A DNA stretch of 64,000 nucleotides, taken from the NCBI GenBank assembly GCA_021810905.1, contig JAJZQH010000003.1, positions 1,897 through 65,896 on the forward strand, given 5' to 3'. The position numbers were made by a program, and so were the translations under genes. This document shows, one piece after another, positions 1 to 64,000 of this stretch; positions within the stretch are counted from its first letter, which is position 1; every line of letters starts with the position of its first letter. The notes under the pieces were generated by a model. The model saw nothing but the letters and a program-made list of their open reading frames with translations. It had not been told where the DNA came from and did not search any database. This stretch comes from a bacterium (GTDB taxonomy: Bacteria > UBA10199 > 2-02-FULL-44-16 > JAAZCA01).

Positions 1-3000
1 AAAAGCAGGCGAAAGAGCGCCGCAAAGAGCACCATAAAGAGGCTCGAATGATTCTCCCGTGCCAGCGCCTTTAGCTTGTGCGCCACATCCTGACTGATGA
101 CAGTTCGATATTGCGCGGTTCTCCTGTCCGCGACGTCTCCTCCCTCACTATCGTGCGGCATCGAGGGGATGAAGAGTTCCGTCTTCTGTAAGGCATCCCT
201 CCAAAAGTCGATTTCAGGCTGTATCAATCTCCTGTCGCTCAGAAATCGGCGGTGCCATTCCGAATAATCACGAAACTGAAGCGAAGGAAGACCTGGCGTA
301 AAGCGCTCGCCGCCGTGTCGAGATCGCAGCATGGCCTCGATTTCGCGCTTCAGATTGTACAAGGACCACCCGTCTCCTATAATATGATTCATCGCGAAGA
401 GGAGATCCGATCCAACATCTCCGTTCTGCACCATGACCGCCCTGAAGAGCGATGGTTCCTCCAAAGCAAAAGCCGCGTCGCCTTCCTTCGCGGCGAGTGC
501 AGCAAACTCCGTCGCTACCTTCTCCCCTCTCTCGTTGGAAAGATCGACCATCCTGAAATGCAGCCGCCCGGTCTCGTGAATCCGCTGAAATACGCAGCCA
601 TCCTCCTCTTCGAACGATGTCCGCAAGCTTTCATGCCTGCGGACGATCAGGCAAAGCAACTCTTGAAGAACATCCGCCTCCACATTGTCGTCGAGATGCA
701 TGGTAAAGACCATGTTCGACGAGGCATCAGCCGGCTCCTCGCGATATCGCCGCCAGATCCTCTTCTGCGCGATGGTAGCATCATAGCGATCACAATCAGA
801 CGCAGGACGGATGATATATCGGCTTGCTCCCTCCCGCCGATTTCTCAACATTTCCGCAAGCGAGGCGATCGTCGGATGAATATAAATCGTCCTGATCCTG
901 AGATCCGCATGGAAGATGCGGTTCACGGCATTCATAACCTGCATCGCCCGCATCGAATGACCGCCGAGATCGAAGAAATCGTCATCTATACCGACTTCCT
1001 CCACACCCAGTTCGCGCTTCCAAATCTCTATCAATTGATTTTCCAATTCATCTTGCGCGCCGCGCCCGCCAGCACGCGGTCTCGTCGCCCCCTCTCGCTC
1101 TCCAGGACGGATCGGCCCTTCACATGTCAGGGCCGCATTCAATTCGCCACACTCGCCGATCCGCAGATCCGGATAATCCAGAATCTCCATGATTATCCGT
1201 TCAAAGGCCGAGACATAAGATCGGACTGTCGCCCCACTGAGTAGATTCGGGGCAAAAGCGAAGGATAAATGCAGTCCGCGCTCAACGTCATGAACGTGCA
1301 ATGCGAGCGGAAATTTCGCCGAGACGAAATCACCTTCTATTTTCTTGAATGAAGCATCCCCTATAAAGAGATGCGTAAAATCATGACTAACCTGACCGAA
1401 CATGACATCAAAGAGCTGCGCATGAGTGGATATTCCGTTCGCGTAAAGCCGGCCGACGAGATATTCAAACTGATACTCAGACCGATCATATCCTTCGAGG
1501 ATCACACCTCGCACACGGCGCATGAACTCACGCCATGTCAGATTCGAGCACATACAAAATCGCAGGGGTAACGTGTTGACGAACAGGCCGACCACTCGAT
1601 CGAACTCCGCGTTTTTACGATCCGTGAAGGGCATGCCGATGGTCACGTCCTTGCCGCCCGCAGCCCTCGAAAGGAGGACCGTCAGCGCCATCATCAATAC
1701 CATGTAGGTCGTCGCAGATTCCTCCTGTGCGAATCGCAGAAGACGCTCCGCGATACCCGAATCGAGATCGAGGGCGATGGACTCTTCTACGCAATCGAAC
1801 GATGAGAGTTGATCCCCCAGGATTGGAAGGGATTTTGTCTTCTCAATATCGCGGCATCGTTCTGACCAATATGCCTCATGCGCGTGTTTTACCGTGCTCT
1901 CGCGCAACCGCTGATGTTCCGAAAAATCTCTATATTGAAATACAGTCTCTGGGAGGATCTTTCCTCGATAGAGCGCATCCAGATCGTGAAAAAGGACGTG
2001 AGCGGACCGATCATCGAAGATGATATGATGCACGTCCATCGCGAGCACCTTCCTCCCGTCATCATATTCGACCAGGGCAAACCTCAAAAGAGGTGCCCTT
2101 TCCAGGCAAAAGGGACGGACGAACCGTTGCAGGGCACGCGTTTCACCATCGATTCGGTCGATTCGAAATGGAACAGATCGATGAATCCGCTGAAGCATGT
2201 TCCCATGCGCCACCTCGAAGGATGTCCTCAACGACTCATGGCGTTCGATCAGCGCCAGCACCGATGATTCGAGTTTCGGTACGTCGATATCGCCCAATAT
2301 CTCGTAAAAGAGAGGGATGTTATATGCGGTACTCTCCGGATGAAGTTGCTGCAGCAGGTAGAATCGGCGCTGAGACGATGACATTTCATAGCTATCGCGG
2401 GACTCGGTTCGATTGATTTCCGAAGTTGTCAAGACGCCATCGGCCGGAATTTTTCGAGCTAATTCCGCAATGCACGGATGTTCGAAGATATCGCCTATGG
2501 AAATCTCGGCGCCGAATTCGTTTCTGACGCGATCAACGATGCGAAGCGCGATCAAGGAATGCCCTCCGAGGTCGAAAAAATCATCGCGGACTCCCGCGCA
2601 TTCCATGCCGAGCTCTTGTCGCCAGATATCCGCCAGACGCAACTCAACGTCACTGCGCGGGGCCTCATATTCGTCATGAAATTCGGAGACCGCTTCCGAA
2701 AGCGCCGCACGATCCACTTTCCCGTGGATCGTGCGCGGTAACCGCGCCAATGACACAAATCTAGAGGGAACCATATAGCGCGGCAACATCTCCAGCATAT
2801 GTCGCCTAAGCTGCGTAACCCTATTATCTCCGTCAAAGACGACATAGGCCGACAGCGTTTTTTCGTCATGGACCGTTTGATTCACGACAACGACGTTTTC
2901 CTTTACCCCGCGATATGCAGCGATGCACTTCTCCACCTCTCCAAGTTCGATTCTATAACCACGCACCTTTACCTGATCATCGCGGCGGCCTATAAAATCG

Positions 3001-4181
3001 ATATCGCCCTCGGGAAGCATTCGCGCAAAATCGCCCGACCGATACATCCGCTCTCCGGGAACGAAAGGATCCGCGGAAAAGCGTTCCGCCGTCAGCCGCT
3101 CGTCATGGAGATATCCGCGTGATACCGCCGCGCCTGCAATATGGATCTCGCCCACTTGTCCGTCGGAAACTCGGAGTCCATCGTCGCCCATGAGATAGAT
3201 GCGCGTATTCGCAACAGGCTTCCCGACGGGGACATTCTCTCCGGGTTTGGGGCCGGTACGATAGCGATACGTCGTAGCGCAGATCGTCGTCTCAGTCGGA
3301 CCGTATGCATTGATGACGATCATTCGCTCATGCATGTCCTGATATCTTTTGAGGACTTCATCCCGGATCGGCTCGACGCCGACGAGAAGTTTTCGAAGTC
3401 GCAGCGTATCACGGGATCCGCTCAGAATCCTCGATACGTCGTCTATAAATCCAGGCGGAATGTACGCAAAAGTGACACCCTTCTCCCGAATCACATGGGT
3501 AAACTCCTCAACATCGTAGCATTGATCGTTCTTGAGCAGGATCAAACGCGATCCATGAAAAAGCGGGAGAAATATTTCGGCAACGCTCACGTCAAACGAG
3601 ATGCTGGCGCCGGCGAGAAAGACATCCGTTTCATCCAGGCGTCCTTCATAGACATCAGCCATGTGATGAATGAAGTTGGCGAGCTGGGCATGCTCGACCA
3701 TCACGCCCTTAGGCTTTCCCGTGGAACCGGACGTATATATGACATAAGCCAAATCGGACGGATCGGGCTGTACCTCCGGTTCCTCGATATCTCCCCGGAG
3801 GAAGAGGGAATCGTCCAGATCGATCACACGATATTCGTCGCTCCATTTCCACAAACTGCAGCTGCCGGACGTCATCACCACGCTCGATCCGCTCTCCTCC
3901 AGAATGCACTCGATACGCTTTCGCGGATTGGCGGAATCGAGCGGCAGATAGGCACCACCCGCCTTCAGGGCGGAAACCATGCCCACGATCATTTCGATCG
4001 ACCGATCGGCGACGATCCCTACGATTACATCGCGCCCGACGCCAAGCCCGCGGAGCCGATTAGCGATACGGCCCGCCCTCTTGTTCAACTCTCCATAGGT
4101 AATCCCTCGATCGCCGCACTCCACCGCTACGGCCTCGGGCCGCATCCTGCCCCACCTGCCGATAGCTTCAAACACCATCAT
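1..4181 (-). CDS. Non-ribosomal peptide synthetase, multi-module (A-T-C-T-C...), 3' end beyond window start (partial)
   Basis: Manual reverse-complement translation, in codon phase with the + shadow ORFs 252..1244 and 3141..4451. Gives canonical motifs: A3 core LAYVIYTSGSTGKPKG (revcomp of ~3719-3763), NAYGPTET, GERMYRSGDFARMLPEGDIDFIGRRDDQVKVRGYRIELGEVE (~2930-3050), LPRTIHGKVDRAAL (~2700). Two PCP motifs DDFFDLGGHS (Ser codons ~2550 and ~952). Two C-domain His motifs MDVHHIIFDD (~2000-2030) and MNHIIGDGWS (~370-395). No in-phase TTA/CTA/TCA codons seen on + strand between 3 and 4214, so the - frame is open to position 1. Absent from ORF track because its stop lies outside the window. ATGATG start at 4181 overlaps the agmatinase stop (ATGA). 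Confidence 0.8.
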   Translation of the reverse strand, partial: MMVFEAIGRWGRMRPEAVAVECGDRGITYGELNKRAGRIANRLRGLGVGRDVIVGIVADRSIEMIVGMVSALKAGGAYLPLDSANPRKRIECILEESGSSVVMTSGSCSLWKWSDEYRVIDLDDSLFLRGDIEEPEVQPDPSDLAYVIYTSGSTGKPKGVMVEHAQLANFIHHMADVYEGRLDETDVFLAGASISFDVSVAEIFLPLFHGSRLILLKNDQCYDVEEFTHVIREKGVTFAYIPPGFIDDVSRILSGSRDTLRLRKLLVGVEPIRDEVLKRYQDMHERMIVINAYGPTETTICATTYRYRTGPKPGENVPVGKPVANTRIYLMGDDGLRVSDGQVGEIHIAGAAVSRGYLHDERLTAERFSADPFVPGERMYRSGDFARMLPEGDIDFIGRRDDQVKVRGYRIELGEVEKCIAAYRGVKENVVVVNQTVHDEKTLSAYVVFDGDNRVTQLRRHMLEMLPRYMVPSRFVSLARLPRTIHGKVDRAALSEAVSEFHDEYEAPRSDVELRLADIWRQELGMECAGVRDDFFDLGGHSLIALRIVDRVRNEFGAEISIGDIFEHPCIAELARKIPADGVLTTSEINRTESRDSYEMSSSQRRFYLLQQLHPESTAYNIPLFYEILGDIDVPKLESSVLALIERHESLRTSFEVAHGNMLQRIHRSVPFRIDRIDGETRALQRFVRPFCLERAPLLRFALVEYDDGRKVLAMDVHHIIFDDRSAHVLFHDLDALYRGKILPETVFQYRDFSEHQRLRESTVKHAHEAYWSERCRDIEKTKSLPILGDQLSSFDCVEESIALDLDSGIAERLLRFAQEESATTYMVLMMALTVLLSRAAGGKDVTIGMPFTDRKNAEFDRVVGLFVNTLPLRFCMCSNLTWREFMRRVRGVILEGYDRSEYQFEYLVGRLYANGISTHAQLFDVMFGQVSHDFTHLFIGDASFKKIEGDFVSAKFPLALHVHDVERGLHLSFAFAPNLLSGATVRSYVSAFERIIMEILDYPDLRIGECGELNAALTCEGPIRPGEREGATRPRAGGRGAQDELENQLIEIWKRELGVEEVGIDDDFFDLGGHSMRAMQVMNAVNRIFHADLRIRTIYIHPTIASLAEMLRNRREGASRYIIRPASDCDRYDATIAQKRIWRRYREEPADASSNMVFTMHLDDNVEADVLQELLCLIVRRHESLRTSFEEEDGCVFQRIHETGRLHFRMVDLSNERGEKVATEFAALAAKEGDAAFALEEPSLFRAVMVQNGDVGSDLLFAMNHIIGDGWSLYNLKREIEAMLRSRHGGERFTPGLPSLQFRDYSEWHRRFLSDRRLIQPEIDFWRDALQKTELFIPSMPHDSEGGDVADRRTAQYRTVISQDVAHKLKALARENHSSLFMVLFAALFRLL

Positions 4182-5113
4182 AATGCGCCGCCCTTCGTGA
4201 CAGAAGTCTTCCCCTCACGATGCACGTTTGCAAAGATTTCGCCGATGATACCGAGGACTGAAGCGATGGTGATGTTGGAGACATCCAACGATGGGGCGAA
4301 TTCCACGATATCGAAGGCGCGCACTGAAATCGGAAGCGACTCGATCATCTTGAGGAGCACGCTTACCGGGATTCCGGCGGCCACGGGCGTTCCCGTTCCC
4401 GGAGCACAGGATGGATCGAGCACATCCACGTCGACCGACACATACAGATGATCGACACGGCGGGAGATATCTTCAACGCCTCGTCGAAATCGCTCCAGCG
4501 CACCAGTATCGAAGAGAAGTTCGTCTGAGGGCAGCTCGTGAATGCCCGTCCGCTTGATATACGGCATCTCCTCCTGTTCATACGCGCGCGTTCCCACCAG
4601 GAGGCAGTCGGTCGGCCTGATCTCCGTCGTTTCAATCGCGCGACGCAGCGCCGATCCATGTGAGAAAGAAAAACCATGATACGTATCGAGTAGATCGGGA
4701 TGCGCGTCGAACCAGATAACACCCGTCCTCCCTCGCTTCGCCACAGCCTTGAGGATAGGATGGGTAACGGAGTGATCGCCCCCTATGGACACAAGCGTTG
4801 AATCCGTCCCGTCAAGGACGGCGGAACAGCTGCATTCTATGGCGTCGAATGTCTTCATCGCATCGAAGGTGGAAACGTCAACATCTCCAATGTCGAGGAT
4901 CCGTATTGACGACAGGTCATCGCCGCGACGGGATGTCGATTTCAACCTCCCAGTCATGGATCGCACTCGCCCGGGCGCAAAAGCGGCGCCACGCTGGCCG
5001 CCGGCTCCTCCGTCGAATGGTATCCCGAGGATGAGCACGTCGGCATCGCCAGGGGAATTCGCTTTTGTCCCCACTCCGTTCCATGCGCCATATCCTTCGG
5101 ATTTTAAAAACAT
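4178..5113 (-). CDS. Agmatinase/arginase-family ureohydrolase
   Basis: ORF 4178..5206 trimmed to ATG at 5113 preceded by GGAGGAATGTT. Ureohydrolase motifs SIGGDHSVTHP, WFDAHPDLL, VSVDVDVLDPSCAPGTGTP. Confidence 0.85.
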   Translation of the reverse strand: MFLKSEGYGAWNGVGTKANSPGDADVLILGIPFDGGAGGQRGAAFAPGRVRSMTGRLKSTSRRGDDLSSIRILDIGDVDVSTFDAMKTFDAIECSCSAVLDGTDSTLVSIGGDHSVTHPILKAVAKRGRTGVIWFDAHPDLLDTYHGFSFSHGSALRRAIETTEIRPTDCLLVGTRAYEQEEMPYIKRTGIHELPSDELLFDTGALERFRRGVEDISRRVDHLYVSVDVDVLDPSCAPGTGTPVAAGIPVSVLLKMIESLPISVRAFDIVEFAPSLDVSNITIASVLGIIGEIFANVHREGKTSVTKGGAL

Positions 5114-5238
5114 AACATTCCTCCTATTCGAGAGCCCGTAACCCCGGACATTGCATGCAGGTCGAGTGTCCCAAAAAACAGCCCCGACAAAACGCTGGCT
5201 GGTCATGCATCATCCATGGGCACACAGTGATATTGCGC

Positions 5239-5823
5239 CTAGGGAATCGGCACAACGTTGAACTGGAACTGGGTCCCATCGACGATCTTCCGTTCAATGC
5301 TGTCAAGATCGCTCACGACTGCACAATAAGACGCCAGCCAATCAAGCGCCCTCTGTTTGTCGCTGTCACGGGTGGAGACCACTCCGTCGGACGGTACGAT
5401 CACATGATAGCCCCGGAAATAAGCATCCGCCGCCGTCGTTTGCACACATATCTGCGTCTGCATACCTGTGATGACGATGGTATCGACACCCAGCACCTTA
5501 AGACGTTCGTCGAGTTTCGTCTCGAAGAACCCGCTATCCTTATTCTTCTCAACGATGATATCACGATCATCGAGGTAGTCCTGTGCTATCATTGCGCCCT
5601 TTGTACCGCGCAGGACGGGCAACACGCCGTTATGAAGCTCCGCGTGGTTGTCGTCCTCGTCATAGATCAGCTGAAGATGGACGATTGGAATATTCATCTC
5701 GCGCATTTTTTTGAGAAAGCGGATCATCGAAGGAGCGAATCGCTCGACCTGCTTGCGGCGCTCTTCATTCTTGTTAATGAGGTCATACTGCAGATCGTTG
5801 GTTAAAATTGCATATCGCGCCAT
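5239..5823 (-). CDS. Isochorismatase-family (cysteine) hydrolase
   Basis: ORF 5239..5895 trimmed to MARYAILTND start (ATG 5823, GGGGAG SD 7 nt upstream). Catalytic-Cys region VITGMQTQICVQTTA typical of the isochorismatase family. Confidence 0.75.
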   Translation of the reverse strand: MARYAILTNDLQYDLINKNEERRKQVERFAPSMIRFLKKMREMNIPIVHLQLIYDEDDNHAELHNGVLPVLRGTKGAMIAQDYLDDRDIIVEKNKDSGFFETKLDERLKVLGVDTIVITGMQTQICVQTTAADAYFRGYHVIVPSDGVVSTRDSDKQRALDWLASYCAVVSDLDSIERKIVDGTQFQFNVVPIP

Positions 5824-5878
5824 TTTGGACTCCCCTAAATATTGAACAACAAATTCGTGCACAATAGCTTCCATTCGC

Positions 5879-7294
5879 TCAGATGGACCGACCAATATTC
5901 CTCTTCATCATTGTTGAAAATCGCGAAAGTCCATCCTTCCAGATTTCGAAAATCTCCTGCTCGTCGAGATATTCTGTTCTGGTCACGGATGGCTGATCTT
6001 CTCGCCAGCTGTCAAAGTTTTCGCCAATAATCGTCAAATGATAGCGTTCGAAATTATGGTAGAGGTCGGTCCCCGGATAAGGCGTCGTGATATAGTACTC
6101 CACGATATCCGCGAGCCCCTCTTCGAGCAGCTTTTCGGCATAGGCGATCGTCCGGTAGGCGGTATCCCTCGATTCGCCAGGCAGCCCAACCATCCAGTAA
6201 AGGAGGACATTCAGCCCGGCATCCTTGGCCATTTTACAGGATGCTCTGATCTGCTCGACTCGAATTCCCTTCCGGATGAGATCGAGTAATTCCTGGTTCG
6301 CACTCTCCGCGCCGTACTTGATGAGCCGGCAATTGCCCTCATGCATCTTTCGGAGGATTCGGGGGGTCACAAGATCGCAACGCGTCTGAGCGATCCATCG
6401 AAAACCCCGGTTCCGCATCTCCATTCCAAACTCCTCCACATAGGAGGGATTCGTCGTGAATGATTCATCGCCGACATAAAGCAGATCTATGTCAAAATAT
6501 TTTCGTAGAAGTTCCGCCTGCGTTACGGTTCGCTCCATACTCTGATACAACGGTTTTCTCCCCTTCCAGATCGTGTCCGCACAATACGCACAGTTATAGG
6601 TACAGCCCCTCGACGTATAGATCCGGGCGAAAGGAATCTGACCGCGATAGATGTCGTTCGGTATGAGATGATATGCCGGCATAGGGAGACGATCGGATAT
6701 GATCGCTTCCTTGCTGAATGGATTTACATTGATCTCACCATCACGTTTCCACGAGATTCCCGGGATACCTCTAAGATCTCCGCCATCATGGAGGCACCGT
6801 AATAGATCTGGCAGGATGAATTCGCCCTCCCCTCTCACAACGATATCGATATCCTCCTCTTCCAGGCATGAGCGATCCGTATAGGACACATGTGGTCCGC
6901 CAAGAACAACGAAGACATCTCGGCCCAGCACTTTTTTGACCAATCGGGAAACGCGAACGGCAACGCTGAAACTATTGGTAAAAGGCGACATGCCAACCAC
7001 ACGAGATGTGACCTGGCTGAGTTCCCTCGCAATGGCATCATAGTCGATGTCGCATCCGGAATAAGATGTGAGATCCAGGACATCTGCGGTCAAGCCTTCG
7101 TGCTCAAGGGTTCCCCCCAACGCGGCAATCCAAAGCGGGAGCTCCTTGATGTCGTAGATCGGGGCTTTTACGAATTTTCCACCGATTCTCCGTTCAAAGA
7201 AATCCCAGTAGACATCATAAAACGCGCTCTCCTCTTTATGAATGAACGGTTTCGCGATCAGCGGAAGCTGGATAAACGTAAAATCACTGTTCAT
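5879..7294 (-). CDS. B12-binding-domain radical SAM protein (class B rSAM, putative methyltransferase)
   Basis: 471 aa. CxxxCxxC cluster motif in YTSRGCTYNCAYCAD about 230 aa in, preceded by an N-terminal Rossmann-like (cobalamin-binding type) domain. ATG at 7294 overlaps hypF stop (ATGA). Confidence 0.8.
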   Translation of the reverse strand: MNSDFTFIQLPLIAKPFIHKEESAFYDVYWDFFERRIGGKFVKAPIYDIKELPLWIAALGGTLEHEGLTADVLDLTSYSGCDIDYDAIARELSQVTSRVVGMSPFTNSFSVAVRVSRLVKKVLGRDVFVVLGGPHVSYTDRSCLEEEDIDIVVRGEGEFILPDLLRCLHDGGDLRGIPGISWKRDGEINVNPFSKEAIISDRLPMPAYHLIPNDIYRGQIPFARIYTSRGCTYNCAYCADTIWKGRKPLYQSMERTVTQAELLRKYFDIDLLYVGDESFTTNPSYVEEFGMEMRNRGFRWIAQTRCDLVTPRILRKMHEGNCRLIKYGAESANQELLDLIRKGIRVEQIRASCKMAKDAGLNVLLYWMVGLPGESRDTAYRTIAYAEKLLEEGLADIVEYYITTPYPGTDLYHNFERYHLTIIGENFDSWREDQPSVTRTEYLDEQEIFEIWKDGLSRFSTMMKRNIGRSI

Positions 7295-9630
7295 GATATT
7301 TCCTCGTCTCCAATCGATGAGCGGCCAAACTGGAGACCCGCGATGATCGCCTGTCCAAGCGACACACCGCCGTCATTGCTCGGAACCCTCGAATGCCTAT
7401 AAACGGAGAACCCGTCGTGCGTGAGAGAGCGGTAACAATGCGAGAGAAGAAATTCATTCATGAAGACACCGCCGCTCAAGACGACCTTCGCAAGCCCATG
7501 CGTGAGCCGGATGCGATGACAAACGTCTCTGACAATATCTACGATCGTTTGATGAAAACGACGGCTGATAACGCCAAGCGAGATGCCACCTCGCACGAGG
7601 AGATCCACGATCTCACGAATCATCGGCCGCATATCAATCATCCCAGAGGATGTTGATTCCATGAAGTCATAAGAGAACGATGTAAATTCATCCTCTCCGT
7701 CCGCCATGATGTATTCGAGTGCCATGGCCGCATGCCCTTCATGGGAAATTGACTCGATCACGCCGATAAGCGCGGAAACAGCATCAAACAAGCGGCCCAT
7801 GCTCGACGTTTGTGGAGAATTGATCCCTTGTTTCGCCATACGCAGAAGGAGATCCAGTTCGTCGCCCTGTCGTTCTCGGATAATCGGCAGGGGGAGTTCA
7901 CGAAGCACGTGCTCATCGTAGATCTGTGAAAGAATACCTATCGCCGTTCTATAGGGATGCTGCACAGCTTTATCTCCACCCGGAAGCGGAAAAGGCCGCA
8001 GGCAGGCAAAACGCTGAAATTGTTCATAACCTCCGACAAGGAACTCACCGCCCCAGATGCTGCCATCGGCGCCGTATCCGGCTCCATCGAAGATGACGCC
8101 GATCACGTCCTCATCCAGGCCATGCTCGCACATACATGAAGCCATATGGGCATGATGATGTTGAACCCTGACCACAGGAAGATGTTCCATTTCCTCGGCA
8201 TAGGCGCTCGTCAGAAAATCCGGATGGAGATCGCATGCTACAAGCTCAGGCGCAATATCATAGCTCGCCCTGATATGATCGATGATCTCACGGAGGAACC
8301 GGTAGATATATTGATTATTGATATTTCCTATATGTTGACTGACGAACATCCTCCTGTCCTTTGTCAGGCATATCGTGTTCTTCAGATCTGCACCGAGCGC
8401 CAACACGGAAGGAAGGGTACGATGGCACATGATCGGATGGGGGGCATATCCGCGCGCTCGGCGGAGTATCTCAACATGATGGCCATCCCCATTCGAGCCC
8501 ATACATCTGACGATCGAATCGTCGATTCTGATATGGATATTGCGGTCATGCGAAAGAAAAAAATCTGCGACGTCTTCGAGCTTCGTCAAGGCATCGTCGT
8601 CATCGCTGATGATCGGCTCATCAACCGCATTGCCGCTTGTGGCCACAAGTGCCGGAAAATGACCCCGGAGCAAGAGATAATGAAGGGGTGTGGAAGCAAG
8701 CATGACTCCGTAGCGACGGTTATCCGGGGCTACAGCCTGGCAAATGAGATCGTTCTTCTTCTTTCGGAGCAAAACGATGGGACGTTGTGGGGAAGCAAGC
8801 AACTGCCGTTCATCCTCCGAAACATGCGCAAAACAACGTACCTTGTCGATTTCGTCGGACATCATCGCAAAAGGCTTGAGGCTGCGCCGCTTCCTCCTGC
8901 GCAACTCGTTGACGGCGTCTTCCTGCGACGGATCAACCATTAAATGATAGCCGCCTAGCCCCTTGACGGCGATAATTAACCCTTGCCGCAGAAAATTCAC
9001 GGTTTCAAGGATGGGATCGCGGGTATCTACCGGCTCGCCATCTCGCCGCTTGAGAAAGAGCTGCGGTCCGCACTTCCAGCACGCATTGGGCTCTGCGTGA
9101 AATCGTCGATCCGACATATCCTCATATTCATCCATGCATTCCTCGCACATCCGGAACACATGCATCGTCGTATTGCACCGATCGTAGGGAATGTCCTTGA
9201 TGATGGAGTATCGAGGCCCACAATTCGTGCAGTTGATGAAAGGGTAACGATGCCGCCGGTCGGCGGGGTCGAAGAGTTCAGACAAACACTCGGAACAGAT
9301 GCTGGCGTCGGGAGAGATGAGTGTTTCGCGTGAGGCATCTTGCCTGCTCTCCAGGATGCGAAACTCCTTATGGAGGCCAGTCGCCTTTTCGACTGAGATG
9401 AGCTTGATCTCATCAACGACGGCCATGGACGGCGCATCGAATTTGAGCTCCTGAATGAATTTCGCGCTTTCCTCCTGCGGCCCTTCAATTTCGACAACCA
9501 CGCCCCGTGAATTGTTGAGGACCCATCCGCGAAGATCGTATTTCTTGGCGACGCGATAGACAAAGGGCCTGAATCCTACTCCCTGTACGATCCCGCTGAT
9601 CAGATATCGGCGCACTTCAAACATGGCCAT
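7291..9630 (-). CDS. hypF: Carbamoyltransferase HypF (acylphosphatase + two Zn fingers + YrdC + Kae1-like domains)
   Basis: 779 aa. N-terminal acylphosphatase motif VQGVGFRPFVYRVA. Two CxxC-x18-CxxC zinc fingers (CSECL...CTNCGPRYS and CEECMDE...CWKCGPQL). YrdC-like and Kae1/HypF C-terminal regions. GGAGG SD upstream of ATG 9630. Confidence 0.85.
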   Translation of the reverse strand: MAMFEVRRYLISGIVQGVGFRPFVYRVAKKYDLRGWVLNNSRGVVVEIEGPQEESAKFIQELKFDAPSMAVVDEIKLISVEKATGLHKEFRILESRQDASRETLISPDASICSECLSELFDPADRRHRYPFINCTNCGPRYSIIKDIPYDRCNTTMHVFRMCEECMDEYEDMSDRRFHAEPNACWKCGPQLFLKRRDGEPVDTRDPILETVNFLRQGLIIAVKGLGGYHLMVDPSQEDAVNELRRRKRRSLKPFAMMSDEIDKVRCFAHVSEDERQLLASPQRPIVLLRKKKNDLICQAVAPDNRRYGVMLASTPLHYLLLRGHFPALVATSGNAVDEPIISDDDDALTKLEDVADFFLSHDRNIHIRIDDSIVRCMGSNGDGHHVEILRRARGYAPHPIMCHRTLPSVLALGADLKNTICLTKDRRMFVSQHIGNINNQYIYRFLREIIDHIRASYDIAPELVACDLHPDFLTSAYAEEMEHLPVVRVQHHHAHMASCMCEHGLDEDVIGVIFDGAGYGADGSIWGGEFLVGGYEQFQRFACLRPFPLPGGDKAVQHPYRTAIGILSQIYDEHVLRELPLPIIRERQGDELDLLLRMAKQGINSPQTSSMGRLFDAVSALIGVIESISHEGHAAMALEYIMADGEDEFTSFSYDFMESTSSGMIDMRPMIREIVDLLVRGGISLGVISRRFHQTIVDIVRDVCHRIRLTHGLAKVVLSGGVFMNEFLLSHCYRSLTHDGFSVYRHSRVPSNDGGVSLGQAIIAGLQFGRSSIGDEEIS

Positions 9631-9652
9631 TTGCGCCTCCGCAATAACGTAT

Positions 9653-10675
9653 TCAGCATAGTCTCGGAAGTTCAGCCCCCTGCAGCAACTGGACGATTTT
9701 TTCCTCCCCGCCTTCGCCGCACATCACGACGTGGCAATCATCACATTCTAACACTTTACCGATGACCGATGCGTGTTCCCCATATCGATGCCGACGGAGC
9801 GTTTCGACAATCCCCTTGCTCGCTCCGGAGGAAGCGAAGATGCAGACATTCCCTTCATTGGCGAGGTAGAGAGGATTTACGCCCAGCATGTCCGCGGCCA
9901 TAACGGTCTCATGCAGGATGGGAAGCCGCACCTGTTCGATGCGCACGCCGAACCCCCCTAGCTGCGAGATCTCGTTTAAGAGCGTTCCCAACCCGCCACG
10001 CGTGATATCGCGCATGCAATGAATACGATTCCCAAACTCTTTCAGCACACCCGCAATCATATCGTTGAGTGGAGCGCAGTCGCTTTGAATCCGCCGTTCG
10101 AACCCCAACCCTTCACGAATTGAAAGTATATGGATGCTGTGATTGCCGAGCTGTCCGGAGATGATGACATCGTCGCCTGGCCGAATGGACGATATCGAAA
10201 GATGTATATCATTAGGCTGAAAAATACCGATGCCGGATGTGTTGATAAAAATCTTGTCGACCTCGCCGCGTTTGACGACCTTCGTATCCCCGGCAACGAT
10301 ATACACTTCCGCCTCCAGTGCCGCGTCACGGATGGAATGCAGGATCTGTTCGAAATCCGAAAGCGGGAAGCCCTCCTCCAGGACGAAGGCGAGCGTCAGG
10401 TACAGCGGCTTGGCGCCGCTAACAGCCAGGTCGTTCACCGTGCCGCAAACGGCGAGCTTACCAATATTCCCGCCGTGAAAAAAAATCGGATCCAGAACAA
10501 AAGAATCGGTGGTGATAGCAATGCGATCGGCCTTCCACTCGAGTACGGTGCTGTCCTCCATCTGGCCTCGGTGGGTCTCACCGAGGCATCGCACGATGAC
10601 ATCTCTGATGAGATCCCCACTCAACTTGCCACCGGTTCCGTGATCGAGCACAATGCGATCTGACAGATAATTCAT
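9653..10675 (-). CDS. hypE: Hydrogenase maturation protein HypE (PurM-like carbamoyl dehydratase)
   Basis: N-terminal VLDHGTGGKLS. PurM-like fold. C-terminus ends ...GAELPRLC with the conserved terminal Cys that carries the thiocyanate in HypE. Track ORF begins at TTG 10693; ATG at 10675 preferred. Confidence 0.85.
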   Translation of the reverse strand: MNYLSDRIVLDHGTGGKLSGDLIRDVIVRCLGETHRGQMEDSTVLEWKADRIAITTDSFVLDPIFFHGGNIGKLAVCGTVNDLAVSGAKPLYLTLAFVLEEGFPLSDFEQILHSIRDAALEAEVYIVAGDTKVVKRGEVDKIFINTSGIGIFQPNDIHLSISSIRPGDDVIISGQLGNHSIHILSIREGLGFERRIQSDCAPLNDMIAGVLKEFGNRIHCMRDITRGGLGTLLNEISQLGGFGVRIEQVRLPILHETVMAADMLGVNPLYLANEGNVCIFASSGASKGIVETLRRHRYGEHASVIGKVLECDDCHVVMCGEGGEEKIVQLLQGAELPRLC

Positions 10676-10867
10676 TTCCAAGCCGCCTATCAATAAAAGA
10701 GCAACGATGGTGCCAAATTTCGCGAGTCACCGGCAAAGCCAGAGATTATACGGTCCGCACAAAATAAGCCCTTCGCAAACATAGTGAGCACAGTGTTACA
10801 CATGCAAAAAAAAAGCAAGGGCAATACAAATGAATTCATATCCCAAACCTTACAGGTCGAAAAGTTA

Positions 10868-10913
10868 ACCGCGCTCAAAAATGAGAGAACGGGAGGGGAC
10901 GTCCCGTTCTCTC
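10868..10913 (-). terminator. Rho-independent terminator hairpin (12-bp stem GAGAGAACGGGA/TCCCGTTCTCTC, 7-nt loop) followed by U-run on - strand
   Basis: Perfect inverted repeat 10883-10894/10902-10913. A-run 10876-10880 on + strand gives a U-tract downstream on the - strand. Lies 3' of small ORF 10935..11228 and upstream of hypE. Confidence 0.5.
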
Positions 10914-10934
10914 AGGTTGAACTGCTTCGAAAAC

Positions 10935-11228
10935 CTATGCCTCTTTAGGCGATCTGTGATAGCGATTCTTACGCTTGCCATCGCGTTGATTGAGCTCATG
11001 ATATATGAAAGTGGACAACGTCTTGATGACTCTCTCTTCCAGGGGGAGGAGATTCTCTCGCGCCAGCTCTCTCTTCCACCTCTTCGATATGCCGCGAAGA
11101 AAGAGGACGATGCGCTCCACCGTGCGGCCGTCCAGGTGTCCGATGCGGACGTCGGCCTTCTGAATCCTGTTATGGTCAAATCTCAGAGGCCTGAAATCAG
11201 CATTCAAGCGCTTCAAGAACGCCTGCAT
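10935..11228 (-). CDS. Hypothetical small protein (97 aa)
   Basis: ORF between lysE-like gene and hypE on same strand. No recognisable motif. Followed by terminator hairpin. Confidence 0.3.
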   Translation of the reverse strand: MQAFLKRLNADFRPLRFDHNRIQKADVRIGHLDGRTVERIVLFLRGISKRWKRELARENLLPLEERVIKTLSTFIYHELNQRDGKRKNRYHRSPKEA

Positions 11229-11300
11229 GAGTCCTGATGCCTTATTCCTCCTGGTCTCATCTTTCGGTAGATGGAAATCGTCCAGGGGCTCGTCTTTCTT

Positions 11301-11939
11301 CTATCGGAAATAGGATGCGATCAACGAGGCTGCGATGAAGGCCATGATGCACCCGATGATGATATCCAGCCACCTCCATACGACGGCTCTCTTCAAGATG
11401 GAAGAGAGAAGGTGCGAGAAGAGCGCCAACGCGGAAAACCAGAGGAGTTCCGCCAGAAAAATGCCGAGGAGAAAGAAGGGCCTTTGAGGGAGAGATAATT
11501 GCCCGCCGACGCTGCCGATCAGGACGATGTTGTCCAACAGCGCATGCGGATTTAACCAGGAGAAGGCGAGAGTCGAGGCGACGATCTTTCCCAACGTAGG
11601 ACCGTTCGGCATGCCTCCGTTTGCGTTGAGGACTTTCGGTCTGATCGCCGACTTGAAGGAGAGGAATCCGTAATACAGGAGAAACAGGGCTCCTCCCCAA
11701 AGGGCGACGTTTTTCACCGTGGGCGAACGGGAAATGAAGAACCCCACGCCGTAGACCCCGGCCACGGCGAGGGAGACGTTCAGGATGATCGAGAGGGCGG
11801 CGATCGTCAGGACGTGTTGACGTTGCAGCCCCTGCCGCAGGACGAACGCATTCTGCGCGCCGATGGCAACGATGAGGCCGAGATTGAGGGCCAGTCCCTG
11901 GGAGAGAGGAGTGAGCGAGCAATCCATCAAGTTCATCAT
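11301..11939 (-). CDS. LysE/ArgO-family amino-acid exporter
   Basis: 212 aa. Six predicted TM helices. LysE-type translocator signature region LNLGLIVAIGAQNAFVLRQGL. Confidence 0.8.
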   Translation of the reverse strand: MMNLMDCSLTPLSQGLALNLGLIVAIGAQNAFVLRQGLQRQHVLTIAALSIILNVSLAVAGVYGVGFFISRSPTVKNVALWGGALFLLYYGFLSFKSAIRPKVLNANGGMPNGPTLGKIVASTLAFSWLNPHALLDNIVLIGSVGGQLSLPQRPFFLLGIFLAELLWFSALALFSHLLSSILKRAVVWRWLDIIIGCIMAFIAASLIASYFR

Positions 11940-11996
11940 AAGCGTATTTTCGAATTTTTCAATATCCGTTCCTTATGGTTCTACTACAATGAATCC

Positions 11997-12872
11997 ATGA
12001 GATACCTCTACGTGATTCTTCTGTTCGCTTTTCTGGTGGCTCCGCTCGCGTCCTGCGGTTCGAGTACGACAACGGTTTTTGATTTGAGAATGGCGCAGAC
12101 GCTGCAGCAATCGCTGGATCGCTCGGTGAGCGAGCTCAACATCCCGGGCGCGGTCATGGCGGTACGCGCGCCCGACGGGTCGATCTGGTCCGGCGCCAGC
12201 GGCTACGCAACGCTCCCCAACTCTGCTCAACCTTCCGGCGTGCGCATGACGACCGACATGCACCTGCGCATTGCCAGCATGATCAAGTCTTTCACTGCCA
12301 CGATGATCCTCCAGCTCGTGGACGAGGGGAAGCTCACGCTCGACGAGACGCTGGATCAGGTCATGGCGCAGTGGTTCGCGCCCGGCGTCATCGACTTCGC
12401 GATACCCTACAGCGACGCCATCACGATCAGGCACCTGCTCGAGATGCGCAGCGGCATGCCGAATTATTCCAATACGCCGGCCTTCTTAGCCCTGCTCGCG
12501 CAGCAGCCGCCGCAGCCGGTGGAAGCGAAGGAGCTCATCCGCATGAGCGTGCAGAGCGCCAATCCTGCTCCATATCCGCCGGACACTCGTATGGAATACT
12601 GCAACACCAACTACATCGTGCTCGGGATGATCGTCGAACAGGTCACGGGCAACCCCTACGCCGTTGAATGGCATCGTCGTCATCACCAACGGCGAACGGG
12701 GCGCACATCCAGAAGCCGGCCGTCACCCCGCACGCTCGATCTTCTGGAACGCGGTCCGGGACGCGGGCATTTATTTGCCATGAGAGCGCATGCGCCTGCT
12801 CAGCATTTTGAGCGAGCGCTTCAATTCGTCGCTGATCTCAACCGGATGAAGACCTGCTTCATTCCCGGATAG
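11997..12872 (+). CDS. Serine hydrolase, beta-lactamase/DD-peptidase-like lipoprotein (possible C-terminal frameshift)
   Basis: Track ORF 11814..12872 trimmed to ATG 11997 (MRYLYVILLFAFLVAPLASCGSS, lipobox LASC). SxxK motif SMIKSF. YxN motif YCNTNY. C-terminal 60 aa are R-rich and atypical. Confidence 0.6.
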   Translation: MRYLYVILLFAFLVAPLASCGSSTTTVFDLRMAQTLQQSLDRSVSELNIPGAVMAVRAPDGSIWSGASGYATLPNSAQPSGVRMTTDMHLRIASMIKSFTATMILQLVDEGKLTLDETLDQVMAQWFAPGVIDFAIPYSDAITIRHLLEMRSGMPNYSNTPAFLALLAQQPPQPVEAKELIRMSVQSANPAPYPPDTRMEYCNTNYIVLGMIVEQVTGNPYAVEWHRRHHQRRTGRTSRSRPSPRTLDLLERGPGRGHLFAMRAHAPAQHFERALQFVADLNRMKTCFIPG

Positions 12873-13805
12873 AGCACCTTGGAGGGCGAGAGCTTCATGC
12901 GCGCGCTGCCCGCGTAATCAACGAGCTTATATGCCATGTCCAGATGCGGGGCATCCGCGGACGTTGAAAACTTCGTGCCCACTCCGAATCCGTCGATCGG
13001 CGCGCCGCGGTCGAGCAATCTTTTGATCTCATATTCGTCGAGGCTGCTGGAGGCGAAGATCTTCACGTTTCTGAGGCCAGCGGCGTCAAGCCGTTCCCTC
13101 GCCGCCTTGGAGAGCGAGAGCAGATTGCCGGAGTCGAGCCGGATGGCATTGATGCGGAAACGTCGTCCGAGCCTTCGGCTCAGTTCGACCACCTTTTCCA
13201 CGCCGCCAATTGTGTCGTAGGTATCGACCAGGATCGTAGAGCCTGGATAGAGACGCGCGAATCGCTCAAAGGCTTCCAGTTCATCGTCGTGCGCCTGGAT
13301 GTAGCTGTGAGCCATGGTCCCGAAGAGCGGAATGCCGAAGATTTTTGACGCGAGCACGTTCGATGTACCGGCGAAACCAGCGAGATAGCCGCTCCTGGCG
13401 GCAAGCAACCCCGCCTCAATTCCGTGCGCGCGCCTCGATCCGAAATCTACGACCGCTCTGCCCAAAGCCGCGCGGACGATGCGCGAGGCCTTTGTGGCGA
13501 TCGCGCTCTGAAAATGGATCTGGTTATGGTGGCGCCGAGGATGAGATGGACCTCAAATCCTTCGCGCAGGCCGTCGAGAACGGTCTCGAATACGCAGACC
13601 TCGAGCACCAGCCCGCAGACCCATAGCCGAGCGACGCCAGCCTTGCGCAGATCAGCGGCGAGAGGGCATCACGTAAAAGCGGAATATTCCTCAATATCGC
13701 TCGCAGCGGCCTTGAGGAGGATCGTGGCGTCGTCAGGGAGATCGACGATGATGAGCGCGTCCGATGTGGCGTGAGTTCTGGAATGAGCCGAGTCATAAAG
13801 TTCAA
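12821..13805 (-). pseudogene. pncB: Nicotinate phosphoribosyltransferase (NAPRT, pncB-like) disrupted by frameshift
   Basis: C-terminal part ORF 12821..13465 has NAPRT motifs VVDFGSRRAHG and GTMAHSY. N-terminal continuation NQIHFQSAIATKASRIVRAAL is in the same frame but cut by TGA near 13540. Upstream NAPRT-like sequence continues in another frame. One missing A in the run around 13512-13516 would restore GATI-NQIHFQ. Confidence 0.55.
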
Positions 13806-13809
13806 TCAA

Positions 13810-14535
13810 TCACCTTGGCGTGAACTGCGAAAGATCGTAGATGCCGAGGCGCTTTTCGATCTCCACTACACGCCCCACTATCCTTTCAAAACCGTTCTCG
13901 CCAAAGAGCGCGTGTTCTTTGTCTTCGAATGCATCGCCCATCTGTTCGTATTCCTCTGCAGTTACTATCGTGCGCAGCGCTGGGAAGAGCACGGTGTCCT
14001 CGCGCGCCTCATGCGGACCATACATACGGATGAACTGATCGAGGGCCTGGGCCAAGGCGCGGCGATCTTGCGGCGCCTTCATCGCACGCGCGTCGGAAAG
14101 CTTGAGGGCAATGTCGGTAAGCTTGCGCCCGGCGCGATGCTGCGCGATCAACACGCCGACGAGATCCACGAGCTTGCCGGCCTTCAGAAATCGAGGGAAG
14201 AGGTGCTCTTCCTCTAGTCTCTCATGATAATCCTCTATGAATGAACGAATGATACCCGCGGCATCAGCGACTGCCGTGGGTTGAAGCTCCTCTCCGGCAT
14301 TGATACGGCGGATCGCCTCTCCGTAGATGAGCAGGATGCGCTTGAGCACTCCATGCTCCCTCATGAGATCCTCAGCCGGCGAGATTTCCTGCAAAGCGTT
14401 CGGACACGGCGATTGCTTCTGCTGGCCCGCCAGTTGCCGTGGCGACGCCGCGCAGACGGCCACTAGAAACGTTGCGCACATCGCCACTGCGGCCTGCACA
14501 AAGATCTTCCGACGTATTTTTTTCAGTCCGCGCAT
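13810..14535 (-). CDS. Secreted hemerythrin-like (HHE cation-binding domain) protein
   Basis: Signal peptide. Repeated H...E motifs: LMREHGVL, EDYHERLEEEHLFP, IAQHRAG, GPHEAREDTVLFP. Confidence 0.7.
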   Translation of the reverse strand: MRGLKKIRRKIFVQAAVAMCATFLVAVCAASPRQLAGQQKQSPCPNALQEISPAEDLMREHGVLKRILLIYGEAIRRINAGEELQPTAVADAAGIIRSFIEDYHERLEEEHLFPRFLKAGKLVDLVGVLIAQHRAGRKLTDIALKLSDARAMKAPQDRRALAQALDQFIRMYGPHEAREDTVLFPALRTIVTAEEYEQMGDAFEDKEHALFGENGFERIVGRVVEIEKRLGIYDLSQFTPR

Positions 14536-14671
14536 GGGATCGCTCCTTGCGAATGCTGATTATGACATGGCAATAATGAAAAATACCAGCTACATTTGTG
14601 AATCAACAAAAAACGATTGCACAGCTGCGCCGCGAGCGGCTAGTGCTGAACGCTCAAGAGGAGCAACATCC

Positions 14672-15838
14672 ATGGTCAAACTCGGCATTGAGAAACTCAT
14701 CGAAGATCCATCCATTCTCAAAGGGAAACGCACGGGGCTCGTGGGCAGCGCCACCAGCGTTGATCGCAATTTTCGATCCGCGGTCGATTTGCTCCACGAC
14801 CATCCCGGCGTCCGGCTCACGACTATCTTCGGCTGTCAGCAGGGATTCTGGGGCGAGACTCAGGACAACATGATCGAGTGGGAATCGTGCAGATATCCAA
14901 TCCACGATCTGCCGCTCTACAGCCTCTACGGCAAGGAGCGCAAGCCGACCGCGAAGATGCTCAAGGACGTGGACGCGCTGGTCTTTGACATCCAGGACGT
15001 GGGCACGAGGATCTACACCTTCATTTGGACGATGGCCAATTGCATGCAGGCATGCGCAGATCTCGGCAAGGAATTCGTCGTCTGCGACAGGCCGAATCCG
15101 ATAAACGGTGTTGCCGTGGAGGGCAACGTCTCGCAGGAGGAATTCGCATCGTTCGTAGCATTATACGCGCTGCCGCTGCGGCACGGGATGACCGTGGGCG
15201 AAATAGCGGAATACGTGAATGGAGAATTCAAGCCGGGCTGCAGGCTCACTGTTATGAAGATGGAAGGATGGAGGAGGGAACAGTGGCTCGATGAGACCGA
15301 CGCGCCGTGGGTAATTCCATCCGCGAACATGCCTACGCTTGAAACCGCGGTCGTTTATCCGGGCACGGTGATCTTCGAAGGGACGAATATCTCGGAGGGC
15401 CGCGGAACGACGAGGCCGTTCGAGTTCGTGGGCGCGCCGTTCATCGACGGATTCAAGCTCGCGGCAATGCTTGAAGGATACAAACTTTCCGGCGTGTTCT
15501 TCAGGCCGTGCTTCTTTTTGCCGACGTTCAGCAAATTCGCCGGTCAAAACTGCGGCGGCGTTCAGCTCCATGTTACCGACCGCGGCGCGTTCCTGCCCGT
15601 CAAGACGGCCCTCGCAATACTCAAGACGATCATGGACCTCTATCCCGGCGAATTCGCGTGGAAGGAGCCTCCTTACGAATACACGTTCGACAAATTGCCC
15701 ATCGACATGATCTTCGGCTGCGATTGGATTAGAAAAGAACTGGAGAAAAAAGCCAGCGTTGAAACCATCCTCGACAGGGCGGAGATAGAGCTGAAAGACT
15801 TCATGCCGCGTAGAGAAAAATATCTGCTGTATCGATGA
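14672..15838 (+). CDS. DUF1343 family protein (NamZ-like exo-beta-N-acetylmuramidase family)
   Basis: Track ORF 14327..15838 trimmed to ATG 14672 (GAGGAG SD). Family-typical length and conserved blocks (VGSATSVD..., DIQDVGTRIYTF, FEGTNISEGRGTTRPFE). Confidence 0.65.
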   Translation: MVKLGIEKLIEDPSILKGKRTGLVGSATSVDRNFRSAVDLLHDHPGVRLTTIFGCQQGFWGETQDNMIEWESCRYPIHDLPLYSLYGKERKPTAKMLKDVDALVFDIQDVGTRIYTFIWTMANCMQACADLGKEFVVCDRPNPINGVAVEGNVSQEEFASFVALYALPLRHGMTVGEIAEYVNGEFKPGCRLTVMKMEGWRREQWLDETDAPWVIPSANMPTLETAVVYPGTVIFEGTNISEGRGTTRPFEFVGAPFIDGFKLAAMLEGYKLSGVFFRPCFFLPTFSKFAGQNCGGVQLHVTDRGAFLPVKTALAILKTIMDLYPGEFAWKEPPYEYTFDKLPIDMIFGCDWIRKELEKKASVETILDRAEIELKDFMPRREKYLLYR

Positions 15839-15873
15839 GGAACAACCTGCTCATCCCTGTTTCTAGATCAAAT

Positions 15874-15902
15874 GAAAAGGGCCGCGATCTGCGGCCCTTT
15901 TC
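15874..15902. terminator. Bidirectional rho-independent terminator between convergent DUF1343 and FKBP genes
   Basis: AAAAGGGCCGC-GATCT-GCGGCCCTTTT. 7-bp GC stem flanked by A-run and T-run. Confidence 0.6.
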
Positions 15903-15929
15903 TATCGCGATTCAGTTCTCGCGCTGAAT

Positions 15930-16340
15930 TTATTTCACGTCCAGTAACTCCACCTCGAAGATCAGATTCGCATTCGGCGGTATGGCGGAACCTGCGCCGC
16001 GCGCGCCATAGCCGAGGTTAGCGGGTATCATGAGCGTGCGCTTTCCGCCCACCTTCATTCCGGCAACGCCCTCATCCCAGCCCTTGATCACCATGCCCGC
16101 GCCGAGTGAAAATGAAAACGGCTTGCCATGATCGAGGGAACTGTCGAACTTCTTGCCCTTCTTGCCGTTCTCGTCGAGCCAGCCGGTGTAGTTGACGAAG
16201 ACTGTCTTTCCGGCCGTGGCCACGGTACCCGTGCCCACCTTCACGTCCTCATAAGAGAGGCCGCTCTTGGTCTTCGTGACGCCCGCAAAGCAGACTGCCG
16301 AGATCGCCATCAACGCCACCGTCATCATCGCGATTTTCAT
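15930..16340 (-). CDS. FKBP-type peptidyl-prolyl cis-trans isomerase (secreted)
   Basis: Track ORF trimmed to MKIAMMTVALMAIS (ATG 16340, GGGGGA SD). FKBP domain GKTVFVNYTGWLDENGKKGKKFDSS...PFSFSLGAGMVIKGWDEG...LIFEVELL. Confidence 0.8.
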   Translation of the reverse strand: MKIAMMTVALMAISAVCFAGVTKTKSGLSYEDVKVGTGTVATAGKTVFVNYTGWLDENGKKGKKFDSSLDHGKPFSFSLGAGMVIKGWDEGVAGMKVGGKRTLMIPANLGYGARGAGSAIPPNANLIFEVELLDVK

Positions 16341-16385
16341 TTGTCCCCCTTTTCTCAAGTTAAAGGAATTCATCATCACAGAGAG

Positions 16386-17618
16386 TCAGCATCCGACCGG
16401 ACATCCGCATACTCCCGGCACGCTCGTGCCTGGCACACTCGTGTCGGGCGGGCATTGCGAATTCGAGGTACAGACCCCGCCAGTGTCGCAGTAGCAGGTA
16501 CAGTCTGTTCCGCCGGTGTTGCCTCCTGTATTGCCGCCGCCCGTGTTTCCGCCTCCACTGCCCGTGGATGCGGGGCATGCCCCCCAGGTGCAACCTGTAC
16601 CGCACTGTTTTGTGCCATCAGGATAGCAGGGCATGTACGAGCCCGGCGTGCACTGATAATCGTTCGGGCACGTGGGAAGTATTGCACCAGGACTGACGAC
16701 GCCGCTCTGTTGTAACGAGCCTGGTGAGATGTAAGTGTTTGCCATAGTGACGAGCCCGCTGCCGTCGTTCATGACCTGGACGGCGCTGTCGAGCGTGTTG
16801 CTGGATACATCAAGCGCCGCGCTCACGCAGGACCCCGCATCTCCGAGCGTGCATTTAAAGACGTCGACTCCCGTAAGAATGCTTCCGGCGTCCCCGAGAT
16901 TTTCGAGCCACGTCTCGTCGCCCATCACCACAGTTGCAGTCGTCACGATGACGCCGGCGCACGGAAGCGCCATTGCGCCGAGGGAGACTGTCGTGGCTAC
17001 ACCGCAGGCGCCTACGGAAATGCCCAGCCCCGCAAACTTGAGCAGCTCCGCGAGGTTTTTGACGTCGGAGTCGCAGGCCGGGAAGCAGGTCGACTTGGTT
17101 GAAGCCGAACTGCTGCTGACGGCACTGGCGCCACCGGCGCCGGTAATTAAGTTCGAGGCTTCCGCGGGAACGCTAACCCTCCTGAACACTTCTACGTAAT
17201 CTGTCGGAACGTAGATCTTCGCGATATCGACCGTCCCCGCGCTCAGGTCCCAGTTGGAGAAGAGAAGGATGAAGTCGCCCATGACCGTCCTGTAAGGCAG
17301 CCCGTCGGCGCCAAAGAAAACCGCCACATTGCCGCCCGTGGCGTTGGTCCAGAGTGCGCCCACAATCTTCTCGGTGGTTCCGCTGGAACCGGGAATCGCA
17401 TTGCTCACCAGCGGGAGGAGCATCTCGCCGTCTTTGTTCACCATAATCGCGCCGAGCGAATCTTTGCTCTGCATCACGGCCGCGACCTCGGGCGTATTTT
17501 CGTTGCTGCCGCTCGTACTCCCAGCGCTCCCGCTTCCGCTCGTTCCGCTGCCTACCGATATGCATGAAACGACAGACGGAAGAAAGCAGAGCATCATCAT
17601 AACCAGTATTTTTCTCAT
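16386..17618 (-). CDS. Cys-rich secreted lipoprotein, unknown function (paralog of 52619..53983)
   Basis: Lipobox LPSVVSC. Gly/Ser/Thr-rich linker. C-terminal Cys-rich GGNTGG repeats. Shares near-identical core KSTCFPACDSD(V/A)KNLAELLKFAGLGISVGACGVATTVSLGAMALPCAGV with 52619..53983. Confidence 0.6.
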   Translation of the reverse strand: MRKILVMMMLCFLPSVVSCISVGSGTSGSGSAGSTSGSNENTPEVAAVMQSKDSLGAIMVNKDGEMLLPLVSNAIPGSSGTTEKIVGALWTNATGGNVAVFFGADGLPYRTVMGDFILLFSNWDLSAGTVDIAKIYVPTDYVEVFRRVSVPAEASNLITGAGGASAVSSSSASTKSTCFPACDSDVKNLAELLKFAGLGISVGACGVATTVSLGAMALPCAGVIVTTATVVMGDETWLENLGDAGSILTGVDVFKCTLGDAGSCVSAALDVSSNTLDSAVQVMNDGSGLVTMANTYISPGSLQQSGVVSPGAILPTCPNDYQCTPGSYMPCYPDGTKQCGTGCTWGACPASTGSGGGNTGGGNTGGNTGGTDCTCYCDTGGVCTSNSQCPPDTSVPGTSVPGVCGCPVGC

Positions 17619-17712
17619 AATCCCTCCTGCACGTTATGCGGCGCCAGATAGCTCATGTCGCAACCATTGTCTAGGTCTGCTTTCAACGGAATCGCAAAAA
17701 AAACGGCCCAAA

Positions 17713-19077
17713 CTATCTCTGCTTCGCGAACATCACCGGCACCTGTATGCCGCCGCCGCTCACGTTCACCTTGAAGCCGCGGTTGGTGGCGCGCGTGATG
17801 AATCCGCCCACGTTGAAGTTGGTGAAGCGCGCACCGTCCCAGTCGTAGTGGACGTAGACGCCGACGTCTGCAATCACGCGCCTGGGTCTGGAGAGAAAAC
17901 CTGCCACGTCAATCGTATTGAGATCGATGCGATCCTGGAGAACCCAGTACTTGTGATCTTTATGAAGTATGCGCGCGAGCCGCGCTGGAATTTTTTTCCC
18001 AACAAATACGTGCTCGCCTCCCATGCCATCAGCGTACTTGAGCACGAGCCTTGAAGGACGATGGAGCGCTTCTTCTTCGTTGCCTCTCAACAATCTCGCA
18101 GGAACGATCGTATCCGCGAGCCTCTCCGCGCGCGCCTCGCCTATGAGGCGCCTGAGAATATTTTTATCCTCGAGCACGGTGAGGATCGTCTTTGGCGCTA
18201 CGAGTCCAGTGATGAACGGACTGTAGTGAGGTGTCTCGGACCGCACGAGGTCGCGGAAGAATCCCGGGGCCTCTTTCAAATCTTTGAGTTCGAAGCTGTA
18301 CGAGAGCTGGAATGCATCCGGAGGCCTTGTATTTGCTCCGATCTGCAGCTTGCCATCCCTGAGACGGACGCATTCGCGCGAGAGGAGTTTGCAATCTTCA
18401 TCGAGCTTCACCTTGAAGGCGGATGGAGAGACGAGCCGCATGTCGAGTCCGATCGCGCGCGCCTTTTTAAGGATCACCTCCTCTTCCCAGTTGTACAGCT
18501 CGTACTGGAAGCGCACGAAACGCCTGCCGAGCCTTCGCATGTTGCGCACTTCGCTCGCGGCGGTATCGAGGCATATCACCTCGCGCCTAAGTATCGGAAA
18601 GAGCTTGAGGATCGTCTCTTGAATGAACGACGAGCGGCCGGTTCCGTCGAAGCCGATATCGTTCACCTCCATGAGCTTCGGCGGATTATCGGGACTGGGC
18701 TTTCCCACCACCGCCATATCGAATCGCAGGCTGCCGATGATGCGCCGCTTTCTGTGCTTGAGCACGCCGAGCTCGCGGATCATATACTCCGAGATAGGCG
18801 TTGGCGGCAGGAGTTCCCTGATCTCGTCGGAAGGCAGCGAGAGAATCCGCATGAGCGATTCGGTGATATCGCGACACGTGCGCCTTATGACCGGAAGATA
18901 CGACGCGGGAAGGATGCGCGGGAGCGCGGAACAATCGTGATCGTTGATGCCGATGAGCCCGGAATCCGCGAACTCGTTCCACAGCTCGGCCTTGAGAGCT
19001 CTGAGGTCGCGCTCCCTGAAGAGCCTCGCGAGCTTCGATGGAAGGGCCTCGTGAAAATGACGGTGTCTTGGAAACAT
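17713..19077 (-). CDS. Hypothetical protein, possibly circularly permuted ATP-grasp superfamily
   Basis: 454 aa. VLKYADGMGGEHVFVGKKI resembles the ATP-grasp glycine-rich loop. No other firm motif. Confidence 0.4.
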   Translation of the reverse strand: MFPRHRHFHEALPSKLARLFRERDLRALKAELWNEFADSGLIGINDHDCSALPRILPASYLPVIRRTCRDITESLMRILSLPSDEIRELLPPTPISEYMIRELGVLKHRKRRIIGSLRFDMAVVGKPSPDNPPKLMEVNDIGFDGTGRSSFIQETILKLFPILRREVICLDTAASEVRNMRRLGRRFVRFQYELYNWEEEVILKKARAIGLDMRLVSPSAFKVKLDEDCKLLSRECVRLRDGKLQIGANTRPPDAFQLSYSFELKDLKEAPGFFRDLVRSETPHYSPFITGLVAPKTILTVLEDKNILRRLIGEARAERLADTIVPARLLRGNEEEALHRPSRLVLKYADGMGGEHVFVGKKIPARLARILHKDHKYWVLQDRIDLNTIDVAGFLSRPRRVIADVGVYVHYDWDGARFTNFNVGGFITRATNRGFKVNVSGGGIQVPVMFAKQR

Positions 19078-19174
19078 GGTGCAACGTATATCTCAACGGC
19101 GGAAATTTTTCACGGATTATCATAATATCAAAACGGGGCGAGTCACCAAGGTCATCCGCCGAGCGATTGCCTCG

Positions 19175-21808
19175 CTACAGCAACTCTCTCAACACGGAAG
19201 CATATGGACCTTTCGCTATCTTTTCGAGGGCCGAATGCGAGAGCCGCCGGATCCTTTCTTTGCTCAAGCCGAGCATGCCTCCCACTTCCTCATGCGTATG
19301 ACCTGCGAGGTGGCATTGGAGCACTATGATTTTTTCCCTGTCGCTCAATCCCGATCCCTCAATCGCCATGTCGAGTTTCGTGATGGCATCGCTTCGAAGC
19401 GCGAGATGATCCGGCCCGACCTCTCCCAAATCGGTCACCCGGCCTTCCAACGTGAAATCACCATCTTCTTCGTCCAGCGGCGCAGAGAAGGAGACTTCCC
19501 GCCTTGCTGCCGCTCCCCGCTGTATCATCATTTTAAAGAGCGTCAACGAGAGCGAACGCTTGACATAGGTCTCAAAACTCGCGATCGAGGGATCATAGCG
19601 TTGCGCCAGCTTGTGGAGCTCAATCCTTCCTGCCTGGAGAAGCGCCCCAAAGCTCATGTTCGCCCCGCCAAACCTTGTCATCACGGAAGAAGCAATGCCC
19701 GCCATCAACGGCTCATAAAAAAAGATCAGGTGATCGAGTGCCTGCCGGTCGCCGGACTTGGCCATCCAGAGGAGAAGCATCTTCTCACGCTGATCCAGAA
19801 ATATTCCGCCGCCGCTCCTTCGCTTTGTCGTTATCGTCGAATAGACGTCCATCCCATAGTGCGAAAACGCCCAATCGATCATCCGCCCTTCACTTTCTGA
19901 ACCGCGCCACAGATTGCGGAGATAACCATAGAGGCCCATCAATCCCGAGTTCCTCTCTCCAACATGCGAGCGAAAATCTCCCTGCACGATGCCAGCTGCA
20001 TCCTTTGCGCCCGCTTCGCACATCATTCCAGCGAGATAAAAAGCAATGACCGAATCAGGCACGCGGCGCCAGCCCGAGAGCTTCCCGCCTCTCCGCTCAG
20101 CCAGACGAAGCTGCAGCGCAAATGGCATTTCTTCGGCTGCGGATACACCACAATAATCCAGGATTTTATCGACTACCACTCTCGAATCGTCAGGTGTCTT
20201 CCTCAGACTAAAATGCGTGTAGAGACCTTTCAGCGATTGACCGATCTCCGGGACGACCGTACTCTCCATCTCGCGACAGGAAACAAACCTAACGTGAGGC
20301 AGGCCATTGAGTTCCTGCACCCTCTCCATAAGGCGCAGAATCGTCGCGAGGGGAACCTTCTCCCACGGCCAATTCCTGTTATATCGCAAACAGAGGCACT
20401 GTTGTTCGTAGGAAAGATCTTCAAACCTCTCAACTCCGAGTTGATCGAGCATGAAATCCAGCGCAGAACCTCCGTAGCCTTCCGGAACCCTGAGCCAATA
20501 ATGTTCAAGCAAGCCTGAGAGCGTCGCGCCGAGCTCATCGAGCACGATCTCATTCAGTTTCTTACCTGGCATCGCCCTCAGATGCGGACATTTCAAACCG
20601 TTCTGCTCGGGTAAGAGTCCTCTGGCTATCTCCAGCAGTTTCACCTGCGTGGAAGCAGGCATTCTTTCCCATTTTATGAGTTCGCACTCTAGAAGACCCT
20701 TCAGCTGCACATCCCAGGGAAGGATCTCAAATGACGGAACGCCCACATCATCAAGCAGTGCATCGATTATTCTGCGGGCCTCTTTTCCCCGGTTGAGATA
20801 ATTATTATACAGTCCAATCAGTGTAGAACTGAGTTCTGGCATTTCGATGTCCCTGAAGTGGTCGAAAGTCAAAAACCTCGGATGCACAACGCCAGCCTCA
20901 TTCGCCAAGCGAAAAAGCAGATGTCGCTTAAGCTCCACGCTAATTTTATCCCAGTGGATACGCTGATAACGCAGCCCGATGAATCTCGCCTGTTCCGCCA
21001 GAGACAATTCCTCAAACCTCTGCACTCCTAAATGATCGAGCATGAAATCCACGATCCCGCCTGCACCGTGTTCGTCCGTCCACATCCGAGAATAATGTTT
21101 GTAAAGCCCTTGGCACTGCGCTTTCCATCCCGGCAACCTCATTTTGAAATGATCGAATCCCAGCAGGCGAGGATGTGGCAGGTTTTGAACCAGCGCCATC
21201 TGCTCGAGTATTCTGACCTGTGCACTGAGAGAGAGATGAGAGACATTCTTAAAGGGAGCGGAATCAACCCGCAACCGGTCGATCTCTGCCTGAATGCGCA
21301 ACTCCTCCATGGGATGATACGTGTATCGAAAGGAGCCGAGTCCGCGGGTCCCGAATTTCAGGCAGATATCAGCTATGGAGACGCTTGCCCCCTCGATCAG
21401 CGCGAGCGCCGATGCGACGAGCATCTTTGCGGGTTCGAAAGAGAGTATTCCCAGGATATGGGCGTCATGCGCGATAATGATCGCGTGAGAGGGAGAGTCA
21501 AAGCCGTGGAGTTTGAGCGCATCGCGCGTCATCGGGCTGCTCTCGTCGACAAAACGCATTGCTTGCCGATCGAGCGCCCTCCGGATCTCGGCCGGCGTCT
21601 GCCGGTGTGATCCATCTCGCTCCCCGTATTCATCCGCGGACGACGGCGTTGCAGAGTGCTCTTCGGTGTCAACGCCGCAGGATTCAAGCTCCTGGGATTC
21701 GGCGCAGGGCGGTATCTCGTCGAGGGCAGCTGTCTCTTCAGCAAGGACTAAGCTCCCCAACAGCTCCAGCTGCGAAGCGAGGTCTCCTGTAGATTGCAGC
21801 GCGGCCAT
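19175..21808 (-). CDS. Sigma-70 family factor (regions 2 and 4) fused to ~690-aa N-terminal extension with five tandem ~100-aa repeats
   Basis: C-terminus: region 2-like DHLIFFYEPLMAGIASSVMTRFGG...ALLQAGRIELHKLAQRYDPSIASFETYVKRSL and region 4 HTH LSDREKIIVLQCHLAGHTHEEVGGMLGLSKERIRRL. N-terminal repeats recur with core (I/A)(V/L)DFMLDxLGVxRFE(E/D)LS. Confidence 0.6.
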   Translation of the reverse strand: MAALQSTGDLASQLELLGSLVLAEETAALDEIPPCAESQELESCGVDTEEHSATPSSADEYGERDGSHRQTPAEIRRALDRQAMRFVDESSPMTRDALKLHGFDSPSHAIIIAHDAHILGILSFEPAKMLVASALALIEGASVSIADICLKFGTRGLGSFRYTYHPMEELRIQAEIDRLRVDSAPFKNVSHLSLSAQVRILEQMALVQNLPHPRLLGFDHFKMRLPGWKAQCQGLYKHYSRMWTDEHGAGGIVDFMLDHLGVQRFEELSLAEQARFIGLRYQRIHWDKISVELKRHLLFRLANEAGVVHPRFLTFDHFRDIEMPELSSTLIGLYNNYLNRGKEARRIIDALLDDVGVPSFEILPWDVQLKGLLECELIKWERMPASTQVKLLEIARGLLPEQNGLKCPHLRAMPGKKLNEIVLDELGATLSGLLEHYWLRVPEGYGGSALDFMLDQLGVERFEDLSYEQQCLCLRYNRNWPWEKVPLATILRLMERVQELNGLPHVRFVSCREMESTVVPEIGQSLKGLYTHFSLRKTPDDSRVVVDKILDYCGVSAAEEMPFALQLRLAERRGGKLSGWRRVPDSVIAFYLAGMMCEAGAKDAAGIVQGDFRSHVGERNSGLMGLYGYLRNLWRGSESEGRMIDWAFSHYGMDVYSTITTKRRSGGGIFLDQREKMLLLWMAKSGDRQALDHLIFFYEPLMAGIASSVMTRFGGANMSFGALLQAGRIELHKLAQRYDPSIASFETYVKRSLSLTLFKMMIQRGAAARREVSFSAPLDEEDGDFTLEGRVTDLGEVGPDHLALRSDAITKLDMAIEGSGLSDREKIIVLQCHLAGHTHEEVGGMLGLSKERIRRLSHSALEKIAKGPYASVLRELL

Positions 21809-21882
21809 GCCTCCCCTTATACGACGCCGCGGAGATATTCAACTACCCATTAAAAATTTCCCGTGCGACCGGTAGGAATTTT

Positions 21883-23010
21883 TCACGGATTATCGGAGCG
21901 CCGTCGTCGGAAATCCTCGAGAAATTCCGCTAGAGGCATTTTGAATTCGCCTGATCCGCCGTTCGCCATCGAGTTCCGCCACATCAATCCAGCAAGGCGC
22001 TGCTGAACGCCCTCGTCCTCTATGACGAGCGCTTCCAGGAGCAGGTTGCGACCGCCTTGCGCGCAGTTCGAGAGAATGAATAAGAGCGGGGCATCATTGC
22101 GCATTTCAAGACGTTCCCGCATCTTTCGCAGATTTGCGAGCAGCGAATTGAAAACCTTCACCGCATTCTTGTTGCCGATGAAGACAATATCGCGGTTCAT
22201 CAAACCGCCCAATCCAGGGGTTTCGCCGGTTTTCAGCCAAAGCTCAAGAGAGCAGCGAAAGCCGTGCTCCCCATAGACCGTCGCAAATCCGGGTCGCAGC
22301 TCAAAGCCCGCGTACCTCATCATCTCGAAGAGCGCTACGTGGAACCCTGGTCTCCACGTATCGTCATCAAAGACGATGAGCATGGAACCGCCTTCCGAGA
22401 TCCGCCTTTCGCATCCGCACAGGAGCTCATGCATCCTGGTGAGGTACATACGATCGAATGTGTGCAGGGGATCCATCTCCCAGTCCATCGCCTCAGGGTG
22501 TACCCACGTCACCAGATCAAAGGTCTCAAGAGAGTCGCCATCATCCGCAAGGCCCTCAATAAATCCGGATTGCACCATCCCACATCCGTCTCCGGCACGG
22601 ACCTGATGAATCTTTCCCTCAGGATCGTCCCCAAGAGCGCACTGAAACTCTTTGAGATTGATCCTGGCGCCCTCCAATTTCCAACTCAAGACATCAAATC
22701 CGATAGTCTTCACGAGACCCGGAAGCGCCAGTCTCATCCCCAAATTCTCGTACCATTTCCCCGCGCCGACCGAAAGTACGGTGCGCGCCTCACACTTCTT
22801 TCCGACTTCCTGATAGAGGAGTATTTGCGCGGTATCGTAATACAATCTTGGGACGAGTTCGTCGGCGCCTCCGCCATTATAGAAATGTTGATAGAGCCTC
22901 AGCAGATCATACCGCTGCGCAGCGACAAGCTGTTCGACCGAGAAGTGATCTCTGCTTGCAGACAGTGCCCGCGGCACTGAGTCCCTCAACTCGATATTTT
23001 TTTGAATCCA
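21883..23010 (-). CDS. Hypothetical protein (start uncertain; track ORF reads through an upstream MITE copy to 23403)
   Basis: Track ORF 21883..23403 includes in-frame translation of the repeat element (ENECSPRQAAGYHRQH...). Likely true start is a GTG/TTG just downstream of the element. Weak Rossmann-like VLSVGAGKW. Confidence 0.4.
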   Translation of the reverse strand, partial: WIQKNIELRDSVPRALSASRDHFSVEQLVAAQRYDLLRLYQHFYNGGGADELVPRLYYDTAQILLYQEVGKKCEARTVLSVGAGKWYENLGMRLALPGLVKTIGFDVLSWKLEGARINLKEFQCALGDDPEGKIHQVRAGDGCGMVQSGFIEGLADDGDSLETFDLVTWVHPEAMDWEMDPLHTFDRMYLTRMHELLCGCERRISEGGSMLIVFDDDTWRPGFHVALFEMMRYAGFELRPGFATVYGEHGFRCSLELWLKTGETPGLGGLMNRDIVFIGNKNAVKVFNSLLANLRKMRERLEMRNDAPLLFILSNCAQGGRNLLLEALVIEDEGVQQRLAGLMWRNSMANGGSGEFKMPLAEFLEDFRRRRSDNP

Positions 23011-23031
23011 TTGCGGGAGTTCAATGAGATG

Positions 23032-23152
23032 GTTCCCCGCAGCTTGCTGCGGGGTTTCCGCCACCATCTCCCTTGAGGGGAGAGGGAAGGGTGAGGGTGA
23101 TCGTCGATGTTGCCGGTGATACCCCGCGGCTTGCCGCGGGGAGCATTCATTT
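23032..23152 (-). repeat. MITE-like ~130-bp repeat element, inverted copy
   Basis: Reverse complement of the element at 46753..46900, 52425..52554 and 55829..55958. Hairpins CCCCGCAGCTTGCTGCGGGG, CTCCCTTGAGGGGAGAG, CCCCGCGGCTTGCCGCGGGG. Confidence 0.75.
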
Positions 23153-23485
23153 TCCGGAGCCGACTGTTCGCGATCGCGCGTGACTGGCAGTCGCGGAGTA
23201 ACCGGCCCAGGCGCGCCACGATATTGATCGCCAACCGCCACATATTCCGACGCCACGTCATTCAGGCATATACCCTGACGGGAATCGGGCAGCGGTATAA
23301 TATCATCGTCGCAGACCACGAACACTTCCTCTGCACCGGATTCCTCTGCAGGCAGCCCGTCTGCCGCGGCCATTACATCGAGATTTAACGGTTTTACGGT
23401 CATATATCTCCTGCCCTGACGACATGGACGTTATCGCAGAATTCCTGAAAAAGTTGCTCGATATTCGCACCCAAATCCGACACTT

Positions 23486-23625
23486 GAATTATCACTCAAA
23501 TCCTCCCTCCCTTGATGGGAGGGAGTTTGAGGGAGGGTGACCATGAAGACTTTCGTCACCCAAGGAATGAGTACCACCCTCTCCCTAACCCTCTCCCATC
23601 AAGGGAGAGGGAATTTTTTGTGTCG
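23486..23625. repeat. Degenerate/variant copy of the stem-loop repeat family
   Basis: Two hairpins CTCCCTCCCTTGATGGGAGGGAG and CCCTCTCCCATCAAGGGAGAGGG, related to the central CTCCCCTCAAGGGAGAG hairpin of the main element. Confidence 0.5.
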
Positions 23626-23695
23626 GATTTCAGCGCAAAAAAACCCGCAACTTCTTCCCGGCTGCAGCCGATACACGCCGTAATCGAGGAATTCA

Positions 23696-25210
23696 ATGAG
23701 CACTACATTCACTCCAGGTATCGGCGGTTTTCCCGGCGTGATTTCGCCGCAGGAAGGCGTGGATAGCGTCATCCTAACCTCTACGGGCGATTATGACTTC
23801 GCCTGCGAACGCCCGGCGGAGGATGCTGCCGGCGGAAATCTCGGACTCATCGCCATCGACCACGCGCTCGAAGATGCCGGATTTGATCCGGAAAAGATCA
23901 GCACCATCTATCGCGGGAAAAAACGCAGGCCTCATCTCGATACTGAACGTACGCGGATCGTGGAAGGAATGCGCGCATTGGGCGCCGGAGAAAAAGGCGC
24001 GGTCATAGGCATCTCCACCACGACCGACGAATATTTCAGATTTGCCCCGCTCGCAAAACTCCTCAGAATGGCGTTTCCGGACGCCACCCTCATCGCGGGC
24101 GGGGCGCACTTCGTGCGCGAGCGCATCGGCGGATTCGCGGACCCGGTAGAGACTGCGCTCATGATGGGGCTGGTTGACGCCGTTGTGGTGGGACACGCGC
24201 AGCCGTTCGTAGACCTGGTCGTCAAGCACGGAGGCAGAATCGAAGAGGTCGATGCGCCTGGCTTCTATCGGCTCGATCCTGTTTCAAAGCGCGTCACGGG
24301 TCGCGGCAAGGGGAAATTTCCCGACCTGAACAAACTCACTCTTCTCTACGATCCGGTGTCGATGGGCATCCGCACGATGCTCGCCGACGGCTGCAGAAAC
24401 GGCTGCAATTTCTGCACGGTGGCGGGCAGGCCGGTCGCGCTCTTCGATCCCGAGATCGTCGTCAGGGACTTAAGCGCCGCACTACTTGAGCATCAGGACT
24501 TTCGCATCTCGCTCTATGATTCCAATCCGCTCGAACCCGCGCTTCGGAATTTCTATCGCAGCGTCTTTCTGGCGCTTGATGAAACAAACCAGTCCCGAAA
24601 ATTCGCCTATATCGATCCTGCCACGCTGGCCCACGATTTTCTGGAATCTCTGAACACCATATCGTTCGGCACGATCTGGTCCTTCAACGCGGGCCGCGAC
24701 GCGGTAACCGAGAAGCAGGCACGCGCGATCGGCACGAGGTATAAAGGAAAATATAAGGACCAGCGGATGCTCGACGCGGAGAAGAAGGCGCTGATCGAAT
24801 TCATCGATGCCATGAAGATGCTGAAAAAGCTCTATCCCGAAGAGCCGCCGTTCGGCCTGATGCTCTCCTATATCGTGACGCCGTTTGAAACCAGGCAGTC
24901 GGCGATGGCGATGTACGAAGAGATGCGCGAGTTCCTGGCGCTGGCCGACAAATCGATCGTGTTCCGCTTCGCCGTGCATGCCCTCAGGCCCTATCCGGGA
25001 ACGACCCTCAGAAATAAATATTCGAGTGTCATCGACATGGAAGAATTCAATTTCCGCCTCGACCTGGGCGACAGGATCTCGCCGTGGAAGAAGGGCGCGG
25101 CCCCAGCCCTCGCCTTTCATCGTGCAGTGACGATGATTCCCCCGGTCAACGATCAGACAGACTACCTCAAGGCCTTCAAGCGCGCCATTAACACTCATCT
25201 TCCCCGGTGA
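23696..25210 (+). CDS. Radical SAM-like protein with N-terminal B12-binding-like domain (paralog of 31766..33244)
   Basis: 504 aa. CxxxCxxC in MLADGCRNGCNFCTVAG. Conserved blocks shared with paralog: SVILTSTGDYDF, LIAGGAHFVRERIGGFADPVETAL, HAQPFVDLVVKHGGR. Confidence 0.6.
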   Translation: MSTTFTPGIGGFPGVISPQEGVDSVILTSTGDYDFACERPAEDAAGGNLGLIAIDHALEDAGFDPEKISTIYRGKKRRPHLDTERTRIVEGMRALGAGEKGAVIGISTTTDEYFRFAPLAKLLRMAFPDATLIAGGAHFVRERIGGFADPVETALMMGLVDAVVVGHAQPFVDLVVKHGGRIEEVDAPGFYRLDPVSKRVTGRGKGKFPDLNKLTLLYDPVSMGIRTMLADGCRNGCNFCTVAGRPVALFDPEIVVRDLSAALLEHQDFRISLYDSNPLEPALRNFYRSVFLALDETNQSRKFAYIDPATLAHDFLESLNTISFGTIWSFNAGRDAVTEKQARAIGTRYKGKYKDQRMLDAEKKALIEFIDAMKMLKKLYPEEPPFGLMLSYIVTPFETRQSAMAMYEEMREFLALADKSIVFRFAVHALRPYPGTTLRNKYSSVIDMEEFNFRLDLGDRISPWKKGAAPALAFHRAVTMIPPVNDQTDYLKAFKRAINTHLPR

Positions 25211-25408
25211 TCGGAAGATCGCTTTCTTCGATAAAGACGCACTCGCAGAGCTCCTTAAATAATTCGACTTGAATTCATTATCAGGGAGTCTAGAATCCGC
25301 CCCATTCATAACCTTTCCCGATTGTTCTCAGCTTAAACGGTTGAACTATGTATGGGCATTCAGGCGTCCAATTGTACGGGTACATGTGGCGAGAGGAGTT
25401 AACGAATC

Positions 25409-27145
25409 ATGCAGAATGCGGGCATATTCTTTGACGTCGCAGAGATCGCATCGTTTCTTGTCATCCTCACCTTACTTGTGAAGCCGCTGGGCGTCTACAT
25501 GGCGCGGGTCTTTGAGGGCGAGAAGGTCCTGCTGAGCCCCGTGATTTCCCCGATAGAGCGGCTCATCTGCCGCATCGCCGGCATCCGACGCGACGACGAG
25601 ATGGACTGGAAGCAATACGCGCTCTCCATGCTCGTCTTCAATGCATTGGGAATCGCCGTGTTACTTGCGATCCTTCTCCTGCAGGGGATGTTACCGCTGA
25701 ACCCGCAGCACCTCCCCGCGTTTTCCTGGGACCTTGCGATCAACACGGCCGTGAGCTTTGTCTCCAATACGAACTGGCAGGCCTACGGCGGCGAATCCGC
25801 CGCGAGTTACGCCACGCAGATGGCGGGCCTCACCGTGCAGAACTTCCTCTCCGCCTCAACCGGCATCGCGGTCGCAATCGCGCTCATCCGCGGGTTCGCG
25901 CGGAGATCGGCGCAGACGATCGGCAACTTCTGGCTCGATATCACAAGATGCGCGCTCTACGTCCTCCTTCCGCTGGCATTCGTATTTTCTATATTTCTCG
26001 TATCGCAAGGCGTGATCCAGAACTTCAGTCAGCCCGTGAAGGCGTCGCTCGTGGAGCAGTATCACTCATCGGAGGAAAAGGTAGTTTCCGAACAGATCAT
26101 CCCGATGGGACCCGTGGCGTCTCAGGAAGCGATCAAGATGCTTGGCACAAACGGCGGCGGTTACTTCAACGCCAACTCCGCGCACCCGTTCGAGAATCCC
26201 ACCCCGCTGACGAATTTTTTTGAAATCCTCATGATGGCGCTCATCGCCGCATCCCTCACCGCTACGTTCGGATACATGGTGGGCGACTCAAAGCAGGGCT
26301 GGGCCATCTATACTGCGATGATGATCATCTTCATCGCCGCGATCGGCATACTCTACTGGGCCGAGGCGAGCGGCAATCCCATACTGCACGGTCTTGGCGC
26401 CTACGGACCGTCGATGGAGGGAAAAGAGGTGCGCATGGGCCTCGGAGGCACAACCCTCTTCAGCGCGACGACCACCGCGGAATCTTGCGGCGCTGTAAAC
26501 GCCATGCACGATTCGCTCACGCCCGTCGGCGGCATGGTCTCGATGACGCTCATGCTCCTGGGAGAGGTGGTGCTGGGCGGCGTCGGCTCCGGCCTCTATA
26601 CCATGCTCGCATTTGCGATCACCGCGGTATTCATAGCAGGTCTCATGATCGGCAGGACGCCGGAGTATCTGGGCAAGAAGATCGAGGTCTTTGAGATCTG
26701 GTCGTCCATGACCACGATCCTCTCCGCGGGAATAGTTGTACTCGTCACCGTGGCTATTGCGCTGAGCACCGAGGCAGGGCTCTCCTCTATCATGAATCCC
26801 GGCGCGCACGGGCTCTCCGAAATCCTCTATGCTTACGCGTCGGCTGCGAATAACAACGGGAGCGCATTCGCCGGGCTCAACGCCAACACAGTCTTCTACA
26901 ATCTGACGACCGCCGCGGCTATGCTCGTGGGGAGGTTCGTACCGGCGGTTGCGGTGCTTGCGCTGTCCGGGTCGCTCGTGAAGAAGAAATACATCCCTCC
27001 GAGCGCCGGCACGCTGCCCACGCACCAGACGGCCTTCGTACTCTGGCTCGTGATCGTGGTGATGATCGTGGGCGCGCTCACGTACTTTCCCGCGTTGTCG
27101 CTGGGTCCGATCATCGAACATATAATAATGAATGGAGTCCGGTGA
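25409..27145 (+). CDS. kdpA: Potassium-transporting ATPase subunit A
   Basis: 578 aa polytopic membrane protein with KdpA-typical N-terminus and selectivity-filter-like TNGGG segments. Immediately upstream of kdpB. Confidence 0.9.
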
Positions 27146-27146
27146 C

Positions 27147-29213
27147 ATGGATATTATTCAGAAAAAATCCCATAAATTTTTTCAAAAGGCGCTCCTCTGG
27201 TCCGCGTTCCTCGATTCGCTCAGGAAGCTCTCGCCCAGGCACCTATTGAGAAATCCGGTCATGCTCGCGGTGGAGCTTGGCAGCGTCGTCACGACCGTGA
27301 ATTTCGTCGTCGGATTTTTTTCCAGACCTGCCGATCCGGCATGGTTCACCGGCCTAGTCTCCGTCTGGCTCTGGCTCACGGTCCTGTTTTCGACTTTCGC
27401 GGAATCGCTCGCCGAGGGCAGAGGCAAGGCCCAGGCCGACTCGCTGCGAAAGACGCGTACGGAGGTAATGGCCAAGAAGTTGAAAAGACCGGAACCCGGC
27501 GCCGAATATTCCCTCGTTCCTTCGGACAAACTCATGAAGGGCGACTTCGTCCTCGTAGAGGCGAACGACCCGATTCCCAGCGACGGCGAAGTGATCGAAG
27601 GCGCCGCGCTCGTGGACGAGTCGGCCGTCACCGGGGAATCGGCGCCGGTCGTGCGCGAATCGGGCGGGGACCGGAGCGCCGTCACAGGCGGCACCAAGGT
27701 CATCTCCAACCACATCATCGTGCGCATAACGGTGGACCCCGGTGAGACGTTCCTCGACAGGATGATATGCATGGTCGAGGGCGCGAAAAGGCGCAAGACG
27801 CCGAACGAAGTCGCGCTCGAAGCGCTCCTCCTCGCAATCACCGTGGTCTTTCTGCTCGTCGTGGTGAATCTCAATCCGCTCTCCGCGTACAGCGCGCACG
27901 TGGCCGGCCGCGGTAGCGCGGTCTCGCTCACGGTGCTCGTCGCGCTCTTCGTCTGTCTCGCGCCGACTACCATCGCTGCGCTGCTGCCGGCTATCGGCAT
28001 CGCCGGAATGGATCGCCTCTTTCAGCGCAACGTGATAGCGCTCTCAGGCAAGGCGATCGAGGCCGCGGGAGACGTGAACGTGCTTCTGCTCGACAAAACC
28101 GGCACGATCACGCTCGGCAACCGGCAGGCGGTGGAATTCACGCCGCTCGGCGAGCACACCGATCACGAAGTCGCGGAGGCGTCGCTCATGGCGTCTCTCA
28201 CGGACGAGACGCCCGAGGGCCGAAGCATCGTCGTGCTCGCAAAGCAGAAGTACAATCTGCGCATGCACGAGATGCCTGCTGGAGCCCGCTCCATCCCGTT
28301 CACCGCGCAGAATCGGATGAGCGGCATCGACGTCGACGGGCAGTCTTATCGCAAGGGTGCGCCCGACTCTATCGCAAAGAGCATCGCGAGTCAGGGAAAG
28401 TCCGTACCCGATGGGCTGGATCGCTGCCTCGCGGATATAGAGGGCACCGGTGGCACACCGCTGGTCGTGATGAAAAATGACGAAGTCATCGGCGTGATCC
28501 ACTTGAAGGACATCGTCAAGGGTGGAATCCAGGAGAGATTCGCGGCGCTGCGCAAGATGGGGATCATGACGACGATGATCACCGGCGACAGCTACCTCAC
28601 CGCAGCCACTATCGCTGCCGAGGCCGGCGTGGACGATTTCCAGGCGCAGGCTAAGCCGGAGCAGAAGCTGCACTGGATACGCGGCTATCAGGCCAACGGA
28701 TACATGGTCGCCATGACAGGCGACGGAACGAACGACGCGCCGGCGCTCGCGCAGGCGGACGTCGCCGTTGCGATGAACACGGGCACGCAGGCCGCACGCG
28801 AGGCCGCCAACATCATCGACCTCGATTCCAATCCCACCAAGCTCATGGATATCGTGGAGATCGGAAAGCAGCTGCTCATGACGAGGGGCTCGCTCACCAC
28901 GTTCAGCATCGCCAACGACATTGCAAAATACTTCGCCATCATCCCCGCGGCGCTCTTCACCATCTATCCGCAACTGGGCGTGCTTGGACTGATGCGCCTG
29001 GCTAACCCGCATACGGCGATACTCTCCGCGGTCATTTTCAACGCGATCGTTATACCGCTGCTCATACCGCTGGCGCTCAAGGGCGTGAAATACCGGCCGA
29101 TGCCCGCGGAGAAGCTTTTGATCTACAACCTGCTCGTCTTCGGTGCGGGCGGCATAATCGCGCCGTTCATAGGCATAAAGCTTATCGACATGGCGATATC
29201 GCTGTTCGTTTGA
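27147..29213 (+). CDS. kdpB: Potassium-transporting P-type ATPase subunit B
   Basis: P-type ATPase motifs [26 protein letters not shown] 27147 after GGAG. Follows kdpA stop by 1 nt. Confidence 0.9.
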
Positions 29214-29223
29214 GGTGAATGAA

Positions 29224-29811
29224 ATGCGAAGAATAAAAACCGCACTGATCCTCTTTGCGCTGCTGGCGATAATAACCGGCGGAATCTATCCGGCGATCGT
29301 TACGCTCGTCGCGCGAACGGCGTTTCCCGCTGCGGCACGCGGCAGCCTGATCTTTGATGCCGGCGGCAACGTGCTCGGTTCCTCGCTCATCGGTCAGCAA
29401 TTCTCGGATGCGAAATACTTCTGGCCGCGGCCATCGTCCACGGCGGATCATCCGTACAACGCGATGGCCTCCGGCGGCTCGCAGCTCGGGCCCACCAATC
29501 CCGAACTCGCCCGCGAAGTATCGGAGAGGATTGACGCGCTGAAGGCCGCCGGCGTCTCCGCGCCCTTTCCTTCGGATCTCGTGACTTCGTCCGCAAGCGG
29601 TCTCGATCCGCACATCTCGCCTGAAGCGGCGCTGGTACAGATACCCCGCGTAGCAAAGGCGCGCGGAATGAACGAAGATGATATTCGCTCGATCGTCTTT
29701 AGAATGATCGAGGATCGGGCGCTGGGATTTATCGGAGCGCCGCGCGTCAACGTGCTTCAGCTCAATATCAAGCTGGGCGACATGGAAGGCAAAGCTTATG
29801 GGAAACGATGA
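29224..29811 (+). CDS. kdpC: Potassium-transporting ATPase subunit C
   Basis: KdpC family, single N-terminal TM helix. Track start GTG 29215; ATG 29224 with GAGGTGA SD preferred. Confidence 0.85.
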   Translation: MRRIKTALILFALLAIITGGIYPAIVTLVARTAFPAAARGSLIFDAGGNVLGSSLIGQQFSDAKYFWPRPSSTADHPYNAMASGGSQLGPTNPELAREVSERIDALKAAGVSAPFPSDLVTSSASGLDPHISPEAALVQIPRVAKARGMNEDDIRSIVFRMIEDRALGFIGAPRVNVLQLNIKLGDMEGKAYGKR

Positions 29812-31729
29812 AGAGAGAAGGCCTGAACCCGAATCGCTATTGGAGCTATCTCGCGAGGAAGAGGGAAAGGATCGCGGCAAGCTCACGATTTATTTCGGCG
29901 CCGCGCCCGGCGTGGGAAAGACCTACTCCATGCTCTCCGACGCCAGGTTGAAGAAGAGGGACGGCGTGGACGTGTTGGTCGGCTACTACGAAGCCCACGC
30001 GCGCCCCGAAACTGAGGCGCTGCTTGAAGGCCAGGAAATAATACCGCCGAGGAAGATTGAATATCGCGGCATGGCTCTCAAGGAGATGGACCTGGAGGCC
30101 ATACTCAAGCGCAAACCCGCGCTCGTGCTCGTGGACGAGCTCGCGCACACTAACGCGCCGGAGTCGCGGCACGTCAAGCGCTACCAGGACGTGGAGGAGC
30201 TTTTGGACGCGGGCATCGACGTCTATGCCACGCTCAACGTCCAACACCTGGAGAGTGTCAGCGACCTCATCTTCCAGATCGCGGGCATCCGCGTGCAGGA
30301 AAAAATTCCGGATACGATCTTTCAGTCCGCCGACGAGGTGAAGCTAGTCGATCTCCCCTACGAGGAGCTGCTCCAGCGGCTCAACGAAGGGAAGGTCTAC
30401 GTGAAAGGGATGGCCGAAGAGGCGCTCCGCCGCTTCTTCCAGCCGAGCAATCTCCTCGCGCTCAGACAGATGGCCATGCGCCTCTCGGCGGGACGCGTTG
30501 ACGAGCGCATGCGCATCTACATGCGCGCTCACGCGATCGCGGGGCCCTGGCCCATCTCCGAACGAATACTCGTGAGCGTCTATGCGAGCCCGTATGCGGA
30601 GCGGCTCGTGCGCTCCACGTTCAGGCTCGCATCCGAAATGAACGCGGAATGGGCGGCTATCTACGTGGAAGGCCCGGAGCACGCCCGCCTCTCGGACGAA
30701 GAAAAACGCTGGCTCGAAAACGCGATGGACATCGCGCGCAAGCTGGGCGCGCAGATCGTCTGGACAAAAGGCGACGATCCGGCCGACGAGATCTCCCGCT
30801 ACGCGCAGAACAACAACGTCACCAAGATCGTCATGGGAAAACCCGGGAGGCTCTGGTTCTTCCCCACCATCGTGCGCAAGATCATGTACCGCACCCGCAA
30901 CATCGACATCTTTCTCTTTGCGAGCGAAGGGAAGGACGAGGTCCGTCCGATTCGCGCGAAGCGGCGGCGCGGTTTCAAACTCCGCAATTATCTTTTGGGC
31001 CTTCTCTCCGTTGCTATCGTATCGGGCATCGGCTTTATGCTGAGGGATGTGATCGGTGAGATGAACATCCTCTTCATGATGCTGCTTCCGGTAATCTGGA
31101 CCGCCATCTACCTCGGGAGGGGCGCTTCGATCATAACGGCTCTGGCAAGCATTGTGGCGTTCGATTTCCTCTTCGTCCACCCCTACTACACCTTTACGGT
31201 CCACGAGATCGGAGACATGATTTCATTTTCAGTGTACCTGATCGTCGCCGTTGTCATCAGCAACCTCGCTTCCAAGCTGCGCTACAGGGTTGGTCTGCTC
31301 GCGCAGAGCGAATCGCGCAGCGTAGCGCTATGCGACGCGAGCAGACATCTCGTCACCGCGCGAAACGTGGATCAGGTACTCTCCCTTCTCATCAACCGCG
31401 TGAAGGCGATCCTTCCGTGCGAGGTCGCGATACTGCTTCCCAGCGGCGCACAGCTCTCGGTGGAGGCGGCGACGCCCGAATTCAAGATCGATCAGAAGGA
31501 GCTCTCCGTCGCAACGTGGGTATGGCTGAACGGCAAGAACGCGGGACAGGCCACCGAGACCCTGCCGCAAGCATGGGCCCACTACCTGCCGATGAGGACG
31601 TCCGACGGGATCAAGGGCGTGCTGGGCGTGCACCTCGACGATCCAAAGGAATTCCTGACGCCCGAGAACGACGCAGTGCTCGACGCGCTAGCGGGCCTCG
31701 GAGCGACGGCGATAGAGAGGATAGGGTAA
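29798..31729 (+). CDS. kdpD: KdpD N-terminal sensor protein (KdpD-N + Usp + TM + GAF), lacking histidine-kinase domains
   Basis: KdpD N-terminal P-loop GAAPGVGKTYSML. Usp-like region. Four TM helices. GAF-like C-terminus. ORF ends after GAF (…GLGATAIERIG) with no HisKA/HATPase. Confidence 0.8.
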   Translation: MGNDEERRPEPESLLELSREEEGKDRGKLTIYFGAAPGVGKTYSMLSDARLKKRDGVDVLVGYYEAHARPETEALLEGQEIIPPRKIEYRGMALKEMDLEAILKRKPALVLVDELAHTNAPESRHVKRYQDVEELLDAGIDVYATLNVQHLESVSDLIFQIAGIRVQEKIPDTIFQSADEVKLVDLPYEELLQRLNEGKVYVKGMAEEALRRFFQPSNLLALRQMAMRLSAGRVDERMRIYMRAHAIAGPWPISERILVSVYASPYAERLVRSTFRLASEMNAEWAAIYVEGPEHARLSDEEKRWLENAMDIARKLGAQIVWTKGDDPADEISRYAQNNNVTKIVMGKPGRLWFFPTIVRKIMYRTRNIDIFLFASEGKDEVRPIRAKRRRGFKLRNYLLGLLSVAIVSGIGFMLRDVIGEMNILFMMLLPVIWTAIYLGRGASIITALASIVAFDFLFVHPYYTFTVHEIGDMISFSVYLIVAVVISNLASKLRYRVGLLAQSESRSVALCDASRHLVTARNVDQVLSLLINRVKAILPCEVAILLPSGAQLSVEAATPEFKIDQKELSVATWVWLNGKNAGQATETLPQAWAHYLPMRTSDGIKGVLGVHLDDPKEFLTPENDAVLDALAGLGATAIERIG

Positions 31730-31765
31730 TGAAGAGTGTCGTTTCCTGCTTTCCCCGTAGGTCCG

Positions 31766-33244
31766 TCATCGCGGCAGGTAGCGGAGGATCGCGTCCTCAA
31801 AGTGCGGCAGATAGTCGTCGAGCCTCATCGGCGCGTCGCGATGTGTGACCTCGCGCATGAACCTGAGCGAAGGGCAGGCGTCTCTCTTCCAGGGCGAGAT
31901 GCCGACGCCATCGTCGCGGTCAAAGTCAAAATCCTCCAAGTCGATCGCGTCCGCGAGCCGCGCGCGCAGCGCCGTTCCCGGATAGGGCATGAGCGCCTGC
32001 ACCGAGAGGCCCACCTCCATTTCCGGCGTCGAGAGATCGAGAAACTCCCGCATATCGTCCAGCATCGCCAACGCGGAATCGCGCGTCATAAAGGGCGTTG
32101 TGATATAGGAGAGCGTGAGTTTCCGGGGGACGGCGGCGCTCGCCTTCCGTCGGCGCAGAAGCATGGCTCCGATGAAATTGCGCAACGCGGTTTTCTCCTC
32201 GTCGAGCGTGTGCTGATCCTTGATCTTTCCAAGGTATTTCGTCCCGATCACCCGCGCGTCCTCTTCCAACACGGCGTCACGGCCGGCGTAGAAATACCAG
32301 CAGCCGTACCTCTCAGCTCTCTCGACGACGCGATAAAAATTCTTCAGGAGCGCCGACGGATCGAGATAGACCGCCTTGAGCGAGCGATCCTCGCCTTCAA
32401 TCCTGTCGAAAATTTCGCGATAGAAGTCGTCGAGGTGCGGTAAGAACGGATTGGAATCCGTGAGAGAGAACGTGTGCACGCCCTCCCGGAGCATGGCCCC
32501 GAGCCCACACGCCACGATGTCAACCGTCAGATTCGGAGGCCGTCTCCCCGTGATGAAGCAGAAGTCGCACCCGTTACGGCACTGATCTGCAAGCATCGTG
32601 ATCACCTCTCCTTCGCCCGCGTCACCGCTGGAGGGGAGCCTCCCGACGCGAGGATAGAACCCTGTGCCGCGGCCCACGACCTTGTGATATACAGGATCGA
32701 GCTGATAAAAGCCGGGTGTCGTGACATCCTCTCTCCTGCCCCGGTGCTTGACGACGAGATCCACGAATCCCTGTGCATGTCCGCACACTGCCGCATCGGC
32801 CAACCCCATGCCGAGCGCCGCCTCGACCGGATCCGCGAATCCGGCGATCCGTTCGCGCACGACGTGCGCTCCGCCGAGGACGATCTGGACGCCGGGAAAG
32901 GCCCGCCTGAGCAGCGGCGAAAGCACGGCAAGGACGTGGTAACGGCTCGATGTCGTGGAGATGCCCATGACCGCGCCCGACTCCGCGGCGCCCGCGCTCC
33001 GGAACGCATCGACGACGGCGCTGCTGCCGCCGGAGAGGTCATAGGGCCGGGATGCGTGGGGCTTCAGGATCACGGCGTCTTTGAACCCCTCAGTGATCAG
33101 GGCCTCTTTTATGGTTTCGAGCCCGAGGTGTTCGGAGGCGGCATCCGCGGGCCTCGCAGGGTCCAGCTCAAAATCGCCGGTCGAGGCGAGGATCACCGAA
33201 CTCACATCCGGCTGCGGCATGATGATGGCAGGGGCCATGGGCAT
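31766..33244 (-). CDS. Radical SAM-like protein with N-terminal B12-binding-like domain (paralog of 23696..25210)
   Basis: 492 aa. CxxxCxxC in MLADQCRNGCDFCFITG. About 45% identity to the 23696..25210 product across the full length. Confidence 0.6.
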   Translation of the reverse strand: MPMAPAIIMPQPDVSSVILASTGDFELDPARPADAASEHLGLETIKEALITEGFKDAVILKPHASRPYDLSGGSSAVVDAFRSAGAAESGAVMGISTTSSRYHVLAVLSPLLRRAFPGVQIVLGGAHVVRERIAGFADPVEAALGMGLADAAVCGHAQGFVDLVVKHRGRREDVTTPGFYQLDPVYHKVVGRGTGFYPRVGRLPSSGDAGEGEVITMLADQCRNGCDFCFITGRRPPNLTVDIVACGLGAMLREGVHTFSLTDSNPFLPHLDDFYREIFDRIEGEDRSLKAVYLDPSALLKNFYRVVERAERYGCWYFYAGRDAVLEEDARVIGTKYLGKIKDQHTLDEEKTALRNFIGAMLLRRRKASAAVPRKLTLSYITTPFMTRDSALAMLDDMREFLDLSTPEMEVGLSVQALMPYPGTALRARLADAIDLEDFDFDRDDGVGISPWKRDACPSLRFMREVTHRDAPMRLDDYLPHFEDAILRYLPR

Positions 33245-33341
33245 ACGGCATTGTTATCGACCGAACCGCAAAATGGTTGCGATGTTTTTTAATGTCCTCT
33301 AGGAAAGATGCTTCTCGAAACCAGTCGAAGGAGAGACTCAC

Positions 33342-33770
33342 ATGACAAGCACATCTGGAAGGATCATCGCCGTCATCACCATCGCCCTCATCGGGCTCTG
33401 CATCTCGCTGGAGCTCTCTGCCAAGGCCCCGGCCGCGGCGGCAGCCGCGCCCAAGGCGCTCTCCATCAAACGCAACATGAAGATCGACGACTGCGCCGCG
33501 CGAGGCATAGTGCAGGATCAAATCCTCTTTATCTACTCTCACTCCTGCCCTTACTGCAAAGAGGCGCTGCCGATCGTCGAACGGGTCGTGAAGAATCACT
33601 CGCTTGAATCGCGATACGTGCCCGTCGACACCCTGACGGACGAGGGGCAGGACAAACTCGCCGGATGGGGCATAGAGGCCTCATACGTCCCGCTCTTGAT
33701 CAAGGATTGCCGCGCCTACGTAGGCTCAAGGGATGAAAAGGAATACGAGCGCATCCTCACGGGCAAATAG
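33342..33770 (+). CDS. Thioredoxin-fold protein with CPYC motif (glutaredoxin/DsbA-like), N-terminal TM/signal
   Basis: YSHSCPYCKEALP active-site motif. Hydrophobic N-terminus. Confidence 0.6.
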   Translation: MTSTSGRIIAVITIALIGLCISLELSAKAPAAAAAAPKALSIKRNMKIDDCAARGIVQDQILFIYSHSCPYCKEALPIVERVVKNHSLESRYVPVDTLTDEGQDKLAGWGIEASYVPLLIKDCRAYVGSRDEKEYERILTGK

Positions 33771-33806
33771 CGTGAGGATGGTTCGTATTCAAAAGCTTGC
33801 AGTCCC

Positions 33807-35480
33807 TCACTGCACGTCGTCGATCGTCTGGATCGGGATCGGGGTGAATGATATCGGCGGCGATGTCAGTTTGTAATCGCTCAGGCAGCTCCAGACCTCC
33901 GGCCGATCGGGAAGTACGTTCGCCGGCGGCAATATATATGGGGAGTTCAGATTGAGAGCCGGTTCCTGTCCCTGCATCTTGACTATCGGCAGGTTCTTCT
34001 GAAGCAATAATTTATATGCCCAATTCGGAACGGAATTAATTTTTTTGGCTGCCGGCTCGAGTGCCACGTTCTGGTTCAGGAGTTGCACCCTCTCTAACAG
34101 TTTTAAAAGTAAATATTTGTGCGGCAGGCAGCCATAGTGAACGAGGTCACTGCCATCCACGAAGATGTCGTGAGGCTGAGGCACATAAACAGCGTAATTC
34201 TTAGCACCTGAATAGACCACGATTGCGGGAATATTGATGCTGCGCAACATATGCGCGAGGAAATGGCTGGACGTTGCGTCGTCTCCTGCTCGCATGGCGA
34301 AAACGAGCTCAAGAGGGGCGTTCAGCGCTCGATCATCCGGACTTGCATACTTATTACTCTGATCAGCGCTATAGTTGCCGCTCTTCTGCACTTGCGAGCA
34401 GTAACTCCTGCCAGGATTGAACTGCTTATATTCCGGCGATATACCCACATAATAGCCGGAATCGGTCATCGTAATATCACCGCCTTGCCCGTGAAGAGCT
34501 ACCTGCGGGTCCACCCATGTGACCTCTTTTTCGATGATGCCCCTTGCGGTCGCGATCACCGGATCTTGCTGATTCAACGCACTGAGCGTCACGGGGAATA
34601 TCTTGTAGGTGTTGAAACCAGCGCCGCGGCAGACCCAGGAACCTTCATCGCTGGTGAATTTCGTATACAGTAGATCAGGCAGTCCAATCACCTTCTTTGA
34701 AGGAATCTGCTTGTTCCACTGATATCCATCGGGGATATTGTTGAAGAAGAAATCGACGAGAGTTGGGTCCCACGTCTTGATAGACCATGGCAATATGACC
34801 GCAGCCTCGACCCAGAACGCGTGTACGATAGAGACGATCCGCTGCCTGCACATCATGTCCTCGGTTCCGCACTTGGCGTCCAATGCCGCGTCGAATGCCG
34901 CTTGTTTGTCACTCGCCTTGTCGAATGGGTTGTACGTGAGGAACAGATCGCGAACGAGATCCAGCGTGCCTTCGGAAGTCAGTTGGGCCTTGAGATTGCT
35001 GAGATTGGAATAAGCGATGATTTCATCAAATTTGCCGTTCATCCACGCATCGTGATCCGCGGCAACTGCCTCAGGTCTGATAAACGCATTCCCCTGATTT
35101 TGCTGGATGAACTGGGCATAACCAAGATTGATTTTGTTGAACGAATGTATTGACGGCGGAGTGACGTTCACCTGCTGATCCACGCAGTGGTTATTCGCAT
35201 CGCATACCTGAGGAGCCGTGCACGTTCCGCACGAGGCGATCGTGCCGCCGCATTCGTCGGGAATATTGTCGCCGCACGTATAGCCCAGGTCCGCGCAGGT
35301 CTTTGGCACGCAACTCTCTGTGGGCGCCGGAGTGGCTTCAGGCAGTTCGCTCACGGTCGGCTCGTTACCAGCGCCGGCAGGCGTTCCCTCCCCGCCGCCG
35401 CTGCAGCCGATCACACCGGCTACGACGAGCGCGATGCAGATGATGAGTGAACCAGCGTATATTGAATATAGTTTCTTCAT
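33807..35480 (-). CDS. Secreted lipoprotein, unknown function
   Basis: Track ORF trimmed to MKKLYSIYAG start (AGGAGG SD). Lipobox VIGCSGG. Cys-rich N-terminal module. No known domain recognised. Confidence 0.5.
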   Translation of the reverse strand: MKKLYSIYAGSLIICIALVVAGVIGCSGGGEGTPAGAGNEPTVSELPEATPAPTESCVPKTCADLGYTCGDNIPDECGGTIASCGTCTAPQVCDANNHCVDQQVNVTPPSIHSFNKINLGYAQFIQQNQGNAFIRPEAVAADHDAWMNGKFDEIIAYSNLSNLKAQLTSEGTLDLVRDLFLTYNPFDKASDKQAAFDAALDAKCGTEDMMCRQRIVSIVHAFWVEAAVILPWSIKTWDPTLVDFFFNNIPDGYQWNKQIPSKKVIGLPDLLYTKFTSDEGSWVCRGAGFNTYKIFPVTLSALNQQDPVIATARGIIEKEVTWVDPQVALHGQGGDITMTDSGYYVGISPEYKQFNPGRSYCSQVQKSGNYSADQSNKYASPDDRALNAPLELVFAMRAGDDATSSHFLAHMLRSINIPAIVVYSGAKNYAVYVPQPHDIFVDGSDLVHYGCLPHKYLLLKLLERVQLLNQNVALEPAAKKINSVPNWAYKLLLQKNLPIVKMQGQEPALNLNSPYILPPANVLPDRPEVWSCLSDYKLTSPPISFTPIPIQTIDDVQ

Positions 35481-35671
35481 GGCAATCCTCCTGGGCAAAA
35501 ACTTCACAATGCTTATAATACAGCAAAGGACGTGCCATTGCGGCAGAAAAAAAAGACAACTGTAATATCAGCAGGTTGTAGAACTCTCGACCCTGGCGGG
35601 ATCACCATCAAATTGAGAATCAGGGCTGCCGGCATTGGATTTTTGACTGATAAATCGGACCGCTCTTCGCC

Positions 35672-37516
<1,845 letters not shown>

Positions 37517-37553
37517 GGATTAAAGTACGGGCAAACTTCGCTCTTCGTCTCCA

Positions 37554-39215
37554 TCACTTTGCGGATGCCACGGCATGGTTGACTATGGCCTGCGCCTCCT
37601 GCTGGATGCGGCGCAGGTGTTCCTCTCCGCGGAAGCTCTCGGCGTAGATCTTGTAGATATTTTCAGTGCCCGACGGACGAGCCGCGAACCACCCGCTCTC
37701 GGCTATCACCTTGAGCCCGCCTATCGGCGCATCGTTGCCCGGCGCGTTCGTGAGGATCTTCTCTATCTTCTCGCCAGCCAGTTCGCCGAGCTTCACCTCA
37801 CGCGGAGAAAGCTTCTTGAGCAGGGCCTTCTGCGCGGGCGTGGCGGGTGCGTCGATGCGGTCGTAGAGCGGTTCGCCGAACTCGCGCGTGAGCTCGCGAT
37901 AGAGCTCGCCGGGGTCGCGCCCCTCTTTCGCCGTCATCTCAGCAGCGAGCAGCGCGGGGATCATTCCGTCCTTGTCAGTGCTCCACGCCCCGCCGTCCAT
38001 TCTCAAAAACGACGCGCCGGCGCTCTCCTCGCCGCCGAAGCCGAGCGAGCCGCCCTGCAGCCCGTCCACGAACCACTTGAAGCCGACCGGAGTCTCGTAG
38101 AGTTTGCGGCCGACCTTTGCAGTCACGCGGTCGATCATGCTGCTCGACACCACGGTCTTGCCCACTGCGGCGTCCTTTCGCCAATTGGGTCTGTTCCTGA
38201 AGAGGTATGAGACCATCACCGCGAGGTATTGGTTCGGCTGCATGAGGCCCGCGCTGCGCGTGACTATGCCGTGCCTGTCGTGATCGGTGTCGCATGCGAA
38301 TGCGATGGCGAAGCGATCCTTGAGTCCGATGAGCCTCTGCATCGTATAGGGAGACGAGGGATCCATGCGGATCTTGCCGTCCCAGTCGACTGTCATGAAA
38401 CCGAACGTCGGGTCCACCACTTCGCTTACGACCGTGAGATCGATCTTGTATCGCTCCGCGATCTGCGCCCAGTAGTGCACGCCCGCGCCGCCAAGCGGGT
38501 CCACTCCCATCTTGATGCCTGCAGCGCGAATTGCCTCCATGTCGATTACGTTTGCGAGGTCATTAGTATATGCGTCTATGTAATCGTACCTGTGCGTGGT
38601 TGCCGCGTGAAGGGACTTCTCGAACGTAATTCTCTTCACTTCCGCAAGCCCGTTTCCAAGAATCTCGTTCGCCTTTGCCTCGATCCACCCGGTAATTGTC
38701 GGATCCGCTGGTCCACCATTCGGCGGATTGTACTTGAAGCCGCCATCAGAGGGAGGATTGTGCGATGGAGTGATCACAATGCCGTCCGCAAGTCCCGTAG
38801 TGCGGCCGCGGTTGTATGTCAGTATGGCGTGGGAGATGGCGGGCGTCGGCGTGTATTCGTCCTTGTCGGAGACCATCGTCTCCACGCCGTTTGCCGCCAG
38901 CACCTCCAGCGCGGTTGCAAACGCGGGCGCCGAGAGAGCGTGCGTATCGACTCCGATGTAGAGCGGGCCGCCGATGTCGTTTTTCCTGCGATACATGCAG
39001 ATCGCCTGCGTGACCGCGAGGATGTGAGACTCGTTGAAGGATCTCTCGAACGACGATCCGCGATGACCGGAGGTCCCGAACAAAACCCTCTGCGCCGCAA
39101 TCTGCGGGTCGGGCTTCTCGGTGTAATATGCAGTGATGAGCTTCGGGATATCCACGAGCATCGACTGCGAAACCGGTTTTCCTGCGAGAGGGCTGACGTT
39201 CATTTTTGGCTCCAT
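37554..39215 (-). CDS. pgm: Phosphoglucomutase (alpha-D-glucose phosphate-specific)
   Basis: Active-site Ser motif FGTSGHRGSS. Mg-binding DTDHDR-like loop (CDTDHDRHGIV). 553 aa. Confidence 0.85.
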   Translation of the reverse strand: MEPKMNVSPLAGKPVSQSMLVDIPKLITAYYTEKPDPQIAAQRVLFGTSGHRGSSFERSFNESHILAVTQAICMYRRKNDIGGPLYIGVDTHALSAPAFATALEVLAANGVETMVSDKDEYTPTPAISHAILTYNRGRTTGLADGIVITPSHNPPSDGGFKYNPPNGGPADPTITGWIEAKANEILGNGLAEVKRITFEKSLHAATTHRYDYIDAYTNDLANVIDMEAIRAAGIKMGVDPLGGAGVHYWAQIAERYKIDLTVVSEVVDPTFGFMTVDWDGKIRMDPSSPYTMQRLIGLKDRFAIAFACDTDHDRHGIVTRSAGLMQPNQYLAVMVSYLFRNRPNWRKDAAVGKTVVSSSMIDRVTAKVGRKLYETPVGFKWFVDGLQGGSLGFGGEESAGASFLRMDGGAWSTDKDGMIPALLAAEMTAKEGRDPGELYRELTREFGEPLYDRIDAPATPAQKALLKKLSPREVKLGELAGEKIEKILTNAPGNDAPIGGLKVIAESGWFAARPSGTENIYKIYAESFRGEEHLRRIQQEAQAIVNHAVASAK

Positions 39216-39402
39216 TATGTACGGGGACCTCTAAGAACCGTCCAGATGCAAGGCGCCCGACTGAGGCCGGCCGAGTCAGACAAGGCGGGAAAACTTCTGC
39301 CAGATGGCAGAAGGCAAACCGCCGCGTCAGTTATCAATCGCCCGCCGCAGGCCGTGCCGATGGAGGGCAACGCAGCAGATGGGCGGTTATTAGAGGTTCC
39401 CC

Positions 39403-40374
39403 TTAAGGACAGAAGGTCATGAGGAACTGCGTATTGCCGGCGCAATTGTGCAGCCCCACGACATCATCATATGAATACGCATACACGCCGCCGGTGCACA
39501 TGCTGTGTATGGCTGCCACGTATTTTGTCGCAGCCACGGGACCCGCGCGGCAGGCGCCCGGGTCGATTGGAGGAGTCGGGCAGCAGTACATCACGGCAGC
39601 GTCGCCCTGCTCGGAGAGGCCCTCGCCGTTGTATCCTGTGTTGTTGGGCCAGTTGAGTTTCTTGCACGGAGAATAGCACCCAAGCGCGGTGTCGGGACTT
39701 GCCGCGTCGAGGACCCTCAGATCCTCGTTGTTATACTCGGGATGCACATCTACCTGTCCCTGGCTTAAGTTCTCGTCGGTCGGGCAGCCGCTTAGATTGA
39801 GGTTTGTGCAGTCGATGGTATTGCAGGAAGAGCAATCCGCGTTGATGCAGGTTGAACCTCCTCCGCCGACGATGGTGACTTTGTAAGGCAAGGAATAACC
39901 GTCGACAGCGCTCGTGTCCCAAGAGGTGATCGGCGGGAGCTTCTGTGCCGGCGCAGAGGGATTCACCGCGCACTGCGTGGGATCGGCATTGGTGCAACCC
40001 CACGTGGCCTCAAATTTGGAATCAATGGGCGGGGCACAGCCTGCTGCCGGGCACGGGTCCGAGCTCTGACCCAACGAGCAGTTCTGGCTGTTGGCATCGC
40101 AACCTGTCTTGGGCCAGAAGCGCGTCGACGCAAGCCCTATATCAGGAATGTTGTAATCCACGTATCCGCCCTTGGCCAATTGAGTGACGGCGGCAGTTCC
40201 GGTGGGCATGTTCGATTGCTGGATCCAGATCGTATAAGAGCAGTTGTTGACGATTCGGAAGAGCGCGGTCTGCGTGGGAAGTCCGCCGCCGCCCCCGCCG
40301 CTGCCGCTTCCTCCTCCACAGCCGAAGCAGAACGCCAATGCGATTATAAGAGACAATGGGCGAAAAATTCTCAT
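39403..40374 (-). CDS. Thaumatin-like (PR-5/osmotin family) lipoprotein
   Basis: Lipobox FCFGCGG. Thaumatin family hallmarks: N-terminal beta-strand FRIVNNCSYTIW, multiple conserved Cys pairs, CCPTPP, GVYAYSYDDVVGLHNC, C-terminal FLMTFCP. Confidence 0.7.
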   Translation of the reverse strand: MRIFRPLSLIIALAFCFGCGGGSGSGGGGGGLPTQTALFRIVNNCSYTIWIQQSNMPTGTAAVTQLAKGGYVDYNIPDIGLASTRFWPKTGCDANSQNCSLGQSSDPCPAAGCAPPIDSKFEATWGCTNADPTQCAVNPSAPAQKLPPITSWDTSAVDGYSLPYKVTIVGGGGSTCINADCSSCNTIDCTNLNLSGCPTDENLSQGQVDVHPEYNNEDLRVLDAASPDTALGCYSPCKKLNWPNNTGYNGEGLSEQGDAAVMYCCPTPPIDPGACRAGPVAATKYVAAIHSMCTGGVYAYSYDDVVGLHNCAGNTQFLMTFCP

Positions 40375-40481
40375 GGTAATATCCCCCTGAGCGGTTCGAC
40401 ACTGTAGAATATGATCGGGGACTATAGACTAATAATTATAGAAATCATCAGGAAAATGACTGGCGAAGTTACACAGGTTCT

Positions 40482-41147
40482 TCAACTCGGCTTGCTGTGG
40501 CGCACATCCCTCCCCTTTGCCGTGAATATCGCGAGTTCCGCGATATTGGTGGAGTGATCCGCCATTCGTTCGAGATAGCGGACGATCGAAGTCGCCGGAA
40601 ACAGCCGGTTCAGATTTTCAGGCTCCTTTTCTGCGCGCTCCAGCAATTCCTTCACGTAATACTCGGTGAGATCGTCCACCACGTCGTCGTTATTGAGCAC
40701 TCCCTCGGCCTTTGCCGCGTTGGAGTTGACGAACGCGTCGATGCTGTCCTTGAGCATCATCTGCACATTGTTCGACATCTGAGTGAGATCGATAGGTGAG
40801 TCCCCGTGCTTCACGATATCTATCACGCGGCTCGCCGTGTTGACGGCTAGGTCCCCCACGCGCTCCAGATCCGTCACTATCTTTAGGCCGCGTGTGATAA
40901 AGCGCAGGTCCCACGCCGCGGGCTGGTAGCGCGCAAGCAGCTCTATGCACTGTTCGTCGATGGATACCTCCAGCGCGTTGACCGCATGATCGCTCTCGAT
41001 TATCTGCTGCGCGAGGGCCGTATCGCGCGAGGCCAGGGCCTTCATGCAATCCGCAACCATCGCCTCAACTTTGGATCCCATGAGCAGGATCTGCTGCTTG
41101 AGCGCCTCGATTGCCTCGTCAAAGTGACGATCGATGTGGTGTTCCAT
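40482..41147 (-). CDS. phoU: Phosphate-specific transport system accessory protein PhoU
   Basis: Two PhoU repeats (…RDTALAQQIIESDHAVNALEV… and …DVVDDLTEYYVKEL…). 221 aa. Immediately downstream of pstB. Confidence 0.9.
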   Translation of the reverse strand: MEHHIDRHFDEAIEALKQQILLMGSKVEAMVADCMKALASRDTALAQQIIESDHAVNALEVSIDEQCIELLARYQPAAWDLRFITRGLKIVTDLERVGDLAVNTASRVIDIVKHGDSPIDLTQMSNNVQMMLKDSIDAFVNSNAAKAEGVLNNDDVVDDLTEYYVKELLERAEKEPENLNRLFPATSIVRYLERMADHSTNIAELAIFTAKGRDVRHSKPS

Positions 41148-41155
41148 GATTCCTC

Positions 41156-41908
41156 CTATCCATAGCGTCCGGATATATAGTCTTCAGTGCGTTCGTCGCG
41201 CGGCGCGGTGAAGAGCTGCGTGGTCTTTCCGAATTCTATGAGTTCGCCGAGCAGCATAAAACCGCAGTCCTCGGAGACGCGCGCGGCCTGCTGCATGTTG
41301 TGCGTAACGATGACGATCGTGTATTCGCTCCTGAGGTCCTGCATCAGCTCTTCGATGTGCGCGGTGGCTATAGGGTCGAGCGCCGAGCACGGCTCGTCCA
41401 TGAGCAGGATCTCGGGCTTTGTGGCGAGCGCCCTCGCGATGCAGAGGCGCTGCTGCTGCTCGCCCGAGAGGGAGAGCGCGCCCGTCTTGAGCTTGTCCTT
41501 GAGATCCTCCCACAGCCCCACTCCCGTGAGGCATTTCTCGACTGTCTCCTCCACCTGCGACCTGTTGCCGATACCGTGGATTCTCATCCCGTAAGCGATG
41601 TTCTCGAAAATGTTCAGCGGAAACGGATTCGGGCGCTGGAAGACCATGCCTACGGTCCTGCGCAACTTGAGGATATCCTCATCGAGCAGCGGGCGACCCA
41701 GCACGCTCACGTCTCCCGTGATGCGCACGCCGGGGATGAGGTCGTTCATGCGGTTGAATACGCGAAGCAAAGTGGACTTGCCGCAACCCGAAGGTCCGAT
41801 GATCGAGGTGATGCGTTTGGGCGCAATGGAGACGGACACGGACTTCAGCGCATGGAAGTCGCCATAGAACAAGTTCAGGTCTGTGCAGGTTATGGAATCC
41901 ATCCTCAT
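41156..41908 (-). CDS. pstB: Phosphate ABC transporter ATP-binding protein PstB
   Basis: Walker [18 protein letters not shown] signature, PstB-typical length 250 aa. Overlaps upstream paralog by 4 nt. Confidence 0.9.
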
Positions 41909-42669
41909 CCAAACTTTCCAGTTACGTAATCCTCGGTGCGTTTGTCGCCCGGGGCGGTGAAGATCTTATTTGTATCGTCTACCTCTATCAGTTTTCCCAT
42001 GAGCAGAAAGGCCGTGCGGTCGCCCACTCGCGCTGCCTGCTTCGTGTTATTCGTGACGAGGATCAGCGTGTGCCTCGCCTTGAGTTCCTTCATCGCCTCT
42101 TCCACCTTTGCGGTGGAGATCGGGTCGAGGCCAGAGCACGGCTCGTCGAACATTATCACTTCGGGGCCCACCGCGAGCGTGCGCGCGATGCAGAGCCTCT
42201 GCTGCTGCCCGCCGGAGAGCTTCACCGCCGAACTGTCGAGCCTGTCCTTGACCTCGTCCCAGAGATAGGAGGCTACGAGCGTCTGCTCCACGAGATCGTC
42301 GGATGCCGATTTTCGAAGCCTGCGCACGAGTCTGGGTCCGAAGAGGATATTGTCGCGTATGCTCATGGGAAGCGGTATCGGCATCGCATAGACCATTCCG
42401 ATGCGCCGCCGCAACTCCTGGACGTCCCTGATTGCAGCCACGTCCTGCCCGCCCAGAAGAACGCTCCCTTCCACCGTGGCGTTGGTGACGCGCTCTATCA
42501 TACGGTTGATCGCCATGAGCAGCGTCGACTTGCCTGAGTTGGCCGGACCGATAATAGAGAGGATTTCGTTCTCCGCGATGTTGAGGGTCACCCCTTGCAA
42601 GGCAACTGCATCGCCGAATCTCACGCTGAGATCCAAAATTTCTATCTTGTTCTTCATGCGCGCCGTCAT
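41905..42669 (-). CDS. pstB: Second PstB-like phosphate ABC transporter ATPase (tandem paralog)
   Basis: Walker [18 protein letters not shown]. 254 aa. Sits between pstA and the other pstB. Confidence 0.85.
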
Positions 42670-43508
42670 GCCGCCCTCCGGCCGCGCATCAAGCGATGCA
42701 TCATCGTGTACGCCGTTATGTTGATGACGAGTATCGTGCAGATAAGGACGGCGGCCGTTGCGTACGCGTTGTCGTTCGATATCCCCTCACGCGCCAGGAT
42801 GTAAAAATGCACGGACATCGTGCGCGCGGAATCGAAGAGCGAGCGCGGCATCTGCACGGCGGAGCCCGCGGTGAATATGACGACTGCGGTCTCTTCTATC
42901 GAGCGGCCGATACCGAGGATTACGCCGGTGAGTACGCCTGGCAGCGCGTACGGAAGCACGGCGCGCGTCACTACCTGCCAGCGCGTAGCGCCGAGCGATG
43001 CGGCCACGTCGCGATAGTTGCGAGGCACCGCGCGCATTGCCTCTTCCGCCGTGCGGATGATGGTGGGCAGCACCATCGCGGCGAGCGAGAGGCCGCCGGA
43101 GATTATCGACCACCCGAAACCCAGCATAACCACGAATAGGATGAAGCCGAAGAGTCCGAATATTATCGATGGAACGCCCGCAAGGCAATTGATGCCGAAG
43201 CGGATCGTCTGCGTGACCTTGCCCTCCTGCGTGTATTCAGCGAGATAGATCGCTGAGGCGATGCCGAGCGGAGCCGCGATACCTATCGCCACGAACACCA
43301 TGAGGATCGTGCCCACGATGGCGGGCAGGATGCCGCCCGCGCGGCCCATATCCAGAATCGGCTCTGTGAGGAATGCCCACGTCACGTGCTTGAGGCCGCC
43401 TACCAGCACGAAGCCTATAACGAAGACGAGCGCCGCAACTGCCGACGCGCACGCGAGCGTGAGTGAAATCTTCGCGATCTTCTGCGTTATGGACGGCGGA
43501 ATGCGCAT
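42666..43508 (-). CDS. pstA: Phosphate ABC transporter permease PstA
   Basis: 280 aa polytopic permease with EAA-like loop. Position after pstC. Confidence 0.85.
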   Translation of the reverse strand: MRIPPSITQKIAKISLTLACASAVAALVFVIGFVLVGGLKHVTWAFLTEPILDMGRAGGILPAIVGTILMVFVAIGIAAPLGIASAIYLAEYTQEGKVTQTIRFGINCLAGVPSIIFGLFGFILFVVMLGFGWSIISGGLSLAAMVLPTIIRTAEEAMRAVPRNYRDVAASLGATRWQVVTRAVLPYALPGVLTGVILGIGRSIEETAVVIFTAGSAVQMPRSLFDSARTMSVHFYILAREGISNDNAYATAAVLICTILVINITAYTMMHRLMRGRRAA

Positions 43509-44390
43509 CTAGAATCGCCTCCTCGCCACGCGCAGCGCCACGGTGTTGAGCGCCATGATGAAGAAGAAGAGGACTATGCCCGTCGCGAAGAGCGCCTCGC
43601 GGTGATCGCCCACCGCGTAACCCATCTCGATGGCGATGTTGGCGGTGAGCGTTCGCACGGAATCGAGTATGGAATGCGGAATCTGCGTGGCGTTGCCGGA
43701 GATCATGATCACGGCCATGGTCTCGCCGACCGCGCGCCCCATGCCGAGGATCACGCCCGCGAGAATGCCGGAACGTGCTGCCGGAAGAATCACTCGCCAC
43801 GCGGTCTGCCACTCCGTCGCCCCGAGCGCGAGCGAGCCTTCCTTGTAGCTCCTGGGCACCGCATGGATCGCGTCGATCGATACGCCCACTATCGTGGGCA
43901 GGATCATGATGGCCAGCACGCAGGAAGCCGCGAGTATCGAAAGCCCCGGCCCACCCAGATGTACTCTAATGATAGGGGCCAGCCACATGACTCCGAGAAA
44001 TCCGTAAACCACCGAAGGGATGCCGGCGAGAAGCTCGATGGCGGGCTTGAGCACTGCGGCGAGCCTGGCCGGAGCAAACTCCGCGAGAAAGACCGCGCAT
44101 GCGACACCAAGCGGCACGCCGAGTATCAACGCCCCTGCGGTAACCCACAGCGATCCTATTATAAAAGGAAGTATGCCGAACTGCCCTTCGAGCGGAGACC
44201 ATATCCTGCCAAAGAGAAAATGGCCGAGCCCGCTCCTGATAATGATCGGCACGCCCTCCTTGAATATAAAGAGGGCAATGAGCGCCAGGATCGCAATCGA
44301 GGAGCACGCGGCGATAAAGAGCAGCTTTGAAATAAATCGATCCATAAGAAAGCTTGTGAGGCAAGCGACGGGATGGAGTATTCTCGGCAC
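43509..44390 (-). CDS. pstC: Phosphate ABC transporter permease PstC
   Basis: 293 aa polytopic permease. Immediately follows pstS and precedes pstA. Confidence 0.85.
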   Translation of the reverse strand: MPRILHPVACLTSFLMDRFISKLLFIAACSSIAILALIALFIFKEGVPIIIRSGLGHFLFGRIWSPLEGQFGILPFIIGSLWVTAGALILGVPLGVACAVFLAEFAPARLAAVLKPAIELLAGIPSVVYGFLGVMWLAPIIRVHLGGPGLSILAASCVLAIMILPTIVGVSIDAIHAVPRSYKEGSLALGATEWQTAWRVILPAARSGILAGVILGMGRAVGETMAVIMISGNATQIPHSILDSVRTLTANIAIEMGYAVGDHREALFATGIVLFFFIMALNTVALRVARRRF

Positions 44391-44510
44391 GCCTTCGTCG
44401 CCTCAGACGCCGGCTCCTCGTCTGCCCTCCGGACGCCGCGTTATTAGAGGCTTAGAAAGCGGCGTCCTCCGAGCGCCGAGAAAACTCCATCCCGTCGCTC
44501 GCCTCCAGAG

Positions 44511-45332
44511 TTATTTTGCTGCTATGAGTCCTTCCTTTTCGAGCGTCTTCTGCGCCTCGTCCGAGAGCATGTAATCGAGGAACGCCTTTGTCTGCGGAGA
44601 CGGTTCGCCCTTGGTGAGCAGGAAGATCGGCCGTGCGAGCGGGTACGATCCATTCTTCACGTTGGTGTCGTTTGCCGGAACTCCGTTATAGGTGAGCGCC
44701 TTGACCTTGTCGTTCACCAACCCGATGGAGACATAGCCGATCGCTGTCGGATCGGAGGCAACTGCCTGACGAACGGTGCCCGTTGAGTTTTGGAAGAGCG
44801 CTGAAGGCGCGAGCTTCGCGCCGACCAGCACCAGCTTGTCAAATGAGCGCCGCGTGCCGCTCCCCTCCTCGCGCGAGATCACGTGGATCGGCGAATCGCT
44901 GCCGCCCAGATCCTTCCAGTTTGCAACTTTGCCGGAGAATACGTCTCGCGCCTGATCGATGGTGAGCGCCTTGATGGAATTCACCGGGTTCACGACGATT
45001 GCTATGCCATCGCGGGCAACGACCGTTGATTTGAGCGCCGCTGCCTCAGGCGGGAGTTCGAGCAGATCCGCCATGCCGATCTGCGCCGCGCCCGAAAGCG
45101 CCGACTGTATGCCCACTGCGGAGCCGCCGCCTTGCACGTTGATCTGCACGTCCTTGTGCGTCTCGCCGTAGCGCTCCGCGAGCTTCTCGGCGAACGGCTG
45201 GAACGCGGTCGAACCGGCCAGGGTAATCGAATTTGCTGATGCGCGCGAGCATCCATTGCTTGCCAACGCGGCGAAGACGAAACCGCAACTCACAAATACA
45301 GCCAGGGCCTTCATTGATATCCTGTTCATGTG
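44511..45332 (-). CDS. pstS: Phosphate-binding periplasmic protein PstS
   Basis: Track ORF trimmed to MNRISMKALAVF. Signal peptide + PstS/PBP-like fold (GSTAFQPFAEKLAERYG, QGGGSAVGIQ). Confidence 0.85.
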   Translation of the reverse strand, partial: HMNRISMKALAVFVSCGFVFAALASNGCSRASANSITLAGSTAFQPFAEKLAERYGETHKDVQINVQGGGSAVGIQSALSGAAQIGMADLLELPPEAAALKSTVVARDGIAIVVNPVNSIKALTIDQARDVFSGKVANWKDLGGSDSPIHVISREEGSGTRRSFDKLVLVGAKLAPSALFQNSTGTVRQAVASDPTAIGYVSIGLVNDKVKALTYNGVPANDTNVKNGSYPLARPIFLLTKGEPSPQTKAFLDYMLSDEAQKTLEKEGLIAAK

Positions 45333-45394
45333 ATGCCTCCGTTTTGTTATCAAGCAATTGAGTAATGAACCAACATGAGTCACATGTTCGAAAT

Positions 45395-45412
45395 TTGTTA
45401 AAAAAATGTTAA
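45395..45412 (-). promoter_or_regulatory. Candidate Pho box (TTAACAT-TTTT-TTAACAA, 7+4+7 direct repeat) upstream of pstS
   Basis: On - strand the sequence TTAACATTTTTTTAACAA has the 11-bp-phased direct-repeat architecture of PhoB sites. Similar TAAC(A/G)AT repeats upstream of porin and phoA. Confidence 0.35.
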
Positions 45413-45442
45413 GGCGGCTTTATCGTCATAAAGCAAGGCATT

Positions 45443-46591
45443 TCATAGATATAACTGCAGCTGGACCCTCGCACGGTGGTCGATCTCTCCCTGAATGAAC
45501 CCCGGCGCTCCACCGGTCGTGACGATATTGGCTGGCCCGTTCACTCCGGCAGTTCCTCCAGCGCCTTTAACGAGTGCTCCGTTGATGAGGGCGCTGTAAT
45601 CCGCCTGAATTTTCAGATTGTGGCCGAAGAAGTAATAGTTGAAACATGCACCGGCTTCATAACCTTTAGTCACGCCTCCGGTGGGAACAACCCCCGCGAA
45701 TCTCCCCGCGACCTCAAAACGCTTTGGAATCAGAAAATAGCCGGCCTCGCCAAGGAAGCCGAACGTGTTTGTCTTTGCAGTGTGGTTCCTCAGGTAGTTG
45801 CCCTCACCATATAGGGAGAATCCCCGATACTGCAGGATGACATCGCTGGTCGTTGCTATTGTCGTGGCCTCGGGAACGGTTCCGCCGAGACGATTGTAGT
45901 TGCCGGCAATACCCACTGCCAGTTTAGGCGTCTCGGAAAAATCCAGATCGCTTATCGTGTAACCGGGCTCACCCAGGATGTTGAAGACAAGTCGGCCGCC
46001 CACAAGAAACATGAGATTGCGATTTGCAGCGTTAATATTGTTTCCGTCGTTAACCGCGAACACCGAATATTCCAGCCACCTGTCAACCGGCTTTCCGTGC
46101 ATCTCAATTCCCAGACCGCGGCCGAACGAGAAGGCCTCGTTGTTTACCGAGCGATCCACGAACTGCAGCTTCGTACTAGAAGTCAGCTCTTCCCTGTTAT
46201 AGGGCGCCTTAAACTGCCCGGCTTTCACTTGAATCCCATGACCGAAGTCATAATTGATGTATGCATCGCGCAGGTTCGGCCCGGTGTAAGCGACTCCAGG
46301 CGAAGCATTGGTCGTTCTGCCGCCCACCGCTTCAAACTGAACTTTGTAAGTAAGCTCTTTTGTGAAGGCATGCCCTGAAAAGATGAGCCGGCCGCGCCTG
46401 ATCTGAAACGAATTCGTCTTGCCGTGTCCTTCGATTGATACGAATTGATACTGCGGTTGCAGTTGGATTCCGAATTTCAATTCAAACTTTCCGTCGTCGG
46501 ATTCGAGCGTCAAGGGCTTATCGGCCCATGCCGCACGCCCTCCGCCGATGATGAACAGCACACCGATCAGCATTATGATAATCTTCCGCAT
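45443..46591 (-). CDS. Phosphate-selective porin O/P family outer-membrane protein
   Basis: Signal peptide. Beta-barrel pattern ending in aromatic residue. Porin O/P family similarity. Located in Pho cluster. Confidence 0.7.
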   Translation of the reverse strand: MRKIIIMLIGVLFIIGGGRAAWADKPLTLESDDGKFELKFGIQLQPQYQFVSIEGHGKTNSFQIRRGRLIFSGHAFTKELTYKVQFEAVGGRTTNASPGVAYTGPNLRDAYINYDFGHGIQVKAGQFKAPYNREELTSSTKLQFVDRSVNNEAFSFGRGLGIEMHGKPVDRWLEYSVFAVNDGNNINAANRNLMFLVGGRLVFNILGEPGYTISDLDFSETPKLAVGIAGNYNRLGGTVPEATTIATTSDVILQYRGFSLYGEGNYLRNHTAKTNTFGFLGEAGYFLIPKRFEVAGRFAGVVPTGGVTKGYEAGACFNYYFFGHNLKIQADYSALINGALVKGAGGTAGVNGPANIVTTGGAPGFIQGEIDHRARVQLQLYL

Positions 46592-46682
46592 CTAACGCTC
46601 CTTTCCTCACATTGAAAGTGCTCGTGATTGACGACGAGGATGACCTGCAGGACTGCGCCACGACCTGGACAATATAGATCAA

Positions 46683-46725
46683 ATCGTTACGAACGCCTTG
46701 TTCGGAAATCGTTAGAAAATTGTTA
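46683..46725 (-). promoter_or_regulatory. Candidate Pho boxes (TAACAAT-TTTC-TAACGAT ... TAACGAT) upstream of porin O/P gene
   Basis: Three TAAC(A/G)AT direct repeats on - strand. First two are 11-bp phased. Confidence 0.35.
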
Positions 46726-46752
46726 ATGCGTGAACTTGTAGCTCATCAAGAC

Positions 46753-46900
46753 AATGAATGCTCCCCGCGGCAAGCCGCGGGGTATCACCGGCAACATCTC
46801 CGATCACCCTCACCCCTGCCTACCGGCAGGCAGGCTTCCCTCTCCCCTCAAGGGAGAGTGGCGGAACCCCCGCAACAAGCTGCGGGGAATCATCTCATTG
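46753..46900 (+). repeat. MITE-like ~130-150-bp repeat element (three stem-loops, imperfect terminal inverted repeats)
   Basis: AATGAATGCTCCCCGCGGCAAGCCGCGGGG...CTCCCCTCAAGGGAGAG...CCCCGCAACAAGCTGCGGGGAATCATCTCATTGA. Copies at 52425..52554, 55829..55958 and inverted at 23032..23152. Confidence 0.75.
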
Positions 46901-46901
46901 A

Positions 46902-48059
46902 CTATCTTTCAAAGAGTGCGGTTGAAATGAGGCGATGTATATCGGTATTTTCGATCGTCCCTGACTTGAAGTGGTCCTTCATGCCAATCGCGAAGAGAGG
47001 GACGTCGACTGCGGTGTGCGCGGCCTCAAGTGAAGCGGGATCGTTCGGATCGAGGACGCGCGGATACGCAGAGTGCGGACCCGTCGCCCACGTGATGATC
47101 GGGTAAAGCCTTCCGTCTGCATCCTCGCCGGCATTTGCGAGGACGCTGCTGCCTGCCTTCGCATAGCCGTTTATCGCAAGTCCGCCGGTTTCGTGATCCG
47201 CCGTCACCAGTATCAGCGCCTTCTCCGGATCCGTCATCGAGGCACCGGCGCGGACAGCGGCGTCGAACTCGATGGTTTCTTCAAACGCGTCGTGCGCCCG
47301 GTTATCATGTTCTGCCTGGTCGATTCGACCGCCCTCGACCATGAGGAAAAATCCTTTTGGATTTTTTGAGAGCCGTTCGATGGCGATCTTCGTCATCTCG
47401 GGGAGCGAGGGCCCTGAATATCCGGACTGCTTTCTCTCGAGCACAAATGGGATATGGCTGTCCGCGAAGCAGCCGACAACCTTTTGATCGATCGGCGCCA
47501 TCTTTATATCCCGCAGATTGTATGCCAGCGTGAAGCCCTTCCTGGTCACTTCATCCTTTGAGAAATATTTACAGCCACCTCCCATTGTCACATCGATCTC
47601 CGAGTCCAGCAGCTGGCCCGCGATTTTTTGCTCCTCGTTGCGATCAGCAACGTGTGCATAAAAACCCGCCGGCGTTGCATGGGTGATGCGAGTAGTGGTG
47701 ACGAGACCCACGGAGAGCCCCATTTTTTTTGCCTCTTCGGCTATCGTTACGAGCCTGTGATTCAGATCGCACCTGGGTCCCAGACCTAGACAACCGTTAT
47801 CGGCCTTGCTTCCGGTAGCCATAGCTGTAATTGCAGCCGCTGAGTCGGTCACCATCTTGTTGTGAGATCCTGTGCGCACGTGAGCGATGAGCGGGAGCTC
47901 ATCAATGAAGAGACCGCCGCGCCGCTCATTCTTATAAAGCCGAGTTGCAGTGATATCCGCGACGCCCATCCCGTCTCCGATGAAGAGGATGACATCTCTC
48001 GCATGAGCGGTTTGCGAGATGAGGCATGCTGCCAGCGCTATTGCAATTTTGAATTTCAT
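46902..48059 (-). CDS. phoA: Alkaline phosphatase
   Basis: Motifs DGMGV, DSAAAITAMATG (active-site Ser), EGGRIDQAEHDN, TADHETGG. Signal peptide. Confidence 0.85.
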   Translation of the reverse strand: MKFKIAIALAACLISQTAHARDVILFIGDGMGVADITATRLYKNERRGGLFIDELPLIAHVRTGSHNKMVTDSAAAITAMATGSKADNGCLGLGPRCDLNHRLVTIAEEAKKMGLSVGLVTTTRITHATPAGFYAHVADRNEEQKIAGQLLDSEIDVTMGGGCKYFSKDEVTRKGFTLAYNLRDIKMAPIDQKVVGCFADSHIPFVLERKQSGYSGPSLPEMTKIAIERLSKNPKGFFLMVEGGRIDQAEHDNRAHDAFEETIEFDAAVRAGASMTDPEKALILVTADHETGGLAINGYAKAGSSVLANAGEDADGRLYPIITWATGPHSAYPRVLDPNDPASLEAAHTAVDVPLFAIGMKDHFKSGTIENTDIHRLISTALFER

Positions 48060-48099
48060 GGTTGTCTCCTTATCCAGTTATTATGAAATAAATATTTTG

Positions 48100-48125
48100 A
48101 ACGTGTAAAAAATTTGTAAGCGTTA
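48100..48125 (-). promoter_or_regulatory. Candidate Pho box (TTAACGC TTACAAA-TTTT-TTACACG) upstream of phoA
   Basis: 11-bp phased TTAC(A)NN repeats on - strand within the 100-bp phoA leader. Confidence 0.3.
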
Positions 48126-48161
48126 ACTCATTGTCGCTGCCCGATCTGGCTCAATGCCGAT

Positions 48162-50009
48162 TCATTTGGCCGCGCTCAACCCGCGCTCCATATCGGGCAG
48201 CATTTTCTTCATCCTGTTCGCCATGAAAAAGGCCTTAAAGAACATCCCCCAGCTGACCAATGAATTCGCAAACAGATTCCACTGCCTCACGATTCTCTCC
48301 GCAACGTTCAAGCCCTCCGTCTCCATCTCTTCGGCGGCCCTGGTATTCTTGGCTATGGCATGCCCGATCTTGATGCTCTCCCACAACTTGCCCATGAATC
48401 CCCTGGAGTCCTTTGACTCAGCCCTTTTTTTACGGGTCGATCTGATCGCCTGCCAAATTTGTCCCATGTTGCGGCCTGCCAGGAATCTCCTTATCGCAGG
48501 GCCTTCTTTCACCATATACTGCAGGAAGAGCAATCCGCCGTACGTTGAAGTGAACAACAGCGCGTGGGGTTCTGTGGCTGGATAGACTGAAACTGCAGTG
48601 CCGATGAGAGATGCGGCTGCGCCTATGCCCAGCGCGTTGACTATATGTTCGGTCGAAAGCTGTCTTGTCCTCTCCGCCACGGTCATTCTGTGCGTTTTTC
48701 CATTCTTCACTTCTACGGTCCCGTTCGGATCGAGACCGCGCAGCCCCCAGTGCTCTTTTAAGTTTCTGATCGTCTTGCCGGCAATCACTCCAAAGCCAAT
48801 GCTCGGAGGGAGCAATGCGAGGAGAAGACCGCCTATGACCAGCGTCTTTGGGACAACAAACGCGTAGTTGGCCCACCGATAAAGCGCCTCTGCGTTCGTG
48901 GATAAGGCGGCAGCGTTGTGTGCCGTCGGCTGAAGTTTTTCCATGGCATCGCTTACATAGGCAGAGTTCTCACGCAGAAAGGAGAAGCGTTCGGGCGCAA
49001 ACAGTGCGGCCCCGAGTATGGCGCTCGAGGCGATGGCCACGGCAAACTTCGGCACACGGGCAATCGCGTTGCCGAGCGAAAAGAGCGCGGCGTTGACGTC
49101 AGGGGTGTTGATCTGTCTGTCCTCTCCCTTTTCCACGGCTGACACGTATTTCTGTTGCTCTGCCTCGAGCATGGATAACCCGCTCTTCGCCTTTGCCCAC
49201 CATCCCAGGATCGACAGCGCAAATGCCCCATTTACCGCAATCGTTCCCGCAATATAACCCGCTTCCCACATGGTTGTGCCCCTGCCGAACAATTGCGCTG
49301 CGCCTATAGCCAGAAGCGTCGCACCTGAACAGACCTTGTCGGCCGTAAACGCCACGTTTCCGAGCAGGTCATAATAGTTTCGGAGATGGAGCTTCGTCCG
49401 CTCATCTTCGCTCAACCTTGTATCTCTGGCGAATGCAGCGGTCGCTGCAATATTGCCTCCGATAGCAAGCAGGTATCGTGCAAGCTTGCCTCCCATATAA
49501 ACATTCGAGTATCCGGCTGATTCGATGTCGATCTGAACCCTCTCAGAAGGGCTGAGGGCATGCCCCATGTGATCGCCGACGAGAAAACGCATCGGGATCG
49601 ACATGACATTTCCGGTATCCTGAGTATGGAGCGGTTCATCCGTGTAGGTGCCGGCCGCAACAAGCGCGCCGCTTATTGCCTCAGCCCTTGCATAATCGCC
49701 GACTGCCGCGGCGGCGCTGGGGACTCCCTGCGTCGACAATCTCCACAATGCCTTTCCGTCGATTCCGCCGTCATGCTGAGATCCTTCCGCAACTGTGGAT
49801 ACAGGGCCAGAGACACCCGACGGAGCAAAGGTTGATGACTGATTTGAAATCGCAGCAGCATCTACTGAGGAAGCGGCCGCAGGGGAAAGGCGGTCATCAA
49901 CGATATCGTCCGCAGTCAGCTCTTCCGTTTCATCAAAAAGAGGCTCCGCAGAAATTGCCGAGCCAAACTGCTCTGCTGAAGCCGTAAGGGAAGCCTGCAC
50001 GCTTACCAT
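48162..50009 (-). CDS. Large hypothetical protein (615 aa) with internal hydrophobic segments, embedded in Pho cluster
   Basis: Long ORF with plausible codon usage. No recognisable domain. Divergent from phoB. Confidence 0.4.
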   Translation of the reverse strand: MVSVQASLTASAEQFGSAISAEPLFDETEELTADDIVDDRLSPAAASSVDAAAISNQSSTFAPSGVSGPVSTVAEGSQHDGGIDGKALWRLSTQGVPSAAAAVGDYARAEAISGALVAAGTYTDEPLHTQDTGNVMSIPMRFLVGDHMGHALSPSERVQIDIESAGYSNVYMGGKLARYLLAIGGNIAATAAFARDTRLSEDERTKLHLRNYYDLLGNVAFTADKVCSGATLLAIGAAQLFGRGTTMWEAGYIAGTIAVNGAFALSILGWWAKAKSGLSMLEAEQQKYVSAVEKGEDRQINTPDVNAALFSLGNAIARVPKFAVAIASSAILGAALFAPERFSFLRENSAYVSDAMEKLQPTAHNAAALSTNAEALYRWANYAFVVPKTLVIGGLLLALLPPSIGFGVIAGKTIRNLKEHWGLRGLDPNGTVEVKNGKTHRMTVAERTRQLSTEHIVNALGIGAAASLIGTAVSVYPATEPHALLFTSTYGGLLFLQYMVKEGPAIRRFLAGRNMGQIWQAIRSTRKKRAESKDSRGFMGKLWESIKIGHAIAKNTRAAEEMETEGLNVAERIVRQWNLFANSLVSWGMFFKAFFMANRMKKMLPDMERGLSAAK

Positions 50010-50153
50010 CGCTGCGTCCTTTCGAAAAACAAGTTGCGCTCGTGACCATGCTTTCTGTAATAATGCTCATGACCTCTCTCACCTGGCGCATTAAGCGCAG
50101 ACGTGCTTTAGGAAGTGATTCGCAATCTGTTAATTATTGGTTAGGAGCGCCGC

Positions 50154-50843
50154 ATGGCTAAACTGAAAGTGCTCGTGGTCGACGACGAGGAAGACCTGCA
50201 GGAACTGCTGCGCTACAATCTCGAAAAAGAGGGCTATTCCGTATCGTGCGTCTCATCGGGTGAAGAGGCTCTCGCCTCTGTCAGAAAAAGCGTGCCGGAC
50301 ATCATCGTTCTGGACCTCATGCTTCCGGGCATGGACGGCTTCGACGTCTGCAGGGCGCTGAAGAAAGAGCAGAAGAGTGCGCGCATTCCTATAGTGATGC
50401 TCACTGCAAAAGGTGAGGACACGGACATCGTAGCCGGGCTCGAACTGGGCGCTGACGACTACGTGACCAAGCCCTTCAGTCCCAGGGTTCTGATAGCGCG
50501 GCTGAGAATGGTGCTGCGCCGCAAGCGCAAGGACGATGCGCCGTCTGCTGCAGAAACGATTGAGATACGAAATCTGACGATAGACCCGCAGCGGCACAGG
50601 GTCTCCATCAAGGGCAGGTCCGTCGAGCTCACCGCGACTGAGTTCGCCCTGCTGCATCACCTGGCCGGCAAACCCGGCTGGGTCTTCACGCGCGGCCAGC
50701 TCATCGATTCGATCAAGGGGAGCGACTACGCCGTGACCGAACGCTCGATAGACGTACAGATCGCCGGCCTCAGAAAAAAACTCGGCGCGGCCGGAGAAAA
50801 TATCGAGACGGTGCACGGCGTCGGCTACAGGTTCAAGGAGTGA
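50154..50843 (+). CDS. phoB: OmpR/PhoB-family response regulator
   Basis: Receiver domain (VVDDEEDL...DLMLPGMDG...K) plus winged-helix trans_reg_C (ELTATEFALLHHLA...VHGVGYRF). Adjacent to phoR-like kinase and pst genes. Confidence 0.85.
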   Translation: MAKLKVLVVDDEEDLQELLRYNLEKEGYSVSCVSSGEEALASVRKSVPDIIVLDLMLPGMDGFDVCRALKKEQKSARIPIVMLTAKGEDTDIVAGLELGADDYVTKPFSPRVLIARLRMVLRRKRKDDAPSAAETIEIRNLTIDPQRHRVSIKGRSVELTATEFALLHHLAGKPGWVFTRGQLIDSIKGSDYAVTERSIDVQIAGLRKKLGAAGENIETVHGVGYRFKE

Positions 50844-50846
50844 GAG

Positions 50847-52274
50847 ATGTCGAGAAAGCGGCTCTTGTGGCAGCTCTATCCTTCGTATCTCGCGATCACG
50901 CTGCTGGCGCTCGTGGCGATCGCGATATACTCGTCCAATGCGTTCAAGCAGCTCTTCTACGAACAGACTCTCTCGGAGCTCACGCATTCGGCCAGGCTCG
51001 TCTCGCAGATCATACTTGGATCCAACGCATGGAGCGAGAAGACCATAGACGCAATATGCAAACAGGCGGCCCAGAACTCATCCAAGAGGATAACCGTAAT
51101 CCTTCCCGACGGCGTCGTCATCGGGGATTCAGAGGAAGATCCGGGTTTGATGGAAAATCACGCTGAGCGGCCAGAGGTGAGCGAGGCGCTCGAGGGCTCC
51201 GTGGGAATAGCCACGCGCCACAGCCGTACGCTGGGCAAGGACATGACCTACGCCGCGATACCGCTCTACAAAAACGACAAGGTGGCGGCAGTCGTGCGCA
51301 CGTCGATGCCAACGCGTTCGCTGTCGGAAGTTATGAGCTCTCTGTATGCGGGCATCGCACTCGAAGCCGTGCTCCTCGCCATCCTCGTTGCGGCGATGCT
51401 CCTCGTCATCTCCAGAAAAATAATCAAGCCGCTGGAGAAGATCCGGATCGGGGCACGCAAATTCCTTGAGGGAGATCTCTCATACCGTTTGAGGGTTCAC
51501 GGTTCCGATGAGGTAAAGGCGCTGGCGACGACGATGAACCAGATGGCGGCCGAGCTGCAGGAACGGATCGAGCGCCTCAAGCAGATGGAGAACACGCGCC
51601 GCGAATTCGTAGCCAACGTCTCTCACGAACTCAAGACGCCGATCACCTCCATCAAGGGGTTTGCGGAGACGCTGCGCGACGGTGCGCTGGACGACCCTTC
51701 GCGCGCGAAGCAGTTCCTGGAGATCATAGCTTCGCATGCCGAGAGGATATCCAATATCATCGAGGACCTTCTGCACCTCTCCCGGATCGAGCAGGTGCAT
51801 GAGGTGCAGCAGATACCGCTGGAGCGCAGCGCGATCAGGGAGATGCTCGAGTCCGCGATCCTCATGTGCGAGACCAAGGCTTCGGAGAAAAAAATTACGC
51901 TGGAGCTATCCTGCGACGCCGGGCTCACGGCCCTCATAAATCCTGCGCTGCTCGAGCAGGCGGTCGTGAACCTCATCGACAACGCGATCAAGTACAGCGC
52001 CGAAGGCGGAAAGGTTTTCATCGAAGCGAAGGACGACGCCTCGGGCATGCGCATCTCCGTGCGCGATTCGGGAGTCGGAATACCGCAGGAACACCTGTCG
52101 CGGATTTTCGAGCGATTCTATCGTGTGGACAAGGGTCGGAGCCGCAAGCTGGGCGGCACCGGCCTGGGGCTCGCGATCGTGAAGCACATCGTGGCTGTGC
52201 ACAACGGACACGTCTCCGTCGAAAGCACCGTGGGTCAAGGGAGCAAATTTACGATCCGCCTGCCGGCCGAATAA
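50847..52274 (+). CDS. phoR: Sensor histidine kinase (PhoR-like)
   Basis: Two TM helices, HAMP-like, HisKA SHELKTPITSIKGF, HATPase_c (GLGLAIVKHIV). Start 4 nt after phoB stop. Confidence 0.85.
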   Translation: MSRKRLLWQLYPSYLAITLLALVAIAIYSSNAFKQLFYEQTLSELTHSARLVSQIILGSNAWSEKTIDAICKQAAQNSSKRITVILPDGVVIGDSEEDPGLMENHAERPEVSEALEGSVGIATRHSRTLGKDMTYAAIPLYKNDKVAAVVRTSMPTRSLSEVMSSLYAGIALEAVLLAILVAAMLLVISRKIIKPLEKIRIGARKFLEGDLSYRLRVHGSDEVKALATTMNQMAAELQERIERLKQMENTRREFVANVSHELKTPITSIKGFAETLRDGALDDPSRAKQFLEIIASHAERISNIIEDLLHLSRIEQVHEVQQIPLERSAIREMLESAILMCETKASEKKITLELSCDAGLTALINPALLEQAVVNLIDNAIKYSAEGGKVFIEAKDDASGMRISVRDSGVGIPQEHLSRIFERFYRVDKGRSRKLGGTGLGLAIVKHIVAVHNGHVSVESTVGQGSKFTIRLPAE

Positions 52275-52424
52275 ACACTTTCGTCAGACGGCGAAGCCGG
52301 AAAACACTCATAATATCAGGATTGGACGGGAGCGATCCGGGGTCTGCGGTCTCCATATCAGGTGAATATTTTCGCTGGCTTTCGATACGAGAGATAGAAT
52401 ATAGACCTGCTTTCAAATGCCGCT

Positions 52425-52554
52425 AATGAATGCTCCCCGCGGCAAGCTGCGGGGTATCATCGGCAACATCTCCGATCACCCTCACCCTTCCCTCTCCCCT
52501 CAAGGGAGAGGGTGGTGGAAACCCCGCAGCAAGCTGCGGGGAATTATCTCATTG
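52425..52554 (+). repeat. MITE-like repeat element copy
   Basis: Near-identical to 46753..46900 and 55829..55958. Confidence 0.75.
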
Positions 52555-52618
52555 ATGCATCAACCGTTGATGCATTGAGGCATTTAACCACCAAGCTGCA
52601 GATAGATGGAGGTGTACT

Positions 52619-53983
52619 ATGAAAAGGGTCATATGCTTGCCGATAGTGCTTCTCGCCTTTGTCCTCGTTTCATGTGTCAGCACTTCAAGCGGCACCAGCA
52701 GCGACAGCGGCACCACCAGCGGAACCTCGTCCACGACGATTCCCGCCAAGGCAGCAGTACTGCACAGCACGCCTCCATTCGGCGGGATCATGGTGGCCGA
52801 CAGTGGAGAGGTGATCCTCCCATTGGTCAGCTCCGACGGCAAGACGATCACCGGCGCCATCTGGAACAGCGAGACCGGCGGCACAGTCACGGTCTATCTC
52901 GATCCTTTGACCCACCTGCCCACCAAGACCATCCTTGGAGATTTCATCTTCCTCTTCTCCAACTGGAACGCGAACGCAGGAACCGTGGACATCGCTGAGA
53001 TCTACGGGCCAGGCAACTTCGTACAGTTGTTCAGGGGTGTGAGCGTCTCCTCGCTCGCGATCGCTAACGCCAATCTGAGTTCCAAAGACATGGCCTCCAA
53101 GTCGACGTGTTTCCCGGCCTGCGACTCCGACGCCAAGAATCTCGCGGAGCTCCTCAAGTTCGCGGGGCTGGGCATATCTGTCGGCGCATGCGGCGTGGCG
53201 ACGACCGTCTCGCTTGGAGCGATGGCGCTCCCGTGCGCCGGCGTTCTCGTGAGCACGGCCATCGCCGTTGTGGATACTGATACGTGGCTGCAGAATCTCG
53301 ACGATGCGGAGAGCATTCTTTCGGTGATCGACGCAGCGCAGTGCGCAACGCTCGATGTGGAGAGCTGCATCAGCACGATCCTCGGAGGTCTGAGCGCCCT
53401 CTTCGACAACGCGAGCAAGGTCGAGACCGCATATGCAGATTTTGAAACGAACGCAGATGCGGCGCTGGCAGATCCTGCCCAGCCGAGCGGCGTCATGCCC
53501 GGAAGTGGAGCTTTGCCGATAGCGGCGACAGGCACCTATGAATGCGATCCGAACGGCTCCATGCTCTATGAACCCTGCCTCACGGGCGGGACGAAGACAT
53601 GCCAGGCCGACTTCACCTATTCCGAATGTCCGAATGCGCCTTCCAGCAGCAGCTCAGGCAGCACCGGAGGAAGTGGAGGTTCCGGCGGAAGCGGCGGCAG
53701 TGGTGGAAGCGGAGGCAGCGGTGGAGGCAGCGGCGGGGCGTGTTCCTACAGCTACGATATTCCCAGCATGAAGTGCCCTGGCGAAACCTGCGTTACGTTT
53801 GCGGCTTGTTGCTCCTCATGTTCCATCAGCTCCTGCGTATCTACTTCTGACGAGCACTGCAACGGGGCGTCCTATTATTACAAGGTGTCAGGCGACCCAA
53901 CGCATTACTCGACCAGCTCGGCGTGTCAGTTGGCAGCTAACTGTGTTTACCAGTGTTTTGGCCAGACGGCCACGTGCAACTGA
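52619..53983 (+). CDS. Cys-rich secreted lipoprotein (paralog of 16386..17618)
   Basis: Lipobox LVSCVS. Shared core KSTCFPACDSDAKNLAELLKFAGLGISVGACGVATTVSLGAMALPCAGV. (GGS)n linker. Cys-rich C-terminus. Confidence 0.6.
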   Translation: MKRVICLPIVLLAFVLVSCVSTSSGTSSDSGTTSGTSSTTIPAKAAVLHSTPPFGGIMVADSGEVILPLVSSDGKTITGAIWNSETGGTVTVYLDPLTHLPTKTILGDFIFLFSNWNANAGTVDIAEIYGPGNFVQLFRGVSVSSLAIANANLSSKDMASKSTCFPACDSDAKNLAELLKFAGLGISVGACGVATTVSLGAMALPCAGVLVSTAIAVVDTDTWLQNLDDAESILSVIDAAQCATLDVESCISTILGGLSALFDNASKVETAYADFETNADAALADPAQPSGVMPGSGALPIAATGTYECDPNGSMLYEPCLTGGTKTCQADFTYSECPNAPSSSSSGSTGGSGGSGGSGGSGGSGGSGGGSGGACSYSYDIPSMKCPGETCVTFAACCSSCSISSCVSTSDEHCNGASYYYKVSGDPTHYSTSSACQLAANCVYQCFGQTATCN

Positions 53984-54002
53984 CCCACCAGGAAATGATT
54001 TG

Positions 54003-54035
54003 AAAAAGGCCACCCTCTGTCCGGGTGGCCTTTTT
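54003..54035 (+). terminator. Rho-independent terminator (AAGGCCACCC-TCTGTCC-GGGTGGCCTT + T5)
   Basis: 10-bp perfect stem, 7-nt loop, TTTTT, 20 nt after lipoprotein stop. Confidence 0.7.
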
Positions 54036-54059
54036 GCGAATGCAAAGAAATCGATTGTT

Positions 54060-54299
54060 TCACTTGTCGGTAATTGACCAGGTTCCGGACGCGGGCTTGT
54101 GCTTGCCGCAGTGCGGGCATTCGTCCGCGCCGTTCCAGAATGGCTTTCCGCAGTAGGGGCACGGCTTGCGCGCGGCCTTGCAATGAGGGCAGCTCGCTGC
54201 AAGGGGATCCAGAAGTTCTCCGCAGAGGTCGCATGAAATCATGGGATCAGCGATCTTCATATGCCCTCCGGATGGAATATTCAGAATATCGTATCGCAT
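54060..54299 (-). CDS. Small double zinc-ribbon protein
   Basis: Four CxxC pairs (CDLCGE...CPHCK...CPYCGK...CPHCGK). 79 aa. Confidence 0.5.
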   Translation of the reverse strand: MRYDILNIPSGGHMKIADPMISCDLCGELLDPLAASCPHCKAARKPCPYCGKPFWNGADECPHCGKHKPASGTWSITDK

Positions 54300-54300
54300 T

Positions 54301-55677
54301 TTATCGCTCCGAAACCATGGGCAAAGCCAGCGCGTTCGCGCCGCTCACCAGGTCTTCATAAGAATCGTCGTCCTGTGTCACACGATCTTCCTCTTCTGGG
54401 AACGAAGACTGACCGGTCCCCGCATCGAAGAGGAGATTTTTTTCATCTTCTCCACCCGCATTTCTCACATCCACTACAGAGTGGCCTGCGTGAAATTTCA
54501 CCTGTTCCACACCTGAATCGAGAGCTGCGATCACGCGCCTGGTTACGCTGTGCAATCTGGCCGGGTCATCGTCCATAATGCGGATGTGCATCGAGCCGAG
54601 AATCGCGAAATTGAGGACAGCGATCGGCGTGAAGAATGGAGCCGCGCCTCCGAAGACGCGATCTGCGTGACGCTGCAGATCGTGATGGCGCGCCTCTTTG
54701 CTCCGGGCGGCAATCAGATACGAATTTTCCATATCGAGCAGCCCCGCCATGCCGTTAAAACCTGTGAACCACGGTTTATCGTAAAGAGATTGAAAGAGCC
54801 GCTGCGGCAGCAGCTCATCAACGGGAAAGATATTGAACGTTTCACTGCGCGCCGCTTCATCCGCCATGAGCATGTAGCCCGCGGCAGCCCGATCGTCAGC
54901 TGCGATCCCCTCCTGGAATTCCAGCTCCGTTCGATCATCGGCAATACCGATTCGAGGCGCTGCGACGCCGAACGCATCGAGAACCGAGTGAACCGCGCGC
55001 GACCATTCGGCTTGAGATAACTCGCCCATCGAGTGCGCGCGCATGAGCTCCATCCTGATCTTCGAATCGCCTGCGGCGCTGGAGATCGTGAGCGGCAGTA
55101 GCAGCGGCCTCTGCACAGGAAAAGCCAGATTCACCGCCTCCATGATATGCTCGTGTCTCACTGCGCCATCAGCAGCCATGAGCAGGATATTATTTCCATA
55201 GTCGAACAGTGCGGTGCGCACTGCAGGCCCGCCAGCTTTCCCGCGCAGAATTTCCGCGAGCTCATGCACCCTCTCACCAGCGTTCCTCAACACGCGCACG
55301 TAGTTGTCGCGGAAAAAAACGTACCTGGAAAGCGCTGCGTATCCGGCAAATACCGATTCCAGACTCATCTCCGCGTTACGATCGCGCAAAAGATATCCGC
55401 GCGCGTCTTCTCGGAACCTGCGCACGGTTGAAATGAGCGCTCCATACTCCCGCGCCTTTGGATCCGCGCTCCTGGAAAGCACGGCATGAAAACGAACGCC
55501 CAACGCCGCGTACGTTTGAAACCGCCTCGGATCTTCCACGGCGCTCAAGAGCACAGCGCGGCTCTGTCCGACCAGAGTCGGATCGTCCTCGACGATGGAC
55601 CTCGCCAGCCCCCTGCCGTGCTCCGTCCTGAGGATGGAAAAATCGTAGCCTGATACCGCGCCGCTGGAATCGTACAT
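54301..55677 (-). CDS. Hypothetical protein (458 aa)
   Basis: Long ORF, start abuts zinc-ribbon gene stop region. No recognised motif. Confidence 0.4.
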   Translation of the reverse strand: MYDSSGAVSGYDFSILRTEHGRGLARSIVEDDPTLVGQSRAVLLSAVEDPRRFQTYAALGVRFHAVLSRSADPKAREYGALISTVRRFREDARGYLLRDRNAEMSLESVFAGYAALSRYVFFRDNYVRVLRNAGERVHELAEILRGKAGGPAVRTALFDYGNNILLMAADGAVRHEHIMEAVNLAFPVQRPLLLPLTISSAAGDSKIRMELMRAHSMGELSQAEWSRAVHSVLDAFGVAAPRIGIADDRTELEFQEGIAADDRAAAGYMLMADEAARSETFNIFPVDELLPQRLFQSLYDKPWFTGFNGMAGLLDMENSYLIAARSKEARHHDLQRHADRVFGGAAPFFTPIAVLNFAILGSMHIRIMDDDPARLHSVTRRVIAALDSGVEQVKFHAGHSVVDVRNAGGEDEKNLLFDAGTGQSSFPEEEDRVTQDDDSYEDLVSGANALALPMVSER

Positions 55678-55828
55678 TCAGATCACCTGTTCGAAAGCCC
55701 TCAGGAAGGCGTATAACGTCAACCCTTACCTCAGAGATAGCAATTTAATAATTTGAATATACACTGTTTTTTGAGATGCTCCAAGTCGCAAATGAATTGA
55801 TGGGCAGAAATAATGCTATCTGTGCGCT

Positions 55829-55958
55829 AATGAATGCTCCCCGCGGCAAGCCGCGGGGTATCACCGGCAACATCGACGATCACCCTCACCCTTCCCTCTC
55901 CCCTCAAGGGAGAGGGTGGCGGAAACCCCGCAGCAAGCTGCGGGGAATCATCTCATTG
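55829..55958 (+). repeat. MITE-like repeat element copy
   Basis: Near-identical to 52425..52554. Lies just 3' of cusA. Confidence 0.75.
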
Positions 55959-56002
55959 ATGGGCCATCTTGACACACGCGGCAGGATGTTTGCTCGAGAA
56001 GA

Positions 56003-59000
56003 TCAGCCTCTGAATTCCCTCTTCTTCCAGAGGAGATAAATTGCGGGGTACACCAGGAGTTCCATCGCGAATGACGTGACGAGTCCGCCTACCATCGGAG
56101 CTGCGATGCGCTTCATCATGTCCGCGCCCGTGCCGATGGACCACATGATCGGGATGAGTCCCATGAATGCGGCCATGACAGTCATCATCTTCGGCCGGAT
56201 TCTTTTCACAGCGCCGTGCACGATCGATTCCTTGAGATCTGAGATATCCTTGAGCATCCCGTTCTTGCGCGCGTCCTCGTGCGCGATGTCGAGATACAGG
56301 AGCATGAAAATGCCGGTCTCCGCATCGAGACCCATGAGCGCGATGAGCCCCACCCATACCGCGATCGACATGTGATAACCCAGGATGTACAGGAGCCAGA
56401 TCGCGCCGATCGCGGAGAACGGAACCGCGAGGAGCACGATCGCGGCCTTGATGCCGGACTTCGTGTTCAGGTAGAGCAGCACGATGATGATGAAGAGCGC
56501 GAGCGGCAACACCACCTTGAGCTTCTCGCGCACGTGCAGCATGTTCTCGTATTGTCCGCTCCACGCGAGCGCGTAACCTGACGGCAGCTCAAGGTTCGCA
56601 TTCACCGCTTTTTTTGCGTCAGATACAAAGCTGCCCACGTCGCGTCCGGCCAGATCTACGTACACATAGCCCGACAGCATTCCGTTCTCGTTTCGAAGCA
56701 TGCTCGGGCCCTGCACCAGGCGAATATCGGCCAGCGCAGCGATGGGCACCTGCGCGCCGTCGGGCGCCGCGACCAGCACGCGCGAGAGCGCGCTCATGTC
56801 GTCGCGAAGTTCCCTGCTGTAGCGCACGTTGATCGGATAGCGCTCTCGCCCTTCCACCGTCGTCGAGACGTTCTCTCCTCCGATGGCCGAGAGGATCGTC
56901 TCTTCCGCGTCGGCAACCGAAATTCCAAGCCGCGCGAGTTCATCACGCTTGAGGTCGAAATCCAGGAAGTATCCGCCTGCGGCGCGCTCCGCGAATACGC
57001 TCCTCGTACCCGGCACGCCCTTGAGTATAGTTTCAAGGCGGCTGCCGATCTTCTCGATTTCCTTTGTATCGTTTCCGAGGATCTTGATTCCTATCGGCGT
57101 GCGTATGCCGGTGGAGAGCATGTCGATGCGCGCCCTGATCGGCATGGTCCACGCGTTGGAGACGCCCGGGAACTGCATGGCCTTGTCCATCTCTGCAACG
57201 AGTTCGTCCCAGCTCAACCTGTCGTTCCAGATATGCCTCAATGGAGCCTTCATTATATCCGGCATCCATGAGTACCATCGTTTTTTTCCACGCCACTCAT
57301 CCATCGGTTTGAGCACGACCGTCGTCTCCATCATCGAAAACGGCGCAGGATCCGTGGAAGTCTCGGCGCGGCCCGCCTTGCCGAAGACCCGCTCTACTTC
57401 TGGAAACGATTTCAATATGCGGTCCTGCTGCTGAAGGAGATTCTGCGCCTCAGTCACCGATATGCCCGGCAGCGTCGTGGGCATGTAGAGGATAGTGCCC
57501 TCGTTCAAAGGCGGCATGAATTCGCTGCCCATCATGACGAACGGCGGGATCGCGGTAAGGAGTAAAACCCCCGCGATCACGATGGTCCTCTTCGGATGTT
57601 TTAATACGAGCCTGCATGCGGGTTCGTAAACTCGGAAGAGCCTCTTGCTCACCGGATGTTTTTCCTCGGCGTAATAGCTGCCGACGAAGACGCGGTTGTA
57701 GATCCAGGAGAGCCAGGCGGGCTTGAAGTTGCGAAAATCCATGCGCGTGAAGAGCATGCGCATCACCGGATCGAGCGTCACCGCGAGGAGCGCGGCGATC
57801 GCCATGGCGAACGTCTTCGAATACGCCAGGGGCTTGAAGAGCCGCCCTTCCTGATCCACGAGCGTGAAGATCGGCAGAAATGCGACTGCGATGACCAGCA
57901 GCGAAAAGAACACGGAGGGCCCGACCTGCTTGAGCGCGTCGAGGCGCACCTGATGGAAGTCTCCCTTGCGGCCGCCGTCCTTCCATTGCTGCAGCTTCTT
58001 GTAGGCGTTCTCCACCTCCACGATCGCGCCGTCCACGAGCACGCCGATGGATATGGCGATTCCCGCGAGCGACATGATGTTCGCGGTGAGCCCCATGAAG
58101 TAGAAGGGTATGAACGCGAGGAGCACCGACAATGGGATCGTGAATATCGGCACAACGGCCGAGGGGATATGCCAGAGAAAGATCAGGATCACTATCGATA
58201 CGATGATCATTTCCTCTATCAGCGTGTCGGTGAGCGTGGAGATCGAACGCAGTATGAGATCCGATCTGTCATATGTGGTGACGAGCGTAACGCCTTTGGG
58301 TAAAGACGGTTCGATCTCCTTGAGCTTCTCCTTCACGCGATCGATCACTCGAAGCGCGTTTTCTCCCTGCCGCATGATCACGATGCCGCCCACCGCGTCG
58401 CCTCTTCCGTCGAGGTCTGCCACGCCGCGCCTGATATCCGGCCCAAGCTCCACGTTGCCGATCTGCCCGATGGTAACCGGCGTGCCGGCTATCGGGTCGG
58501 CGCCGACCGCTATATTCCGGATATCCTCCACGCTCTTTGCGTACCCGCGGCCTCGCACCATGTATTCGCGTCCGGAAAATTCCACGAGGCGGCCGCCGAC
58601 GTCGTTGTTGTTGCGCCTGATCGCCTCCACGACCTGTCCGATCGGGATCTTGTAGGCCGCGAGTTTATTGGGATCCACGCCCACCTGATACTGGCGCACG
58701 AACCCGCCGACGGTCGCAACCTCCGCGACCCCGGGGACCGACTGGAGATAATAACGCAGATACCAGTCCTGATAGCTGCGCAGCCCAGCGAGATCGTTCT
58801 GTCCGGATTCATCCACCAGCGCATACTGAAAAACCCATCCCAGGCTCGTTGCGTCTGGACCGAGTTCCGTGGTCACTCCCTCGGGCAGTCGCGGAGTGAT
58901 CTTGCTCAGATATTCGAGCGCGCGGCTTCGCGCCCAGTATATGTCCGTCCCGTCCTCGAAGATGATGTAGACGTAGGAGAAACCGAAGTCGGAGAAACCG

Positions 59001-59245
59001 CGTATCGCGCGCACCTTCGGCGTGCCGAGCATTGCGGTGACGATCGGATAAGTGACCTGATCTTCGATGATGTCTGGGCTTCGATCCCACCGCGAATAGA
59101 TGATGACCTGCGTATCTGAGAGATCCGGGATCGCATCGAGCGGCACGTTCTTGAGACACCATACCGCGGCAGCTATGGCAGCCGCGGCAAGCATCAGCAC
59201 GACGACCTTGTTCTTCGTCGACGCCTCTATGATGCGTTCAATCAT
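56003..59245 (-). CDS. cusA: Heavy-metal efflux RND transporter, CusA/CzcA (HME) family
   Basis: 1080 aa. 12-TM RND architecture with two large periplasmic loops. HME-family conserved blocks. Confidence 0.9.
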   Translation of the reverse strand: MIERIIEASTKNKVVVLMLAAAAIAAAVWCLKNVPLDAIPDLSDTQVIIYSRWDRSPDIIEDQVTYPIVTAMLGTPKVRAIRGFSDFGFSYVYIIFEDGTDIYWARSRALEYLSKITPRLPEGVTTELGPDATSLGWVFQYALVDESGQNDLAGLRSYQDWYLRYYLQSVPGVAEVATVGGFVRQYQVGVDPNKLAAYKIPIGQVVEAIRRNNNDVGGRLVEFSGREYMVRGRGYAKSVEDIRNIAVGADPIAGTPVTIGQIGNVELGPDIRRGVADLDGRGDAVGGIVIMRQGENALRVIDRVKEKLKEIEPSLPKGVTLVTTYDRSDLILRSISTLTDTLIEEMIIVSIVILIFLWHIPSAVVPIFTIPLSVLLAFIPFYFMGLTANIMSLAGIAISIGVLVDGAIVEVENAYKKLQQWKDGGRKGDFHQVRLDALKQVGPSVFFSLLVIAVAFLPIFTLVDQEGRLFKPLAYSKTFAMAIAALLAVTLDPVMRMLFTRMDFRNFKPAWLSWIYNRVFVGSYYAEEKHPVSKRLFRVYEPACRLVLKHPKRTIVIAGVLLLTAIPPFVMMGSEFMPPLNEGTILYMPTTLPGISVTEAQNLLQQQDRILKSFPEVERVFGKAGRAETSTDPAPFSMMETTVVLKPMDEWRGKKRWYSWMPDIMKAPLRHIWNDRLSWDELVAEMDKAMQFPGVSNAWTMPIRARIDMLSTGIRTPIGIKILGNDTKEIEKIGSRLETILKGVPGTRSVFAERAAGGYFLDFDLKRDELARLGISVADAEETILSAIGGENVSTTVEGRERYPINVRYSRELRDDMSALSRVLVAAPDGAQVPIAALADIRLVQGPSMLRNENGMLSGYVYVDLAGRDVGSFVSDAKKAVNANLELPSGYALAWSGQYENMLHVREKLKVVLPLALFIIIVLLYLNTKSGIKAAIVLLAVPFSAIGAIWLLYILGYHMSIAVWVGLIALMGLDAETGIFMLLYLDIAHEDARKNGMLKDISDLKESIVHGAVKRIRPKMMTVMAAFMGLIPIMWSIGTGADMMKRIAAPMVGGLVTSFAMELLVYPAIYLLWKKREFRG

Positions 59246-60368
59246 GCTTGTGTCCGCCCGTCGTTGCGCCAGCGGCCGCGGATAGCTTTGATTCCGAATC
59301 TATGAGAAACAGCGCCGAGGTGGCGACTGTCTCTCCATCTTTCAGTCCTGACTTCACGACAAAGCTCTCCTTGAGTTCCGGACCCAACTGCACGTCGCGC
59401 GGCACAAAATGCAGCCCCTCGTGCACGACGAAGACCAGTTTTCTTGTCCCGGAATCGATGACCGCTGATTTGGGCACGAGCAACTGCTGACCCAGGTCGT
59501 CATTCAGAAAAGCGGTGACGAACATGTTGGGCTTGAGCATCGCATTCGAATTATCGATTTCGATCCTCGCGCGAACCGTGCGAGTCGCGGGATCCAGCAC
59601 CGGATCGATCGCGCGGATTGTGCCGGTTCCGACGGGCTTGCCGTCCGGCAGCTCTATCGCCGCGCTCTGCCCTGCCTTGACATACGGCAGTTCGCGTTCG
59701 TAGATCGACGCGTAGATCCACGCCTTCTTTCCAGGCAGCACGAGGTTTTCGTCCGGCTTGCCGCGCGCGGAAAGAGCGCCGATCGCATCCGCGCTCATGC
59801 CCATGAGCGCGAGCCTGCGTTTTGCGGCCTGCACGAGGTCTTTGTCGCCGAGACGGCGCGCCTCGATGAGCTCGCGCTGGGCAACTTCCAGATCCGGATC
59901 AAACGCCACGCGGCCCACCGCGCGGATCGCGGCCACTGCAGGGCCCGTGACAACAGGCTCCGTCTTCACTCCGATGAGCTGCTGCCGCGCGCTGTCGATC
60001 ATCACGGTAGCGCGCGCATCCCCGCCCTTTTCAGGGTGAGGCGCCTGCTCCGGCATCTGCATGCCGGGCATCTGCATCGACGTCGGACCACCCGCCCCCG
60101 CGCCCTGCGGGGATTCCTGCTTCGGTTTCTCTTTCACGGGAACGAGGTCCATGCCGCAGATCGGGCACTTGCCCGGCCTGTCGGATATGTATGAGGGATG
60201 CATGGGACAAGTATAAAGTTGCTTCGCCTCCTGCCCTCCGCCTGCGCCGCCGTGACCGTGGCAGGAAGACATGCAGAGAGCAGCAGAGCCGGCCGCCGCG
60301 GCCATGAATGCGATGACTGCAACCGCCGTGACGAAACCTCGCAATGGCGAAGCGTTTGTATTGTTCAT
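59238..60368 (-). CDS. cusB: RND efflux periplasmic adaptor (CusB-like) with N-terminal heavy-metal-binding domain
   Basis: YTCPMHPSYISDRPGKCPICGMDLVP motif. Met-rich MQMPGMQMPE. Membrane-fusion-protein beta-barrel/lipoyl regions. Confidence 0.85.
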   Translation of the reverse strand: MNNTNASPLRGFVTAVAVIAFMAAAAGSAALCMSSCHGHGGAGGGQEAKQLYTCPMHPSYISDRPGKCPICGMDLVPVKEKPKQESPQGAGAGGPTSMQMPGMQMPEQAPHPEKGGDARATVMIDSARQQLIGVKTEPVVTGPAVAAIRAVGRVAFDPDLEVAQRELIEARRLGDKDLVQAAKRRLALMGMSADAIGALSARGKPDENLVLPGKKAWIYASIYERELPYVKAGQSAAIELPDGKPVGTGTIRAIDPVLDPATRTVRARIEIDNSNAMLKPNMFVTAFLNDDLGQQLLVPKSAVIDSGTRKLVFVVHEGLHFVPRDVQLGPELKESFVVKSGLKDGETVATSALFLIDSESKLSAAAGATTGGHKHD

Positions 60369-61657
60369 TTTTCATCCTCCTTCAGAGGCGCGCCGACCGC
60401 GCGTTCGAGGTCGGCAAACGCCTGGGCCGCATCCACTCTAGCCCTTACGTACATGAGCTGCGCGTTGGAGAGGCTGCGGATCGCGTCGACGACGCCCAGA
60501 AAATCGCCGTTGCCGGACGCGTACGCCTCGCGCGAAGAGGCGAGCAACACCCGCGCGCGCGGCAGCACGGTGGCGCCGTAGATCCTCGCCGTCTTCTGCG
60601 CTGCGTTGATGCGCGCATACGCGATCTTCACGTCCGATTCAGCCTTTAACACCGCCGAATCCTTGAGCGACTGCGCGCGTTCCAGCATCGCCTTTGATTC
60701 CTTCACTCCAAATCGCTGTTTGGAGAACGACCATAGAGGCACGGTGATGCCGGCTCGGCCATACCATGCATTCAGCACGCCGGCCGGATTGTCCATGTAA
60801 CCGAGCCGCAGCGTGAGGTCAGGGCCGTACTGGGATTTGGCGAAAGAGAGCTTCGCCCGCTGGGAAAGTATCTCGCTATCCGCTTCAGCGACCTCGGGCC
60901 TCTGCTCCCTCGCCTTTGCGACGAGCTTCTCCACGCCCGCCACATCAGGCGGAGGTGGAGGCTCCGCGAGCTTCACTGAAGGATCGAGAGGTTTTGCCAT
61001 GAGCTTCGAGAGCTCCGCGATAGCGGCGAGGCGATCCTGTTCGATGATCGCGATCTTTCCTTCGATGTCGCCCAGCTCCACGGATGCGCGGACTGGCTCC
61101 GAGACAGGGCCCTTCAAATTTGCATAGGATTCTTCAGCCGAGCCCTTGCCCTGATGGAAGATCGCAAAGGCCTCGTGCTCGATCCTCTCCTCCTCGGAGA
61201 GGCGCCACAGATCCAGGTATGCGCGCTTTACCTGGCGCACGAGTTCCTGCGCCGCGGTCTCCTTGCGCGAGAACGCCGCGTCGGCCGCGCGCTTCTCAGC
61301 CTTGTAGCCGTAGACGAGCTTGGCTGGGAACGGGATCTGTTGCTCACCCATGTACTGTATGGTGCCCTGGGTCACGTCCGCCGTGTTGATCGGCACGCCG
61401 ATGAAATCGACCATGAACTCCGGGTCAGGCGGGCTCGCAGCCTGCGGCGGGCGCGCGCGCGCGGCATCCAGCTCATGCCCCGCGGAGGCGAGGTCCGGAT
61501 TCTCCGCAAGCGCCGCGGCGATAGCGCTGTCCATCGTGAGCGTCTCATCGACGCGGGCCGCACCGCCAGAGGCGGCAGCAAAAGCGAGCGCCATCAACAC
61601 GGCCACGGCTGATGAAACGAGTCTCATCGACAAAAGAGCCTTTCGCGAGGGTGACAA
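60365..61657 (-). CDS. cusC: Outer-membrane efflux protein (TolC/CusC family)
   Basis: Signal peptide. Two TolC-like repeats. Overlaps cusB start by 4 nt. Confidence 0.8.
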   Translation of the reverse strand: MSPSRKALLSMRLVSSAVAVLMALAFAAASGGAARVDETLTMDSAIAAALAENPDLASAGHELDAARARPPQAASPPDPEFMVDFIGVPINTADVTQGTIQYMGEQQIPFPAKLVYGYKAEKRAADAAFSRKETAAQELVRQVKRAYLDLWRLSEEERIEHEAFAIFHQGKGSAEESYANLKGPVSEPVRASVELGDIEGKIAIIEQDRLAAIAELSKLMAKPLDPSVKLAEPPPPPDVAGVEKLVAKAREQRPEVAEADSEILSQRAKLSFAKSQYGPDLTLRLGYMDNPAGVLNAWYGRAGITVPLWSFSKQRFGVKESKAMLERAQSLKDSAVLKAESDVKIAYARINAAQKTARIYGATVLPRARVLLASSREAYASGNGDFLGVVDAIRSLSNAQLMYVRARVDAAQAFADLERAVGAPLKEDEK

Positions 61658-61833
61658 TAAGTGAATTTATAATTTTTTTTGACCGAAATGTCATTATCGA
61701 ACAATTAAACAGCCCCAATCCCGCAAGACTCGTTCCATCGCTCCTTACGAGGCTACGGCAATAGATTGTAGCTGGTGAATGGTGCTGCGAAACGCAGCAG
61801 CGGTGCATGTGCTTGAGCGTACTCTCATATTCG

Positions 61834-62283
61834 TCACCAGAATTCTGGCTTATGAAACGGGCCGTGACGGTCCTCCAAGTTTGGTGAAAACTGAGAGACC
61901 TGAAGAACGCCTTGTCTGATCTTTTTATAAAACGTCGCATACGCGAGAAGTGTTCGGCTCGGGTGTCTATGAGGATTCAGTACGCCGACTCGTTTTCCGA
62001 GCTCCTTTGTCGTGATCCTTATGACCTCGGCAAGATCGGAATCGTTTGAGACGATGACAGCCGTATCGAATCTGTCCTTGTACGCATCGTTGAGCATGTG
62101 AACGGCAAGATTTACATCCGAACCTTTTTCCTCGGTTCGGATGACGCGGACGTATTTCGTTTTACCGCACTCCTTTTCCGCCAGCGGCATCATAACGGGA
62201 TGCGAAAGAAAGTGACCCAATATGATGGAAAGTTGAACCCGTCGATATAGACGCTTGTCCTGCACGGGGATTTGATAAAGCAA
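61834..62283 (-). CDS. NYN/LabA-like nuclease domain protein, apparently N-terminally truncated fragment
   Basis: KGSDVNLAVHMLNDAYKDRFDTAVIVSNDSDLAEVIRI matches the central/C-terminal NYN (PIN-like) block. The canonical N-terminal VFIDxxN strand is absent. Confidence 0.45.
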   Translation of the reverse strand: MLYQIPVQDKRLYRRVQLSIILGHFLSHPVMMPLAEKECGKTKYVRVIRTEEKGSDVNLAVHMLNDAYKDRFDTAVIVSNDSDLAEVIRITTKELGKRVGVLNPHRHPSRTLLAYATFYKKIRQGVLQVSQFSPNLEDRHGPFHKPEFW

Positions 62284-63179
62284 AGGCCGCTTGGAGCGGC
62301 CTCGCGCCCTGCGCCGAAGCGACAGGGGTGGTATCTGAAATTATGATAGCCTTGAGTCCTTCCATTGTCCATGCGGAATTTCTTTTGCATCGAATCTCTC
62401 TCGGCTGTCTGTCGATTCAATTAACAGCAAGGCGCGTGCCAGATACGCGCTGATTGCAACTCCTTGAAAGTCAGCTGATTTATTTTTCGATATTCGGATC
62501 GACTGCAGTGAAACGCAGCAGCACTGCACGAAAACTGGGCAGTTGATCAAACTGGTCGCAATTTGCGACCGGTAGGTTCCCCGCCCTATACAAGCCCCCC
62601 CCCCGCTTGCCTATGGAGTCATTTTTATCCATATTTTTCAATCATATAGCCCGGATTTTCCCTTGTCGCGCTCCTTATAATTATGCTACTTTACCGCAAC
62701 TTGTTCATCCTATCATTATAATGGGGGCACGCAGCATCATTCTCCCCCTTTATAAGGGGGAGTTAGAGGGGGTAGATCCGAGTGAATACAGGGTGCACAG
62801 CGGTGCTCCTCGCGCGAAGCTGGGTGCGGCGGACTCCGTGCTCCGGCAAGTTGCTGCGGAAACGATTTCAGCTCTTCCCTCGTCGCTGGCGCACTTCGCT
62901 CGCTACTCGTCGCCAAAAAGCCGTTGGCGTCATTCGCGACTTGGAGATCCTCCTCTGTCGGCTTCCAAGTCGCGACGCCAATCGGCTTTTTAGCTCCTCA
63001 TACGCTCGTCTCGTAAACGCGCCTTTTACGCTCCTCCGGGAAGAGCTGAAATCGTCCCCGCAGCACATGAACTTCGCACACGGGCCGCACGAACGTAGCG
63101 TTCCGAGTAGAGGCACGCGGCGTGTTGTGCAAGGTTGTTCGCCTTGTAGGTATAAAGAAAGACTTGCCTTGGAGGCAAT

Positions 63180-63572
63180 ATGTCTGAATGGCAACAACAA
63201 TTAATCGCAGACACATTTCAAAATTATCAAAATATGCTAATGCAAATATCACTCTTGCTTGTAACTGGCGGTGTCATCTTACTTTTGACTAAAGAATATA
63301 CAAAAAACTGGAAAATTTTAGGCGTCCTTGGAGTTGCGGTTGCCGTCTTCGGTATCGTCATCAATCATCATATTTATTCACTAATAATTGAGAGGTTAAA
63401 GGTCATCGCGGATAACAAAGGCAGCATTCTATTAGAAACACAACCAAACCAATGTCTGAGCCTTGGCGGCTGGTACGTTTTTCAAATTATTTGTAATAGC
63501 ATTGCCGCAATTATTTTATTCATCATTTTGTTAACGGCAAAGATTGATAGAATCGCCGCCCAAAAGAGGTAA
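63180..63572 (+). CDS. Small membrane protein, low-GC (island gene)
   Basis: 130 aa, three hydrophobic helices. AT-rich codon usage distinct from the rest of the window. AGGCAAT-ATG context. Confidence 0.4.
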   Translation: MSEWQQQLIADTFQNYQNMLMQISLLLVTGGVILLLTKEYTKNWKILGVLGVAVAVFGIVINHHIYSLIIERLKVIADNKGSILLETQPNQCLSLGGWYVFQIICNSIAAIILFIILLTAKIDRIAAQKR

Positions 63573-63574
63573 GT

Positions 63575-64000
63575 ATGGTCAGCCGGATTATTTATATCTG
63601 TGCATTCATTTCATTGGTGGCGCTTACTCTCCAAGCTAGTGAGAAGAATTTTTCAAGTAATTCATTTTTATCTGGAGGCTGGACGCAGCTAGACGGTGCC
63701 AGGGTTGGATTTGATGACATCGTTTCGTTAAAAGACATGCAATTCATTCATTCTGACCGAGAGAGTGTCTCATTGGCGAGTACAAATGCAGGCGCGAAAA
63801 TGAAAAAAGTTGAGATAAAAAATAATTTTGACGGAATATTGACATTCTTCAATTTTTTTATACCTGATGATAGCAAAACGGTGAGAATCTTATTTAGCGA
63901 TACTTGGCCCCTCGCAGATATTTATGTGGATGACCACGGCCCTTTTGGAGGTACTAGTAAAAGCGGTATTGGTTTTATTCACGAGCAGTTTGAGTTAGGA
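63575..64000 (+). CDS. Secreted hypothetical protein, 5' partial view (runs off window end)
   Basis: ATG 63575 3 nt after previous stop. Signal peptide MVSRIIYICAFISLVALTLQA. Open to end of window. Not in ORF track because no stop inside window. Confidence 0.4.
   Translation, partial: MVSRIIYICAFISLVALTLQASEKNFSSNSFLSGGWTQLDGARVGFDDIVSLKDMQFIHSDRESVSLASTNAGAKMKKVEIKNNFDGILTFFNFFIPDDSKTVRILFSDTWPLADIYVDDHGPFGGTSKSGIGFIHEQFELG

Follow-up and report, generated by a model that had tools for sequence, protein, structure and literature searches.

Short repeats in the genome of an uncultured bacterium are very probably PATEs, transposase-less derivatives of IS200/IS605 elements

In a 64-kb stretch of DNA from an uncultured bacterium (64,000 nucleotides, analysed as a whole and called the window here), a unit of 131 nt is present in four copies. 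We consider it very likely that these repeats are PATEs, i.e. transposase-less IS200/IS605 derivatives that are moved in trans by a Y1 transposase; they belong to a known kind of element and do not represent a new inverted-repeat MITE. A first-pass annotation, made from the letters of the sequence, had described a dispersed, non-autonomous mobile repeat of three stem-loops, which was borne out. It had also taken the repeat for a novel kind of element, a view we abandon since the units fit the definition of PATEs of the IS200/IS605 family, which were first defined in Haloquadratum walsbyi (PMC3119063) and have also been reported from Geobacillus stearothermophilus (bioRxiv 10.1101/2023.03.14.532601) and Halanaerobium (PMC7290912). 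As in known PATEs, the units (126-144 nt) are too short for a transposase, and their near-terminal palindromes, direct in all four copies, are alike and similar to those of IS605-type transposons. Insertion occurs 3' of a short conserved target, corresponding to the targeting sequence of 4-5 nt at the 5' end of known PATEs, and no target duplication is seen. The copies are more than 90% identical, as in the PATE families termed 'homogeneous'. Their ends are homologous to those of autonomous elements with a Y1 TnpA (elements of ~610 nt and the architecture of an insertion sequence on a plasmid), and a guide complementary to the cleavage site was found in the window copies as well as across families.

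All four copies claimed in the first-pass annotation were recovered by repeat search and MAFFT alignment and are 94-98% identical (Table 1). The inverted copy had been placed at 23032-23152; it exists, with 11 nt cut off in that reading. The element proper comprises 126 nt, a multiple of three, and only two of its six frames are open. Copy B is longer (element proper 144 nt; 149 nt in total rather than 131), with a 20-nt palindromic insertion and a 2-nt deletion, and copy D is nearest to the family consensus. The window belongs to contig DAHVYM010000026.1 of MAG GCA_027327785.1. A fifth, truncated copy lies on the same contig beyond the window (L151, 10117-10196), and a sixth, 97% identical, was found in the same metagenome on a different contig (L148, 8297-8427). 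Searching both strands of the window for the hairpin motif CCCCGCGGCAAGCCGCGGGG with up to three mismatches gave 12 matches at eight distinct hairpin positions, versus 0.01 expected from dinucleotide shuffles. A blastn comparison of the unit with 72,556 plasmids gave no match, a protein search with the translated frames of the element returned only two small ORFs, and a full-text literature search for the hairpin sequence retrieved no paper.

Table 1. Positions in the window of the copies of the probable PATE and their parts, and of one further repeat. TAM (TCAA) and TEM (TCAT) follow the terminology of Meers et al.
Feature	Position	Top strand	Remark
Copy A	23021-23151	+	element proper 23025-23150 (126 nt)
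Copy A, TAM	23021-23024	+	TCAA
Copy A, LE hairpin	23035-23054	+	
Copy A, central hairpin	23064-23086	+	
Copy A, RE hairpin	23122-23141	+	
Copy A, TEM	23147-23150	+	TCAT
Copy B	46753-46901	-	element proper 144 nt
Copy B, TAM	46898-46901	-	TTGA on the + strand
Copy B, LE hairpin	46868-46887	-	one stem mismatch
Copy B, central hairpin	46838-46858	-	
Copy B, extra palindrome	46815-46834	-	20 nt
Copy B, RE hairpin	46763-46782	-	
Copy B, TEM	46754-46757	-	
Copy C	52425-52555	-	
Copy C, TAM	52552-52555	-	
Copy C, LE hairpin	52522-52541	-	
Copy C, central hairpin	52490-52512	-	
Copy C, RE hairpin	52435-52454	-	one G.T pair
Copy C, TEM	52426-52429	-	
Copy D	55829-55959	-	nearest to family consensus
Copy D, TAM	55956-55959	-	
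Copy D, LE hairpin	55926-55945	-	
Copy D, central hairpin	55894-55916	-	
Copy D, RE hairpin	55839-55858	-	
Copy D, TEM	55830-55833	-	
Probable 'variant' of the first-pass annotation	23485-23620		aligns with the PATE core in L081

On the strand of the first-pass annotation (P strand), the unit begins with A^ATGA ATGCT (^, element boundary), followed by hairpin 1 and TATCACCGGCAACATC..GATCACCCTCACCCTT. The central hairpin CCCTCTCCC-CTCAA-GGGAGAGGG and TGGCGGAAA form the middle, and hairpin 2 with AATC ATCTCA^TTGA the other end. The top strand, defined as the sense strand of tnpA, reads N-TCAA^TGAGATGATT-hairpin...hairpin-AGCATTCAT^T-N in the window family. All three stem-loops fold, each with a DNA free energy of -10 to -11 kcal/mol, and folding of the whole unit gives z = -5 to -6. 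The terminal hairpins CCCCGCGGCAAGCCGCGGGG and CCCCGCAGCAAGCTGCGGGG differ by a compensatory change (GCGG/CCGC versus GCAG/CTGC, a G:C to A:T exchange). Both carry the loop CAAG on one and the same strand in four of four window copies and are therefore direct repeats, as an inverted end would carry CTTG. The imperfect terminal inverted repeats noted earlier are thus present as sequence, but the hairpin loops within them are direct. The inverted appearance arises because TCAA and TCAT, as well as GATT and GATA, are near mirror images that lie on either side of two similar palindromes. Guide and stem mutations were observed in the window: the LE guide is changed from GATT to AATT in copy C and to GGTT in copy A, and copies B and C have stem mismatches. 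Several copies with such mutated guides or mismatched stems may be dead. In the L148 copy, 97% identical otherwise, the loop of one terminal hairpin (LE, 8394-8413) is flipped, with CTTG for CAAG, which suggests a loop inversion within a perfect palindrome.

Hairpins of this type covary in their stems. In an unbiased genome scan, the variable pair was A-T in 87, G-C in 31, G-T in four and A-C in one of the matches listed. At the LE hairpin, which the search had left unconstrained, three of five stem pairs were changed on both sides, with 13 doubly changed cells versus 3.4 in shuffles, and none of 500 shuffles reached 13; these counts, like those for the guides below, ignore shared ancestry. 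In IS200/IS605 elements, 'linear and cross' complementarity with the tetranucleotide 5' of the palindrome determines the cleavage sites (PMC8266576; PMC7290912). We applied this rule to the top strand in the form c1=comp(g2), c2=comp(g1), c3=comp(g3) and c4=comp(g4). In the RE arrangement, 48 of 117 distinct contexts obeyed the rule, compared with 11.0 +/- 2.7 by permutation of guides (maximum 22 in 2,000 permutations), and in the LE arrangement 24 of the 69 remaining contexts, compared with 11.0 +/- 2.7 (permutation maximum 21), these guide counts spanning six guide classes (GATA>TCAT, GATT>TCAA, AATA>TTAT, CATT>TGAA, AATT>TTAA and TATT>TAAA). The window copies contribute the pairs GATT/TCAA at LE and GATA/TCAT at RE. 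Only on the reverse complement of the P strand are these covarying tetranucleotides located 5' of the hairpins, and we therefore take it to be the active strand. The P strand itself was rejected: there, the covarying tetranucleotides lie 3' of the hairpins, whereas guides lie 5' (PMC8266576), and the terminal motif is merely 4-5 nt away from the hairpin, leaving no space for a guide. The active strand and the cleavage points, the latter to within 1 nt, are inferred from the covariation, from one paralogous empty site and from comparison with IS608.

TCAA precedes LE in six of six copies. Comparison of the flanks showed no relationship among the five full copies, with at most 1 nt shared; none of the target-site duplications whose presence at the copy boundaries had been suggested as a check was found. 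The single base just outside the ends is the same on both sides (before TCAA and after CATT) in four of these five copies. On the top strand the outer bases of the window copies are T..T, G..G, A..A and A..A, while those of the L148 copy are unequal; the chance of four out of five is ~0.016. A target preference N-TCAA-T-N may account for the equal bases, which a peel-and-paste model leaves unexplained. The window copies would also suggest a target duplication of 1 nt, or of 3 nt (GAx), but neither is followed by the L148 copy or by the sister families, and we discarded both. An empty site was available for a 91-nt sister PATE in a MAG named 'Syntrophaceae bacterium bog_1110' (L106). With the sister PATE removed at its predicted boundaries, the locus reads ...AAAGGAGGGTA^TTTAAACC..., and an uninterrupted paralog 2.8 kb away (...AAAGGAGGGCATTTATACC...) is colinear with it, gapless across the junction and identical at 48 of 55 positions (87%). 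The insertion thus lies right after the predicted target, which is kept, and no base is duplicated; one base at the junction is ambiguous, with both the left flank and the element ending in A, and the site is a paralogous one of a sister family, not orthologous to any window copy.

The first-pass annotation had suggested looking for a parental insertion sequence with matching terminal inverted repeats; what we found are full-length relatives with such ends that carry an intact gene for a Y1 transposase. A metagenome scan with the end AATGAATGCTCCCCGCRGCAAGC yielded 26 loci, and in at least 16 of them (L123, L125-127, L130-135, L142-147) this end is followed by a tnpA gene that lies on the opposite strand and is entered from its 3' end. 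Eight of these loci (L123, L126, L130, L131, L133, L145-147) contain an element of ~610 nt with a second, similar hairpin end, and six further loci contain gene-less forms of ~150 nt with both ends present. The tnpA product of the AATGAATGCTCCCCGCRGCAAGC relatives, which ends with ...KKQLWGGEFWSKGYFISTVGRHGNEE...QMELF, matches the full Pfam profile Y1_Tnp (E=7e-38) and the NCBIfam equivalog transpos_IS200 (135 bits, cutoff 55), but remains below the cutoff of REP_Tyr_transpos (21 versus 80 bits); its best PDB match is the TnpA of IS608 (2a6m, E=1e-18). The other end of the ~610-nt elements (...CGAAGCAAGCTTCGGGGAATCTGACCCCCAGAGATTGA(A)) shares with the window unit the hairpin core, the AATC after the hairpin and the terminal TTGA. 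At RE, the window element and the full-length elements are identical in 34 of 36 nt. At LE they match only partially: hairpin, guide and TCAA are common to both, and the linker is shorter in the full-length elements; none of those recovered in the metagenome scan had the LE linker of the window unit, as an exact parent would. On a plasmid of Pseudanabaena sp. PCC 7367 (NC_019690), an annotated IS200/IS605 tnpA has the same hairpin type at both ends, CCCCGC(C/T)GCTTGCGGCG(GGG) on the tnpA sense strand. Within the 64-kb window itself we detected no tnpA by tblastn with 11 TnpA sequences (nothing better than E=0.08).

According to our proposal, a putative Y1 HUH TnpA encoded elsewhere would bind both subterminal hairpins on the single-stranded top strand, which could become available, for example, on the lagging-strand template. 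GC skew, used as a proxy for the replication strand, has the top strand G-rich in four of five copies on the contig, a number too small for any conclusion. As a guide, the four nucleotides 5' of each hairpin would pair with the cleavage site, the LE guide GATT picking the flanking target TCAA and the RE guide GATA picking TCAT, the last bases of the element. The 126-nt strand would then leave as a circle and, in a 'peel and paste' manner, re-insert 3' of another TCAA, with no target duplicated. The copies would imply an IS200 transposase that is active now or was so recently in this uncultured organism; present-day mobility of PATEs in this genome is inferred.

A classical MITE, i.e. a deletion derivative of an insertion sequence with a DDE transposase that recognises terminal inverted repeats and creates a target-site duplication, was the reading favoured in the first-pass annotation. 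The ends AATGAATGCTCCCCGC and GCGGGGAATCATCTCATT are indeed partly complementary, the whole unit can fold end to end, and in four of five copies the bases flanking the two ends agree. Against it stand the direct loops of the terminal hairpins and the lack of any duplication above 1 nt, with none at all in the L148 copy or at the paralogous empty site. In addition, all full-length relatives have a Y1 (HUH) transposase of the IS200 type and none a DDE gene, and the apparent inverted repeat is explained by the similarity of TAM to TEM and of the two guides. We therefore regard a MITE of this type as highly improbable. Only slightly better are the prospects of a REP/BIME/REPIN-type repeat kept by a single-copy domesticated RAYT. 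Such enzymes belong to the same protein superfamily (Y1 HUH) and act on GC-rich extragenic palindromes, and in a related organism (L149) a RAYT-like gene with GTGCCTGGCAC palindromes adjoins a homolog of ORF 21883..23403, the ORF that contains copy A. However, the transposase linked to the window family is an IS200 equivalog that fails the REP_Tyr_transpos profile and occurs, like an insertion sequence, in many different insertion contexts; a conserved GTAG 5' of the hairpin is missing, GATT and GATA being found there; and the L149 palindromes are unrelated, with no copy of the window element in L149. The gene in question (L149, 9016-9666) codes for a RAYT-like Y1 transposase of 216 aa with 57 bits to REP_Tyr_transpos (cutoff 80) and is flanked by GTGCCTGGCAC-type palindromes at 8811-8900 and 9883-9897, which together appear to be a separate REP-like system.

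Strong folding (z about -6) and covarying hairpin stems could also be expected of a conserved structured non-coding RNA (an sRNA, a cis-regulator or an omega-RNA-like guide) that is not mobile DNA, and covariation had been named beforehand as a finding that would speak against a mobile repeat. The covariation is there, but a hairpin recognised as single-stranded DNA by a transposase explains it without RNA. A search of the whole window against Rfam 15 gave no match at the gathering threshold, the best match at E up to 10 reaching 16.7 bits (threshold 44). Moreover, both orientations are found with respect to adjacent genes, copies also lie within ORFs, the listed loci have no conserved gene neighbour, and the same ends flank a transposase gene. 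An omega-RNA would lack a partner, as the parents are IS200-only, without tnpB or iscB. An RNA of this kind is thus a most improbable explanation. The hairpin together with GGGGAATTAAACCC is reminiscent of type I-E CRISPR repeats, but the matches are single, not arranged in arrays, and flank tnpA, so that we dismissed a CRISPR repeat. An addition that would be compatible with PATEs is the co-option of copies as terminators, as stabilisers of mRNA 3' ends or as a protein N-terminus. In its favour are the location of three copies 0-150 nt after stop codons, the stability of the 8-bp GC hairpins, and copy A, which lies in frame in an ORF of 506 codons and contains the start of the gene annotated by NCBI. 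On the other hand, no T tract follows the hairpins, a terminator scan was empty at all copies, and survival of insertions under selection also predicts placement after genes. The role as terminator or mRNA stabiliser put forward previously is accordingly unsupported, and co-option in any of these forms seems rather unlikely.

Some features set the probable PATEs of the window apart from known ones. Their parents are IS200-only (tnpA alone, ~610 nt), there is no remnant of an omega-RNA or TnpB, and the unit looks as if it carried terminal inverted repeats, TAM/TEM and the two guides being near mirror images. The length of the unit, 126 nt, is moreover divisible by three, the unit contains an open frame, and the host is an uncultured bacterium. 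With IS608 and ISDra2 (TnpA structures 2a6m and 2xm3) the family has in common a homologous transposase in its relatives, subterminal hairpins on one strand, insertion 3' of a tetranucleotide and a guide tetranucleotide 5' of the hairpin that selects the cleavage site (PMC8266576). Unlike these, the window element has neither tnpA nor tnpB, its target is TCAA instead of TTAC or TTGAT, and its hairpins consist of a perfect GC stem of 8 bp and a loop of 4 nt. At the third guide position, the non-canonical A.A of IS608 is replaced by a Watson-Crick T:A pair. REP/REPIN elements with their RAYT (TnpA-REP) are likewise short, extragenic and GC-rich; a Y1 HUH enzyme acts on their palindromes as single-stranded DNA, and the choice of the cleavage site involves a tetranucleotide located 5' of the palindrome. 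Apart from the differences in GTAG and enzyme given above, the window hairpins are direct, whereas those of REPINs are inverted, and the full-length parents behave like insertion sequences with multiple copies. Rickettsia palindromic elements (RPEs) are short palindromic repeats inside ORFs that leave the frame unbroken. By description only, the insert in the window resembles them as a short palindromic repeat in frame in an ORF, its translation being putative. No sequence relation to RPEs is known, and no mobilising enzyme is known to be established for them, whereas the window element would be moved by an IS200 TnpA.

We consider the family to be of some interest for the wide spread of its hairpin, the clean guide/target covariation and possible in-frame coding insertions. 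A hairpin-only scan of 185,579 species-representative genomes detected at least 119 loci. Those listed belong to MAGs labelled as Nitrospira, Deltaproteobacteria/Desulfobacterota, Syntrophales, Lachnospiraceae, Saccharibacteria, Methanosarcinales and others. An IS200 lineage can be recognised by this hairpin type (CCCCGCRGCAAGCYGCGGGG) in MAGs that carry the labels of many bacterial phyla and of some archaea. Around half of the matches listed form one superfamily of units of 90-180 nt, which start with A(A/T)T(G/A)AA ~9-15 nt before the hairpin and have a second, similar hairpin before their end. Among the matches listed, a copy in Deltaproteobacteria bacterium UBA6106 (L050) comes closest to the window unit over its full length, with 75% identity. 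An all-against-all BLASTP of 2,421 ORFs from the 119 listed loci revealed no neighbouring gene family in more than nine loci, as expected for dispersed non-autonomous copies. The natural variants of the CCCCGCRGCAAGCYGCGGGG lineage, with at least six guide/target pairs, provide a comparative data set on retargeting, the principle of which is already established. The L106 contig carries another short palindromic repeat, AAAATCCTCCCTACCCTCC-TTTAGCAA-AGGAGGG (~2308-2415, 4018-4055 and 5239-5288), with at least four copies in 8 kb of this Syntrophaceae MAG. A PATE has landed in one of these copies, and the repeat resembles the central hairpin inside the window PATE.

The 'variant' mentioned in the first-pass annotation probably corresponds to the last entry of Table 1. 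It consists of CTCCCTCCC-TTGAT-GGGAGGGAG, GGGTGAC...GTCACCC and CCCTCTCCC-ATCAA-GGGAGAGGG, i.e. two hairpins of the CCCTCCC/GGGAGGG type that flank a GGGTGAC...GTCACCC stem. Its alignment with the PATE in L081, a Deltaproteobacteria MAG, takes in TATCA, which is normally found 3' of the RE hairpin, and both CCCCGC terminal hairpins are absent, as if deleted. In our reading, this stretch is either a relic that no longer moves or a passenger repeat in its own right.

Three copies are located 3' of genes, as stated in the first-pass annotation. The TAM of copy B directly abuts the TAG stop codon (46902-46904) of an alkaline phosphatase gene (46902-48059, - strand), and copy C follows a HAMP/HisKA sensor kinase gene (end at 52274) after 150 nt and precedes ORF 52619..53983 (no Pfam match). 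Copy D is separated by 44 nt from the stop of an AcrB-family gene (at 56003) and has ORF 54301..55677 (no Pfam match) on its other side. The ORFs 55776..56039 and 46720..47106, suspected earlier to be spurious products of the repeat, are both in the mechanical ORF list and seeded by it; recognition of the PATE removes them. It also flags the doubtful start codon of the NCBI protein P0001 and explains assembly breaks. For example, both ends of a 3.3-kb Logan contig (L002, SRR13189623_193333) lie inside PATE copies, with 28 and 39 nt of the unit, and the short-read assembly evidently breaks at the repeat.

The location of copy A had escaped remark. It lies in frame within ORF 21883..23403 (- strand, 506 codons), which has an AGGAG four bases 5' of its ATG and, after removal of the 126 nt, reads ...SAPEIELPQWIQ... 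The nearest homolog is P0002 (58% identity), and the similarity starts exactly at I85, equivalent to M52 of P0002. Either copy A belongs to an N-terminal extension of poor conservation, or translation truly begins at the element or within it. P0001 (394 aa) starts at an ATG inside copy A. Here, copy A alone has GGGAGATGG (23069 region) where the other copies have GGGAGAGGG, and the G to T change specific to it breaks the central hairpin and creates the in-frame ATG used for P0001. An unrelated protein on another contig, P0003, contains the element-encoded peptide in the same frame as in ORF 21883..23403; in both proteins the element-encoded segment comprises 42-44 residues within acidic N-terminal regions, and plausible ribosome-binding sites are found upstream. 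Tentatively, these cases point to a 126-nt PATE with one fully open frame that is tolerated and translated inside host proteins, although we would not call this probable. If true, PATEs derived from IS200 could reshape the N-termini of proteins or supply start codons, as is described for Rickettsia palindromic elements.

Further repeats and duplications were observed in the window. A fragment of 64 nt at 46613-46672, ~80 nt from copy B, matches the 5' end of the response-regulator gene 50154..50843 with 81% identity and is out of context where it lies; it looks like a gene remnant of a rearrangement or deletion beside the element. At 44358-44505, between ORFs 43509..44390 and 44511..45383, an inverted repeat unrelated to the PATE has arms of 31 nt that are 94% complementary and 86 nt apart (GAGGCAAGCGACGGGATGGAGT...). 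Inverted similarity of 70-78% connects 16862-17300 with 52916-53333, and likewise 17868-17911 with 54525-54568. The genes concerned, ORFs 16386..17618 and 17713..19077 on the one hand and 52619..53983 and 54301..55677 on the other, have no Pfam matches, and judging from the sequence the two pairs appear to have arisen when a two-gene cassette was duplicated in inverted orientation, and to have diverged since. The second of these cassettes (52619..53983 and 54301..55677) is flanked by PATE copies C and D.

Follow-up and report, generated by a model that had tools for sequence, protein, structure and literature searches.

Transcription units of the NtrC type combine a sigma-54 promoter, which has GG at -24 and GC at -12 (TGGCAC-N5-TTGCT), with an upstream 17-bp palindrome of the form TGC-N11-GCA; the site bound by NtrC itself has the form TGCACC-N5-GGTGCA. 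In the type III toxin-antitoxin systems ToxIN, CptIN, and TenpIN, a promoter is followed by RNA repeats, a terminator, and the gene for a nuclease of the ToxN/AbiQ fold. In Hhe, ProA, and Mokosh (MkoC), a Upf1-like SF1 helicase core precedes a nuclease-like domain in a large single protein. [quoted passage not shown] 2024, bioRxiv 10.1101/2024.01.29.577857). The right-hand end of the window, i.e., of the whole 64-kb stretch of DNA analyzed here, can be compared with each of these. In our reading, it contains the left edge of a variable, defense-type island of ~12.5 kb located by cusCBA, in which short repeats are putative sigma-54 enhancers and an NYN gene has been inactivated by deletion. We give this joint reading a probability of about 70%.

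The GC content of the whole window is 0.568, and 500-nt windows to the left of position 61650 have a mean of 0.571 (standard deviation, 0.039; minimum, 0.47). The 500-nt profile passes from 0.61 to 0.64 in cusC to 0.49 to 0.54 over positions 61750 to 63250 and to 0.39 from position 63250. A preliminary description of this DNA proposed that the composition dropped sharply after cusC and that the entire 3' region was AT-rich. This holds for positions 63180 to 64000, which have a GC content of 0.382, ~4.8 standard deviations low, indicating a true composition step. In contrast, positions 61651 to 63179, with a GC content of 0.512, are just ~1.5 standard deviations below the mean of those windows and within the range of the window, so this interval is neither AT-rich nor an outlier, and the fall directly after cusC is only mild. 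The window was prolonged with the public contig from GCA_027327785.1, such that 79 kb were surveyed in all, and the low-GC block was found to run ~6 kb past the end of the window (GC content of 0.38 to 0.46 from position 63180 to ~69300, versus 0.571 ± 0.039 elsewhere in the window). The proposal that a horizontally acquired island starts here is supported by the continuation of the low-GC block, its non-core genes, and its defense-type neighbors. A scan of the 64-kb window revealed no tRNA gene, gene calls over the 79 kb include none with a recorded integrase, transposase, or recombinase domain, and no att site was found; the boundaries of the island are set by composition alone. Island status is supported by composition together with gene content, and the island itself is ordinary in kind.

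From cusC rightwards, there follow a decayed NYN module, a noncoding spacer of 0.8 kb, and the foreign low-GC block of ~6 kb, in which a rare pair of genes for membrane or secreted proteins precedes a gene for a helicase-nuclease of 1,536 residues. The two low-GC open reading frames reported at 63180..63572 and from 63575 to the end of the window are present, both on the plus strand. The former is the first gene of the block and encodes a membrane protein of 130 residues. The latter (63575..64000 in the window) stops 141 nt past the window end and is followed by the helicase-nuclease gene; its 188-residue product starts with a hydrophobic helix, and the remainder is predicted to be all beta. 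Homology searches identified these as orphan or near-orphan proteins rather than products of core genes: the 130-residue protein has two distant homologues among 1.84 billion proteins, the 188-residue protein has none among 5.8 billion, and the two genes occur as a pair in three of the three known instances. A 130-residue protein encoded by another locus (L012) was considered as a homologue of the former and proved unrelated. No fold search was made for the 188-residue protein because its structure prediction was too poor (pLDDT of 38.6).

In the 1,536-residue protein, a Upf1-like SF1 helicase (AAA_11 plus AAA_12) is joined to a domain resembling restriction endonucleases and to a zinc ribbon; the C terminus shows a weak match to REase_MTES_1575 and a zinc ribbon of the Top1 type. 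Members of its family are scattered through bacteria, CPR, and archaea. The closest relative, with 53% identity, is encoded by a lone gene among housekeeping genes, in an unrelated setting, and a search of species-representative genomes returned no relative. The protein is a distant relative of Hhe, ProA, and Mokosh and of the same general kind, and it shares with them the succession of helicase core and nuclease-like domain in a large single protein. It falls far below the NCBIfam equivalog cutoffs for ProA (120.2 bits versus 1,500) and Hhe (89.7 bits versus 2,000). The helicase part matches MkoC of Mokosh type II (E value of 6e-39), although that system pairs a COG1112-type helicase with a PLD nuclease and a Pfam search of the 1,536-residue protein detected no PLD domain. 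Past the window, the island contains HigBA, duplicated ORF6N genes, and small genes of no known function, and ABC-transporter genes lie to its right. PADLOC matches on the island comprise HEC-09, MkoC, PDC-S37, Hhe, and PDC-S05, the last being the candidate family of the ORF6N neighbor, and Pfam matches comprise HigB, HTH_3, AAA_11, AAA_12, and Zn_ribbon_Top1. The low-GC genes may act in defense.

The 0.8-kb spacer contains palindromes, a C10 tract, and a hairpin of 214 nt. Both palindromes previously reported in this interval were recovered. The first, GGTCGCAATTTGCGACC at 62554..62570 (two 8-nt arms separated by 1 nt, GGTCGCAA-T-TTGCGACC), is one of a family of palindromes whose other members precede the ORF6N copies further along the island, follow the NYN gene in locus L014, and precede the helicase gene in locus L005. 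The second, CTCCCCCTTTATAAGGGGGAG at 62742..62762 (9-nt arms and a 3-nt loop, CTCCCCCTT-TAT-AAGGGGGAG), lies in a 36-nt stretch with a 94% match to an intergenic region of a Pseudanabaena plasmid. In a blastn search with the spacer and the 214-nt hairpin, this 36-nt palindrome match was the only one obtained in plasmids, and none was obtained in phages.

The imperfect hairpin at 62852..63065 (214 nt; GC content of 58%) is the largest structure of the interval. Its outer arms of 28 nt are 93% complementary, its inner arms occupy 62915 to 62947 and 62958 to 62990, and weaker symmetry extends out to 62806 to 63112. We consider at somewhat less than even odds that it is a foldback or MITE-type element, or the scar of an inverted duplication at the junction of the low-GC insertion, and not a functional RNA. 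Such an origin is consistent with the terminal inverted arms, with the location of the hairpin at most ~115 nt from the composition step at 63180, with the similar folding of the two strands after correction for composition (z-scores of -11.85 and -10.67), with the lack of a match in Rfam, and with the breaks of the Logan contigs within the hairpin, at 62903 and 62997. However, the hairpin is present as a single copy in the 79 kb, scans of viral and metagenome contigs for exact words of the arms returned only chance matches inside coding sequences, and there is neither a target-site duplication at the flanks nor a sharp end, since the symmetry fades outward. In addition, the minus-strand RNA would form one continuous rod, with seven G-U pairs versus two on the plus strand. 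Inspection by eye led to rejection of an attC site (no R-box motifs), an inverton (the interior is itself palindromic), a retron (no reverse transcriptase nearby), and a single-strand promoter (no -35 and -10 boxes in the stem). Pfam searches with the three open reading frames overlapping the hairpin did not reveal any match.

The NYN-domain RNase gene, on the minus strand, had been described as truncated at its N terminus. It has instead undergone an internal deletion of 193 nt with a frameshift at position 62232, and the original N terminus (MDNG...VYIDGFNF, 62372 to 62229) persists in another frame. The resulting pseudogene spans 61834..62372, with a C-terminal part at 61834 to 62232 and an N-terminal part at 62233 to 62372. 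The open reading frame 61834..62283 matches PF01936 only at profile positions 71 to 138, so that the window copy does not contain an intact NYN domain. Intact homologues comprise 241 to 244 residues and are 71 to 77% identical, and the window aligns to locus L011 in two blocks, 5988 to 6135 and 6328 to 6727, separated at the deletion junction. The match to the PADLOC profile of HEC-09 (E value of 5e-22; positions 75 to 202 of 203) and the NYN/PIN-like RNase domain relate the gene to that candidate defense protein, from which the window copy differs by being a pseudogene. Members of the NYN family are frequent on small plasmids of enterobacteria, and intact loci include L011 and that of a 4.6-kb E. 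coli plasmid.

The preliminary description placed two copies of a 13-nt direct repeat, GAAACGCAGCAGC, on either side of the NYN gene. The copy at 62510 to 62522 is present there, but the other exact copy lies 3 nt away from the reported location, at 61789 to 61801 instead of 61786 to 61798. As a 13-mer the repeat is weakly significant, since at least two matches were obtained in 3 of 100 shuffled sequences; it extends to 25 nt with 84% identity. Both repeats lie within a 40-nt motif built around the palindromic core TGCWGCGTTTCGCWGCA, of which four copies, all in the same orientation, were found in the 79 kb and none in the first 61 kb. In all four copies, the core is located 41 to 106 nt from a sigma-54-type -24/-12 site. 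Such a site, with GG and GC conserved, occurs within 130 nt of the motif in four of four cases, compared to 5.4% of random positions, so this association would arise by chance with a probability of ~8e-6. Copy A (61783..61822), which contains the first repeat, is located in the promoter region of cusC. Its core, TGCTGCGTTTCGCAGCA at 61783 to 61799, is 46 nt from the minus-strand site TGGAACGAGTCTTGCG (61722..61737), which is directed at cusC (ATG at 61627). Copy B (62503..62545), which contains the second repeat, has its core, TGCTGCGTTTCACTGCA, at 62504 to 62520 and carries a second TGC-N11-GCA site in addition to the core; it is 63 nt from the promoter of the NYN gene, TGGCACGCGCCTTGCT (62426..62441, minus strand), which is a perfect match to the consensus and is kept in loci L011, L014, and L018. 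The sites beside copies A, C, and D retain GG and GC but deviate from the consensus at two positions apiece, and only that of copy B is conserved in other genomes.

Comparison with these other loci indicates which parts of the sequence are maintained. In L011 and L018, which originate from other metagenomes, intact NYN genes are preceded by two conserved blocks, the perfect TGGCAC-N5-TTGCT and the palindromic core, the core being present once per locus at a fixed place 42 to 64 nt from the promoter. In L014, the promoter is kept and the motif is degenerate. The sequence around the conserved blocks has diverged in all three loci. Since motif and promoter have been kept together in front of intact NYN genes at other loci, we read the motif as an enhancer and not as the end of an element. 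A scan of the contigs of species-representative genomes for words of the motif returned one chance match, in a coding region of a Muribaculaceae genome.

An origin of the motif unrelated to sigma-54, as a REP-like extragenic palindrome or a terminator hairpin, is improbable. In favor of such an origin, the motif is an intergenic palindrome, it folds unexceptionally as a single strand (z-scores of -0.8 to -3.3), and no activator gene was found nearby. However, the remaining 61 kb of the window lack copies, its hairpins are not followed by a U-tract, its position is fixed relative to the -24/-12 sites, and other organisms have conserved it along with the promoter. The earlier interpretation of the repeats, namely, that their hairpins are scars of mobile-element ends (att sites or terminal repeats) that delivered the NYN gene, is very improbable. 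Two direct copies do lie on either side of that gene, 721 nt apart, and the two further copies deeper in the island could have been generated by tandem insertion at one att site. Against this, there are four copies and not two, each in the contig stands beside a sigma-54-type site, copy A is located in the cusC promoter region, and the single core of L011 and L018 lies upstream of the NYN gene by the conserved promoter rather than flanking the gene; the lack of recombinase, transposase, and tRNA genes mentioned above points in the same direction. Finally, the C10 tract is present at 62595..62604 (plus strand) and is, with its 10 nt, the sole run of G or C of at least 7 nt in the 64 kb, but its proposed function as a slipped-strand phase-variation switch is scarcely credible because it is noncoding and outside every open reading frame and promoter spacer, lies 50 nt beyond the putative enhancer of a pseudogene and 575 nt upstream of the 130-residue open reading frame, has no counterpart at the equivalent position in L011, L014, or L018, and consists of 10 residues in both the NCBI and the Logan contigs, which possibly stem from the same underlying reads.

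According to the enhancer reading, a sigma-54 activator protein would bind the 40-nt motif as its upstream activator sequence, and the copies are located ~80 to 130 nt upstream of the expected transcript starts of their -24/-12 promoters. The promoters associated with copies A, B, and C would drive cusCBA, the NYN gene, and an ORF6N remnant, respectively, and that of copy D a gene encoding a 170-residue protein with acetyltransferase and methyltransferase genes behind it. Firing of these promoters and binding of an activator to the motif are inferred from these sequence features. The 193-nt deletion inactivated the NYN gene and left its promoter, putative enhancer, and RNA leader intact. Six-frame translations of the window, of locus L004, and of the NYN loci contained no GAFTGA or Walker A signature, and neither the 79 kb nor the NYN loci yielded a gene for an activator; the regulator would thus have to act from elsewhere. 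An enhancer common to a metal-efflux operon and defense-type genes is unusual, and the literature searched for sigma-54 in connection with NYN contained nothing relevant. If this reading is correct, mobile defense-type genes bring their own sigma-54 promoter and enhancer and their expression hinges on an activator of the host, a little-studied wiring of defense genes into host signaling.

The NYN gene has a conserved structured leader (62275..62334, minus strand) composed of two covarying hairpins (86.9 bits). The first is CCCUG-U-CGC/UUCG/GCG-CAGGG, and the second is terminator-like, with arms GAGGCCGC and GCGGCCUU separated by a loop and followed by UGCUUUAU. An Rfam scan of positions 61000 to 64000, assessed by E value, produced only a chance match to a long noncoding RNA, and a scan of ten NYN loci produced only RNAI of ColE1 replicons. 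By eye, the order promoter, RNA unit or units, intrinsic terminator, and endoribonuclease gene was recognized in ~14 of 16 distinct NYN loci, and loci with this type III-like order were found in many lineages. Four tandem RNA units lie upstream of the NYN gene in E. coli plasmids, and on a Paenarthrobacter plasmid a copy of the RNA stands alone, with its own promoter and terminator. A tentative and, in our view, rather unlikely extension of these observations is that the NYN gene and the structured RNA form a type III-like toxin-antitoxin or defense module, of which the window copy has decayed. In the module, the promoter would be followed by between one and four hairpin units, and an intrinsic terminator would separate these from the RNase gene. 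In this lineage, it would be controlled by the sigma-54 enhancer common to other island genes and cusCBA, and in the window the RNA and promoter would be intact and the nuclease deleted. If the RNA acts as an antitoxin or is a target of autoregulation, this would explain the retention of NYN genes on tiny plasmids and might explain the absence of phage protection by HEC-09. Neither Rfam nor the literature searched for type III systems with NYN describes a type III-like family with an NYN/PIN-like nuclease.

With defense and other variable genomic islands, the locus shares a compositionally foreign block in which a helicase-nuclease, HigBA, ORF6N, and an NYN RNase are clustered with pseudogenes and internal duplications, and it differs from them by the lack of a detectable integrase, tRNA gene, or att site. 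With NtrC-type units, it shares the -24 GG/-12 GC promoter, the 17-bp TGC-N11-GCA palindrome at 80 to 130 nt from the expected start, and, in copy B, a second site at ~21 bp. It departs from them in that the core TGCWGCGTTTCGCWGCA is not assignable to a known activator, that no activator gene is nearby, and that the unit sits on horizontally mobile defense-type genes. With the type III toxin-antitoxin systems, the NYN loci have in common the order of promoter, RNA repeats, terminator, and nuclease gene. They differ by the NYN/PIN-like nature of the nuclease, in place of the ToxN/AbiQ fold, and the window copy consists of one RNA unit followed by a terminator-like hairpin.

The 3′ end of the window is the edge of an ordinary defence-type island. 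GC content in 500-nt windows was 0.61 to 0.64 in cusC, 0.49 to 0.54 at 61750-63250, and 0.39 from 63250 on. Since the DNA left of 61650 has a mean of 0.571 (sd, 0.039; minimum, 0.47), the value of 0.512 for 61651-63179 is only mildly low, and the true step occurs at 63180, with a drop to 0.382. Of the stretch called AT-rich in the preliminary description, only the part from 63180 on has this composition. The reading of a horizontally acquired island holds, as composition is not uniform and the two low-GC open reading frames (63180-63572 and 63575 to the end), present as described, are not core genes.

The first of these encodes a 130-aa protein also encoded on NCBI contig DAHVYM010000026.1 of GCA_027327785.1, which carried the contig 10 to 15 kb past the window (fetched stretches L001 and L004; L004 coordinates are window coordinates minus 54320). 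There, GC content was 0.40 to 0.46 until ~69300 (window equivalent), 0.45 to 0.54 until ~74800, and then host-like. The genes for proteins of 130 and 188 aa are followed by those for a 1,536-aa protein (AAA_11, AAA_12, a weak REase_MTES_1575 match, and Zn_ribbon_Top1), HigB with an HTH_3 antitoxin, and ORF6N, which matches PADLOC candidate PDC-S05 and a fragment of which is duplicated. Further right are several genes with little annotation, an acetyltransferase, a methyltransferase, a phage-type metallopeptidase, and an ABC transporter. No integrase or transposase domain was detected among the called genes of the 79 kb, and a scan of the window found no tRNA gene. A 378-nt duplication (87% identity; L004 15540-15905 and 16356-16724) spans the 3′ region of ORF6N, and a second repeat, CCGTTCTCAGTATCTCCGTTTTCCGGATC, has four copies in the island (L004 14790-14830, 15630-15668, 16440-16470, and 19755-19776). 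The metallopeptidase gene (L004 22080-22451) has a counterpart (4127-4501; 85% protein identity) on L011, a metagenomic contig with an intact NYN gene; the two organisms appear to share island parts.

The 188-aa protein had no homologue other than itself among 5.8 billion proteins, and the 130-aa membrane protein had two distant homologues (32 to 35% identity; 1.84 billion representatives searched). Both precede a 170- to 179-aa protein that is ~20% identical to the 188-aa protein, with conserved Cys and Gly-Lys positions, indicating that the two genes form a rare conserved pair, with partners of 170 to 188 aa and three instances in the databases searched (63180-64000 on to L001 10962, L009, and L010). 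In L010 no helicase follows, indicating that the pair is a module distinct from the 1,536-aa helicase. The latter is part of a large family of ~1,520-aa proteins from CPR bacteria, archaea, Syntrophaceae, Pedobacter, and others (45 to 53% identity over the full length); the closest relative is a solitary gene amid housekeeping genes. PADLOC profiles MkoC, PDC-S37, MkoA, and Hhe matched over the helicase core only, and NCBIfam models ProA and Hhe matched far below their cutoffs. The protein is thus a relative rather than a member of the Hhe, ProA, and Mokosh-type helicase-nuclease defence proteins, with which it shares the helicase core, and it presumably acts in defence.

The NYN gene of the window is a pseudogene. 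Intact homologues have 207 to 244 residues, the closest (241 to 244 aa) being 71 to 77% identical. The N-terminal part (MDNG...RYHPCRFGAGREAA...VYIDGFNF), previously thought to be truncated, is retained at 62372-62229 in a different frame. Window positions 62379-62232 align with L011 5988-6135 and positions 62232-61833 with L011 6328-6727, indicating a 193-nt deletion at 62232 with a frameshift. PADLOC assigns the gene to HEC-09, which gave no phage protection in the naming paper (Payne et al. 2024, bioRxiv 10.1101/2024.01.29.577857). In a plasmid collection, NYN homologues were common as the near-sole cargo of tiny (3.5- to 5.7-kb) ColE1-type plasmids of E. coli, Klebsiella, Serratia, and Salmonella.

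The 13-mer direct repeats flanking the gene are exact, the right copy lying at 62510-62522 as described and the left one, at 61789-61801, 3 nt from its reported position. They belong to a ~40-nt motif with four copies, all on the plus strand: A (61783-61822), B (62503-62545), C (L004 17144-17187), and D (L004 19782-19830, immediately preceded by the last CCGTTCTCAGTATCTCCGTTTTCCGGATC copy). The remaining 61 kb of the window contains none. Their interpretation as remnants of element ends fails: there are four copies, the motif occupies one fixed site in other genomes, and no recombinase domain was detected among the called genes. When the DNA preceding intact NYN genes of three further metagenome-derived organisms was aligned with the window, two conserved blocks emerged from otherwise unalignable sequence. 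Block 1 reads TGGCACGCGCCTTGCT in the window and TGGCACACGCCTTGCT, TGGCATACCACTTGCT, and TGGCACGCGGCTTGCT in the other loci and is a sigma-54 promoter. Block 2, located 42 to 64 nt upstream, is the motif; L011 and L018 match its palindromic core TGCWGCGTTTCGCWGCA exactly, and L014 has a degenerate version. All four motif copies have a −24/−12 site with GG and GC kept, 41 to 106 nt away; since such a site lies within 130 nt of a random position in 5.4% of cases, the chance of this is ~8e-6. The promoters are directed toward cusC (copy A), NYN (copy B), an ORF6N remnant (copy C), and a 170-aa gene followed by the acetyltransferase and methyltransferase genes (copy D). Copy B has a second TGC-N11-GCA site ~21 bp away. 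Such geometry and paired sites are those of NtrC-type enhancers, which this family, worth pursuing, appears to resemble. We infer that an activator binds the motif and activates these promoters; no activator gene was found in the 79 kb. Two more perfect TGGCAC-N5-TTGCT sites (10700-10715 and 35522-35537, both minus strand) have no 17-bp core motif nearby.

Both palindromes of the preliminary description were confirmed. GGTCGCAATTTGCGACC (62554-62570) belongs to a family with core TCRCAAWTTGYGA, found as two versions of 41 to 43 nt upstream of the ORF6N copies (L004 16264-16306 and 16844-16884), downstream of NYN in L014 (2612-2770; four copies), and upstream of the helicase in L005 (9786-9812). 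The family recurs near NYN, ORF6N, and helicase genes of no fewer than three organisms and could serve as an operator or a REP-like element. The other, CTCCCCCTTTATAAGGGGGAG, reappears in a Pseudanabaena plasmid spacer. The C10 tract (62595-62604), the sole G/C run of at least 7 in the window, is a poor candidate for phase variation: it lies past the putative enhancer of a pseudogene, has no conserved counterpart in the other NYN loci aligned, and is also read as C10 in the Logan assembly of SRR13189623.

A 214-nt imperfect hairpin at 62852-63065, with weaker symmetry out to 62806-63112, had been overlooked. Its folding is far more stable than that of shuffled sequences (z of −11.85 for the minus strand and −10.67 for the plus strand). 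The minus-strand fold is 20 kcal/mol more stable (7 G-U pairs versus 2), but no strand preference is claimed because the minus-strand shuffles are also more stable. GC content is host-like (0.58), no second copy occurs in the 79 kb, and no relatives were found in any collection scanned. Two independent Logan contigs terminate within it, at 62903 and 62997. Our leading, tentative guess, at somewhat less than even odds, is a foldback or MITE-type element or a junction scar.

A 60-nt element (62334-62275, minus strand) is located between the NYN promoter and the VYIDGFN codons. It is nearly invariant in nucleotides across six loci, whereas the coding sequence that follows differs at third codon positions. 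Copies, adjacent to NYN genes, occur at L011 6033-6092, L014 1908-1967, L018 6039-6098, L023 9931-9991, L025 9944-10002, L026 445-508, and L029 1135-1195 (minus strand). The covarying RNA consists of two hairpins: the first is capped by a UUCG loop, and the second, whose loop is free to vary, is terminator-like and followed by UGCUUU. In seven sequences, 99% of cells pair, versus only 38 to 55% with partners slid, and two-sided changes affect 6 of 18 pairs, versus 0.9 in shuffles. Gene callers read translation through the leader in the 241- to 244-aa homologues; in L025 a stop codon separates leader and NYN, and in L023 NYN begins after the leader. A covariance model made from these sequences found an independent copy on a Paenarthrobacter plasmid (42 bits) on the strand opposite NYN. 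This copy, a stand-alone small-RNA-like gene convergent with NYN, has a separate TTGACA promoter and ends in a perfect terminator. Weaker matches lie upstream of NYN on Serratia, E. coli, Xanthomonas, Phaeobacter, and Thiothrix plasmids. Inspection by eye showed a terminator hairpin and U-tract 20 to 70 nt before the start codon in ~14 of 16 distinct NYN loci; on 4.6-kb E. coli plasmids, NYN is preceded by four tandem hairpin units together with a canonical terminator (L031 ~330-480). The element matched no family in Rfam 15, and literature searches found no paper on it. The layout of NYN and leader resembles that of type III toxin-antitoxin loci; an autoregulatory leader would be the simpler alternative. 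Like the putative enhancer family, the NYN RNA leader is worth pursuing.
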